NCBI GenBank assembly: GCA_964416695.1
Contig: CAYQFG010000001.1
Coordinates: 1-51,612, forward strand
Length of the DNA stretch: 51,612 nucleotides
Source: an uncultured Bifidobacterium sp.
GTDB lineage: Bacteria > Fibrobacterota > Fibrobacteria > UBA11236
Direction: 5' to 3'
Part shown: piece after piece, positions 1 through 51,612 of the stretch
Position numbering within the stretch: the stretch's first letter is position 1
How the letters are laid out: the number at the start of each line of letters is the position of its first letter
Position numbers and translations under genes: made by a program
Notes under the pieces: generated by a model
Told to the model about the DNA's origin: nothing
Database searches by the model: none
Seen by the model: only the letters and a program-made list of their open reading frames with translations

Positions 1-467
1 GCGGCGAAAAGGGCGAGGTGCCCATCGGCTGCGTGATCGTGAAGGACGGGCGCGTGCTGGGGCGTGGCCATAACCAGATGGAAACCCTGCGTGACCCCAC
101 CGCGCATGCGGAGATCCTCGCGATCGGGGCCGCCTGTCAATCGATCGACAACTGGCGGCTGGAAGGCTGCACGCTGTACGTGACGCTGGAGCCATGCCCG
201 ATGTGCGCGGGAGCGATCCTGAACAGCCGTGTCGCGCGCGTGGTGTATGGCGCACGCGACAAGCGCCTGGGCGCGCTCGGTTCGACGTTCAGCATTCTCG
301 AAGACAACCCCATCAACCGCGTCGTGGCGGTGGAGGGGCCCGCGCTGGAAGACGAATGTCTGGACATGTTGCGCGCGTTTTTCCGCGACCTGCGCTCGCG
401 TAAAAAGAACCGGGAGGCGGACCCGGAGCCCGGCGATGCCGGAGAAGGAGTTCTTCCGACGGCCTGA
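1..467 (+). CDS. tadA: tRNA-specific adenosine deaminase TadA, 5' end cut by window edge
   Basis: The frame is open from base 3 (GEKGEVPIGCVIV...). It carries the deaminase zinc motifs HAE (TAHAEILAI) and PCPMC (LEPCPMCAGAI). Stop TGA at 465-467. Confidence 0.9.
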   Translation, partial: GEKGEVPIGCVIVKDGRVLGRGHNQMETLRDPTAHAEILAIGAACQSIDNWRLEGCTLYVTLEPCPMCAGAILNSRVARVVYGARDKRLGALGSTFSILEDNPINRVVAVEGPALEDECLDMLRAFFRDLRSRKKNREADPEPGDAGEGVLPTA

Positions 468-715
468 TCCGTTCCCGCGAGCATTTGTGTTTCGGGCGGT
501 TTCCGAGTAACTTTGGGAGGCTCACCTCGGGAAAACCAGGCCCCGCGCAATGATCGTCGATCCGAACCCCGCCAGGGCGAAAGCAGCAACGGTAGGCTTC
601 GGCATCATGTGCCGCGATCCGGCTTGAAGAGTACCGGGGTGGGTCCTTATTTCTGCCCGCTCATTCTGGGTGCCTTGTGAGTCTTCGGCACGTTGCGGGC
701 GATGGGCCCGAAACC

Positions 716-787
716 TGTGGCCACTTGATGTGGTCCTTGAGCCTGTTGATGTGGTCACTGATATGGCCACTTGAGCCTGTGGTTGAA
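716..787. repeat. Interleaved short direct repeats in a 419-bp convergent intergenic region
   Basis: ggccacttga at 719 and 765; ttgatgtggtc at 725 and 746; cttgagcctgt at 736 and 770. Confidence 0.7.
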
Positions 788-886
788 CCCGGTGCCCCCG
801 TCACTTCGGCCTCCAAAACGCCACGGTGGCCTCAGGGCACACCGCGAGGCGCAGCCTCGCCATACCCCCCTCAACCCTTGGACTTT

Positions 887-1759
887 TTAGTGCTGACGAG
901 TGCCCTCGTTGAGGGCGCCCGTAAAGCCCCACCACTCGCCCAGCGTCACCTCCGATTCGATGCCGACCCCGGAGGTTTTGAACCATTCCTGCCAATGCGG
1001 CTGGTCTTCGGTGCGTTGACCTGAAAAGACGAGGCGGCCGCCGGGCCCGAGGCGGGCGCACAGGGCATCAAGATAGGGCCAGGTTTCCGTGCGGATCATG
1101 TTGACCACGATGACGTCGAAGCGTGCGTGCTCCCGCAGGGAATCCAGCGTGCCCACGTAGAAGGACGGCGCGGGAACATCCTCGAGGGGGTTCAGGTCGA
1201 GGTTCTCCCGCAGGCAGGGGCCGGCCACGGGATCGATGTCGAAGCCTGCGGAAAATTCCGCGCCGCGCCGCGTCGCATACAGCGCCAGGATGCCCGTTCC
1301 GGTGCCCACGTCCAGTACGCTTTTGTTCTTCAGATCGAGGGCTTCCATCAACAAGGCGGCGATGCGGGTCGATTCGTGGGAACCGGTCCCGAAGGCCATT
1401 TTGGCTTCGAGACGGATGACGTGCGCTGTGCCCTCGGGAGCATCCACCCACGGAGGACAAACGGTGAGCGAGGGGGTGACCTCCACGGGGGTCTGCCGTT
1501 CGCGCCAACTGCGATCCCAGTCTTCCCAGGGATTTTCACCCCAGGCCAGGACGGCGTCCGGTCCCAGGGTCTCGCGGGCGATGCGGCAGGCGTCGGCGTC
1601 GGCGAAAGACGCAAGGATCGTCGGACCTGCGGGACCGGCCTCCTCTTCGGTGCCCAAGGCACCCTGTTCAATCAGGGTGTACTGGTCGAATTCCGCGGTT
1701 TCAGGAGACGTGGCAAGGCGCAGCCAGAAGTAGGTCGAAGGATGAGACATGGGGCGCAA
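887..1759 (-). CDS. prmA: Ribosomal protein L11 methyltransferase
   Basis: 290-aa ORF with a PrmA-like layout and the SAM-binding motif VLDVGTGTGILALYA. Also contains MAFGTGSHESTR. Confidence 0.88.
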   Translation of the reverse strand: MRPMSHPSTYFWLRLATSPETAEFDQYTLIEQGALGTEEEAGPAGPTILASFADADACRIARETLGPDAVLAWGENPWEDWDRSWRERQTPVEVTPSLTVCPPWVDAPEGTAHVIRLEAKMAFGTGSHESTRIAALLMEALDLKNKSVLDVGTGTGILALYATRRGAEFSAGFDIDPVAGPCLRENLDLNPLEDVPAPSFYVGTLDSLREHARFDVIVVNMIRTETWPYLDALCARLGPGGRLVFSGQRTEDQPHWQEWFKTSGVGIESEVTLGEWWGFTGALNEGTRQH

Positions 1760-1904
1760 GGTAGGAAAGGCGGGGAGGGGGCGTGAAGCGGTGTGAAAGC
1801 ACGCCGGAAGCCCTCCCGCCGGGAGGAGGGGGAAGTGAAGGCGTGAAGGGGAGGTGAAGGCACGGGGAAATTTTCCCCCTTCGTGCCGGTGTCTCAGCCC
1901 GACG

Positions 1905-2951
1905 TCACGGGCGTTTTACATCCGCCTCGCTGTGGAACCCGTCGGCGACCACGGTGCTCATGATGTTGTCGCGCGTCACCGCGACGGGCTCAAGGAACAG
2001 CGCGGGAACTTCGTATCCCCCGTTGGCCAGCTTCGCGGCGCCGGCATCCAGGGCTTCGCCCCGCGCGGCTTTCACCGCCTGTTCCGCCGCGACCTCCGCC
2101 AGCTTCTGGATGGGTTTGTACACGGTGACCGCCTGAAGTCCCTTCCACACGTTTTGCACGGCGATCAGGTCGGCATCCTGTCCCGAGACGGGAACCTTGC
2201 CGGCCTGTCCCCGGGCCTCCAGCGCCGCGATGGCGCCCGAAGCCGTCCCGTCGTTGCTGGCCACGATGGCGTCGATCGGATGTTTTTGCAGGGCATCCGC
2301 CGTGATGCGCAGCGCTTCGCTGCGCAGCCATTTGTCGCAGGACTGGATGGCCGCAATCCGGACGGCCCCGGCCTCGATGTGCGGACGCAGCACGTTCATG
2401 TGGCCTTCATGAATCATGTCCGAATTCTTGTCCGCCGGGTCGCCCTTGAGGATGAGGTAGTTGCCCCGAGGGACGCGGTCGAGAATGGCCCGCGCCTGGA
2501 TTTCACCCACCTTGACGTTATCGAAAGACAGGTACAGGTCCACAGGGGCATCAGCGATCAGGCGATCGTAGGAAATGACCTTCACGCCTTTCGCCCGCGC
2601 GTTCAGCACGATCGGGCGTGCCGCGTCCGCATTTTTGGGGACGACCACGAGGACCTGAACGCCTTTCGCCAGGAGTCCGTCCGCCTGGCGCAGCTGGGCG
2701 TTGGGATCGCCCGAGGCATCCTGCACGATCACCTCCGCCCCCAGTGCTTTCGCCCTGGCCACGAAAAAATCGCGGTCCCGCTGCCAGCGTTCTTCCTTGA
2801 GGTCGGCGAGGCTGAGGCCGATCACGATCTTGCCGGACGCGGTGTCAGCCGGCTCCTTTTTGCACCCCGTGAACACGGAGAGCGTGCTGATGAGGCCGGC
2901 GACGAGGAGGACCTTGCTGCGGGAGCGGGCGGTTTTCAGGAATGAGGGCAT
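1905..2951 (-). CDS. Sugar (D-xylose/ribose type) ABC-transporter substrate-binding lipoprotein, orphan
   Basis: The ORF track gives 1905..3020. I prefer the ATG at 2951 (MPSFLKTARSRSKVLLVAGLISTLSVFTGC), which gives a lipoprotein signal with a lipobox Cys. The body (KIVIGLSLADLKEERWQRDRDFF...VQVLVVVP...VKVISYDRLI) resembles XylF/RbsB type-1 periplasmic binding proteins. Confidence 0.8.
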   Translation of the reverse strand: MPSFLKTARSRSKVLLVAGLISTLSVFTGCKKEPADTASGKIVIGLSLADLKEERWQRDRDFFVARAKALGAEVIVQDASGDPNAQLRQADGLLAKGVQVLVVVPKNADAARPIVLNARAKGVKVISYDRLIADAPVDLYLSFDNVKVGEIQARAILDRVPRGNYLILKGDPADKNSDMIHEGHMNVLRPHIEAGAVRIAAIQSCDKWLRSEALRITADALQKHPIDAIVASNDGTASGAIAALEARGQAGKVPVSGQDADLIAVQNVWKGLQAVTVYKPIQKLAEVAAEQAVKAARGEALDAGAAKLANGGYEVPALFLEPVAVTRDNIMSTVVADGFHSEADVKRP

Positions 2952-3174
2952 GACGACTCCGGAATCTCCGTCTCCCCGTAGGGAAAGCGGAACGTAAACG
3001 GGACACCGATCGAACGGCAAAACCGAAATCTACACCGGTGTCGTCCTGTGCGCATGCGGAACCCGCGGGCAGCCCGGTTTCGGGCGGGCAGGGGCGCGGC
3101 GCGTGCCTTCCGGGCAGAAGGGTGTGACACGCGGCAACCGGAGTCCCCGATTCGATCGGCGACGGAACGACGCC

Positions 3175-4038
3175 ATGCGGTCTACATTTGAGACAATGAT
3201 TTTTCTTGACAACGACCAGCTGCGCGTCAGTGTGCTGGATCCTGTACGCGACCGCGCCCGCCTGGGCAGCCGTTATTGTGCGGGAGGTTATATCTGGCAG
3301 GTGGAGGACAAGCGGCGCGGCCCGTTGCTGTCGGGGCCGTTTTATCCCGGAGAGACCACGCCCTTCGACGGGCAGGGGGCTCCCGAGGTGTTCGAGGCCG
3401 CTCTGGGTGCGGAGACGGCGGCCGTCGGCGAAGACGTCTGCGTGATCGGCGTCGGCACGGTCCGCCGCGACAGTTCCGTGACGCCGTTTCACGTGCGGGA
3501 CAATCCGGTGGTGACCGCCTTCGCCGACTGGATCGTCGTGTCGGGTGTGGACACCGTGCGGATGTGCACGGTGCAGAGGTACGGCGATGCGGTCGTGGAA
3601 GTCAAGCGCGACGTGGGCCTGATCGACCGCCGCGTGATTTCCCTGACCACCACGCTGAACCACGGCGCGCGCGCCGTGCCGCTGCGCTGGTTCGCGCATC
3701 CGTTCTTTCCGGTGATGGAACGGTTGTGCCGGTTCTCGCGGGAGTTGACGATTCCCGAGAACCCGGCCTTCACGGTGACGGCCGGACGCGAGCTGCGCCG
3801 CATGGGGGCATACGACTGGGACAAAGGATTTTACCAGCCGTCCACGATGCGGGGGGATGAGCCGCTGGTCGTGGAACAGTCCCACCCCCTGACGGGTGTC
3901 GTCCATGTGGAATGCGGCTTTCCCGTCTCGAAAATGCCCGTGTGGGGCAACGCCCGCACGTTTTCGTTCGAGCCGTATTTCGAGACCGTGCTGGAACCCG
4001 GACAGCACGCGGCGTGGAGCATGGCCTACACCTTCTGA
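3175..4038 (+). CDS. Hypothetical protein, possibly galactose-mutarotase-like (aldose 1-epimerase superfamily)
   Basis: ATG at 3175 ([23 protein letters not shown]...). The N-terminal LxNxxLxVxV pattern and the C-terminal [16 protein letters not shown]...W..AYTF resemble mutarotase-fold proteins. This assignment comes from pattern memory only. Confidence 0.5.
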
Positions 4039-4049
4039 AGCGGATGGAC

Positions 4050-4071
4050 GCGTCCTTCACGCGTCCTTCAC
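4050..4071. repeat. 11-bp tandem duplication (gcgtccttcac x2)
   Basis: Read directly from the sequence, in intergenic DNA upstream of recO. Confidence 0.8.
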
Positions 4072-4218
4072 GGGGCCTTCGTCGCCTCCCCGCACCTCCG
4101 GGGACATCCCGCCCACCTCCTTCGCCGCGCCAGGGCGCCGCTCCGCGGGCTTCGTTCCGGGAGGCGCCCCGTCCGGGCGCTTCCGTTCGGCCCTGTTTCC
4201 TTTTATCGTTCCGCTTCC

Positions 4219-5109
4219 ATGGCCAACATCACCGATACCGGGTTCATCCTGCGCAAGATTCCGTATTCGGAGTCGAGCCTGATCCTCAAGGCGTACACGC
4301 GGGAACATGGCTTGGTCTCGTTCATGGCCAAGGGCGCGAAGCGCCAGAAGTCCCGTCTGCACGGCCTGCTGGAGCCGGTCGTGCATCTCCAGTTTCTCTT
4401 CCCGGCGCAATCGCGGGGGGACATGCGCATCCTCTCGGATGTCGCGCTCTTGCGCGACCATCCCGGCGTGCGCGAGGACATTGTCAAACAGGCGCTGGCG
4501 CAGGCCTGCGGCGAGGTCTTGCTCAAGTACATGCCCGACGAGGCGCGGGCCCCCGACTTTCATGACGGCTTGCTGAGGACCATGGGGCAGCTGGAAGCCG
4601 CGCCGGCATGGCGGCGGGCCCTCGAGGTGATCTTCGCCGGCTATCTGCTCGACTTCTGCCGGTTGTCGGGGTTTCAACCGCAGTTCCGCTTCTGCATCCG
4701 CTGCGACGCGCGGGTGTTCGCCCCCGTCGCGGCCGGACTGTCCACCGCACAAACCCTTGTGTTCCTGACCGATCAGGGCGGACCGGTCTGCGTCCGGTGT
4801 GAACGGCAGTCGGAGGGAGGGGGGGGCGAAGCGCGCCTGCGCGACCGCGTCGTGCGCTGGCTGGATGCCGTCCAGTCCCGGAACGCCGGGTCAACAGGGG
4901 GCTTGACGGAGGCGGGCGCAGGCGCGGGCAGGGTGGGCCCGGGGAGGGATGCGGCCGGAGCTGAGGATCTCGCCGAACCGCTGCCGGACATCAGCTGGCG
5001 TGAGGCCGAGCAGGCGGAGGAATTCCTCCTGCAGTTTCTCGGCCGCCACGCGGGCGGCCAGAAACTCGTCAAGTCCATCGGGGTGTGGCGCGCTCTGATG
5101 GATGGGTAA
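4219..5109 (+). CDS. recO: DNA repair protein RecO
   Basis: N-terminal OB-fold region (ITDTGFILRKIPYSESSLILKAYTREHGLVSFMAKGAKR) and zinc-finger cysteines (CIRCD...CVRCE). It carries a Gly/Ala-rich insert near the C-terminus. Confidence 0.85.
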   Translation: MANITDTGFILRKIPYSESSLILKAYTREHGLVSFMAKGAKRQKSRLHGLLEPVVHLQFLFPAQSRGDMRILSDVALLRDHPGVREDIVKQALAQACGEVLLKYMPDEARAPDFHDGLLRTMGQLEAAPAWRRALEVIFAGYLLDFCRLSGFQPQFRFCIRCDARVFAPVAAGLSTAQTLVFLTDQGGPVCVRCERQSEGGGGEARLRDRVVRWLDAVQSRNAGSTGGLTEAGAGAGRVGPGRDAAGAEDLAEPLPDISWREAEQAEEFLLQFLGRHAGGQKLVKSIGVWRALMDG

Positions 5110-5188
5110 GGGGACCCGGCACGCTCCGGCCCGCCATGCCTTGCGGGGCCCCGCCGGCGTCTCGGCGGGGAGACCGGCGTTCCGGGCA

Positions 5189-5218
5189 GTCGTTGGTATT
5201 TGGCTGTCGTTGGTATTT
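5189..5218. repeat. Direct repeat gtcgttggtattt x2 (17-bp period)
   Basis: Copies at 5189-5201 and 5206-5218, upstream of gluQ. Confidence 0.8.
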
Positions 5219-5288
5219 TAAAGGGGAGAGGACGCTCGCCTGACGGGAACGGACAAACCCGCCGCCGCCTCGGCACCAGCCTTATTCT

Positions 5289-5324
5289 TATCCACCGTCA
5301 TATCCACCGTCATATCCCCCGCAT
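5289..5324. repeat. 12-bp tandem repeat x3 (tatccaccgtca, tatccaccgtca, tatcccccgcat)
   Basis: Read directly from the sequence. It ends 9 bp before the GTG start of gluQ. Confidence 0.85.
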
Positions 5325-5333
5325 CACCTGCCC

Positions 5334-6329
5334 GTGAAACTCCATACGCGTCTCGCGCCCACACCCAGCGGCCTGCTGCATCTCGGCAATGCCTGGTCGT
5401 TCACGCTGACCTGGCTGGCCGCGCGCGCGACCGGAGGCACGGTGCGCCTGCGCATCGACGATCTCGACGCCGTCCGGGTGCAGGATGAATATCTCGATGA
5501 TGTGTTCGCCTCCCTGCATTGGCTCGGCCTCGACTGGGATGCCGGACCGCGTGATGCGGCGGGATTCCGGGCGTACGATTCCCAACGCCTGCGCCTCGAC
5601 ATTTACCATGACGCCGTCCGCCTGCGGCTGATTCCCGGGGAACATGTCTATGCGTGCGCCTGTTCGCGCGCGCGCATCCGGGCTGCCGGGCCGCTGTACC
5701 CCGGCACCTGTCGCGACCTCGGCACCTCCCTCGCGCTGTTTTACGACGACGCCCCTGTGGACCTCACCGAGTGCGCGCTGCGCTTCCGGGTGCCGCCCGG
5801 GCCGGTGGCCCAGCGCGAGGCCGACGGCGGCACCGCGTGGCTTTACCCGGCGCGCGACATGGGCGACTTCGTCGTGGTCCGCCGCGACCGCGAGCCGGCC
5901 TACCAGCTCGCCTCCGTGGTCGACGACCGCGCGCACGGCATCAACTTCGTCGTGCGCGGCCAGGACCTGGTGCCGTCCACCGGTGCGCAGCTCGCGCTCG
6001 CCGCCGCGCTCGGCTACCGCGATTTCACCACCGTCAGGTTCTGGCACCACCCCCTGGTCCTCAACGATCACCACGAAAAGCTCTCCAAGTCGCGCGGCGC
6101 GGAATCCCTCGCGGCCCTGCGGGTACGCTTTCCCGACCCGGCGCCGGTGTTCCAGTGGTTCGCCCGGGCGCTCGGGCTCCCGGGGGACACCGCGCGCACC
6201 GTGCGGACGGCGGCGGACCTGCAGCGCCTCGTCACCGCGTCCGCACACTTCCCCCCCGCCCTCGCACCCTCCGGACCACTTTATTTCTCCGATTTTCACC
6301 GTTTCTTGGCGGAATCAGGTCACGGATAG
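5334..6329 (+). CDS. gluQ: Glutamyl-Q tRNA(Asp) synthetase / truncated GluRS paralogue
   Basis: GTG start. HIGH-like motif PSGLLHLGN, KLSKS motif (HEKLSKSRG), and no anticodon-binding domain at 331 aa. Confidence 0.8.
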   Translation: MKLHTRLAPTPSGLLHLGNAWSFTLTWLAARATGGTVRLRIDDLDAVRVQDEYLDDVFASLHWLGLDWDAGPRDAAGFRAYDSQRLRLDIYHDAVRLRLIPGEHVYACACSRARIRAAGPLYPGTCRDLGTSLALFYDDAPVDLTECALRFRVPPGPVAQREADGGTAWLYPARDMGDFVVVRRDREPAYQLASVVDDRAHGINFVVRGQDLVPSTGAQLALAAALGYRDFTTVRFWHHPLVLNDHHEKLSKSRGAESLAALRVRFPDPAPVFQWFARALGLPGDTARTVRTAADLQRLVTASAHFPPALAPSGPLYFSDFHRFLAESGHG

Positions 6330-6378
6330 CGCTCAAGCCGTGCCCGCGGGTTCCCTACAGGTTACATTGGGGGCAGCC

Positions 6379-7134
6379 ATGCTCACCGCTGCTGACCTCG
6401 CCCGCCATCCGGGACCGCTCGCCGTTTGTACCGCTTACGATTACCCCTTCGCCCGCGTCCTTGAGCGCGCCGGCGTGGATGTCATCCTCGTCGGGGACTC
6501 CCTCGCCAACGTCGTGCTCGGGTTGCCCAGCACCCGGGGCGTGGGAATGCCGGAGATGGAGCTGTTCGCGGCCGCTGTGCGCCGGGGGGCGCCCGCGACC
6601 CACGTCTGCATGGACCTTCCCTACGGCGCGGACGCGACGGTGGAAGCCGCCGTGCGCAACGCCACGCGCCTCGTGGAGATCGGGGCCAACTCCGTCAAGC
6701 TCGAGGGGTCCAAACCCGGCGTCATCCAGGCGTTGGTGGAAAACGGCATCCCGGTCATCGGTCATCTCGGCGTATTGCCGCAAACCGCGCAGTCGTTCCG
6801 GCGCGTCGGCGTGGAGGATGCGGACCGCGAGCGTCTGCTGGCGGAGGCCCGGGCCATCCGCGACGCGGGCGTCAGCGCGATGGTGCTTGAGAACGTGGAG
6901 GCGGAGACGGCCCGTGCGATCACGCTGGCGGTCGATGTGCCCACCATCGGCATCGGTGCGGGCACCGGCACCACCGGGCAGGTGCAGGTTCTCCACGATG
7001 TGCTGGGTCTGGCCGAAAAGTCGCCGCCGTTCGCGCGGGCGTTTACCGATCTGGACACCGCCGCCACCCAAGCCGTGGGTGAGTACGTCCAATGGGTTCG
7101 GAAACACACAGGGCAGGGGGGGAAAGCGGACTGA
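6379..7134 (+). CDS. panB: 3-methyl-2-oxobutanoate hydroxymethyltransferase
   Basis: Only the 3' part of the long ORF 5644..7134 is credible. ATG at 6379 (MLTAADL...). Motifs include VILVGDSLANVVLG, NSVKLEG and TIGIGAG. Confidence 0.88.
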   Translation: MLTAADLARHPGPLAVCTAYDYPFARVLERAGVDVILVGDSLANVVLGLPSTRGVGMPEMELFAAAVRRGAPATHVCMDLPYGADATVEAAVRNATRLVEIGANSVKLEGSKPGVIQALVENGIPVIGHLGVLPQTAQSFRRVGVEDADRERLLAEARAIRDAGVSAMVLENVEAETARAITLAVDVPTIGIGAGTGTTGQVQVLHDVLGLAEKSPPFARAFTDLDTAATQAVGEYVQWVRKHTGQGGKAD

Positions 7135-7307
7135 CCTTTGGTCAGCCCGGGCGCGACCGGCAGGGCAGGTCGGGTCGCCAGGATGGGGCCGGTCGGGCCG
7201 GTTGACCCGTGGCGTGGAACGGGGCAAGGCTCCCGCGGCGGCCCGGCGCCGGCGATCATTGCGGGCTGCCGTTTCATGTCGCCGCCGTTTTATGTTGATC
7301 ATTGCCG

Positions 7308-7345
7308 CTCACTGTCGCTCACTGTCCCTCACTGTCCCTCACTGT
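7308..7345. repeat. 10-bp tandem repeat, about 4 copies (ctcactgtcS)
   Basis: ctcactgtcg ctcactgtcc ctcactgtcc ctcactgtgg, 70 bp upstream of the CDS at 7415. Confidence 0.85.
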
Positions 7346-7414
7346 GGGGAGGGCGAGGATTCCGGATCGCCGCCGCCGTCTCAGGGCCTCTCGGGTCATA
7401 TTACCTTTCAGGGC

Positions 7415-7807
7415 ATGTCCGATGAACATGCGCTCCCCGGATCATCTTCCGGCGACAACAGCCTGCGCCCCGAGCCGGGTCTGGAAATCGTCGAAGGCCG
7501 TGAATTCCTCGCGGAGAACGTGGCGATTTCAGGGCGGCATTTCATCCGCTGCTCCTTCAACTTCTGCAACCTGATCTATGCGGGCGGCCCCGTCGGGCTG
7601 GTCGAATGCGGCGGCACGAACAACGAACTCGTCGAGGTCGGTCCCGTGAAGGAAGCCATCACCGGATATGCCCCGGACGCGATCCGGGACAAGATGCTCC
7701 GCTACTGGAAGGATGTCCGGCGCGGTCTCAATCTTGAAGTCCCGGAAACCCGCGCCCCGTCGGGCACTGCGGGCCCTGCGGGAACGCCGGCCGCCGACGA
7801 GGGGTAG
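7415..7807 (+). CDS. Hypothetical protein (130 aa)
   Basis: ATG at 7415 inside the read-through ORF 5654..7807. Third codon positions are G/C-biased as in neighbouring genes. I recognise no family. Confidence 0.5.
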   Translation: MSDEHALPGSSSGDNSLRPEPGLEIVEGREFLAENVAISGRHFIRCSFNFCNLIYAGGPVGLVECGGTNNELVEVGPVKEAITGYAPDAIRDKMLRYWKDVRRGLNLEVPETRAPSGTAGPAGTPAADEG

Positions 7808-7924
7808 GTGACCGCAGGTGATGGGGCAGGGTGAGGGGCGCCTGGCCCACCAACCCCTCTCCGGTCCTTGCTTTCGGTACACTGCGGATGCTTGCACCCC
7901 GCGCGTGGGGTCTTGCCGCGTCGC

Positions 7925-8033
7925 CCGCCTCGGCATTGTACTGACCGGCCTCGGCGCTATATTGACCGGCCTCGGCGTTGTACTGACCCGCCTCGGCCTT
8001 CTACTGACTGACCGGCCTCGGCCTTGTACTGAC
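7925..8033. repeat. 21-bp tandem repeat, 5 copies with a 4-bp insertion before the last
   Basis: Units begin at 7925, 7946, 7967, 7988 and 8013, with consensus cSgcctcggcNNtgtactgac. An extra tgac sits at 8009-8012. Confidence 0.9.
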
Positions 8034-8056
8034 CCGGATTCACTGACCCGGAGGCG

Positions 8057-9211
8057 TCAGGCCCCGGCGCCGGTCAGGACGACCCGCGTGATTTCCGACG
8101 TGGTGCCGATGCGCATGGGGGGCCCCCAGAATCCCGTTCCGGGGCTGACATACAATTGCGAGGCTCCTTCACGGTGGAGGCCGTCGAGGTAGGGTTGCTC
8201 GAGCTTGACCAGCCAGTTGAAGGGAACGATCTGACCGCCGTGGACATGGCCTGAGAGCTGCAGGTCTACGCCGGCGCGTGCGGCCGCGGGGAACGCGACG
8301 GGCTGATGGGCGAGCAGGACCACGGGTTTGGCGGCGTCGCGGCCGGCGAGGGCCTTGTCCAGATCGGGGCCGTGACCAGGGGCCATGCCCAGGGATTTCG
8401 CGTCGTCGATGCCGGCGAGGTCGAACAGGCCGCGGATGTCGACGCGTTCGTTGCGCAACGTCGGAATGCCGAGGGTTTGCAGGTGCGCGATCCAGGGATC
8501 GGCGCCGGAGTAATACTCGTGGTTTCCGGTGACGAACCAGACGCCGTCGGGTGCGGAGAGCTGCGCCAGCGGGGCGGCGTGCGCACGCAACTCGTCCACG
8601 CTGCCGTCCACCAGGTCTCCCGTGATCACGATCAGGTCGGGATTCAGCGCATTGGTTTCGCGCACGATGTCTTCGATGTAACTCCGGTTGATGATGGGGC
8701 CGATGTGGATGTCGGTCAACTGTACGATGACGTAGCCCGAGGCCTCGCGCGGCAGTTTGTCGAGGGTGACCTCCACGGTCTTGATGCGGAAGCCGCGCGC
8801 ATGCAGGATGCCGCCCACGCCGGTCGCCAAGGCCGCCGTGGCGATGCCCCCGGCGAACAGGCGGCCGAGGAAATGGCGGCGGTCGGGATCCTGCGGCATC
8901 AGCCCCGTCAGCTGGCTCGCCAGGCGGGCGAGATCCCCCATCAGCGAAAACACGAAGAGATAGAACAGGATGCCCATCCAGGAGTAAACCAGCCAGGAGA
9001 GCGGTGTGACCACCGCACGCGGCCAGCTGTCGCGGATCAGGAACATGAGGGGGATGGCCGTGCACAGCGCGATCAGCGCGACGGCGGCCGCGCGGCCCCA
9101 CGGCGGCGGTAAGGCGGCGTTGCGGACCACCCGGAACCACACGTACAGGTGGACGAGCGAGAGGATGGAGGTCACGACGCTGAGGAAGATGAGAAGGCGG
9201 GCGAGAGTCAT
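8057..9211 (-). CDS. Membrane-anchored metallophosphoesterase (calcineurin-like)
   Basis: Preferred start is the ATG at 9211 (MTLARLLIFLSVV...). The N-terminus has TM helices. Phosphoesterase motifs are LTDIHIG, GDLVDG, GNHEYY and GHVHGG. Confidence 0.85.
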   Translation of the reverse strand: MTLARLLIFLSVVTSILSLVHLYVWFRVVRNAALPPPWGRAAAVALIALCTAIPLMFLIRDSWPRAVVTPLSWLVYSWMGILFYLFVFSLMGDLARLASQLTGLMPQDPDRRHFLGRLFAGGIATAALATGVGGILHARGFRIKTVEVTLDKLPREASGYVIVQLTDIHIGPIINRSYIEDIVRETNALNPDLIVITGDLVDGSVDELRAHAAPLAQLSAPDGVWFVTGNHEYYSGADPWIAHLQTLGIPTLRNERVDIRGLFDLAGIDDAKSLGMAPGHGPDLDKALAGRDAAKPVVLLAHQPVAFPAAARAGVDLQLSGHVHGGQIVPFNWLVKLEQPYLDGLHREGASQLYVSPGTGFWGPPMRIGTTSEITRVVLTGAGA

Positions 9212-9391
9212 GATGCGGCTGTTCGGGACAACGGTCGTGGAAAGGAACGGGATAACGGGAAAGCGGTGTTGCGAAGATACAACTCCATGCCCGCAATGTC
9301 GTCCGCCCAGGGGGCCGCACGCGCAAAAAACGTTCATCGGTGCCTGTGCCCTCCTCGGGCCTCGTGGGCACTTAAACCAGGCGAGGGCATG

Positions 9392-9423
9392 AAAAAAGGC
9401 GTGCCGCAGTGCGACACGCCTTT
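9392..9423 (-). terminator. Intrinsic terminator downstream of the 9500..11782 gene
   Basis: The minus strand reads AGGCGTG-loop-CACGCCT followed by TTTTTT. Confidence 0.6.
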
Positions 9424-9499
9424 GACTTTCGCCTGGTCCCCCGCGGTCCCGCTCCGCAGAGCGGGATGCCCCGGGGTTCCAACCTGTGAGGTTCAGACC

Positions 9500-11782
9500 T
9501 TACGGCAGGGTGGACTTCTGCACGAAGTTGGTGGCGGTGGCGCCGGCCTTCGTGGACACGCGGACGATGTACACGCCCGGCGCGGCGGAGTGGCCGGCCG
9601 CGGTACGACCGTTCCAGGTCAGGGTGCGGGTGCCGTCCTTGGCCGGGTGGGCGCTTTGCGACCACACCGTGCGGCCCCACGTGTCGACGATCGACAGCGT
9701 GAAGGACTCGGTGCTCTTGATGGCGTCTTCCGTCAGCACGAAGGTGAACGGACGGGCCGCACCGGTCTGCTGGATCGTGAAGGAGCCGGGCAGGAGGCCG
9801 ACCGGAGTGAGGGGAGCACTGGGCTGCGAAGCCGTGCCGCTCCCGGCGATGTTGGTTCCGACCACCGTGAAGGTGTAGGCCGTGCCGTAGGTCAGGCCCG
9901 CGTTGATGGTGCAGGTCAGGCCGCCGAACGCGGTGCACATGCCGCCGCCGGGGTTGCTGGTGACGGTATAGCTGAAGATTTCACCGCCGCCCGTGCTGGT
10001 GGGCGCGGTCCAGCTCACGCGGACGGACGGCGCCGTGCCGGCTCCGGAGGCGAGCACGGCGTTCACGCCGGTCGGCGCGCCGGGGACGCCGACGGGAGTC
10101 ACGGGCAACGACGGGGTGGACGCCGCACCGGTGCCGGCGCCGTTGGTGGCCGTGACGGTGAACGTGTAGGCGGTGCCGTTGGTCAAGCCCGTGATGGTGC
10201 AGGTCAGAGGACCGGACGTCCACGAGCACTCCTTGGTGCCGTCCTGCACGGACTTGACGGTGTAACCGGTGATGGGGCCGGTTCCGGTGGTCAGCGGCGC
10301 GGTCCACGTGAGGATGGCCTGGCCGTTGCCGCCGACGGCGGTGATGCTGGCCGGAGCGCCGGGGACCTGACCGGCGACGACGGAGATGGTCACGCTGTCG
10401 GTGGCGGTGGTGCCCCCCTGCAGGTTCGCCGTCACGATGTACTTCTGGGGGGCGGCGAGCGCTGTGGGCGTTCCCGTGAACGCACCCGTGCTGGTGTTGA
10501 AATTCAGGCCGGCGGGCAGCGTGGTCGGGTTGATCGAGAACGAGGTGGCGGTTCCGGTCACGACGGGCTTGTTGGTGTCGATGGCGACATTGCGCGCGTA
10601 GGCCGCGACGGATACCGGGTAGAACAGCGGAGCCTCACCCAGGCTTTGGGTCGCGCCCAGGGTCAGGGCGGTGGCGCCGGGCTTCGAGGTTTCGTACTCG
10701 AGCTTGATCCAGTTGCTGTTGCGGGCCACGTGCTGGGCGCGCACTTCGGCGATGGCGCCGTTCCAGAAGCGGTCTTCGCCTTCGGCCATGCGGCCGATGG
10801 CCACGGAGGTGTTGGTCGGCTGGCTGGCACCCGAAGCGGGAGCGTCCGCCGAGCCGGTGAGCACGCCGTTGACATAGATGGACATCACATTGGGGGTCTG
10901 CGAGCGGACGCCGACGATGTGCGTCCACTGCCCGGGCACGGCATGCTCGGACGACTGCGCTTCAGGCCAGCTGCCGCTGTTGCCGTAGAAGAACAGCCAG
11001 GGACCGGCCGCGTTGGTGTTGGCGCGCAGGGTCCACAGGTTGTCGTGCTTGGAGACGATGGTGGGGTAGGGCGTGTGTTCCACGGAGGTGGGACGCACCC
11101 ACGCCGAGATGGTGTAGTTCGTGGTGTTGAGGTAGTTGGCGCGGGCGGGGTTGTTGGTCACGAAGCCCTGACCGGTGGAGCCGTCCGACACCAGGTTCCG
11201 GTAGTAACCGACGCCACCTTCATCCGCACTGGCGGCATGGGAGCCGGAGTTGTTGAACTGGGTGGCGGTGAGTCCGCCGCCGGTCGCATCCTGCTCGTCG
11301 ACCAGACCGCCTTCGCCGGCACCGTTCATGTGCCAGACGGCGGTGAAACCCTTGGTGGTGTCGAACACGGCCGGGCCGTTCGACTCGCTGCTGGCGGCGT
11401 TGTTGCCCCAGTACATGCGGATCACGGTGTTGCCGTTCGCCGCCACGGTGGGCACGCGCACCCAGACGTCGGCACCGCTCGCCGTCCAGCGTTCGATCTC
11501 ATAGGACAGCGCCGTCTCGCCGTCTTCGGTGGTGAAGCGGATATCCGCACCACCGGCCTTGGCTTCGGCCAGGGCGTTGGCACCGGTGTTGATGTCGGCA
11601 TTCGTCAGACGAACCAGTACGGGGAAGTCGGTCACGGCGCCATTGACGTCGGCACCGCCGTTCGTGGCCGTGGTGTTGATCGTGATCGTCCGGTACTTGT
11701 TCCATTCGTCGTAAAGCGAGGCCGCGTGGCCGGCTGCGGCGAGCATCAGGGACAGGGTGGCACTGGCGGTTAGGATTCTCAT
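9500..11782 (-). CDS. Large secreted protein: DUF2341-like N-terminus, LamG/concanavalin-like region, Ig-like domain, three fibronectin-III repeats and a T9SS-type C-terminal sorting domain
   Basis: Signal peptide MRILTASATLSLMLAAAGHA. DUF2341-like block YRTITINTT...DFPVLVRL...DIRFTTEDG...YEIERW...VWVRVP...IRMYWGN. Three repeats of the form PGAP..I(T/N)AV...W(T)AP..TGG..I..Y(T)V. The C-terminal tail is LTWNGRTAAGHSAAPGVYIVRVS. Confidence 0.8.
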   Translation of the reverse strand: MRILTASATLSLMLAAAGHAASLYDEWNKYRTITINTTATNGGADVNGAVTDFPVLVRLTNADINTGANALAEAKAGGADIRFTTEDGETALSYEIERWTASGADVWVRVPTVAANGNTVIRMYWGNNAASSESNGPAVFDTTKGFTAVWHMNGAGEGGLVDEQDATGGGLTATQFNNSGSHAASADEGGVGYYRNLVSDGSTGQGFVTNNPARANYLNTTNYTISAWVRPTSVEHTPYPTIVSKHDNLWTLRANTNAAGPWLFFYGNSGSWPEAQSSEHAVPGQWTHIVGVRSQTPNVMSIYVNGVLTGSADAPASGASQPTNTSVAIGRMAEGEDRFWNGAIAEVRAQHVARNSNWIKLEYETSKPGATALTLGATQSLGEAPLFYPVSVAAYARNVAIDTNKPVVTGTATSFSINPTTLPAGLNFNTSTGAFTGTPTALAAPQKYIVTANLQGGTTATDSVTISVVAGQVPGAPASITAVGGNGQAILTWTAPLTTGTGPITGYTVKSVQDGTKECSWTSGPLTCTITGLTNGTAYTFTVTATNGAGTGAASTPSLPVTPVGVPGAPTGVNAVLASGAGTAPSVRVSWTAPTSTGGGEIFSYTVTSNPGGGMCTAFGGLTCTINAGLTYGTAYTFTVVGTNIAGSGTASQPSAPLTPVGLLPGSFTIQQTGAARPFTFVLTEDAIKSTESFTLSIVDTWGRTVWSQSAHPAKDGTRTLTWNGRTAAGHSAAPGVYIVRVSTKAGATATNFVQKSTLP

Positions 11783-12125
11783 GCAGTCTCTCCAGGTGAT
11801 GGGGCAATCGTGGTCGGCCGCGACGGCGGCGACGTCCGATCAGTCCCTCCTAATGTATCCTGCATGGGGCTTTCATGCGATTCCTTTTTGCGGGCAAAGC
11901 GTGTTTTGTGCGTCCTGAAGGCCGGGTTTCCGATCTCGGGGGTGATTGAATGCTGTAATAGGCGTACGATCACGGCTTGTAGGTGTCGTAGTTGCCCCCC
12001 GGTGGTGCGGAAGCCCGGCGCGGCGCGGGCGGACGGACGTGCCGTGAGAGGGGGGGAATCCCTTCGGGTTTGGCGCAAGGGATTTTCAAGGACCCGGTGG
12101 CCGGCGATCGCTTGCGCGCTGGTCA

Positions 12126-12152
12126 ACAAAAAAGCCGCCCTTGCGGGCGACC
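12126..12152 (-). terminator. Intrinsic terminator of thiC
   Basis: The minus strand reads GTCGCCC-GCAA-GGGCGGC followed by TTTTTT, 27 nt after the thiC stop. Confidence 0.75.
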
Positions 12153-12178
12153 CTTTCGTGCGGTTCCGACGCAGGGCG

Positions 12179-14250
<2,072 letters not shown>

Positions 14251-14422
14251 GTCTCCGCAAAGGTACATCACTGCAGGACCGTGCGCCGGGATCCGCGGCG
14301 TCTGTCCACGGGGGCCGGCATCCGGAGACACCCGGGATGGCCCGCGGATCCCTTCCCGGGAAGCGTTTCCTTTCGGTCGTTGCTTCCCTTCGCTCCCTCC
14401 CCTGGTTTCTCGGGATCGGTCC

Positions 14423-14470
14423 TCCAACAAGGGTTCCAAGAAGGGCTTCAACAAGGGCTTCAACAAGGGC
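14423..14470. repeat. 12-bp tandem repeat x4 upstream of tRNA-Ala
   Basis: tccaacaagggt tccaagaagggc ttcaacaagggc ttcaacaagggc. Confidence 0.85.
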
Positions 14471-14514
14471 CTTGGCAAAATGTCCGCCATTTGTTTCCTT
14501 TACGCACCGCTTTT

Positions 14515-14590
14515 GGGGATATAGCTCAGTTGGTAGAGCGCTTCGTTCGCAATGAAGAGGTCAGGAGTTCGACTCTCCTTATCTCCACCA
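14515..14590 (+). tRNA. tRNA-Ala (anticodon CGC), CCA encoded
   Basis: A manual cloverleaf fold works. The acceptor stem is GGGGATA/TATCTCC with the Ala identity pair G3:U70. The D arm is GCTC-AGTTGGTA-GAGC. The anticodon stem CTTCG/TGAAG carries loop TTCGCAA. The T arm is AGGAG-TTCGACT-CTCCT, and the 3' end is ACCA. Confidence 0.93.
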
Positions 14591-14631
14591 AAAGAGACTG
14601 GCAGCAACACACACGCTGACGGTCCGCTGTT

Positions 14632-14666
14632 GAAGGGGTGGCCTGAGGCCACCCCTTCTTTATTTC
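14632..14666 (+). terminator. Intrinsic terminator after tRNA-Ala
   Basis: GAAGGGGTGGCC-TGA-GGCCACCCCTTC followed by TTTATTT. Confidence 0.75.
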
Positions 14667-14900
14667 CCTCCTTTTTCCCTCCTCTTTTCGCCGTTTTCCT
14701 TCTCGGCGCCGGCTGTTGCGGCTGCTGTCTCCCTCTTCCGCGCGGCGGGGCCACCCCCCGCCGGCGCCGCCCGCCCGCCTTTCCCGGGAGAGGATTCCCG
14801 ACCTCCAGCCTTCCTCCGGGCCGCAGGCCCCTCCACCCCCCAACCTCCTTCCCGCGGCTTTCACAGTCATCCGTCCCGTCTCCCTGTTATCTTTCCGGTC

Positions 14901-15401
14901 ATGGAAACCTCTTCTTGTCCGCTCGTGACGCCGCTGGTGGAATTCCAGCTGGGTCTGCTGGAGGCGACGCGTCGCCGGGCGCTCGCCATCGCCGGGAGCC
15001 TGACGCCCGAACAGCTGCAGACGGTTCCCCGTGGATTCCACAACAACATCCTGTGGAACCTCGGGCATCTGGTGGTGTCCCAGCAGGTGTTGTGTTACGT
15101 CAAAAGCGGGCTGGCACCACGCGCCCCGTCGTATCTGCTGCCGTTGTTCGGCAAGGGGACGAGCCCGGCGCAGTGGGCCGCGACCTCGGTGGCGATCGAT
15201 CCCGTCGAGGTGCAGACCTGGCTGATGGACACCGTGAGCCTTCTGCGGACGGATCTGGAGCAACACGCTTTCAAAACGTATGAGCCCTATGAAACCTCGT
15301 CGGGGATGCGCCTGACCAACATCGGAGAAGCCCTGAGCTACGTGCTCTGGCACGAAGCGCAACATCTGGGCATCATCCTGGCGCTCCGCAAGCTCGTCTG
15401 A
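14901..15401 (+). CDS. DinB/YfiT-like metal-dependent hydrolase family protein
   Basis: 166 aa. Histidine positions match the DinB four-helix-bundle family (NILWNLGHLVV, LWHEAQHLGI). Confidence 0.7.
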   Translation: METSSCPLVTPLVEFQLGLLEATRRRALAIAGSLTPEQLQTVPRGFHNNILWNLGHLVVSQQVLCYVKSGLAPRAPSYLLPLFGKGTSPAQWAATSVAIDPVEVQTWLMDTVSLLRTDLEQHAFKTYEPYETSSGMRLTNIGEALSYVLWHEAQHLGIILALRKLV

Positions 15402-15444
15402 TTTTCGCCTCCACACACGGAACCCCGGGGAACACCAGCAGGCC

Positions 15445-18312
15445 GTGAACAAGTCGCTCAAGCTTTTGGCCGTCGCGATCCTGCACCTCGCGTTGTTGTG
15501 GGGCTGGATCGCCGCGCTTGACGCCAAACGCGGACCCTTGCCGCCGCTGGGGCGGTTCCTCAGCCCGTTCGAGGGGTTCTGGCGGAATGCCGACCCCGTG
15601 GACCCCCTGCCGGACCTGTTCCCCTTCTGGTCCGCGCGCACGGCGTCGTCCACACGCGGTCGGGAAGTGGTTCTGGAGGGGTTGACCGCCACCGTGGTGG
15701 CGGAGTACGATCAACGGGGCGTTCCCCACCTGTTTGCGCCTGACTTGCACACCCTGTTCTTTGCCCAAGGGTATGTCACCGCGCGCGACCGGTTGTGGCA
15801 AATGGACATCCAGAGCCGTGCGGGCATGGGCCGCCTGTCCGAAATCCTGGGGCCGTCCCTGATCCGTTTCGACCAGGAGAGGCGCCGGCTGGGCATGCCG
15901 GCCTCGGCCCGCGCCTCCCTGGACCTGATGCGCCGCGATTCGCTGACGCGGGTGGCGCTGGAAGGGTATGCCGAAGGTGTGAATGCCTTCATAAGCACTT
16001 TGAACAAAGCGACTTATCCGCTTGAATTCAAACTTCTTGGATACGCTCCGGAACCGTGGTCGGCCCTGAAAAGCGTGGTGTTGCTCAAGAACATGCAATG
16101 GGTGCTCACGCGCGACCGCGAGGATGTTCCCCTTGCCCGCGTGGCCGATTCGCTGGGAGCGGGGTTCTTTGCGCGCTATTACCCGGTGCGTCATCCCGGC
16201 GCTGAACCGGTGTTCCCCGACGAGGTGCTGCCGGCCGCCGCATCGGGGGACGGAGCCCGCACCGAAGCGGCACCCTCGCGGAGCCCCGCGACGTCGGCCC
16301 GTTCAGGACATCCCGATGCCGAAGGGGTCCGCGGAACGCCGCCAGGACGGGAAGGGTCAGGGGGGGGAGCCGCGCCTCCGGCGCGGGGCGGGAGCGCGAC
16401 CTCCGTCGCGCGGAAAACGCACGCGATCCCGGACTATCCCGGGTTGCTGGCCGCGCGCCCGGATCCGGCGTCGGGATCCAACAATTTCGTCATCGCCGGC
16501 ACGCGGACCCGGGCGCGCTCGCCCCTCCTGGCCAACGATCCGCATCTCGACCTGACGCTTCCGTCATTGTGGTATGAAATCCAGTTAAAGTCCGGAGACA
16601 TCAATGCTTACGGTGTCAGTCTCCCGGGCCTCCCCGGCGTGGCCATCGGCTTCACCCGGTCGACGGCGTGGGGGTTCACCAACGGCATGAACGACGTGTT
16701 CGACTGGCATGAACTCCGGTTCCGCAATGATTCGCTGAATCAGTACCTGTGGCGCGGCCGCTGGCGCGACACCCGCCGGGTGATCGACACGATCCTGGTC
16801 CGCGGCCGGGAGGCGGTGGTGGATACGCAGCTGTGGACGCACGCCGGTCCGGTTCCCGTATACGGCCCTCCGCAAGGCGAGGGAACGCGGATGTTCGGGG
16901 ACGAGGTGCCTCCCCGGCACGCCCTGCAATGGACGGCCTTGCATCCGTCCAATGAACTGGGAGCCTTCCTGCGCTTGCTGACGGCCGCAAACGTCCCGGG
17001 CTTTCGGCGCGCCTTGCAGTCGCTGGAGACGCCGGCCCTCAACGTGGCCTTCGCCACCCGCCAGGACATCGCCTTGATGCATCAGGGGCGCATGCCGGTC
17101 AAGCGGACGGGACAGGGGAGGATGCCCGCGCGCGGCAACAACGTCTCCTCCACGGAGTGGCGGTTTTATCTGCCGGCCTCCGCGTTGCCGGCCGCGGTGA
17201 ATCCCGCGCGCGGGTGGCTGGCGTCGGCCAACCAGGAACTGACCGGCGCGGACGACCCGCGCTATTTCGGCGCGGGGTTTTATCCTCCGGAACGCGCGCA
17301 ACGTCTTCACCGCCTGCTGGTGAACGAACACGAGGCGACCCTGTCGTCGGCGTGGGACGTCATGCGCGATGACTACAGCCGTCTGGCCGCGCGCGCGCTG
17401 CCGCGTCTTCTGCGCTTCTTGCCCGAAGCGCGCGACACTCTCGAAGACGCGGTCGTCATTCCCGCGGAGACAGGCAGGGAAGGCACCGTGGAGACGAAGG
17501 AGACGAAGGAGACGAAAGAGACGAAGGACGGGAAGAGGGAGCCGGCGGGCCTGGCGGCCGCCACGCCGGAGGCCGCCGCGCCCCCTGATACGGTCCGCGC
17601 CGCGCGCGCGCGCCGGGCGATCGACCTGCTGCGCGCGTGGGACTACCGGCATGACCCGGCGGCGACGGCGCCTCCGCTGTTTGTGGAATGGTGGACGCGT
17701 TTTCACGAGTTGACGTGGCGGGATGAACTGCGCGGCGCGCTCGAAGCGGACGGCGCGCGGGACTCGCTGGGCGCGGGCGGCGGCGGGAGCGCCATGGCCT
17801 CCCTGATGCCCTCGCGCTCGATGACGCTGGCGCTGCTGCTCGCCGATTCGCTGGCGGCGCCGTTCGACGACGTGGGCACGCCCGCCCGCGAAACCGCGGG
17901 GACGCTCGCCCGCCAGGCGTTCGCCGCCGCGCTCGACGCGCTGGAGGCCCGCGCGCCGCGCGGCGAGGAGTGGATCCGCTGGGGCCGCTACCGCCCGGTG
18001 TCCATCCCGCACTTGTTGCGCCTGGGCCCGCTGGGGGTCACCGGGCTCGAGGCTGGTGGCTGCGGGGAATGCGTCAACGCCCAAAAGGAAAGCCACGGGC
18101 CGTCGTGGCGCATGGCGGTGCAAACCGGCAAGCGCCCGGAGGCCTGGGGAATCTATCCCGGGGGCCAAAGCGGCAATCCCGGCTCGCCGCAGTACGACGC
18201 CTTCGTCAAGGACTGGGCCGAAGGGCGCGCGTACCGGTTGCTGTTTCTGAGATGGCCGCTGGAAATGCCCGATTCCACGGCTTACATCCTCGCGCTCAAG
18301 GCCAAGCGCTGA
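15445..18312 (+). CDS. Penicillin/AHL acylase family (Ntn-hydrolase, peptidase S45) protein
   Basis: GTG start and an N-terminal signal/anchor. The autoprocessing-site motif GSNNFVIAG is followed by LLANDPHL. There is a low-complexity spacer before the catalytic Ser and an ETKETKETKETK insert (9-bp repeat x4 at 17491-17526). Confidence 0.88.
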   Translation: MNKSLKLLAVAILHLALLWGWIAALDAKRGPLPPLGRFLSPFEGFWRNADPVDPLPDLFPFWSARTASSTRGREVVLEGLTATVVAEYDQRGVPHLFAPDLHTLFFAQGYVTARDRLWQMDIQSRAGMGRLSEILGPSLIRFDQERRRLGMPASARASLDLMRRDSLTRVALEGYAEGVNAFISTLNKATYPLEFKLLGYAPEPWSALKSVVLLKNMQWVLTRDREDVPLARVADSLGAGFFARYYPVRHPGAEPVFPDEVLPAAASGDGARTEAAPSRSPATSARSGHPDAEGVRGTPPGREGSGGGAAPPARGGSATSVARKTHAIPDYPGLLAARPDPASGSNNFVIAGTRTRARSPLLANDPHLDLTLPSLWYEIQLKSGDINAYGVSLPGLPGVAIGFTRSTAWGFTNGMNDVFDWHELRFRNDSLNQYLWRGRWRDTRRVIDTILVRGREAVVDTQLWTHAGPVPVYGPPQGEGTRMFGDEVPPRHALQWTALHPSNELGAFLRLLTAANVPGFRRALQSLETPALNVAFATRQDIALMHQGRMPVKRTGQGRMPARGNNVSSTEWRFYLPASALPAAVNPARGWLASANQELTGADDPRYFGAGFYPPERAQRLHRLLVNEHEATLSSAWDVMRDDYSRLAARALPRLLRFLPEARDTLEDAVVIPAETGREGTVETKETKETKETKDGKREPAGLAAATPEAAAPPDTVRAARARRAIDLLRAWDYRHDPAATAPPLFVEWWTRFHELTWRDELRGALEADGARDSLGAGGGGSAMASLMPSRSMTLALLLADSLAAPFDDVGTPARETAGTLARQAFAAALDALEARAPRGEEWIRWGRYRPVSIPHLLRLGPLGVTGLEAGGCGECVNAQKESHGPSWRMAVQTGKRPEAWGIYPGGQSGNPGSPQYDAFVKDWAEGRAYRLLFLRWPLEMPDSTAYILALKAKR

Positions 18313-18327
18313 CCCCGGAGGAAGCGT

Positions 18328-18783
18328 ATGATCCGTGTTTCCCTGCTTTTTGGCGCCACCTTGCTGGGCGGATGGGTGTTCGCCTGGTGGTGGCCCGCCG
18401 TGCCCGCGCTGTTGACCGGTTTCTGGAAGCCGTCCCGCCTCGTGCGCGGGTTCTTTGCCGCCGTGATCGGCAGCGGGCTGGCCTGGAGTCTCGCGGCGCT
18501 GTGGTTCGATGTCCGCAACGACGGGCTGCTCGCGGGACGGATCGCGCCTCTGTTTCATCTCCCGGGTGGCGCGGGCCTCATCGTGGCCACCGGTCTTGCA
18601 GGGGGGATGACCGCAGGCCTGGGCTCATTGTTCGGCGCACGCTTTCGCCGCTTCTGGAGCAGTCTGCACGAGGCGTTGGTCGAAGTGGCGTCTCCGGTTC
18701 CGGAAGAGGAAGCCGGTGGCCGCTTCGGCACCGGAAAGCGGGTGAAGGTTCGTCGGAGCGCGCGCGCCGAACAGGCGGAGTGA
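18328..18783 (+). CDS. Hypothetical membrane protein (151 aa)
   Basis: Starts 15 bp after the acylase stop. It has three to four hydrophobic segments (LLFGATLLGGWVFAWWW, FFAAVIGSGLAWSLAALWF, GLIVATGLAGGMTAGLGSLF). No family recognised. Confidence 0.55.
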   Translation: MIRVSLLFGATLLGGWVFAWWWPAVPALLTGFWKPSRLVRGFFAAVIGSGLAWSLAALWFDVRNDGLLAGRIAPLFHLPGGAGLIVATGLAGGMTAGLGSLFGARFRRFWSSLHEALVEVASPVPEEEAGGRFGTGKRVKVRRSARAEQAE

Positions 18784-18841
18784 CATCGCGTTTTCTTTCG
18801 CAAACCGCGGACAGACGGCTTCTTCCTGCTATCTTGCCATC

Positions 18842-19444
18842 ATGCTCCAGAAACAGACCGATGCGATCCGGAACGCTCTTCTCGCGTCGCGTGACACCCT
18901 CGCGGCCTTCATCGACGATCCCGCCAACCTCGAGACCATCGAGACCATGGCCGAAGCCCTCGCCACATGTTTTCGCGGCGGAAACAAAGTCCTTTCCTGC
19001 GGGAACGGTGGATCGGCCTGCGACGCCATTCATTTCGCCGAAGAGCTGACGGGGCGGTTCAAGAAAGATCGTCAGGCGTTACCGGTGATCTCCCTGCTTG
19101 AGGGGGCCAACATCACCTGCATCGCCAACGACTACGGCTTTGAGAGCATCTTCTCACGCGGGGTTGAGGCCTACGGAAAACCCGGCGACATCCTTCTGGC
19201 CATCTCGACCAGCGGCAATTCGGCCAATGTGATCAAGGCGGTTGAAACCGCCCGCGCACGGGGCCTGATCGTTCACCTGCTTCTGGGGAAGGACGGGGGA
19301 CGGTTGCGCGGGCGGGGCGACGCGCAGATCCACGTCCGGTCACAGGATACGGAGCGCGTCCAGGAAGTGCACATGGTGGTGTTGCATACGTTGATCGAAG
19401 CGCTGGAACGGAAACTGTTTCCGGAGAATTACGAGGGGACCTGA
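18842..19444 (+). CDS. gmhA: Phosphoheptose isomerase (SIS domain)
   Basis: Motifs VLSCGNGGSACDAIHFAEEL, IANDYGFE and LLAISTSGNS. Confidence 0.88.
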   Translation: MLQKQTDAIRNALLASRDTLAAFIDDPANLETIETMAEALATCFRGGNKVLSCGNGGSACDAIHFAEELTGRFKKDRQALPVISLLEGANITCIANDYGFESIFSRGVEAYGKPGDILLAISTSGNSANVIKAVETARARGLIVHLLLGKDGGRLRGRGDAQIHVRSQDTERVQEVHMVVLHTLIEALERKLFPENYEGT

Positions 19445-19479
19445 TTACGAGGGGACCTGATGGGACTTGATGGGACCTG
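19428..19479. repeat. Tandem duplication spanning the gmhA stop codon (16 bp x2, then 10 bp x2)
   Basis: attacgaggggacctg at 19428 and 19444, then atgggacttg and atgggacctg. The gmhA TGA is at 19442-19444. Confidence 0.9.
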
Positions 19480-19523
19480 AGGGCTGGCGGCCTGGACGGC
19501 CGCATCGGAATGTCCGCTGCACG

Positions 19524-19556
19524 AAAAAGCCCGGCTGTTGCAAGTCGGGCTTTTTG
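19524..19556. terminator. Bidirectional intrinsic terminator between gmhA and araD
   Basis: AAAAAGCCCGGC-TGTTGCAA-GTCGGGCTTTTT. The hairpin is flanked by an A-run and a T-run between convergent genes. Confidence 0.8.
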
Positions 19557-19596
19557 TTTTGATTCTCCGCTGTGGTCCGTACGGTCAACGGGTCCG

Positions 19597-20295
19597 TCAC
19601 CCGGCGGTCGCTTGTCCGTAGGTCGCGTTCGGCCCGTGCTTGCGCTGGTAATGCTCGTTGAGGATGTGCGCCGGAATGGTGCCCAGCGAAGGGTTCAGCG
19701 CGAGCGAGCGTTGGGCCATGTCGGCCACGTGTTCCAGCGCGACGGCGTTCTTGATGGCATCGCCGGCGTTTTTGCCCCACACGAACGGCGCGTGGTGCGC
19801 GACCAGCACGGCGGGCATGTCCACGGGGTTCAGGCCTTCAAAACGTTCGATGATCACCTTGCCGGTGTTCCCCTCATAATCCGCCGCGATCTCATCCGGC
19901 GTGAGGTTGCGTGTGAGGGGAATGGTCCCGAGGAAGTGGTCGGCGTGCGTCGTGCCGAAGCAGGGTATCTCGCGCATGGCCTGTGCGAAGGCGACGGCGG
20001 CGGTGCTGTGCGTATGCACGATGCCGCCGATCGCGGGAAAGGCCCGGTACAACATCACGTGGGTGATGGTGTCGACGGAAGGGCGCAGCGCTCCTTCGAT
20101 CTTCCGGTTGTCGAGGTCGACGACCACCATGTCCTCAGCCGTGAGTTTCGAGTAGGCGACACCGCTGGGTTTGATCACCACGAGGCCGCGCGCGCGGTCG
20201 ATGCCGCTGACATTGCCCCACGTCAACGCCGCAAGCGCATGACGCTCGATGTTCCTGTTGGCTTCGGCGACTTCGCGTTTGAGGTCTTCGAGCAT
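19597..20295 (-). CDS. araD: L-ribulose-5-phosphate 4-epimerase
   Basis: Class II aldolase/adducin fold. Contains TWGNVSGIDRARGLVVIKPSGVAYSKL and HTHSTAAVAFAQA. Confidence 0.9.
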   Translation of the reverse strand: MLEDLKREVAEANRNIERHALAALTWGNVSGIDRARGLVVIKPSGVAYSKLTAEDMVVVDLDNRKIEGALRPSVDTITHVMLYRAFPAIGGIVHTHSTAAVAFAQAMREIPCFGTTHADHFLGTIPLTRNLTPDEIAADYEGNTGKVIIERFEGLNPVDMPAVLVAHHAPFVWGKNAGDAIKNAVALEHVADMAQRSLALNPSLGTIPAHILNEHYQRKHGPNATYGQATAG

Positions 20296-20430
20296 GATTC
20301 AGTTCCTTGATCCTGGGTTCAATTCCGCGTGCCCACATGACATCGTTCGCCGGCGGTGCACGCACCGGTCGGATTTTCAGGCCGTGCGGCGCGCCTGTTC
20401 CGGCGTCTTCGCATCAGGCGTCGCGTGCGC

Positions 20431-22248
20431 TTACGCCTGCCCCTGTCTCTGCGTGCGCGAGGAGGCGCGGACCTTGGCATCAACCCGGGTTCGCGCCTCC
20501 TCGCGCACGGAAAGCAGTTCCTTCATCACATGATGCAGATCCGTGGCGCCCTGGCGCGTGCCGAAGGCATCGTGCAGGGTGGCATACAGAGCGTACAGCC
20601 GGCGGTAGACGGCATGGGCCGCGGCGTCCGGCTCGTACACCGTGTCGCTCAGGCCGCAGGCCGCCGCCTGCGCGGCCTCCACGCTGGCATGGCCCCCGCG
20701 CTGCGTGCCGGCCGCCACCGCTCCGAACAGCGCCGCGCCCAACGCGCAGGTTTGTGAACTGCGGGCGACCTTCATGGGACGGCCGGTAATGTCGGCATAC
20801 AGCTGCATCAGCAGCCCGTTTTTTTCGGCGAGGCCTCCGCAGTTGATGACTTCCCGCACGGCGACCCCGTATTCTTCGAGCCGCTCGATGATGCGCAAGG
20901 CTCCGAACGCGGTGGCTTCGATCAACGCGCGGTAAATTTCGTGCGGCTGGGTGTACAGGGTCTGGCCCATCAGCAGACCGCTCAGACGCTGGTCGACCAG
21001 AATGGTGCGGTTCCCGTTGTTCCAGTCGAGGGCGAGCAACCCGGTTTCACCGGGGGCGAGCCGGGCGGCTTCCCGCTCCAGCGTGGCGTAACGTTCGCCC
21101 GGGGTGGAGCCGTACCGTTCGGGCGCGAGGTTGTGGACGAACCAGAGGAAGATGTCTCCCACCGCGCTTTGCCCGGCTTCGATGCCGTAATGACCCCGGG
21201 TGACCGACCCTTCCACGATGCCGCAAACGCCCGGGATGTCCTCCAGGGCGCGGTCGACGGGGGACACCATGATGTCGCACGTGCTGGTTCCCAGGATTTT
21301 GACGAGCCGCCCTTCGCCCACACCCGCGCCGACCGCGCCCATGTGCGCGTCGAACGCGCCCACGGCGACGGTCGTATCCGGATTCAGTCCGGTTTTGCGC
21401 GCCCATTCGGCACTCAGGCCGCCGGCGCGCACGTCGGAGGTCCACGCGCGGTCATAGAGACGATCGCGCAGCTCCGCCAGCGCGGGGTCGAGACTGGCGA
21501 GGAACTCCTTGTCCGGCAATCCTCCCCACGTCTCGTTGAACATCGCCTTGTGCCCGGCCGCGCACACGCTGCGGAGGATCCGGTCGGGACGCGTGTTTCC
21601 GGTCAGCACGGCCGGAAGCCAGTCGCACAGTTCCACCCAGGAGTGCGCGGCCGCATACACCTCCGGCGCCGTATTCTTGCAGCGCCAGATCTTGGCCCAG
21701 AACCATTCGGAGGAATAAACGCCTCCGCATTTGGCGAGGTATTGGGGACGCATGGCGCGGGCCGCATCGGTGATGGCGGCGGCTTCGGCATGCGCCGTGT
21801 GGTCTTTCCATAACCACGTATGCGCCGCGAGATTGTCGACGAACCCGGGATGCAGCGCGAGGGGCGTGCCGTCGCGGTCCACCGGCAGGATGGTGCTGCC
21901 CGTGGTGTCGATGCCGATGCCGATGATCTGTCCGGGGGAGAAGCCGGGCACGCGGTCGCGCGCGCGCGCGATCGCTCCGGCAATGACGGCCTCAAGCCCG
22001 GCGAGGTAATCCGCGGGATGCTGGCGCGCGACGTGAGGATCGGCGGGATCGAGCAGGATCCCCAGGGTTCCGCCGGGGTAATCGAAGGTATGGGTCGCGA
22101 CTTCGCGTCCGTCCGCGAGGTCGATGATCAGGGCCCGACAGGAGTTGGTGCCGTAGTCGAGGCCGAGTGCGTAGTGGGGCACGAAATCCTCATCGGAGAA
22201 AGGCGCGCGGGGCAGCAGATCCTGGCGCGAAAGTGATTGTTGAAACAC
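20431..22248 (-). CDS. araB: Ribulokinase (FGGY family)
   Basis: Contains YALGLDYGTNSCRALI and FGGY C-terminal blocks. The ORF opens with GTG at 22248. An alternative GTG at 22182 is preceded by GAGGA and may be the true start. Confidence 0.88.
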   Translation of the reverse strand: MFQQSLSRQDLLPRAPFSDEDFVPHYALGLDYGTNSCRALIIDLADGREVATHTFDYPGGTLGILLDPADPHVARQHPADYLAGLEAVIAGAIARARDRVPGFSPGQIIGIGIDTTGSTILPVDRDGTPLALHPGFVDNLAAHTWLWKDHTAHAEAAAITDAARAMRPQYLAKCGGVYSSEWFWAKIWRCKNTAPEVYAAAHSWVELCDWLPAVLTGNTRPDRILRSVCAAGHKAMFNETWGGLPDKEFLASLDPALAELRDRLYDRAWTSDVRAGGLSAEWARKTGLNPDTTVAVGAFDAHMGAVGAGVGEGRLVKILGTSTCDIMVSPVDRALEDIPGVCGIVEGSVTRGHYGIEAGQSAVGDIFLWFVHNLAPERYGSTPGERYATLEREAARLAPGETGLLALDWNNGNRTILVDQRLSGLLMGQTLYTQPHEIYRALIEATAFGALRIIERLEEYGVAVREVINCGGLAEKNGLLMQLYADITGRPMKVARSSQTCALGAALFGAVAAGTQRGGHASVEAAQAAACGLSDTVYEPDAAAHAVYRRLYALYATLHDAFGTRQGATDLHHVMKELLSVREEARTRVDAKVRASSRTQRQGQA

Positions 22249-22285
22249 TCACCAATATAGCCAGCGGCCGTGGTTCGAACGTTTG

Positions 22286-22315
22286 ATTTTGAGCGGTCTC
22301 GACCGTCGATGTCAA
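22286..22315 (-). promoter_or_regulatory. Possible sigma70-type promoter for araBD
   Basis: The minus strand reads TTGACA-N18-CAAAAT, about 40 nt upstream of the 22248 start. This is a sequence match only. Confidence 0.25.
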
Positions 22316-22521
22316 AGTCTGTTCACCGCATTCAAGCGCCCTGGATCCCGAAGGCGCCAACGGCGGACGTCCCTCCGAGACAGGAGCGGAGAGGACAGGC
22401 GGGCCCCCTCTGGCTCTCCATCCACCCGGGGATGGTGTTCCGTGCGCTTTCCGTATCCTGGTTCTGCCCGCCTGTTGTCAGGGGTCTCGCGCCGGGATCG
22501 GGGTGACGCTCTTCCGGAGGT

Positions 22522-22923
22522 CTATGGGGTGCCGGATGCCGGTCGCGCGCGGCGCAGACGGGCTGCATCCCACCGGCGGGCCAGCCAGAATCCGAGCAGG
22601 AGCCCCGCGACATCGACGAGAAAATCCCCGAGGCTCATGTTGCGGTTGGGGACGAAGGATTGATGGAATTCGTCGAAGGCCGCATACGCGACGCCGACCA
22701 GGGGAGCGATCCACCCGCCGCGGGTCAACGGCTGGGGGATAGAGGGCGGCACGGGAGGGGTGCGGCGGAACAGGCCCGTCAGGCCGGCCCGGAAGGCGAT
22801 CAGCGCCCCGAGAAGTCCGTAGGTGATGAAATGCGCGACCTTGTCGCTGAAGGGAAACTGGGGGAGGGGCAGATCATCTCCCGGCACGCTCGAAAGGATG
22901 AAGATCAGGCCCATGTAGGTCAA
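22522..22923 (-). CDS. VanZ-like family membrane protein
   Basis: 133 aa. Contains DKVAHFITYGLLGAL and AFDEFHQSFVPNR..SLGDFLVD, typical of VanZ-like proteins. Confidence 0.75.
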   Translation of the reverse strand: MTYMGLIFILSSVPGDDLPLPQFPFSDKVAHFITYGLLGALIAFRAGLTGLFRRTPPVPPSIPQPLTRGGWIAPLVGVAYAAFDEFHQSFVPNRNMSLGDFLVDVAGLLLGFWLARRWDAARLRRARPASGTP

Positions 22924-23036
22924 CGCGGCCGTCCACCCGATACGGGCCCACAGGCGCCTCCCGCGTGGTCGCGCAGGCGCAGGGGGGACGGCATCTCCGG
23001 AGGAGGCGCCATCCGGGCCGGGAGAAGAGCCGGAGG

Positions 23037-25745
<2,709 letters not shown>

Positions 25746-25819
25746 GAGAGTGCTCCTGGGCGATTCAAAACAGGCCGAACCGGATGTCCGGACTCAGCGG
25801 AAAAATTTGGGGGGCGCGA

Positions 25820-26602
25820 TCACCGTGCCTCCGGGACTTCGTTCAACCGGTGCTCGCGGCGCCGCAGCGCGGCGAGGGCGGCGTCGTCACCCTGCGACAC
25901 GCGCAGGGGAGTGACGGCGATGAAATTGTGGCGGAGCGCGTCGTCGTCGCTGCCGGCCACGAACCGCTCCGTCGGCTTGCGGCCCCGCAGCTGGTAACCG
26001 GGAATCGCGTGCGGGGTCGACACCTCTTCGTAGTAGTCGCTGAACATCGCCGTGCTCATGCTGGTGAAGCGGGCACCTGCCACCGCGGACGGCGGGCAGC
26101 CCGGGAAGTTGATGTTCCACAGCGTACCGGGTTCCGGCAGGATGTCCGGCTTGCGCAGCAGGTCCAGCACCCAGTCGAGCGCATGCGCGAGGTGCTCGGG
26201 GCCGTATTCGGTCAGACTGATGGCCAGCCCGGGGATGTTCCACAGCGCCCCTTCGCGCGCGGCGGCCACGGTTCCGGAATAAATGGCGCTGATGCCGGCG
26301 TTTTCCCCCAGGTTGGGTCCGGAAATGACCACGTCGGGAGGTGTCTCGCGCAACAGATGGACAATCGCGAACTTGACGCAATCGCTGGGAGTCCCGTCGA
26401 TGCGGTGAACCGGCCAAGGGCGCGACGTATCGCTGTGTGCCGTCAGCAAGCGTCCCACCCCGTGGGTGAAGGAATGGGAGGTTCCGCTTTGATCCAGCGC
26501 AGGCGCTGCCACGATGACTTCGTGCTCCCGCGCCAGCGCTTCGGCAGTACCGTGCAGCACCGGGCTGAGCACGCCGTCGTCGTTGGTTAAAAGGATGCGC
26601 AT
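25820..26602 (-). CDS. surE: 5'/3'-nucleotidase SurE
   Basis: Preferred ATG at 26602 gives MRILLTNDDG. GPNLGEN-type block present. Confidence 0.88.
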   Translation of the reverse strand: MRILLTNDDGVLSPVLHGTAEALAREHEVIVAAPALDQSGTSHSFTHGVGRLLTAHSDTSRPWPVHRIDGTPSDCVKFAIVHLLRETPPDVVISGPNLGENAGISAIYSGTVAAAREGALWNIPGLAISLTEYGPEHLAHALDWVLDLLRKPDILPEPGTLWNINFPGCPPSAVAGARFTSMSTAMFSDYYEEVSTPHAIPGYQLRGRKPTERFVAGSDDDALRHNFIAVTPLRVSQGDDAALAALRRREHRLNEVPEAR

Positions 26603-26984
26603 GCGGTGGATTTTGGGATGTTCCGGGACAAGGGTGCAGGGGCGGGCCAAGGGCGTCGCGGCCGGTTCGTGAGGGCTTTTGACGGGCCTTCCAGTGAGGG
26701 TTAAAGGTAGCTTCGACGCCTGTTTTTCGCAATGAACACCTGAACTTGAGTGGATTTGCTCATGAAGTTTTCGCGGCCAGTCGGGGCCTCAATTTCTAGA
26801 TTCCACGTCTCGCATTTCATTCCTCTCCCCATGGCCTCCCGGGGCTCTCCGCGAAGGCTTGCCGGGATGCTTCGGACAGGCCCCGGGCTTCCCGGGAGCA
26901 TCCTGCGTGCACCTCCCCACGGGGATCCGTGCGGGTCCGCATGGCGGAACATCAGGGGCAGTCCGGTATCAGCAAAGGGTTTTC

Positions 26985-28319
26985 ATGTCGTCAGAGCAAA
27001 ACAGGCAGGCGAACAGGCACGCCTCATCCCCGGGTCAGGGGAGCATTCAGACTCCCAAAGGAACGCGGGATTTTTTTCCTGCGGACATGCGCCTGCAGAA
27101 CCATCTTTTCGACGGCTGGCGCTCCGTGTGCCGCGCGTTCGGATACGAAGAGTACGAGGGGCCCACCTTCGAACATCTCGAACTGTACGTGGGCAAATCC
27201 GGCCCCGAAATCGTCGAACAGTTGTACCACTTTCGTGACAAGGGAGACCGTGCCCTCGCCCTGCGGCCGGAGCTGACCCCGACGCTGGCGCGCATGGTCA
27301 ACGCAAAAGGAGCCTCGCTCCGGAAGCCTCTCAAATGGTTTTCCATCCCCCGCCTTTTTCGCTACGAGCGCGCCCAGCGCGGACGCCTGAGGGAATTCTT
27401 CCAGCTCAACATGGACATCGTCGGCTGTGACACCGTCGCGGCCGAAGCGGACCTGATTGCGGCGGTGGTCGAAATGCTGCGCGGCTTCGGGCTCGGCGCC
27501 GCCGATTTCGCCGTACGCGTCTCCAGCCGCGCCCTGTTGTCCGCGTTCCTCGACCGCCATGGCGTTGCAGGGGACAGCAAGGCGGGCGTCTACACAGCCC
27601 TGGACAAGCGCGCCAAGATCGGCGAAGAGGCGTTCCGGACGCTGCTCGCAGAGCAGGGGGCGGCAGGCGTGGCCGGCGACCTCGAACGCTACTTCCAGTG
27701 CCGTTCGCTGGAGGATCTCGCCCAGGTCTTCCCGTCGCCGACTCCGGGTGAAGACGCCGCGTTGGGGGACTTGCGTTCCTTGTTCCAACTCCTTGAAGCG
27801 CAAGGGCTTGCGGATTTCATTGTCGTCGACACCTCCGTGGTGCGCGGCCTGGCGTACTACACCGGCATCGTCTTCGAAGTCTTCGACAAGGGTGTGGGGT
27901 TGAGGGCGCTCGCCGGCGGCGGCCGCTACGACAACCTCATGGCCAGCCTCGGCGGAGCGCCGGTTCCGGCGGTCGGTTTCGGCATGGGAGACGTGGTGCT
28001 CGCGGAGCTCCTGAAGGAGCGGGGCTTGCTGCCTCAGGGCCGGTCGGGTGTCGACTATTACCTCGCCGACCTGGCCGCAGCGCCGGGCGGACTTCCCCGC
28101 GTCGAGCTGTTGCGCCTGGCGCATGGCTTGCGTGAGCGGGGCCTGACGGTTGCCTATGCCCTCAAGGGGGGCAAGTTCAAGAAGCAAATGGAAGAGGCCA
28201 ACGAGGCCGGCGCCAAGCGAGTCCTGTTCTTCGGGTCAGATCGTGCGCCGTCCGGAAGCCATGAGGTCAAGGATCTCGCGACAGGCGAGCAGAACATCCT
28301 GAAGGAGGACGCGTTATGA
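26985..28319 (+). CDS. hisS: Histidine--tRNA ligase
   Basis: Preferred ATG at 26985. Contains PKGTRDFFP, motif 2 FRYERAQRGRLREFFQ, and AGGGRYD. Confidence 0.93.
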   Translation: MSSEQNRQANRHASSPGQGSIQTPKGTRDFFPADMRLQNHLFDGWRSVCRAFGYEEYEGPTFEHLELYVGKSGPEIVEQLYHFRDKGDRALALRPELTPTLARMVNAKGASLRKPLKWFSIPRLFRYERAQRGRLREFFQLNMDIVGCDTVAAEADLIAAVVEMLRGFGLGAADFAVRVSSRALLSAFLDRHGVAGDSKAGVYTALDKRAKIGEEAFRTLLAEQGAAGVAGDLERYFQCRSLEDLAQVFPSPTPGEDAALGDLRSLFQLLEAQGLADFIVVDTSVVRGLAYYTGIVFEVFDKGVGLRALAGGGRYDNLMASLGGAPVPAVGFGMGDVVLAELLKERGLLPQGRSGVDYYLADLAAAPGGLPRVELLRLAHGLRERGLTVAYALKGGKFKKQMEEANEAGAKRVLFFGSDRAPSGSHEVKDLATGEQNILKEDAL

Positions 28320-28744
28320 GTGGCAACACCACGGACATCAAGGGACAGGGAACCTCCGCAGGTTATGAGGATCGCCAGAATCACATCCCGGGCATGGACA
28401 TGCCCGCAATCGAAACCTGGGAGTTCATGTATCCGGGGAGTTCCACCACGCTGGAGGTCAGCGTTCCGGAGTTCACCTGCATCTGCCCCAAAACCGGCCT
28501 GCCTGACTTCGCCACGGTCGTGATCACCTATGTTCCCGAAAAACTTTGCCTTGAGTTGAAAAGCTTCAAGGAATACATCAATTCGTTCCGTGACCTCGGC
28601 ATTTTCCACGAGCACGTGGTGAACCGGATTCTCGCGGATTGCGTGAAGGCGTGCAAGCCCCGGTCCATGGAAGTGCGCGGTGTGTTCAATGCGCGCGGCG
28701 GCATTCAGACGACGGCAGCCGCCAGCTATCAGGCCGTTGTGTGA
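28316..28744 (+). CDS. queF: NADPH-dependent 7-cyano-7-deazaguanine reductase (type I)
   Basis: Catalytic Cys block CICPKTGLPDF and QueF motif ELKSFKEY. Overlaps the hisS stop by 4 bp (ATGA). Confidence 0.9.
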   Translation: MSGNTTDIKGQGTSAGYEDRQNHIPGMDMPAIETWEFMYPGSSTTLEVSVPEFTCICPKTGLPDFATVVITYVPEKLCLELKSFKEYINSFRDLGIFHEHVVNRILADCVKACKPRSMEVRGVFNARGGIQTTAAASYQAVV

Positions 28745-28845
28745 CGTGGTTGCCCCCTGGGGGCTCTGTCCGCCGGTTCGGCCGTTTTTTACCTTTGGAA
28801 GCCTGGTTTCAAGACATTCCCGGTATTTACCCTTAAAGGAACCCC

Positions 28846-29922
28846 ATGAAAAAGGTGTATAACTTCAGCGCAGGCCCCGCCATTCTCCCCCGTGAAGCCA
28901 TGGAAGCCGGCTCTCGTGCCTGCCTCGAATTTCAGGGGATGGGGTTGTCGCTGCTGGAAATCTCGCACCGTTCGAAGGAGTACGAACAGGTCGTCGCCGA
29001 TGCCTGTGCGATCGTCCGGGAATTGCTCCAGGTTCCCGATGGCTACAAGGTGATGTTCCTGCAGGGAGGAGCGAGCCTGCAGTTTGCCATGGCTCCCATG
29101 AACCTGCTGGGCGACACGGAAACCGCGGCCTACGTCAATACGGGTGTCTGGGCCGACAAGGCCATCAAGGAAGCGAAGCTTTTCGGCAACGTGAATGTCG
29201 TGGCTTCCAGCAAGGACGCGAACTATACCTTCATCCCGAAGGACTACACCATTCCGTCCGATGCGCAGTACCTGCACCTCACCTCCAACAACACCATTTA
29301 CGGGACGCAGTTGCAGGACTTCCCCGCATCGCCGGTTCCGCTCGTGTGCGACATGAGCAGCGACATCTTCAGCCGCCCGGTCGACGTCTCGAAGTTCGGA
29401 ATGATCTATGCCGGCGCGCAGAAGAACATGGGCATCGCGGGGACCACGCTGGTGATCATCCGTGAGGACTGGATCGGTCTGGGCAAGCGCAAGCTGCCCT
29501 CGATGCTCGATTACAAGTCGCATGCCGACAACGACTCGATGTACAACACGCCGCCGGCGTTTGCGATCTACATGGCCCTGGAAACACTCAAGTGGGTGAA
29601 AGCCCAGGGAGGCGTCGAGGCCATGAGGGTGCGCAACGAGGAAAAGGCTGCCGCCCTGTACGCGGAGATCGACGCGAATCCGCTGTTCAAGGGCACTTGC
29701 GCCGTCGAGGACCGTTCGCGGATGAACATCACCTTCGTCATGGAAAAACCCGAACTGGAAAAGAACTTCCTGAAGGAAGCGGAAGCGGCCGGCCTTTCGG
29801 GCCTCAAGGGGCATCGCTCGGTGGGGGGATTCCGGGCCAGCGTTTACAACGCCATGGGACTGGACGGGATCCAGGCCCTGGTCGCCTTGATGCGCGACTT
29901 CGCCTCCCGTCATCAAGGCTGA
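28846..29922 (+). CDS. serC: Phosphoserine aminotransferase
   Basis: Starts [15 protein letters not shown]. Contains MIYAGAQKN (PLP lysine region) and [15 protein letters not shown]. Confidence 0.93.
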
Positions 29923-29944
29923 GATGTTCTCCCTGTGAGTCAAA

Positions 29945-30009
29945 ACGGCCGGGGCCACCCGGCCGTTTTTTGTTTCGCCACGGCCGGGGCCACCCGGCCG
30001 TTTTTTTTT
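29945..30009 (+). terminator. Duplicated intrinsic terminator after serC (two identical hairpins, 35-bp period)
   Basis: ACGGCCGG-GGCCAC-CCGGCCGT plus a T-run occurs at 29945-29971 and at 29980-30009. A third partial copy (gtttcgccacggccggg) ends near 30028. Confidence 0.85.
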
Positions 30010-30274
30010 GTTTCGCCACGGCCGGGTGAGCGAGCGAAACAGGGGATTTTCAGGGATTTGATATAAATGCCGATTAAATCCTAAAGTTCGGATGATATAA
30101 ATTGAATTCTTCCTGTTTTAGCCACTTTTGTTTTCGTATTTCCCGGGTTATACCGAAAAAGGTACCAAAGAACGCCGAATAACTACCAACAATTGGAGGG
30201 TGGGGGCGTTCTATTACAACCAGTCACGAGACGGGGAGGCACTCGCCGAAACGTCCACCATCCGGGGAAATGCC

Positions 30275-31735
30275 ATGGCTGTCACGCGTGCCCAAGAATT
30301 CCAGCAGTGGATCCTGGCGGAAATCGCCGGTCTTCCGCCCGACAGCTGTCTTCCCCCCGACCGGGAACTGAGTGCGCAGTGGAAACTGTCGACCATTACC
30401 ATCCAGCGTGTGTTGGCGAAGCTGCGCGACGAAGGCAAGGTGATCCGGATCCCCGGCAAGGGGACGTTCACCCCCAACCATGATCGCGTCGAAAGCGCGC
30501 CGCTCAAGGTCAAGGCCGGCACGATGCGCGAAACCTCCGTCGAACACCTCGTCACCAGTCTGGTCCGCCTGATCTCGGAAGGGGTCTATCGCAAGGGCAA
30601 GGCCCTGCCGCCCGTCAAGTTCGTCCGCAACCAGTTCAAGGTCTCGTCCGAAACCGTGACGACCGCCTACCAGCAGTTGGAGCAACTGGGGTATGTCGAA
30701 AAAATCGGTAAAAGCTACTGGGTCGGCCGACTCGACCAGTTGATGACGCAGCATCCCTTGCAGGAAGTCTTTTTCCTGCGTTTCGGGAACGATGATTTTC
30801 AGGGAATTTTCAATTCCGATCCCATCGCGCTCGCCTTCCAGAAGATGGAGCGCGAGCTTTACAACGCGGGCTACTTCCTGCACCCGGAGAAGGCCGAGAA
30901 CCTGCCGGCGCGTGCCCGCGAGTGGGCCGCCTCGGGACGCTACCCCGCCGGGCTGGTTTTTTATGCGGTGGACCCGTCCCACCTGCCGTTCCTCCGGGAA
31001 TTTCTGGACAAACACGGGGCGGCCATGAAAAACCGGGTCCGCATCCTCGTGCATGGAAGTCATGGCGACCTTTCCAGCCTGACTCCCTACGCACAGGTGT
31101 TCCTCCGCGGCAACGTCGATACCGAAAAGGCGCGCGTTCTCGCCTATTACCTCCTCAATGCCGGGTATCGCGAGGCGAATTTCTGCATCGACGAAGAAGA
31201 CATCACCGGATTCATCGACATGCGCTTCTTTCTCAAGATCGCCCTGTCGGTCAAGAACATCGTCCCCGACTTCGTGTTCCGCTTCATCATTCGTCCGTCG
31301 CCGGGTTCCGTGCGGCGCTTGTCCTTCGTCGACAATCTGGATGACGGCTATCGCGCCTATCTCAAGACGAAATACCCGAACGCCAAACTGGACAATCTGG
31401 AAAAGCAGGTTCACTACGCGCCCGACGTCTTTTCACTGTGCGCCTCGCACATGAAGACGCGCATCTGGATCTTCTTCCGCGACCAGATGGCGGCCGAAGC
31501 CATGAGCTGGCTGCGTGCCCGCGGGAAGGCGGTTCCGCAGGATGTGGCGATTGCGGGGTTTCAAAACGATCCCCGCTATTACCATCTCGGCATCAGTACC
31601 TGCGGCCCGGACTGGGACAACATGGGCTACATCATGGCGCATGCCCTGATCGGCGACATCAAGCTGGCCAAATCACGGCGGGGATTCGTAAAGGTCAGAT
31701 GCCATATGGTGGAGAAGCTGACGACGCCGCGGTAG
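30275..31735 (+). CDS. AraR-subfamily-like transcriptional regulator with two tandem GntR-type winged-helix domains and a LacI/PBP1-type sugar-binding domain
   Basis: Preferred ATG at 30275 (MAVTRAQEF...). wHTH 1 is LPPDRELSAQWKLSTITIQRVLAKLRDEGKVIRIPGKGTFT. wHTH 2 is LPPVKFVRNQFKVSSETVTTAYQQLEQLGYVEKIGKSYWVG. The C-terminal block VPQDVAIAGFQNDP is typical of LacI/GalR-type effector domains. Confidence 0.75.
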   Translation: MAVTRAQEFQQWILAEIAGLPPDSCLPPDRELSAQWKLSTITIQRVLAKLRDEGKVIRIPGKGTFTPNHDRVESAPLKVKAGTMRETSVEHLVTSLVRLISEGVYRKGKALPPVKFVRNQFKVSSETVTTAYQQLEQLGYVEKIGKSYWVGRLDQLMTQHPLQEVFFLRFGNDDFQGIFNSDPIALAFQKMERELYNAGYFLHPEKAENLPARAREWAASGRYPAGLVFYAVDPSHLPFLREFLDKHGAAMKNRVRILVHGSHGDLSSLTPYAQVFLRGNVDTEKARVLAYYLLNAGYREANFCIDEEDITGFIDMRFFLKIALSVKNIVPDFVFRFIIRPSPGSVRRLSFVDNLDDGYRAYLKTKYPNAKLDNLEKQVHYAPDVFSLCASHMKTRIWIFFRDQMAAEAMSWLRARGKAVPQDVAIAGFQNDPRYYHLGISTCGPDWDNMGYIMAHALIGDIKLAKSRRGFVKVRCHMVEKLTTPR

Positions 31736-31736
31736 A

Positions 31737-31905
31737 AATGCAATGAGCAATGCTCAATGTTCAATGTACAGTGAGTGCAGCTCGATGCTCAGGTGGCGGC
31801 GAGCGGCTTGTTCCGTCCCCGATCCCGTTATTTGATCTGTACTATTTTCGAATGCTCATTGCTGCATTCTTTATTGAGCATTGCTCATTGAACATTGAGC
31901 ATTCC
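31737..31905. repeat. AT-rich palindromic element between convergent genes
   Basis: An 18-bp perfect inverted repeat: aatgctcaatgttcaatg at 31749-31766 and cattgaacattgagcatt at 31886-31903. Near-palindromes TGAGCAWTGCTCA sit at 31745 and 31874. An extra hairpin gaatgc-N8-gcattc is at 31850-31869. Confidence 0.85.
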
Positions 31906-31906
31906 C

Positions 31907-32887
31907 TCAGTTCCCCTTCAACCACTCCAGTGTCACCCGGTTGAAGCGTTCTTCGTCTTCCCAGTGATGCACATGACCCCAGCCGGGGAAGGTGATCAGG
32001 GTGCTGCCGCTGATGTGCCGGTGCAGATATTCTGAGTAGGAAGGGGGGGTGAAAATGTCGGCGGTGCCGACGGTGAGCAGGGTGGGCACCTTGATCCGGT
32101 CCAGGCGACCGAGGGTGTCGTGCGTGATGCAGGCGGAGGCCTGCGCGGCGAACGCATGTTGGGGCATCCAGGTGCCGTTGGCCACGGCGTCGGCGGTGGC
32201 GCGCTGGCTTTCCTTCATGTCCGTCTCATGCCCGTTGACCCAGGCGGGGGTCCAGATCCACAGATGCAGCAGTTGCATGAAGTCGGCCGGCGCCACGCCG
32301 GCCCGTACCTTCACCAGATTCTCGAACGCCCAGACCGCATACGGTTCGAACTTCGCCCAGGTACACACCAGGAGCAGGGAGTGGACGAGATCCGGATGAC
32401 GCAGCGCCAGTTCCTGGGCGATCGCACCCCCCATGGAAATTCCGGCCACACGCACCTTGCCGAGTCCGAGACCGCGGATGAGACCCGCATAATCATCGGC
32501 CATCATCTGGGTGGTGTAAGGCCCTTCCGGCTTGTCCGAATCACCGGTTCCCCGGTTGTCGACGAGAAAACAGCGAAAGGCTGTCGCATAGGCCCGCGCA
32601 TGCGCGTCCCATACCTGTCCGTCCGCACCAAGGCCCATGATCAGGACGAGGGGTTCGCCGGTGCCGCGCTCTTCGTAGGCGAGGCGGATGCCGTTGCTCT
32701 CAATGAATTGCTTGTTCACGAATCTTCTTTCTGCTGCGGCCGTGACCGCAACGGGCCCGGCATGGTTGGCAGGACGGTTCCCTGCTTCTGTCAGTCTTAT
32801 AATAAAACCGGACGCAACGTCCTGCGTCCAAAAGAACCTCTTTCTCAAACTGCTAATCCATCCCGGATGGCCGGCCCCTGTGGACAA
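31907..32887 (-). CDS. Alpha/beta-fold hydrolase
   Basis: Contains LVLIMGLGADG, DNRGTGDS and the nucleophile elbow GISMGG. The start is uncertain: the ORF opens at 32887, but the GTG at 32718 (VNKQFIESNG) fits the fold boundary better. Confidence 0.8.
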   Translation of the reverse strand: MSTGAGHPGWISSLRKRFFWTQDVASGFIIRLTEAGNRPANHAGPVAVTAAAERRFVNKQFIESNGIRLAYEERGTGEPLVLIMGLGADGQVWDAHARAYATAFRCFLVDNRGTGDSDKPEGPYTTQMMADDYAGLIRGLGLGKVRVAGISMGGAIAQELALRHPDLVHSLLLVCTWAKFEPYAVWAFENLVKVRAGVAPADFMQLLHLWIWTPAWVNGHETDMKESQRATADAVANGTWMPQHAFAAQASACITHDTLGRLDRIKVPTLLTVGTADIFTPPSYSEYLHRHISGSTLITFPGWGHVHHWEDEERFNRVTLEWLKGN

Positions 32888-32991
32888 ACGTCCGGATACG
32901 CCTGTTCGGAAGGGCGGGGGGCCCCGCTGCGGAGCCTGAAGGTTTCAGCGCTCCCGGCTCCCACGGCTTCGCCGCCAGGAAGCGGGCGCGC

Positions 32992-34266
32992 TTACGGCGT
33001 TTCGACGATGCGTTGGTCCCGCCCGCGCGCCGGCTTGCTTTCCTGAAGCGTGGGCTCCCGCAACTTGCCCGCGCCGGCGGGCGTGGGCGCGGCTTCGAGG
33101 TCGGGCCCGGCAACGGTTTTGTCCTGACGCGCCCCGGGGGCGAGCGTGTCGGTCCCTTCCGTCGCCACCGGGTCGCTCACGACCGCGAGCGTTCTCTGGC
33201 GGGCCCGGTTTGCGGCCGCGATGTCCTTGTGACGGTTGTGCTCGGCGTAGGTCTCCGTGAAAAAATGCTCGCGGGAGCCGTCATCCTTGGCGACGAAGAA
33301 CATCATCGAGGTTTTTTCCGGGTTCAGCGTGGCCCTCAGCGCGTCTTCCCCCGGGCTGCAGATCGGCCCGGGAGGCAGTCCCCGGAATCGCCGGGTATTG
33401 TAGGGAGAGTTGATGGCCAGATCGTCACGGCGCAGCGTCGCGGTCATTTTACGCACGGCGAAACGCACGGTGGGATCCGCGCCCAACGACCATCCCTTGC
33501 GCAACCGGTTATGGAACACTCCGGCGATGCGCCGTTGCTCACGGCGGACCGCGGCTTCCTTTTCCACGATCGATGCCAGGGTCACGAGCCCGTGCACCCC
33601 GTGTTTCCGGATGAACGCGTTGTCTTCCAGCGGCATGCCGGCGACGACCTCGTGAAAGCGGTTGACCATCATCGCGAGGACGTCTTTCTCCTTGAGTTTC
33701 CAGGGGACCACATAGGTGTCGGGATAGAGGTAGCCTTCCAGGCTGGAGGCTTCCACACCCAGGGACGCCGCGAATTCAGGAGAATTCACCAGGGAATCGA
33801 AGACCAGCGAGTCGAGCGGGAAATAGTTGTCCAGGATCCCGAAAATCTCCCAGCTGGTCTTGCCTTCGGGGATGGTCATGGCACGCGTGGCCATTTCGCC
33901 GAATGTGAGCCGGCGCGCGATGTACATGACGGAATTTTGGGGCGCGAGATAGTAATAGCCCGCGCGAATGCGCGTTTCCCACCCTGTCACGCGCAGAACG
34001 ATGCGCAGGGCATGCGGAAAGGCGATCAGCTTTCGTTCGTGCAAGTCCCGTACGAGGGCGTTTGCCGTGGTGTGCTCCGGCACTTCGTAAAGGATCCGGG
34101 CTTCGTTCTTGTCGGTGAAGACGGGCCAGGTGCCCCACAGCATGTATGCCGCCGAGGCCCCCAGCAAACCCGCAAGCACCGCGACCCTGAAGAGGAAACG
34201 TCGCAAGGCGCCTCCGCGGGCGGGTTTCGGGGGTGCGGTGTGTCCGGTAGGTCTCACGTTCGTCAT
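32992..34266 (-). CDS. mltG: Endolytic murein transglycosylase MltG (YceG-like)
   Basis: N-terminal TM anchor. Contains YLYPDTY, LASIVEKEA and YNTRRFRGLPPGPICSPG. Confidence 0.9.
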   Translation of the reverse strand: MTNVRPTGHTAPPKPARGGALRRFLFRVAVLAGLLGASAAYMLWGTWPVFTDKNEARILYEVPEHTTANALVRDLHERKLIAFPHALRIVLRVTGWETRIRAGYYYLAPQNSVMYIARRLTFGEMATRAMTIPEGKTSWEIFGILDNYFPLDSLVFDSLVNSPEFAASLGVEASSLEGYLYPDTYVVPWKLKEKDVLAMMVNRFHEVVAGMPLEDNAFIRKHGVHGLVTLASIVEKEAAVRREQRRIAGVFHNRLRKGWSLGADPTVRFAVRKMTATLRRDDLAINSPYNTRRFRGLPPGPICSPGEDALRATLNPEKTSMMFFVAKDDGSREHFFTETYAEHNRHKDIAAANRARQRTLAVVSDPVATEGTDTLAPGARQDKTVAGPDLEAAPTPAGAGKLREPTLQESKPARGRDQRIVETP

Positions 34267-34357
34267 GGGTTCCGCTCTTTTCAGGGCGTCGCCTCAATGT
34301 ATTTAATCCGGCCCCGCGGTGCAGCGCCGGAGCCAACCACGGAGGGGCGAGGTGACC

Positions 34358-35365
34358 TCAGGCCGGAGTGCTCCATCCGTCGCTCACGGTCTGACCGGCC
34401 CGCGCGAGGGCGTAGGCTTCCCGTTTGAATTCGGAAAGCCCCAGGCCGGTTGCGGACGAGGTTTTCACGACCGGACACTTTTCTTTCCTGAAGCGTTTGT
34501 CCACCGGGAAATCACCCAGATCGTTTTTGCTCAGCACGATCAGCTTCGGTTTTTCAAGCAAGAGGGGATGGAATTTTTCCAGCTCCTTGCGCAGGATGGT
34601 GTACTGACCGTAGGGATCCTTTTCCGAAGCATCCAGGGTGAACACCAGGCAGCGGGTGCGCTCGATGTGACGGAGAAAACGATGGCCCAGGCCCTTGCCT
34701 TCGGCGGCGCCTTCGATCAGCCCCGGAATGTCGACAAGCACGAAGCTGGCGCCGGGCGCCACGCTGACGACACCCAGTGCCGGCTTGATGGTCGTGAACG
34801 GATAATCCGCCACCTTCGGCGTGGCGGAGGACACGCTGCGGATCAGGGAGCTTTTTCCCGCGTTGGGAAAGCCCACCAGGCCGCAATCCGCCAGCAGCTT
34901 CAGTTCGAGCGTGAGCCGCCGGCGTTCGCCCGGCGCACCGGGGGTCGACTGTCGCGGGGCCTGGTTCCGCGAGCTTTTGAACGCGGAATTGCCGGCACCG
35001 CCGCGGCCGCCTTCGGCGATGATGACCTTCTGGGTGCTGCGCTTGAGGTCAGCCAGCACTTCGCCCGTATCGGCATCCTTCACGAGGGTTCCCACGGGCA
35101 CGAGGATGACCTGGTCGGCTCCGTTGCGGCCCGTGCAGTCGCTGGTTCCGCCTTTTTCGCCGTGCTGGGCCTTGAAGATACGGCTCTGGCCGATATCATA
35201 CAGGGTGTGGTGATCCTTGCTGGCCTTGAGGATGACATGGCCGCCCCGTCCGCCGTTCCCGCCGGAAGGCCCGCCCATGGGCACATACTTTTCATGACGG
35301 AACGAGACCATTCCGTCGCCACCCTTGCCCGCTATGACCTCAACGGTCGTTTCGTCCAAAAACAT
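34358..35365 (-). CDS. obg: GTPase Obg/CgtA
   Basis: Preferred ATG at 35365 (MFLDETTVEVIAGKGGDG...). The Obg fold is Gly-rich. G motifs are GFPNAGKSS and DIPGLIEGA. Confidence 0.93.
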   Translation of the reverse strand: MFLDETTVEVIAGKGGDGMVSFRHEKYVPMGGPSGGNGGRGGHVILKASKDHHTLYDIGQSRIFKAQHGEKGGTSDCTGRNGADQVILVPVGTLVKDADTGEVLADLKRSTQKVIIAEGGRGGAGNSAFKSSRNQAPRQSTPGAPGERRRLTLELKLLADCGLVGFPNAGKSSLIRSVSSATPKVADYPFTTIKPALGVVSVAPGASFVLVDIPGLIEGAAEGKGLGHRFLRHIERTRCLVFTLDASEKDPYGQYTILRKELEKFHPLLLEKPKLIVLSKNDLGDFPVDKRFRKEKCPVVKTSSATGLGLSEFKREAYALARAGQTVSDGWSTPA

Positions 35366-35565
35366 GAGACTTTGAAAGGTAGAATGAATGAAGGGGGGGC
35401 ATGGTGCCCGTTTTGGGGGAGTTCGGGCCATTGCCCCGCGACTTCCCGTCCGCCGCGGTCGCCGCGCGACCGCTTTCTCCCCCCCCAAAAAAAACGTCCG
35501 CGACGTGCGTCGTCCCGGCGGCTCCGCTTGCTTCCCCGGCAGGCGGGAAGTACCTTCCCGGTTCC

Positions 35566-36093
35566 ATGTCTTCGAAGTATCCCCCGCGGCCCGCTCCCGA
35601 TAAAAGGTTTCTCGAGTCGTTACTGGCGCGTTTGCTGGACGACGATGTGCACGTGCTGGATGATTTTGAGGCATGGCAGAAGGAACCTCTGGAGTTCTTC
35701 GGCAAGGTCGAAGGCGCGCACGAATTCCTGGACCAGCTGACCTTCAAGATCAAGGAAAGCAAGTCCCGCATGAACAAGGACGTGCTGACGCAATTCTCGC
35801 TCGACTTCCTGCGGAACACCTTGCCGGAATACGGATACAATCCCAAGTTCGTGGCCGTTCAATGCAAGGCGTTGATCACGTATCACCAGAACCAGAAGAA
35901 CTTGCTCAAGGCCATCGAGGTGTGCGAGTTCCTGATCGAGAACGGAATCACCGACGACGATGCCAAGGGCTTCCATGTGCGTCTGGACGAATTCCACCGC
36001 CTCAAGAAACGCGTCGACGAACGCGGCGGCGACTTCAGTGCGATCAGGTTCGCGGCGGCGGAAGAAGAGGACGACGAGGAGCAGGGGGCGTAG
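35566..36093 (+). CDS. Hypothetical protein with acidic C-terminal tail (175 aa)
   Basis: ATG at 35566 (MSSKYPPRP...). Codon bias is good. Predicted helical, ends AAAEEEDDEEQGA. No family recognised. Confidence 0.55.
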   Translation: MSSKYPPRPAPDKRFLESLLARLLDDDVHVLDDFEAWQKEPLEFFGKVEGAHEFLDQLTFKIKESKSRMNKDVLTQFSLDFLRNTLPEYGYNPKFVAVQCKALITYHQNQKNLLKAIEVCEFLIENGITDDDAKGFHVRLDEFHRLKKRVDERGGDFSAIRFAAAEEEDDEEQGA

Positions 36094-36356
36094 GAGAGAC
36101 GCGGACGTGGCCGCACGCCCGACGTGCCGCCGCAGACGCTGGATCGCAGAGCGGTGGATCCTTGCTCACGGCGGAGTGGCGGAGAAACGTCCTGCATGGC
36201 AATGCCCACTGCCAGGAGATGCTTCCGATTCTCCCGGCCCGTGTTGACGGCTCCTTCGCCTGCACATTGATTCTTCATGACGCTTCGCCCGTTGCTCCCT
36301 GCATGATTCATTCGCTGCGCGGGCCCGCACCTTCGTTCCCGCCTTGAGCGTCGCGG

Positions 36357-36938
36357 CTACTTCACCCACTTCTGCACGTCCCTGAATTCGTCCGTGCCGG
36401 CCCTGCGAAGCCATTCGAACACCACCATCTCGCTGGTGACGATATGGATGCCGTGAGACTCAAGCCTGCGGAGGGCGGTGCGCATGTCCGCGGCGCGCCG
36501 CGAGGACACCGCGTCTTCCACCACGTACACGCTGACGTCGGCGGCGGTGAGGTCGAGCGCGGTTTGCAGGACGCAGACATGGGCTTCGACGCCGCAGAGG
36601 ACGACCTGGTCGCGACGCGTCGCCTTGAGGGCGGCGGCCCAGGCCGGGAGGTCGCAGGCGCTGAAGCACAGTTTCTCATGGGGGAGGGTATCGGGCGGCA
36701 GCGCGGCGGCGAGGGCCGGAACGGTGCGGCCGAGACCGCGCGGATACTGTTCGGAAACCATGACGGACACACCCAGCCGCGCCGCCGCCCGGGTGAGGAT
36801 TTCCGTGCGGGTCACCACGGAGGCGAAGTCGGGAATGGCCTCCCGGAAGCGTTCCTGCAGGTCGATCAGGGCGAGCACGCAGCGGCCGGGGTCGAGCAGG
36901 GACGCGTGACGGGGCGGGGCAGTTTTTTCGGGGAACAT
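36357..36938 (-). CDS. Isochorismatase-family cysteine hydrolase
   Basis: Contains LALIDLQERF, and VVLCGVEAHVCVLQTALDL with the catalytic Cys region. Confidence 0.82.
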   Translation of the reverse strand: MFPEKTAPPRHASLLDPGRCVLALIDLQERFREAIPDFASVVTRTEILTRAAARLGVSVMVSEQYPRGLGRTVPALAAALPPDTLPHEKLCFSACDLPAWAAALKATRRDQVVLCGVEAHVCVLQTALDLTAADVSVYVVEDAVSSRRAADMRTALRRLESHGIHIVTSEMVVFEWLRRAGTDEFRDVQKWVK

Positions 36939-37065
36939 GGCGCCTCCTGATTGTACCTGACGTGGTTATACTGGGTGGGCCTGGCGGAGCCTGAGGTGGG
37001 GAAGGGCCCCGCGTCTCCCGAAGCATCCCGAAGCAGCCCGAAGCATCAGGCGCGCCCGAATGCGC

Positions 37066-37764
37066 TTACCTCAGCACGATGTAAAAAAGGATCGCCATGT
37101 AGTGGAGGATGCTTCCGAGCAGGACGAAGCCATGCCAGATGGTGTGGGAATGGGGCAGGCTGCGCCAGAGGTAGAAAACGATCCCGATGGTATAGGACAG
37201 GCCGCCACCCAGCAGGAGCCACAGTCCACCGGCGTCAAGGTTCCGGGTGAGCGGCCCGATGGCGGCCACGCAGGCCCAGCTCATCATCAGGTACAGAAGC
37301 ACGCGTTGCAGTGTGGTTCGGAGGCGTGAGGTGAGCTCAAGGACGAGCCCGGTGACGGCCAGTATCCAGATGGCCCCGGTGATGACCCAACCGCTCGTGC
37401 CCCCGATGACGAGCACGGTGAACGGCGTATAGGTTCCCGCAATCAACAGAAAGATGGCCACATGGTCGAGTTTGCGGAGCATGGGACGGGCCCAGTCGAC
37501 AGGGATGGAATGGTAGAGCGTCGACGCGGTGTAGGCCGCGATCAGGGTGATCCCGTAAAGGCTGACCGCGAAGAAACCCAGCACATCCGCATTGTAGGCG
37601 GAGAATCCGGAGACAACCGCGCGGCCGACGACGGCGGCGAAGATGCCGGCGCCGTGGATGATGGCGCACGCGAGATCTTCGGACCGGGTATAACGGGATT
37701 TCATCCCACGCGCCGCATGGACGTCGGAAGCTTCGAAATCGGGGGTGATGGTCGTGCCGGACAT
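37066..37764 (-). CDS. Hemolysin III / PAQR family membrane protein
   Basis: Seven hydrophobic segments. Conserved His positions (IIHGAG, LYHSIP, LDHVAIF, HSHTIWHGFVL). Confidence 0.82.
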   Translation of the reverse strand: MSGTTITPDFEASDVHAARGMKSRYTRSEDLACAIIHGAGIFAAVVGRAVVSGFSAYNADVLGFFAVSLYGITLIAAYTASTLYHSIPVDWARPMLRKLDHVAIFLLIAGTYTPFTVLVIGGTSGWVITGAIWILAVTGLVLELTSRLRTTLQRVLLYLMMSWACVAAIGPLTRNLDAGGLWLLLGGGLSYTIGIVFYLWRSLPHSHTIWHGFVLLGSILHYMAILFYIVLR

Positions 37765-37880
37765 GGAACGGAATTGTAGTGTTTTGCCTCCGGGATTTCA
37801 GTGATTCCCACATCAAATGGCGTCAAATGACCCAAAAGCGATAACACTGCCGGAGAGACAGGCTGTGACGTGCGTGACCT

Positions 37881-37907
37881 GTCGGTTTTGTCGGTTTTGT
37901 CGGTAGG
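37881..37907. repeat. 9-bp tandem repeat x3 (gtcggtttt gtcggtttt gtcggtagg)
   Basis: Read directly from the sequence, upstream of the hemolysin-III-family gene. Confidence 0.8.
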
Positions 37908-38050
37908 CCCTTGTCAATGTGCCAGGAACTTCCGCTGAGTCTTTCTTCGGCTCCCGGTCCGCAAATGCGGAGCCTGGGTGTCCATCTTCCCTTTCCTGAG
38001 GCCGCACACAAAAAAGCAAAGCCTAAAACAAAAGCAAAACGTAAAACGCA

Positions 38051-38080
38051 AAAAGCCCCCGGGATCTCTCCCGAGGGCTT
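38051..38080 (-). terminator. Intrinsic terminator of ilvC
   Basis: The minus strand reads GCCCUCGGG-AGAGAU-CCCGGGGGC followed by UUUUU, then an extended T-rich tract. Confidence 0.8.
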
Positions 38081-38144
38081 GAGGAACCTGTCCGTCACCG
38101 GCGGTCGCTTCAACCACCGGCCACCGACGCGGGACTCCCGACTC

Positions 38145-39149
38145 TTACACTTCCTTCGAGTCGATCCACTTCATGTTCTTGCGGAGCTTGCGGCCCACGA
38201 CCTCGATCGGGTGCTTCTTCTCCTTGGCTTCCCACGCGCGGAACTTCTTGCCGCCGCTCTGCAGCTCGGTGAGGAAGTTCTTGGCGAACTTGCCGCTCTG
38301 GATCTCCTTGAGGACCTTCTTCATCTCGGCCTTGGTCTTGGAGGTCACGATGCGGGGGCCGGTGACCATGTCACCGTACTCGGCCGTGTTCGACACGGAG
38401 TAGCGCATGTAGGAGAGGCCGCCCTGGTAGAACAGGTCGACGATGAGCTTCAGCTCGTGCAGGCACTCGAAGTAGGCGAGCTCTTCGGGGTAGCCGGCCT
38501 CGACCAGCGTCTCGAAACCGGCCTTCACCAGTTCCGACGCGCCGCCGCACAGCACGGCCTGTTCGCCGAACAGGTCGGTCTCGGTCTCGTTCTTGAAGGT
38601 CGTCTCGATGGCACCGGCGCGGAGGCCGCCCACGCCGCGGGCGTGCGCGAGCGCGGTGGCACGGGCCTTACCCGAAGCGTCCTGCGCGATGGCGATGAGG
38701 CACGGCACGCCGCCACCCTTGACGAACTCGGAGCGGACGAGGTGACCGGGGCCCTTGGGGGCGACCATGATGACGTCCACGTCCTTCGGGGGCTTGATGT
38801 TCTTGAAGTGAATGTTGAAGCCGTGCGAGAACACGAGCGTCTTGCCCTTCTTCAGGTGGGGCAGGATGTCCTGCTCGTAGACGGCCTTCTGCACTTCGTC
38901 GGGCAGCAGGATCTGGATCACGTCGGCCTGCGCGGCGGCTTCGGCGGCGCTGACCGGCTTGAAGCCGTGCTTGACGGCGAGCTTGTAGTTCGCGGAACCC
39001 TTGCGCTGGCCGATGATGACCTTCACGCCGCTGTCGCGGAGGTTCTGCGCCTGGGCGTGGCCCTGGCTGCCGTAACCGATCACGGCCACCGTCTTGCCCT
39101 TGAGGGCGGCGCCCGAACTGTCTTTGCTCGTGTAAACCTTCAATGCCAT
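38145..39149 (-). CDS. ilvC: Ketol-acid reductoisomerase (class I)
   Basis: NADP-binding block [19 protein letters not shown]. ilvC-like throughout. Confidence 0.95.
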
Positions 39150-39196
39150 GGTCGAAACCTTTCAGGGTGTAGGCCGGGAATAATAGAAATAAAGAA

Positions 39197-39341
39197 GTTG
39201 GTGCCAGCACTGGGACTCGGTGTGAGGCTGGTGCTTGCGGTGAGGCCCAACAGGAAGTTGGCGCCCGCCATTTTGCCTTGCCTGATGTTGGTGCCTCGAC
39301 CGGTTGGTGCCTCGACCGGGACCGTGCCGGATGTTGGTGAT
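39197..39341. repeat. Six GTTGGTGCC-like 9-mers, mostly phased at 30 bp, including a 16-bp tandem duplication
   Basis: Motif starts are at 39197, 39227 (gctggtgct), 39257 (gttggcgcc), 39287, 39303 and 39333 (gttggtgat). gttggtgcctcgaccg is duplicated at 39287 and 39303. Confidence 0.8.
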
Positions 39342-39532
39342 TCCGGCCTCCGGGCAATTTAAAACACTCGATGGTGGTGGGCTGCTGCCTTCAAGCACCT
39401 GGCAACCCCCAAGGACCAACCACCAACTCCGGGCAGGGTCACCGGAGCGTGTGCTGCCGCCCGCCCCGCAGGGGCGTTTGCCCCCCGTACTCCCCGATAT
39501 CAGAACGTCCCCAAAGTGGTACCTTTCCCCCC

Positions 39533-40900
39533 ATGTTCGAACAACTGACAACCAAGCTCGACTCCGCCTTCAAGCGCCTGCGTGGCCAGGACCGGATCAC
39601 CGAAGAAAACGTTTCCGAATCATTGCGCGAAGTCCGCGTCGCGCTGCTGGCGGCGGACGTGCATTTCCAGACCGTCAAGGAATTCATCGCGACGGTGAAG
39701 GCCAAGGCCCTCGGGGCGGAAGTGTTGTCGTCGGTGAGTCCCGGCCAGATGATCATCAAGATCCTGCACGACGAAATGGTGCAGTTGCTGGGCGGACAGG
39801 CCGAAGAACCGCGTTTTCTGGGCAGCCCCCCCGTGGGCATTCTGATGATGGGTTTGCAGGGGTCGGGTAAAACCACCGCGTCGGGCAAGCTGGCGTTGCA
39901 TGTGCGCGAAAAGTGGAAGCGCAAACCCATGCTGGTGGCCTGCGACGTGTATCGTCCCGCCGCCATCGACCAGCTCAAGGTGTTGGGCGCGCAACTGGGC
40001 GTTCCGGTTTATGACGAAGGCGCGGGCGATCCGGTGCGCATCGCGCAGAACGGCCTCAAGGCCGCGCGCGAGCAGGGCTGCGACACGGTGATCTTCGACA
40101 CCGCGGGCCGTCTCCAGATCGACGACGACCTGATGATCGAGCTTGAAAGGATCCAGGCCGCGGTCAAACCCGCGGAACGGTTCTTCGTGGCCGATGCCAT
40201 GACCGGCCAGGAGGCCGTCAATGTGGCGAAGGCCTTCAATGACCGTCTCGACTTCACGGGGGTCATCCTGACCAAGATGGACGGCGATGCGCGCGGCGGT
40301 GCCGCGCTGTCGGTGAAGTCCGTCACGGGCAAACCCGTGCGCTACGTGGGCACGGGGGAAAAGCTCGACGCGCTCGACCTGTTCCACCCCGACCGCATGG
40401 CCTCGCGCATCCTCGGCATGGGTGACGTGCTCACGCTGGTGGAAAAGGCGCAGGAGATCTACGACGAGAAGGAAGCGAAGAAGCTTCAGAAGAAGATGCT
40501 GGGCAACAAGTTCGATCTGAACGACTTCCTGACCCAGCTGCGGCAGATGAAGAAAATGGGGTCGATGGCCGACATGATGGCGATGATCCCCGGTCTCGGC
40601 AAACTGGCCGGAAACGCCAATGTGGACGAGAGCAAGCTGAAGTACACGGAGGCCATCCTCACCTCCATGACGGCCAAGGAGCGGACGAATCCGAAGATCA
40701 TCGACGGGCGTCGCCGCTTCCGCATCGCGGCCGGCAGCGGCACCACCCTGCAGGAAGTGAACCAGGTGCTCAAGCAGTTCGACCAGATGCAGAAGATGAT
40801 GAAGCAGGTGTCGGGCATGGCCGGCAAGGCCGGCGGCATGAAGCAGCTGCAGCGCATGATGCAGCAACGCGGCGGGCGCGGCGCCTTTCCGGGGCGCTGA
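39533..40900 (+). CDS. ffh: Signal recognition particle protein Ffh
   Basis: Preferred ATG at 39533 (MFEQLTTKLDSAFKRL). Contains GLQGSGKTT, DTAGR, TKMDGDARGG and a Met-rich M domain. Confidence 0.95.
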   Translation: MFEQLTTKLDSAFKRLRGQDRITEENVSESLREVRVALLAADVHFQTVKEFIATVKAKALGAEVLSSVSPGQMIIKILHDEMVQLLGGQAEEPRFLGSPPVGILMMGLQGSGKTTASGKLALHVREKWKRKPMLVACDVYRPAAIDQLKVLGAQLGVPVYDEGAGDPVRIAQNGLKAAREQGCDTVIFDTAGRLQIDDDLMIELERIQAAVKPAERFFVADAMTGQEAVNVAKAFNDRLDFTGVILTKMDGDARGGAALSVKSVTGKPVRYVGTGEKLDALDLFHPDRMASRILGMGDVLTLVEKAQEIYDEKEAKKLQKKMLGNKFDLNDFLTQLRQMKKMGSMADMMAMIPGLGKLAGNANVDESKLKYTEAILTSMTAKERTNPKIIDGRRRFRIAAGSGTTLQEVNQVLKQFDQMQKMMKQVSGMAGKAGGMKQLQRMMQQRGGRGAFPGR

Positions 40901-41014
40901 CCCCCTCCGGAAAAAGCGGTGCGAACCAACCGATCAGGAACAGGCGTTGCAACGGCACAGGCACCTGCCCGGCCGGCGGGATGGGCGCCTGTCGGCGCTT
41001 GCCCGCCGGCCTGG

Positions 41015-41242
41015 TCAGCGTGCGCCGCGCGCCTTTTTACGCGACGCCGCGGCCCCTTCGGACATGGGAATCACGTTCGGCCACACGGAAAACTCCGCGC
41101 TGGGCGACAGGGGCAGCACGCGCTGCTGGCGCTTGCGCCCGCCGGACAACGCGAAACGGGCGTAGGGGAAAAAGCCCGGCTGGTCGATGTCCACGGCGAG
41201 CGGGGTCCGGTCGAAACCGGAGTTCTGGTTCGAGGTTTCCAT
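41015..41242 (-). CDS. Small hypothetical protein (75 aa), downstream of the TIM-barrel gene
   Basis: The ATG is preceded by AAAGGAGAAACAT, a strong Shine-Dalgarno site. Third positions are G/C-biased. It sits 40 bp after the stop of the upstream same-strand gene. Confidence 0.55.
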   Translation of the reverse strand: METSNQNSGFDRTPLAVDIDQPGFFPYARFALSGGRKRQQRVLPLSPSAEFSVWPNVIPMSEGAAASRKKARGAR

Positions 41243-41282
41243 ATGTTTCTCCTTTTGACGTTCTGAAAAATGGGGCGTCCGG

Positions 41283-42191
41283 TTACCCGTAGCGCTTGTT
41301 GAACTCGTCCACGGCGGTCTTGCACTGTTGCGTCGCGGGCCATGCGTTGGGCCAGAAGCACAGGTCGATCGTCCACCAGTCGTGCTTCACGCCGGCGTTG
41401 GCCGTCAGTTCCTGCAGCACGGGGCCGAAGTCGATGTTGCCGTCGCCGATGGGGGTATGCGTGCTGGTTCCGTGTTCGTTCAAGGAACCGTCGCAGTCGA
41501 TCAACTGGATGGCGTTGATCTTGCCGCGCAGCTTTTTCGCCAGCTCCAGCACGCCGTCGTCGGAGACTTCCTTCTCGCCGCCGGTCTGGCGCAAGCCGAC
41601 CACCGCGCAGGTGTAGGCGTGGCAGGTGTCGAACATGGCGCCGAAGTTCTTCGAGCCGCTCATGGCGTCGACCAGTTCGATGATGTCGGAAGGCCGGTTG
41701 AAGATGAAGCCGGGTTCGAATTCCCACGTCACGTCGATGCCGAAGTCGGCCGCCATCCGGCACACTTCGGTCCAGGTCTTCACGATGCGGTCGCGGGCAA
41801 CGTCCTTGCCGACGGTGTCCATCACTTCGGGAGGCTGCACGGTGTCCACGCGGAACAAGGTGATGCCCAGGTCATGTGCGAATTCAAGGTTCTTGCGGAC
41901 GGTTGCGAGGTACGACTTGCCGCCGTCCTCGGCATCGGCCAGATGCTCGCTCCACATGTCGCCGGCCAGTCCCGAAAACTGCAGACCGTTGCTTTCCACC
42001 AGATCCTTCAAGGTCCTCCGCGATTCCTTGGTCGGATGATTGTCGGGCGTGGGGTGCTGGCCGAAGGCGCCGAGTTCGAGGCCATCGAACTTCATGTCGC
42101 GCAAACCTTCGACCACAGTGCGGAACGGAACGGGATTTTCGGCGTACGGGCCAACCGAATAAGCCCAGGTGCCTATGGAAACCTTGTGCAT
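41283..42191 (-). CDS. Xylose-isomerase-like TIM-barrel protein (sugar phosphate isomerase/epimerase family)
   Basis: 302 aa. The start is preceded by AAGGAGGTGA. The family pattern fits (FDGLELGAFG, ITLFRVDT, WEFEPG, FDTCH, IQLIDCDG). Confidence 0.75.
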   Translation of the reverse strand: MHKVSIGTWAYSVGPYAENPVPFRTVVEGLRDMKFDGLELGAFGQHPTPDNHPTKESRRTLKDLVESNGLQFSGLAGDMWSEHLADAEDGGKSYLATVRKNLEFAHDLGITLFRVDTVQPPEVMDTVGKDVARDRIVKTWTEVCRMAADFGIDVTWEFEPGFIFNRPSDIIELVDAMSGSKNFGAMFDTCHAYTCAVVGLRQTGGEKEVSDDGVLELAKKLRGKINAIQLIDCDGSLNEHGTSTHTPIGDGNIDFGPVLQELTANAGVKHDWWTIDLCFWPNAWPATQQCKTAVDEFNKRYG

Positions 42192-42440
42192 TTCACCTCC
42201 TTGACCGGACGCCGGTTTTTCCGGCTCCGGTACTCTATCAGTCTACCAGTCCGGGGCGAAAGGTTGTTGTATTAATTGCGGATGAATGGGTATTATTTCG
42301 GCGTGGTGTTTGGGGGGTAAAGCGGGCCCGAAACCGGGCCCGGGTGCAGGGGGCCGCAAAATCGCCCCTGAATATGAGGTTATTCTTCCTGATCGTCCTC
42401 ATGCGGCCCGTTTTGGAGGCTGCCGGAAAGGGTATTTTTT

Positions 42441-43196
42441 ATGACCACTGATCCACGAGCCTTCAAGCGCGCCTTCCTGGATTCACTCGACAGCCTGGGG
42501 GGGCTCGAGCAGTTGTTCGAAAACGTGCCCAATCTCTGGTTCTGGGTGAAAGATCGCGAATGTCGTTACGTCACTGCAAACCAGAACAGCGTGAAGATGT
42601 GCGGCGGCCGGACGGAAGCCGACCTCATCGGCAAAAACGATTTCGATTTTTTTCCCAAGCACAATGCCGAAGCGTTTCAACGCGACGATCTCTCCGTCGT
42701 GAAGTCGGGAATCAAGATCGTGGATCGCGTGGAGCCCATCACACTGGAAGACGGCAGCATCCGGTGGCACTCGACCAACAAGATGCCGTTGTACGGACGC
42801 GACGGCACCATCATCGGTGTTGCGGGGACGACCCGTGTTCTGGACACCAACGGCACACCCGACCCGGTCTACGCCGAGTTCGCCGGGGTCATCGACCACA
42901 TCAACCGAAATTACGCGCAACCCATCCAGATCGAACAGCTGGCGCGCATGATGTCGCTGTCCATCAGTCAGTTCGAACGGCGCTTCAAGCAGATTTTCCA
43001 GGAGGCGCCCGTGCGTTTCATCGTGAAAATCCGCGTGAATGAAGCCTGCAAGCTGCTCGTCAATACCCGCCAGCCCGTGGCCTGGATCGCCCGGGCCACG
43101 GGTTTTTTCGACCAGAGCTACTTCTCCAAGCAGTTTTCCCGCCGCATGGGCATGAGCCCGCGGCAGTACCGGGAGAAGTATTACCAGGGGGGGTAG
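42441..43196 (+). CDS. PAS-domain AraC-family transcriptional regulator
   Basis: N-terminal PAS-like region (WFWVKDRECRYVTANQNSVKMCG...). C-terminal AraC HTH (IEQLARMMSLSISQFERRFK...VAWIARATGFFDQSYFSKQFSRRMGMSPRQYR). Confidence 0.85.
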   Translation: MTTDPRAFKRAFLDSLDSLGGLEQLFENVPNLWFWVKDRECRYVTANQNSVKMCGGRTEADLIGKNDFDFFPKHNAEAFQRDDLSVVKSGIKIVDRVEPITLEDGSIRWHSTNKMPLYGRDGTIIGVAGTTRVLDTNGTPDPVYAEFAGVIDHINRNYAQPIQIEQLARMMSLSISQFERRFKQIFQEAPVRFIVKIRVNEACKLLVNTRQPVAWIARATGFFDQSYFSKQFSRRMGMSPRQYREKYYQGG

Positions 43197-43466
43197 GGGG
43201 GGGCTGGAGGTCAGGTGCGCCCGGGCCTCCCGGGGTCCGGACGTCGGATTTGCGGAATCATGCTGTTTCCGTGCGGTTTTGGTCGAAAAGAAACATTAGA
43301 GGTATGAATTGATCCTTTGTTGTCGTGCACGTTCTGGTCTGATGCGGTACATTAGGGCTCTGTTTGGACAAGTTTTCGCCATGACGGGGGTAGGGTCGTA
43401 TTCCGGCCTGCCGGATCAGGGCGGATCCGTGAACCGCGTATTCGCGAACCGAAGGAAGCTGGACGC

Positions 43467-44735
43467 ATGGAAAGAGCCGGAGTGAAGGGCGCATTTTTCG
43501 CGTTATCGTTGTGTTTCGTCTCCGCGCTCCCGCTTCGGGCCCAGGAGCAGACGTTTCTCACGGCCGATGACCTCAAGGTGAGCGGTTATGCCGATTTCGG
43601 ACGCTTTCAGTTGAGCGATGCGGAGTCCAAGGGGTCCAACGGGGAAGTGATCAGCCGCGTGGGAGCCCGCTGGGGAATCGACAAGGCCCTCAACGACAAC
43701 TGGTCCGTGATGGGCAAGCTGCACTGGATGCTGTGGCGCAATCATGCGACCGACATCTCCATGTTTCACATCGCGGGATTGAAGTTCGATGCCGACATGC
43801 AGGCGGCGTTGACGTGGGCGGCGCCCACGGGCGAAGACACCTGGCAGCTGGCCCGTTTCGGCGTGTACGATTACAAGTACAATGCGGATTCGCGGAATCT
43901 CGGTGAATACCTCCTCCGCTCGGAAGCCTATCCCACGATTCTGGAAAGCTCCCAGGGCAAAGACCTGATGGCCGACTCCCACAACCGCATGGCGGGCGTC
44001 GAATACCAGCGGCGCGAGTCGTCCCTCTTCACGCATACGGCGTTGCTCTACGCCGAAATGTTTTCCCAGCCTGTCTACGACCTGAACGTGGCGTACATCA
44101 ACACGTTCGGCAGCGAGAAAATGAACGTGGGTTTCGGGGTGGCCTGGTCGCGCTTCGTCAAGCTCAGCGCCTCCGACAGCAACACCACGATCGGGAACGC
44201 CCAGTACGACTACATCCGCTCTTCGGGGCTGACCACCGAGGCCCTCAAGTTCAGCCTGCGGGCGCGGGCGGAACTGCTGTCCTTGCCCCGCTGGAACGAG
44301 GCCCTGGTCCTTTACGGCGAAGCCGCGTTGCTCGGCCTCAAGGACGACACCCTCTATTACACCGACGTGATGGAACGCATGCCGATGATGGTCGGAATTT
44401 CGCTGCCCACGGCCGGCATCCTGACGTCGCTGGCTGTGGAGTATGAGTACTTCAGGAATCCGTACGGCGATCACCGGTACGAAATCCGTTATGCGCCGAC
44501 GCCCCTCCCGGTGCTGGACGATTACTCCGGGGCGCTGCCCAATTTCACCCGGGACGATCATCGCTGGAGCGTGCAGGCCCACCGTGCGCTCAACCCCTGG
44601 CTGGACGTGAAGGTTCGCGTCGCCAGCGATCATCTCCGCCTGCGCAGCTGGGACGGGGACTACAGCATCACCGCGCCCATGACCCGGAGTGCCCGCGACT
44701 GGTACTTCCTGGCGCGCATCGAATTTCACAACTGA
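43467..44735 (+). CDS. Putative outer-membrane beta-barrel protein, uncharacterised family (paralogue 1)
   Basis: Signal peptide ...FALSLCFVSALPLRAQE. Alternating hydrophobic pattern with an aromatic-rich C-terminus (WYFLARIEFHN). Clear similarity to the next ORF. Confidence 0.65.
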   Translation: MERAGVKGAFFALSLCFVSALPLRAQEQTFLTADDLKVSGYADFGRFQLSDAESKGSNGEVISRVGARWGIDKALNDNWSVMGKLHWMLWRNHATDISMFHIAGLKFDADMQAALTWAAPTGEDTWQLARFGVYDYKYNADSRNLGEYLLRSEAYPTILESSQGKDLMADSHNRMAGVEYQRRESSLFTHTALLYAEMFSQPVYDLNVAYINTFGSEKMNVGFGVAWSRFVKLSASDSNTTIGNAQYDYIRSSGLTTEALKFSLRARAELLSLPRWNEALVLYGEAALLGLKDDTLYYTDVMERMPMMVGISLPTAGILTSLAVEYEYFRNPYGDHRYEIRYAPTPLPVLDDYSGALPNFTRDDHRWSVQAHRALNPWLDVKVRVASDHLRLRSWDGDYSITAPMTRSARDWYFLARIEFHN

Positions 44736-44779
44736 CGGCCGCACGGCACGCACGAACGGGACGAACAAGGAGAACATGG

Positions 44780-46201
44780 ATGCTTAAAGCGGTTTCAGTA
44801 GCTTGCGCGGCGGGGCTTTCCCTCGCCCTCGGGGTGTCCGCCCAGGAGACGGAATCCCGGAAGAAACTCACGTTGTTCACGGCGTTCGATGTCGGGCGCA
44901 TTGAAGCGGGCGAAGATCCCCGTGAAAACGGTTTTAACGGATACGACGCGGCCGGGACGGCCCTCAACCGGACCTACGTGAACGTCGGCTTCACCGAACG
45001 CCTGGACGACAAGTACCTGGTGAGCGTCGGTGTGGGTGGCATCTTCTGGCGCGCCTTCGCCGCCAGCAGCACGACCCCCGACGACAAGGTGATCCGCTTC
45101 GGGCCCGGCATTTCCAATGCCTACATGCAGTATTTCCCCACGGAAAACACCGACCTCACCTTCGGCTTCTTCCCGTACAAGTACAACGCCGCCGCGCGCA
45201 ACCTGGGAGAATACCTGTTCCGTACGGAAGCGTATCCCACCATTCTGTACACCGGCGGCTGGGGCTGGATCAACGAAGCCCAGTACTCCACGCTGGGCGT
45301 CAAGTTCGCCGCCAACACCCTGGACGGGACGTTGCGTCATGAGGTCGGGCTGTTCGGAGAGTATTTCAATGCGCCGATTTACGACATCACCCCGGCTTAC
45401 ATCGCCACCTGGAAGCCGACGTCCTGGCTGACCGTGGGGGGGGCCGGTGCCTTGCACCGTTACATCTCTCCCACTCCCAAGACCAAGCGTGAACTCACGA
45501 AGAACCATGCCTACCGCAAGGATTTCTACGTGCCCGGCGACGCGGGGCGTCCTGCTGAAAACCTCACCATGCTGGAGTCGGATCTTCAGACCTACGTCAT
45601 CATGGCCGGGCTGAGCTTCGACAGCGTGGCCGCGCTTCCCCAGAATACCGGGGCAGGCGTCGACAGTGTCTCCTTCGATCTGGCGGCGGTGAAGCTGATG
45701 GCCTTCTTCGAAGTGGACTTCAACCAGTTGCTCGGCTTCAACGAAGCGCGCATGGGCAAGTTCAACCTCTACGGCGAAGTCGCCCAGCTCGGCCTCAAGA
45801 ACCATCCCATTTTCTACACGGAAATGTCCCAGCGCCGCCCCATGATGCTCGGTTTCAGCGTGCCGACCTTCGGTTTGCTGAACAACCTTTCCCTTGAACT
45901 GGAATACCTCGACAACCCCAACGTGGCCAGCATCGCCAGCACCTACGACCGGCTCAACCTGGTCCCCGAGGACAACCTGCTGATCGATCAGGACACCTTT
46001 CGCTACAGGACCTTCCACAAGGATGACTTCAAGTGGTCGGTGCACGCCTCGCGCTCCCTGTCGGAGTACCTGAGCTTGTATGTTCAGGTTGCCAACGATC
46101 ACATGCGCCTTAAGGACAAAAACACCACCCCCCAGTTTGTTCCCGTGACCAACGAAAAGGGACACTGGTACTGGCTGGCGCGCATTCAGTGGGCGATCTG
46201 A
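44780..46201 (+). CDS. Putative outer-membrane beta-barrel protein, uncharacterised family (paralogue 2)
   Basis: Signal peptide MLKAVSVACAAGLSLALGVSAQE. Blocks shared with paralogue 1: RNLGEYL(L/F)R(S/T)EAYPTIL, YGE.A.LGLK, RRPMM(V/L)G(I/F)S(L/V)PT, DD(H/F)(R/K)WSV(Q/H)A, V(A/A)(S/N)DH(L/M)RL and WY(F/W)LARI. Confidence 0.65.
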   Translation: MLKAVSVACAAGLSLALGVSAQETESRKKLTLFTAFDVGRIEAGEDPRENGFNGYDAAGTALNRTYVNVGFTERLDDKYLVSVGVGGIFWRAFAASSTTPDDKVIRFGPGISNAYMQYFPTENTDLTFGFFPYKYNAAARNLGEYLFRTEAYPTILYTGGWGWINEAQYSTLGVKFAANTLDGTLRHEVGLFGEYFNAPIYDITPAYIATWKPTSWLTVGGAGALHRYISPTPKTKRELTKNHAYRKDFYVPGDAGRPAENLTMLESDLQTYVIMAGLSFDSVAALPQNTGAGVDSVSFDLAAVKLMAFFEVDFNQLLGFNEARMGKFNLYGEVAQLGLKNHPIFYTEMSQRRPMMLGFSVPTFGLLNNLSLELEYLDNPNVASIASTYDRLNLVPEDNLLIDQDTFRYRTFHKDDFKWSVHASRSLSEYLSLYVQVANDHMRLKDKNTTPQFVPVTNEKGHWYWLARIQWAI

Positions 46202-46262
46202 AGTTTGATTTCGGATCCCAAGGACGCGTGACAAGATTAAAATGAGCATCAGGAGGAGCAAT

Positions 46263-47618
46263 ATGAAAACCGTCATCACACCTTGGACCCGGGGTCTGGC
46301 TCTCAGCCTGATCGCGGGACTGGGGGCTGTTCAGGCCCAAGACAAAAATCCGGCCGCGCGCACCCACGTCAAGATCGTGGATGGACAGGCCGTGAAGTTC
46401 ACGTCCAAGTTGAAGAAAGTCGTCGAGCTGAACTTCACCTTTGGCTTCCACCACAGCGAAAGCAAGCCGCTGATCTCCAACACGCTGACGCGCGTAGCGG
46501 AAACATACGGTAGCGAGGGGGTGCCTGCCTTCACTGTGCAAAAACACGTGGGTCCCAACAACGGGGCGTCCAACGGCCTCCCCACTCCCGATTTCACCCT
46601 CGCCGACCTGACCAGCGCCCAGGTGATTTTCGCCAACCAGATCAGCGCGATGGGCAGCAACTCACTGGGCGTGGCACGTCGTAATGCCATCCAGACCGCC
46701 GTGGAGGGCGGGGTCGGTTATTTCCACCTCCACGGCAGCGGCGATGACGAAACCCGCGCCTGGTCGTGGTACACGAACGTGCTTCATCCCATGAATTACG
46801 CCAGCCATGGTGCCAACACCAACGGACCGGTGTACAAAAACCCCACTGAGAAGAAGCACATCGTCACCGCGAACGTTCTGGAAACCGGCATGCATGAAGT
46901 GCGCGAGGTTCCCACGTCGGTGGATGCCGGCGGCAATGAGGTGCTGACCCAGGAACCGGTGCGCATCATCCGCAACGAGTGGTACCGCTTCGGCAACGAC
47001 ATCCGCACCATGCCGGAGCACAAGGACAAGGTGACCGTGCTGTCGCTGTACGACCCGCGCGAGTTCAGCAATTCGATGCTGGCCCCCCAGTACCGGCGCA
47101 AGGGCGGCAACATGTACACCTACCTGTTCAAGGTCGGCAACGGCATGTCGCACTACTTGCCCGCCGGTCACGACAACCTCGAAATCATGGGCGGCGACTA
47201 CGCCTTTGACGGCAAGGTCGGTGACTGGGACCGTTACTTCGCCCAGGTGTTGTTTTTCCTCGCCGGCTACGACCAGACGCCCTGTGACGCCTCCTGCGAC
47301 GACCTGCCGGTGGTCACGGCCGAGAACCACCTGACGGGCACGACATACGCCACCTCCATCGCGGGCGGCTACAAGCTGTTGCCCAATGGTGTCGACCTGC
47401 ACGACTCCCGTCTGGAGTTCTCCCTGGCCGCGCCGGTGAACTATCGCGCGCAGGTCCTCGACGTTTCGGGCAAGACCGTTCTGCAGGCGGCGGGGCATGG
47501 CACCAGCTACGCCTTCGACCAGTCGGCCTTGCAGCCCGGAGTATACTTCATGCGGGTGACGATGCCTGGCATTCAGGGCCCGGTCATGAAGCGCTATATC
47601 CTCGCGGCTTCCCGTTAA
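46263..47618 (+). CDS. Secreted ThuA-like (class I glutamine-amidotransferase-like fold) protein with T9SS-type C-terminal sorting domain
   Basis: Preferred ATG at 46263, preceded by AGGAGGAG. Signal peptide ...LIAGLGAVQAQD. ThuA-like blocks GFHHSES, GGVGYFHLHGSGD, WSWY, NEWYRF and HYLPAGHDN. C-terminal tail QVLDVSGKTV...LQPGVYFMRVT. Confidence 0.6.
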   Translation: MKTVITPWTRGLALSLIAGLGAVQAQDKNPAARTHVKIVDGQAVKFTSKLKKVVELNFTFGFHHSESKPLISNTLTRVAETYGSEGVPAFTVQKHVGPNNGASNGLPTPDFTLADLTSAQVIFANQISAMGSNSLGVARRNAIQTAVEGGVGYFHLHGSGDDETRAWSWYTNVLHPMNYASHGANTNGPVYKNPTEKKHIVTANVLETGMHEVREVPTSVDAGGNEVLTQEPVRIIRNEWYRFGNDIRTMPEHKDKVTVLSLYDPREFSNSMLAPQYRRKGGNMYTYLFKVGNGMSHYLPAGHDNLEIMGGDYAFDGKVGDWDRYFAQVLFFLAGYDQTPCDASCDDLPVVTAENHLTGTTYATSIAGGYKLLPNGVDLHDSRLEFSLAAPVNYRAQVLDVSGKTVLQAAGHGTSYAFDQSALQPGVYFMRVTMPGIQGPVMKRYILAASR

Positions 47619-47708
47619 TCGGAGATGGTGGTGGGGGGAGCGGCGACGCCCTCCCTCACGGGCAATCCCGGGTCGCCGGGTTGACCCGGGCCACCGGAGT
47701 TCTCCTCA

Positions 47709-47743
47709 CAAAAAACGCGCTCCTTGCAGGAGCGCGTTTTTTG
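47709..47743. terminator. Bidirectional intrinsic terminator
   Basis: AAAAAACGCGCTCC-TTGC-AGGAGCGCGTTTTTT between convergent genes. Confidence 0.85.
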
Positions 47744-47798
47744 TTGTGACGGATCCTTGGTTTCAGGAACGCGCACCCGGCGGCCACCCTCGCGCGGT

Positions 47799-49595
47799 TT
47801 ACAGCTGCGCGTGGTTCTCACGCGCATGCGCGTAATCGGGGGCGAGACGCAGCGCGGCTTCGTACAAACGCCGCGCGCGGTCGCGGTTGCCCGTGGCATG
47901 TTCGACCATTCCGAGATAATTGAGCGCGGCGGGCTGGGCCGAATCCAGGGCGAGAGACCGCTCCAGATACGGCTTCGCATCCAGGCCGCGGCGCTGTTGC
48001 AACAGTGAAAACGCGAGACCGTAATAAACCGACGCGTTGGTGGTGTCGGCGTGCAGCAGCGCCCGGAACGCGGGTTCTGCGTGATCCGCACGTCCGGTCG
48101 CCATATACAGGGACGCCAGGGCGCTGTTGATGTCCGTGTCGAGCGGGTCCTGCGCGCGCGCCTTCTCGAAGGCCGCGATCGCACCGTTGGTGTCGGCGAG
48201 CCGCAGGGACAGGTCAGCCACGAGGATTTCCAGAAAGGCGTAGTTGGTGTCCAGCGCGATCGCCCGGTGATACGCGGCGCGCGCGGCCTCCAGGTCTCCG
48301 GCGGAAGCCAGATCGGTGCCGTGCAGGAAATGCGCGTAACCGTTGCGGGGAATGGCCTCAACGAGGCTGGCGGACATCCCTTTTTTCTGCTCTTCCGTCC
48401 AGTGGAACCGTTCGGAAGCCGCCAGGGCCAGCGAACCCGTCAGAAAGACGCCGACAAACGCCCAGTGCTTCACCGTGGCCAGACTCCAGCGGCGGGGTGG
48501 AGGAGGGGCGGCCGTCCCGGCTTTCATGCCGAGATCCTGGAGAACCTTGGCGTCGCGCACCTTCCAGATGAAGCCATCGAGATAAAAATGAATCAGGGCC
48601 GAGCACGCGAAAATCGTCCCGACCTGACTCCAGAAACTGCTGTAGGCGGCCCGGTTTTCATACACCTCGAGCAGGTCGTGGCCCACCATCCCGATCGCCC
48701 CGTAGAGCAGGATGCAGGCGGTGTAAATGAGGATGCGCTTCCCCGATGCGTGAAACAGGTAGCGTTCCACCCGGCTGCTGGAGAGTTCGCGTTTCACCCG
48801 GCTGCGGTTGTAACTCCAGACGAAAGCGTTGTACTGCAGGTCATGGAAAATCTCCCACAACAGAAGCCCGATGATCAGGTTGTCGATGGTGATCATGCAG
48901 TAGGCCCAAAACGTGAAACTGACGAGCATGGTGCCGAGCTTCAGGGGGTTGAAGCGCCCTTGCGTGTATCCGTAGGCCGTTGTGGCCACAAACAGGATGG
49001 TGACTCCGATCGTCAGCGCCAGCCATCCCGTTTCGAGGGCCCTTACGGTTCCTGGAGGGAACAGGGGGCCTCCCGCCATGTAGAAGGTTCCGAGGATGGA
49101 CATTTTTTTGCCGGAAGACCACAGGATGATCTGCACGAACCAGGTGAGGCTCATCCAGAAGTCGAGGCGGGCGGTGAGCGCGGAATGAATACCGGCCTTG
49201 GCATCGTAAATCCGCAGAAAACCGTGAACCTGCATGATGCCGTGCCACGTCCCCCACACGATCAGCAAAAAGAAGATGAAGGTGAGCTTGTAGAAGGCCG
49301 CCAGCACCGTCAGCATCAGGATCAGCGCGGGGACGATGACCAGACGGGCGCGGAATTTCTGGAAAACGACGGGGTCGGTGTAGGCCCGGATGAAACCGGG
49401 GAGGTGATGTCCCGTGGCGCTCAGTGACAGCACCAGGGCTTTCAGGAACACCAGCGGCAACAGCCATGAGGCGGCATGAAAAAGCGGAATGATGGCCAGG
49501 GGTGTGGCGATGAAAAAAGCCATGTCCTGCCACGGTCCGATCAGCCAGCGGCCATCGGGGCGGGAAGAGGCGGTTGTCGGGGCCGGATGCGTCAT
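47799..49595 (-). CDS. Polytopic membrane protein with conserved His motifs fused to a C-terminal TPR domain
   Basis: The N-terminal ~380 aa has about ten hydrophobic segments and His-containing blocks (ATGHHLPGFIRAY, WGTWHGIMQVHGF, WEIFHDLQYNAFVW, LIHFYLDGFIWK). The C-terminal ~200 aa contains TPR-like repeats (AYHRAIALD, AFEKARAQDP, YYGLAFSLLQQ, LYEAALRLAPDY). Confidence 0.7.
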   Translation of the reverse strand: MTHPAPTTASSRPDGRWLIGPWQDMAFFIATPLAIIPLFHAASWLLPLVFLKALVLSLSATGHHLPGFIRAYTDPVVFQKFRARLVIVPALILMLTVLAAFYKLTFIFFLLIVWGTWHGIMQVHGFLRIYDAKAGIHSALTARLDFWMSLTWFVQIILWSSGKKMSILGTFYMAGGPLFPPGTVRALETGWLALTIGVTILFVATTAYGYTQGRFNPLKLGTMLVSFTFWAYCMITIDNLIIGLLLWEIFHDLQYNAFVWSYNRSRVKRELSSSRVERYLFHASGKRILIYTACILLYGAIGMVGHDLLEVYENRAAYSSFWSQVGTIFACSALIHFYLDGFIWKVRDAKVLQDLGMKAGTAAPPPPRRWSLATVKHWAFVGVFLTGSLALAASERFHWTEEQKKGMSASLVEAIPRNGYAHFLHGTDLASAGDLEAARAAYHRAIALDTNYAFLEILVADLSLRLADTNGAIAAFEKARAQDPLDTDINSALASLYMATGRADHAEPAFRALLHADTTNASVYYGLAFSLLQQRRGLDAKPYLERSLALDSAQPAALNYLGMVEHATGNRDRARRLYEAALRLAPDYAHARENHAQL

Positions 49596-49831
49596 GATCG
49601 TTTCATAAAGTACTGTAATCTCGTGCTCAGCGCATGGGACGGTCCGGAATCCTGCGAATCTTCATGAATCGCCGATGTGGACCGGATCGTACGCATTTTG
49701 TAACATAATGGTCTTCAAATAGTGCTACAAGACGCCGAAAAAGTACCACTTTGAAAGCGGGTGTTCCCTACATTCAGGCACGATCACATTTGGGAAGTCC
49801 AAGGTGCCTGCGGGCCCGGGCAGGAGGTTTC

Positions 49832-51612
49832 GTGAAGAAAACATATTTGAATCCGGGAAAGAGCCGCTTGCTCTCGCTGGCGATGCTGGCAGTGGCCGTG
49901 CCTGCCGCCGCGCAATATTCCTTCGACGGCTGCACCGACCTGCAGCCCACCGATTTCCAGCGTACGGAACTGTTCAGCCGCAGCGGCAGCACGGGGGCCA
50001 CGACGGTGCCCGACCTGTCCGAACCCGTGGCGATGGCCTTCCATGCCGTGAAGTCGGGGGATTCCGTGGTGGGTGCGGACATCTACTTCGTCCAGCGCAA
50101 GGGGTCGTTCCGCAAGTATGACTTCACCACCAAGGCGGTGAAGCAGATCGGTTTCATCAACACCGCCGAAACCGTGGAAGGCGGAAACGGCGACAACGGC
50201 CTGATGGGCGTAGCGCTTGATCCGGGTTTCCAGACCAACCGCTGGGTGTACCTGTGGTACGTGCCTCCGCGCGTGGGCCAGGCCAATTACCGGGCCCGCC
50301 TCTCCCGCTTTACCCTCGGCGCCAACGACACGTTGCAGCCCGCCACTGAGAAAAACCTGATCGACATTCTGCTCAGCAAGACGCGCCAGTGGCACGCGGG
50401 CGGCCCCATGCGCTTCGACGCCCACGGCGACCTGTGGGTGACCATCGGCAATAACGGCAACGACTTGAGCGGCAACGGGTCCCAGTATTCAACCACCGAC
50501 AGCAACAGCAGCCAGGAGTGGGGCTCGTCCAGCACCGCCAGCATGCGCGGCGGCGTGATCCGCATCAAGCCGGACAATTCCGAAAAGGGGTATTCCATCC
50601 CTGAAGGAAACTTCGGTCAGTACTGGGCCGATCATTTCGAAAAGAACGGCAATGCGACGTTGGCGGCCGAATATCGCGACCCGGCCAAGGTCTTGCCCGA
50701 AGTGTACGTCAAGGGAACGCGCAGCAACTTTTCCATCTGGGTGCATCCGACCAAGCGCTGGCTGGCCTGGGGCGAAGTCAACTACCAGACCACCAACGAC
50801 GAGTATCACATCCTGACGACGCCCGGGTTCACGGGCTTCCCGTACTGGCACAAGAACAACATCGCGACGCCCTCGGGTTCCTGGACGGCCCCGGTGGGTC
50901 ACAGCGTCGCGACGCCCCTCAACAACTCGCCCCTGAACAGCGGCGTGAAGCAGCTGCCGCCCGCCGAATCCGCCACACTGTGGTTCCAGAGCGGCGCCCC
51001 CACGGCGACGACGCTGCCCACGAACGTGGCCATCGGCGGCGACGTGTACCTCTACGACCGGAACCTGAAGTCGGCCGTCAAGTTTCCCCCTCACTTCCAT
51101 CACGTGTGGTTGATGATGCAAAGCATCCACAATCAGGTCCAGGTCTACGGGAGCGTGATCGACAGCAATACCGTGACCGTGAAGACGACGCCCGCGCGCC
51201 TGGACAACGGCGTGCTGGCCCTGAACACCGCGCCCGGCAACGTGCGTCGCCCCGTTCAGGCCTCTTACGGTCCTGACGGCGCGCTGTACTTCCTGAACTA
51301 CGGCGGCGGCGATTATGCTGCGAACGCGAACTCCGGCGTGTTGCGGGTGACCTACACGGGCAGCTGCCACCTGGATCCGGTTTCGGTGATGGCCCCCAAG
51401 CCGCTGTCCGAACTCCGCACCCGCTTCCATGCGGGCCGCCTGAGCGTGCTCGAGCCGGGGCGTCACACCCTCGCGCTGTACGCGGCTTCGGGTCGCGAAG
51501 TGTTCCGCGCTTCGGGTGAGTTGGGTGCGTCGTATGACCTGAAGGCCCTGCGCGGTTCCGCGACCGGTGTGTACACCGTGCGCGTCACCACGGACAAGGG
51601 CACTTTCGCGCG
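49832..51612 (+). CDS. Secreted PQQ-type glucose/sorbosone dehydrogenase-like beta-propeller protein with T9SS-type C-terminal domain, 3' end cut by window edge
   Basis: My own translation from the GTG at 49832, preceded by AGGAGG. This frame is not in the ORF track because no stop is reached. Signal peptide VKKTYLNPGKSRLLSLAMLAVAVPAAAQ. Contains NGLMGVALDPGF..NRWVYLWY, WHAGGPMRFDAHGDLWVTIGNNG, GGVIRIKPD and GPDGALYFLNYGG. The tail reads TLALYAASGREV...TGVYTVRVTT. Confidence 0.7.
   Translation, partial: MKKTYLNPGKSRLLSLAMLAVAVPAAAQYSFDGCTDLQPTDFQRTELFSRSGSTGATTVPDLSEPVAMAFHAVKSGDSVVGADIYFVQRKGSFRKYDFTTKAVKQIGFINTAETVEGGNGDNGLMGVALDPGFQTNRWVYLWYVPPRVGQANYRARLSRFTLGANDTLQPATEKNLIDILLSKTRQWHAGGPMRFDAHGDLWVTIGNNGNDLSGNGSQYSTTDSNSSQEWGSSSTASMRGGVIRIKPDNSEKGYSIPEGNFGQYWADHFEKNGNATLAAEYRDPAKVLPEVYVKGTRSNFSIWVHPTKRWLAWGEVNYQTTNDEYHILTTPGFTGFPYWHKNNIATPSGSWTAPVGHSVATPLNNSPLNSGVKQLPPAESATLWFQSGAPTATTLPTNVAIGGDVYLYDRNLKSAVKFPPHFHHVWLMMQSIHNQVQVYGSVIDSNTVTVKTTPARLDNGVLALNTAPGNVRRPVQASYGPDGALYFLNYGGGDYAANANSGVLRVTYTGSCHLDPVSVMAPKPLSELRTRFHAGRLSVLEPGRHTLALYAASGREVFRASGELGASYDLKALRGSATGVYTVRVTTDKGTFA

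Follow-up and report, generated by a model that had tools for sequence, protein, structure and literature searches.

The core of the region analysed here, comprising two outer-membrane barrel genes and a ThuA-family gene (43467-47618), a gene for a polytopic TPR-repeat protein (47799-49595) and a GSDH-like gene starting at 49832, is tentatively read, with a likelihood a little short of even, as one of many copies of an envelope module of environmental Fibrobacteria that would serve the capture and import of carbohydrates. The region occupies positions 41015-51612 of the window, i.e. the whole 51,612-nucleotide stretch of DNA that was analysed. The demonstrated basis of this reading consists of protein folds and families, export signals and recurrent gene linkage; the surface location, the substrate class, which way transport runs, whether any oxidation takes place and how the proteins lie in the membrane are what we infer.

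Genes of the region and their expression signals

Table 1. Features of the region, in window coordinates.
Feature	Coordinates	Strand	Evidence
75-aa ORF, probably a real small gene	41015..41242	-	GC3 0.86; SD site AAAGGAGAA
Xylose-isomerase-like TIM barrel (AP_endonuc_2), without signal peptide	41283..42191	-	PF01261, 97.9 bits
AraC-family regulator with PAS_4 and HTH_18 domains	42441..43196	+	Pfam: PAS_4 57.3 bits, HTH_18 78.3 bits
First porin-like barrel of the outer-membrane pair; 422 aa with signal peptide	43467..44735	+	Paralogue of the second barrel
Second porin-like barrel of the outer-membrane pair; 473 aa with signal peptide	44780..46201	+	AF2 and Foldseek
Secreted ThuA-family protein with T9SS type-A C-terminal sorting domain	46263..47618	+	Orthologues, hhalign, TIGR04183
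Intrinsic terminator, bidirectional, where the ThuA-family and His-motif/TPR genes converge	47709..47745		Sequence and folding energy
Polytopic inner-membrane His-motif/TPR protein	47799..49595	-	AF2 model, profile searches
AT-rich spacer between the divergent His-motif/TPR and GSDH-like genes	49596..49831		GC 0.504
Secreted GSDH-like (PQQ-type sugar dehydrogenase-like) beta-propeller, probable T9SS tail	49832..51612	+	PF07995, 50.8 bits

Re-examination of the ORFs returned the eight genes, signal peptides and coordinates given in the original prediction, and its AP_endonuc_2, PAS_4 plus HTH_18 and TPR assignments hold in Pfam and NCBIfam. The AP_endonuc_2 score of the TIM barrel compares with a gathering score of 31.1, and the closest named NCBIfam models, psicose epimerase and IolE, score far below their cut-offs. 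The 75-aa ORF, located 3' of the TIM-barrel gene, has no family match in Pfam or NCBIfam; its GC3 is on par with that of the real genes of the window, and a 71-aa gene with 50% identity occupies the corresponding spot in L001, the nearest relative. The strong SD sites attributed to the TIM-barrel gene (AAGGAGGTGAA) and to this ORF (AAAGGAGAA) are present.

The two barrel genes are separated by 44 bp. The ThuA-family ORF opens at 46242, 40 bp after the second barrel gene; its likely start is 46263, which is preceded by a better SD site (AGGAGGAG) and leaves the 61-bp gap that had been proposed. The predicted bidirectional terminator is readable in the sequence, with U runs on both strands, and the segment 47700-47752 folds strongly on each of them (-27.7 and -28.9 kcal/mol, z-scores -5.8 and -7.1). 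Three intergenic regions described earlier as AT-rich are indeed so, with GC contents of 0.55, 0.455 and 0.473 where the window averages 0.64 (percentiles 5.3, 0.5 and 0.3 among windows of the same size), while the segment 49596-49831 falls at the 0.7 percentile. The GSDH-like gene starts with GTG, preceded by AGGAGG, and is truncated by 6 residues at the window end.

The PAS-AraC protein is a candidate local regulator. Similar proteins occur near barrel modules in about 5 of 76 loci (L001, L004, L035, L066 and L074), and the commoner regulatory neighbours are TIGR02147/DUF4423 proteins, found in 18 loci; the type of regulator thus differs between copies of the module.

Protein families of the module

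The two barrels are paralogues with 28% identity. The second is modelled confidently as a beta-barrel (AF2 pLDDT 82.7, pTM 0.81), and its Foldseek matches are OmpM1 (E 5e-12), OprB, chitoporin, OmpF and AlgE, with TM of about 0.44; OprB and chitoporin are sugar-specific porins. The family has no match in Pfam, NCBIfam or the PDB sequences, the latter searched with the family profile. The fold matches bear out the proposal that the barrels are porin-like rather than TonB-dependent, and nothing resembling SusC/SusD, including a SusD-like protein, was found in the region with Pfam and NCBIfam. The second barrel has 275 relatives, and every kept locus with a phylum-level label belongs to a Fibrobacterota MAG. 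Orthologues of the first barrel keep the first position in L001-L003, L010, L011 and L013-L015, and best matches across loci keep their position in 45/46 and 44/45 cases. However, only 53% of the top 30 matches share the position and the median scores are alike. The family as a whole is thus not split into A and B types, and the conserved order reflects orthologous loci. On these grounds an ancient A/B barrel pair, which would imply an obligate heteromer, was rejected.

The assignment of the third gene to the ThuA family stands only through its orthologues and profile comparison; its own PF06283 score (23.1 bits) is below the gathering score of 33.4. PF06283 is matched at E<=0.01 by 22/26 orthologues (best 1.1e-15) and Por_Secre_tail by 12/26; PDB entry 4jqs is matched (E 2.3e-8), and hhalign against strongly ThuA-positive neighbours gives a probability of 100% (E 5e-47). 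Its predicted T9SS-type tail is upheld by TIGR04183 (25.6 bits, cut-off 23), which together with the N-terminal signal peptide marks it as type-A T9SS cargo. An exact-sequence look-up returned no identical sequence on record. In its canonical form, ThuA is a protein of the cytoplasm and has the GFO/IDH/MocA enzyme ThuB as its partner.

The beta-propeller matches GSDH (PF07995) at twice the cut-off of 25 bits, but over profile positions 18-137 of 332 only; in the PDB it matches 3a9g (E 4e-4) and 2ism (E 1.4e-3). The sorting tail also ascribed to it is borderline: against the TIGR04183 cut-off of 23 bits, the window copy reaches 21 and the complete 599-aa copy on L086 reaches 22.3. The family assignment stands with partial coverage, and the tail is best called probable.

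The His-motif/TPR protein (AF2 pLDDT 85.2) consists of an N-terminal part of about 11 transmembrane helices with invariant His, Asp, Arg, Tyr and Trp motifs (residues 1-400), followed by TPR repeats (residues 400-598). Judging from profile searches, residues 1-400 are an undescribed domain: the N-domain profile (A4) has no match in Pfam or PDB at E<=10 or in NCBIfam at E<=1, while 885 clusters at 50% identity match it at E<=1e-3. Foldseek with the full model and a PDB search with the full-length alignment returned TPR proteins only. Nine full-length distant members carry nothing but TPR repeats after the N-terminal domain in a Pfam scan, and the contexts of distant homologues (L088-L090) gave no clue to function. 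A divergent GT-C/TMEM260-like transferase was rejected as the identity of this domain because hhalign of A4 against TMEM260-like neighbours (A7) gave a probability of 0.1%. The conserved residues are predicted to sit on the face opposite the TPR arm; the conserved His/Asp/Arg site would then be cytoplasmic and the TPR arm periplasmic.

Recurrence in Fibrobacteria

The comparison set comprised 76 distinct barrel loci from Fibrobacteria MAGs. Synteny of all eight genes was found only in L001 (about 85-90% protein identity), and a single conserved unit of eight genes is not supported. The co-localisation expected in related genomes holds for five of them (the barrels and the ThuA, His-motif/TPR and GSDH-like genes). 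What recurs is a five-part core of two barrels, a T9SS-tailed ThuA-family protein, a polytopic TPR protein and a GSDH-like or DUF7133-like propeller, with gene order shuffled among paralogous modules, some of which form one tight co-directional array. L042 and L043 have the order barrel-barrel-ThuA-HisTM-GSDH, co-directional with gaps of <=30 bp; in L047 and L055 a DUF7133 propeller replaces GSDH in the order DUF7133(T9SS)-ThuA-barrel-barrel-HisTM. The GSDH gene follows the ThuA gene by 11 bp in L002 and adjoins HisTM in L022 and L028.

ThuA-family genes are present in 56/76 loci, usually adjoining the barrels, and 58/72 ThuA-cluster proteins directly adjoin a barrel gene (42 at +1, 16 at -1). 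Among 47 ThuA-cluster proteins missed by tblastn with the window protein, 44 match PF06283 (best 8.6e-52). In 11 further loci the ThuA place is taken by a DUF1080/3-keto-disaccharide-hydrolase-family protein (8 loci) or a CBM6 protein, which brings the total to 67/76. GSDH-like genes occur in 16/76 loci and DUF7133-like T9SS propellers in 13 more. The His-motif/TPR gene is present in 25/76 loci, and the protein is also encoded on other contigs outside the barrel context; in 4 sister loci it is replaced by a TMEM260-like GT-C protein with TPR repeats. The adjacency of ThuA to the barrels, a rule for the whole barrel family, and the existence of many paralogous modules per genome had both escaped the original prediction. 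At least 7 loci were found in JANYDA01 and at least 6 each in JAHFCH01 and JBDSIO01.

A TIM-barrel orthologue was found only in L001 and L020 among the loci. In L020 it (90% aa, 84.5% nt) adjoins the GSDH orthologue divergently, with no barrels between, and a conserved trio is made up of TIM, GSDH and one more TIM barrel. By its neighbourhoods the TIM-barrel gene goes with the GSDH gene and not with the barrel module.

At 7 loci the orthologous cassette has SBP_bac_5 ABC-importer genes at its side, GFO_IDH_MocA genes lie near 3 modules, and the cassette of L006 lies among housekeeping genes. The commonest families among 120 flanking proteins were DUF4423 and CarboxypepD_reg, followed by housekeeping genes, and no enrichment of glycoside hydrolases was seen among the first 25 of the 133 families listed for these proteins.

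Possible function and significance

In the proposed import of carbohydrates, the ThuA-family protein, exported by T9SS and probably held on the cell surface, would bind or modify the sugar, the propeller may oxidise it, and the barrel pair would provide its passage through the outer membrane. The TPR protein may tie the outer-membrane parts to the inner membrane, or process a product that is imported or lipid-linked; the enzymes handling the product in the cytoplasm would be the GSDH-linked TIM barrels, and the PAS-AraC protein would regulate the window copy. The ThuA-barrel linkage, the porin fold and the T9SS tail above cut-off argue for an uptake module, as do ThuA-like folds in carbohydrate-binding proteins, namely the levan-binding domain of the surface glycan-binding protein of the Bacteroides levan utilisome (PMC7618045) and the carbohydrate-binding module of Agd3 (PMC7229062). 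Against it stand the lack of glycoside hydrolase enrichment nearby, the L006 cassette among housekeeping genes, the sub-threshold ThuA score and partial GSDH coverage in the window, and the presence of the His-motif/TPR protein in only a third of modules and also outside them. The combination of a site facing the cytoplasm, a TPR arm in the periplasm and an adjacent barrel is compatible with export systems as well.

The main alternative, which we consider unlikely, is the export or assembly of a surface polysaccharide or other envelope polymer. In that case a nascent or lipid-linked polymer would be worked on by the polytopic protein on the cytoplasmic side and then guided along the TPR arm to the barrels, in the manner of AlgK/AlgE, PelB, BcsC and PgaA; the ThuA-family protein would bind or trim it like the ThuA-like domain of PelA. 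This would agree with the predicted position of the conserved residues, with AlgE among the fold matches, with the TMEM260-like GT-C protein of the sister loci, with the housekeeping surroundings of L006 and with the ThuA-like folds of the polymer-modifying proteins PelA and Agd3 (10.1101/2024.06.28.601253; PMC7229062). However, no glycosyltransferase synthase was found with Pfam among the eight genes of the window, and no GT2 synthase or other polymer-synthesis family was reported for the genes of five cassette loci or in the first 25 of 133 families of the 120 flanking proteins; six or seven or more paralogous modules per genome would also be unusual, and the His-motif/TPR protein is missing from two thirds of the modules. 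Uptake is favoured over export because of the many copies per genome, the SBP_bac_5 importers beside the 7 orthologous loci and the variation of regulators from copy to copy.

A single regulon of all eight genes, controlled by the PAS-AraC protein and dedicated to 3-keto-type oxidation of sugars or glycosides at the surface, as first proposed, is quite improbable. The full synteny in L001, the conserved trio, and the DUF1080-type and GFO_IDH_MocA neighbours of some modules would fit such a regulon, but beyond the nearest relative the TIM barrel and AraC regulator do not accompany the barrels, the TIM-barrel and GSDH genes of L020 adjoin with no module between them, the region has no GFO/IDH/MocA oxidoreductase, and GSDH-type enzymes oxidise C1, not C3. 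Very unlikely, finally, is that the barrels are general constitutive porins of the lineage without a specific substrate, with neighbours serving protein modification or the biogenesis of the outer membrane. In its favour are the size and lineage-wide spread of the family, the housekeeping surroundings of some copies, and the nearby occurrence of polytopic enzyme and TPR partners, including relatives of TMEM260-like O-mannosyltransferases, but the partners are carbohydrate-related throughout (ThuA, DUF1080, CBM6, GSDH) and many copies have dedicated regulators alongside.

Read as an uptake module, the system resembles the Sus-like loci and utilisomes of Bacteroidota in being a multi-copy hallmark set, each with an outer-membrane channel, a surface-exposed carbohydrate-related partner brought there by a lineage-typical route, and its own regulator; the levan utilisome also shares the ThuA-like fold of its glycan-binding protein (PMC7618045). 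Unlike those loci, the channels are porin-like (about 420-560 aa; 422 and 473 aa in the window), lack any SusC/TonB-dependent receptor match and are too short for one, SusD is absent, the partner is T9SS-tailed rather than lipid-anchored, and glycoside hydrolases are not enriched nearby. With thuEFGKAB, the trehalose/sucrose-isomer operon of rhizobia and Agrobacterium, the module shares PF06283 membership, via orthologues and profile comparison, and sugar-uptake genes (ABC binding proteins) near some copies. It differs in the signal peptide and T9SS tail, in the pairing with barrels and in having no ThuB-like gene, a GFO_IDH_MocA gene being absent from 41015-51612; literature searches on ThuA with Fibrobacter and on the ThuA/ThuB mechanism yielded nothing describing the present module. 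A porin-like fold beside uptake or catabolic genes recalls OprB, chitoporin ChiP and LamB-type loci, but there is no sequence relation even by profile (PDB, Pfam), and here two or three tandem paralogues are usual, together with a secreted partner that is obligatory. The synthase-dependent exopolysaccharide exporters (AlgK/AlgE, PelB, BcsC, PgaA) likewise combine a periplasmic TPR arm with an outer-membrane barrel, and PelA has a ThuA-like domain; here, however, TPR is fused to a polytopic inner-membrane protein and not to a barrel or lipoprotein, the families reported include no synthase, and the module occurs many times per genome.

A bolder proposal, which we regard as doubtful, is that the module is an undescribed multi-copy outer-membrane nutrient machine of environmental Fibrobacteria and a functional counterpart of SusCD, in which a barrel pair of a new family would be capped by T9SS-anchored ThuA-family and GSDH-like proteins and, in one subfamily, connected with the inner membrane through a polytopic enzyme of a new, metal-site-like kind whose TPR arm lies in the periplasm. 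Fibrobacterota are major degraders of plant fibre, and sugar uptake across their outer membrane is poorly understood; to our knowledge, secreted ThuA-domain and GSDH-like proteins are abundant yet unexplained in several phyla. Two protein families, the barrels and the His-motif membrane domain with its 885 clusters, are without a Pfam or NCBIfam model. If the proposal is true, the hallmark set could predict substrate-specific loci in Fibrobacterota, as SusC/SusD did for Bacteroidota, and would give the widespread secreted ThuA-domain proteins a first defined, testable role and the GSDH-like proteins a testable one.

Gene content and signals

All eight reading frames originally proposed for positions 41015-51612 are present as described, and re-reading bore out their SD sites and intergenic gaps, along with the GC3 values. 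The bidirectional terminator gives -27.7 and -28.9 kcal/mol on the two strands (z-scores -5.8 and -7.1), and the AT-rich intergenic regions have a GC content of 0.455-0.55 versus 0.64 (0.3 to 5.3 percentile). Profile searches matched AP_endonuc_2, PAS, HTH_18, TPR and GSDH as anticipated, but the ThuA match fell below its cut-off. The ThuA-family gene, which likely starts at 46263, encodes a T9SS type-A tail (TIGR04183, 25.6 bits versus a cut-off of 23), and a T9SS-like tail is carried by the full-length copy of the GSDH-like protein on the related contig locus L086 (22.3 bits, just short of the cut-off of 23). At 0.86 the GC3 of the 75-aa ORF is coding-like, and the ORF is preceded by a strong SD site; its product shares only 50% identity with the counterpart in locus L001, where the adjoining genes are 87-90% identical, and appears to be a fast-evolving small protein.

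Elsewhere the window consists mostly of housekeeping genes (panB, gyrA, hisS, mltG/YceG, ilvC and ffh, together with genes for a penicillin-amidase-family protein and an FGGY kinase). A protein family with Laminin_G_3 and DUF2341 domains recurs close to barrel modules at six other loci.

Features of the window
Feature	Position	Strand	Evidence or remark
Small SRP RNA	534-632	+	
Protein of 760 aa	9503-11782	-	DUF2341, Laminin_G_3, fn3 and FlgD_ig domains
thiC and its TPP riboswitch	12182-14256	-	TPP riboswitch directly upstream
tRNA-Ala(CGC)	14515-14590	+	
75-aa ORF	41015-41242	-	
Xylose-isomerase-like TIM barrel	41283-42191	-	PF01261, 97.9 bits (profile search)
AraC-type regulator	42441-43196	+	PAS_4 and HTH_18 (profile search)
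First signal-peptide protein (barrel)	43467-44735	+	no family match in profile searches
Second signal-peptide protein (barrel)	44780-46201	+	no family match in profile searches
ThuA-family protein	46242-47618	+	weak ThuA match, 23.1 bits versus cut-off 33.4
His-motif/TPR membrane protein, 598 aa	47799-49595	-	TPR repeats in C-terminal 200 residues (profile search)
GSDH-type propeller	from 49832	+	50.8 bits, profile covered in part

A conserved module of porin-like barrels and partner genes

AF2 modelled the second barrel confidently from an alignment (pLDDT 82.7, pTM 0.81), and the predicted fold matches OmpM1 (E 5e-12), followed by OprB, chitoporin, OmpF and AlgE, with a TM score of only ~0.44. 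A search of PDB sequences with the barrel-family profile gave no match, and neither Pfam nor NCBIfam contains a model of the family; the barrels thus make up a new, lineage-specific family of porin-like proteins. None of the second barrel's homologues is a named protein, and where a source name exists, in a few cases, it is that of a Fibrobacteria or Fibrobacteres MAG. When one genome per species was scanned, 275 relatives came up; the 78 kept loci that bear a phylum-level label are Fibrobacterota MAGs throughout, one being Chitinivibrionales. The nearest assembly, GCA_964555105.1 (L008, CAZKRC010000012.1), with proteins ~85-90% identical, bears the name 'uncultured Bifidobacterium sp.', and 'uncultured Bifidobacteriales' is the name given to a second one; these labels are probably wrong, since gene content and all relatives indicate Fibrobacteria.

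The window proteins were compared with 85 fetched loci; genes were then called on 76 distinct barrel loci, and all proteins were clustered. Barrel genes form 46 pairs, 8 triplets and 28 singles, many of the last situated at contig ends. A ThuA-family gene is present in 56 of the 76 loci, and 58 of 72 ThuA-cluster proteins directly adjoin a barrel gene (42 at +1, 16 at -1). Divergence put 47 of these proteins beyond the reach of tblastn with the window sequence; 44 of the 47 match PF06283 (best E 8.6e-52), and profile-profile comparison aligns the diverged proteins end to end with the window subfamily, including the sorting tail (probability 100%, E 5e-47). In 11 further loci a DUF1080/3-keto-disaccharide-hydrolase-family or CBM6 protein takes the place of ThuA, bringing the total to 67. 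The His-motif/TPR protein occurs in 25 of the 76 loci; 16 loci have a GSDH-like gene, and another 13 have a DUF7133-like T9SS propeller. The five parts also come together in rearranged order: in L042 and L043 the genes barrel-barrel-ThuA-His-motif/TPR-GSDH all run in one direction as a single array whose gaps are <=30 bp, L047 and L055 have the order DUF7133-ThuA-barrel-barrel-His-motif/TPR, and in L002 the GSDH gene starts 11 bp past the ThuA gene. This linkage, persisting across paralogy (~30% identity) and rearrangement, is good evidence for a shared function.

The original grouping held for the barrels, the ThuA-family, His-motif/TPR and GSDH-like genes, which recur jointly, but the TIM barrel gene was found only in L001 and L020, and PAS-AraC regulators recur at few modules (L001, L004, L035, L066 and L074). 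A commoner neighbour is the TIGR02147/DUF4423 protein, found in 18 loci. Upstream of many modules this protein (~294 aa), which matches the Fibrobacter paralogous family 'Fsuc_second' with 297.8 bits, forms a conserved pair with a CarboxypepD_reg-domain protein (~640 aa) that follows it, as in L003, L010, L013-L016, L024 and others (e.g. L014 1834-4667).

Genomic setting of the window copy

In L020 (JAJNBB010000029.1, 11533-15385) the TIM orthologue (84.5% nt) lies directly beside the GSDH orthologue (75.6% nt), in divergent orientation, and the regulator, barrel, ThuA and His-motif/TPR block is absent from between them; next comes a second, IolE-like TIM barrel (78% aa). In the window lineage, that block of 7.6 kb therefore sits within a TIM-GSDH-TIM trio. 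A paralogous cassette lies ~4 kb upstream in L020. On a larger scale, a ~12.5-kb block running from the 75-aa ORF to the GSDH-like gene and the second IolE-like TIM barrel, which lies past the window end, is flanked by ffh and rpsP-rimM-trmD, as traced on window positions 39371-51612, then L086 1-5920 and L001 12859-15960. Since ffh and rpsP-rimM-trmD are normally contiguous, the block looks like an insertion into a housekeeping array.

Candidate role in carbohydrate capture and uptake

The best-supported role of the module is that of a candidate carbohydrate capture and uptake system. Each partner beside the barrels is a secreted protein of a carbohydrate-related kind (ThuA, DUF1080, CBM6 and GSDH-like), 7 orthologous cassettes have ABC binding-protein genes at their flanks, and the module is present in many copies per genome, each with its own regulator; JANYDA01 has at least 7 loci, JAHFCH01 and JBDSIO01 at least 6 apiece. 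ThuA-like folds are also known in glycan binding, both in an outer-membrane uptake machine, as its glycan-binding part (PMC7618045), and in a carbohydrate-binding module (PMC7229062).

The main rival explanation, export of a polymer, draws on the His-motif/TPR protein. Its confident AF2 model (pLDDT 85.2) comprises about ten helices, a further TM helix (residues 371-397) and the TPR repeats. The alignment of the N-domain has 40 invariant positions, including H63, H64, R70, Y72, D74, H118, Q122, R128, Y130, D131, D145, K219, E248, H251, H336, Y338 and R347. Loops 252-286 and 338-376 contain 8 and 7 Lys/Arg, and by the positive-inside rule they would be cytoplasmic; the invariant cluster would then face the cytoplasm, and the TPR arm would be periplasmic. 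Such a site and arm beside a barrel would suit an exporter, and the ThuA-like domain of PelA (10.1101/2024.06.28.601253) points the same way. However, no synthase is among the families reported, and both the module copy number and the importer genes at the flanks favour uptake.

In profile searches the N-domain has no relative in Pfam, NCBIfam or PDB; it is, with the barrels, one of two module families lacking a Pfam or NCBIfam model. The His-motif/TPR family comprises 885 clusters (50% identity) matching at E<=1e-3 and is also present outside the barrel context; nine distant full-length members scanned against Pfam have only TPR repeats past the N-terminal domain. The His-motif/TPR protein of the window is found at 100% identity on Logan contigs from SRR10083318. 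In the barrel/ThuA loci L037, L050, L052 and L058 (e.g. L052 2770-4728) its position is occupied by a TMEM260-like protein with a TPR tail, of the GT-C, protein O-mannosyltransferase family; a relationship between the two was rejected (hhalign probability 0.1%). In L082 (OY970309.1, a complete-chromosome MAG, 7711-12100) the reading frames of the His-motif/TPR gene and of a barrel gene are disrupted, with 4 stop codons and a split match, reflecting either long-read assembly errors or pseudogenes.

The candidate uptake module resembles PULs in logic and not in gene content, as no enrichment of glycoside hydrolases appeared among the first 25 of 133 families listed for 120 proteins flanking the modules. 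A limited literature search found no description of it. It is classed with outer-membrane nutrient-uptake loci, as a variant, with a fair chance of being a distinct paradigm for Fibrobacterota.
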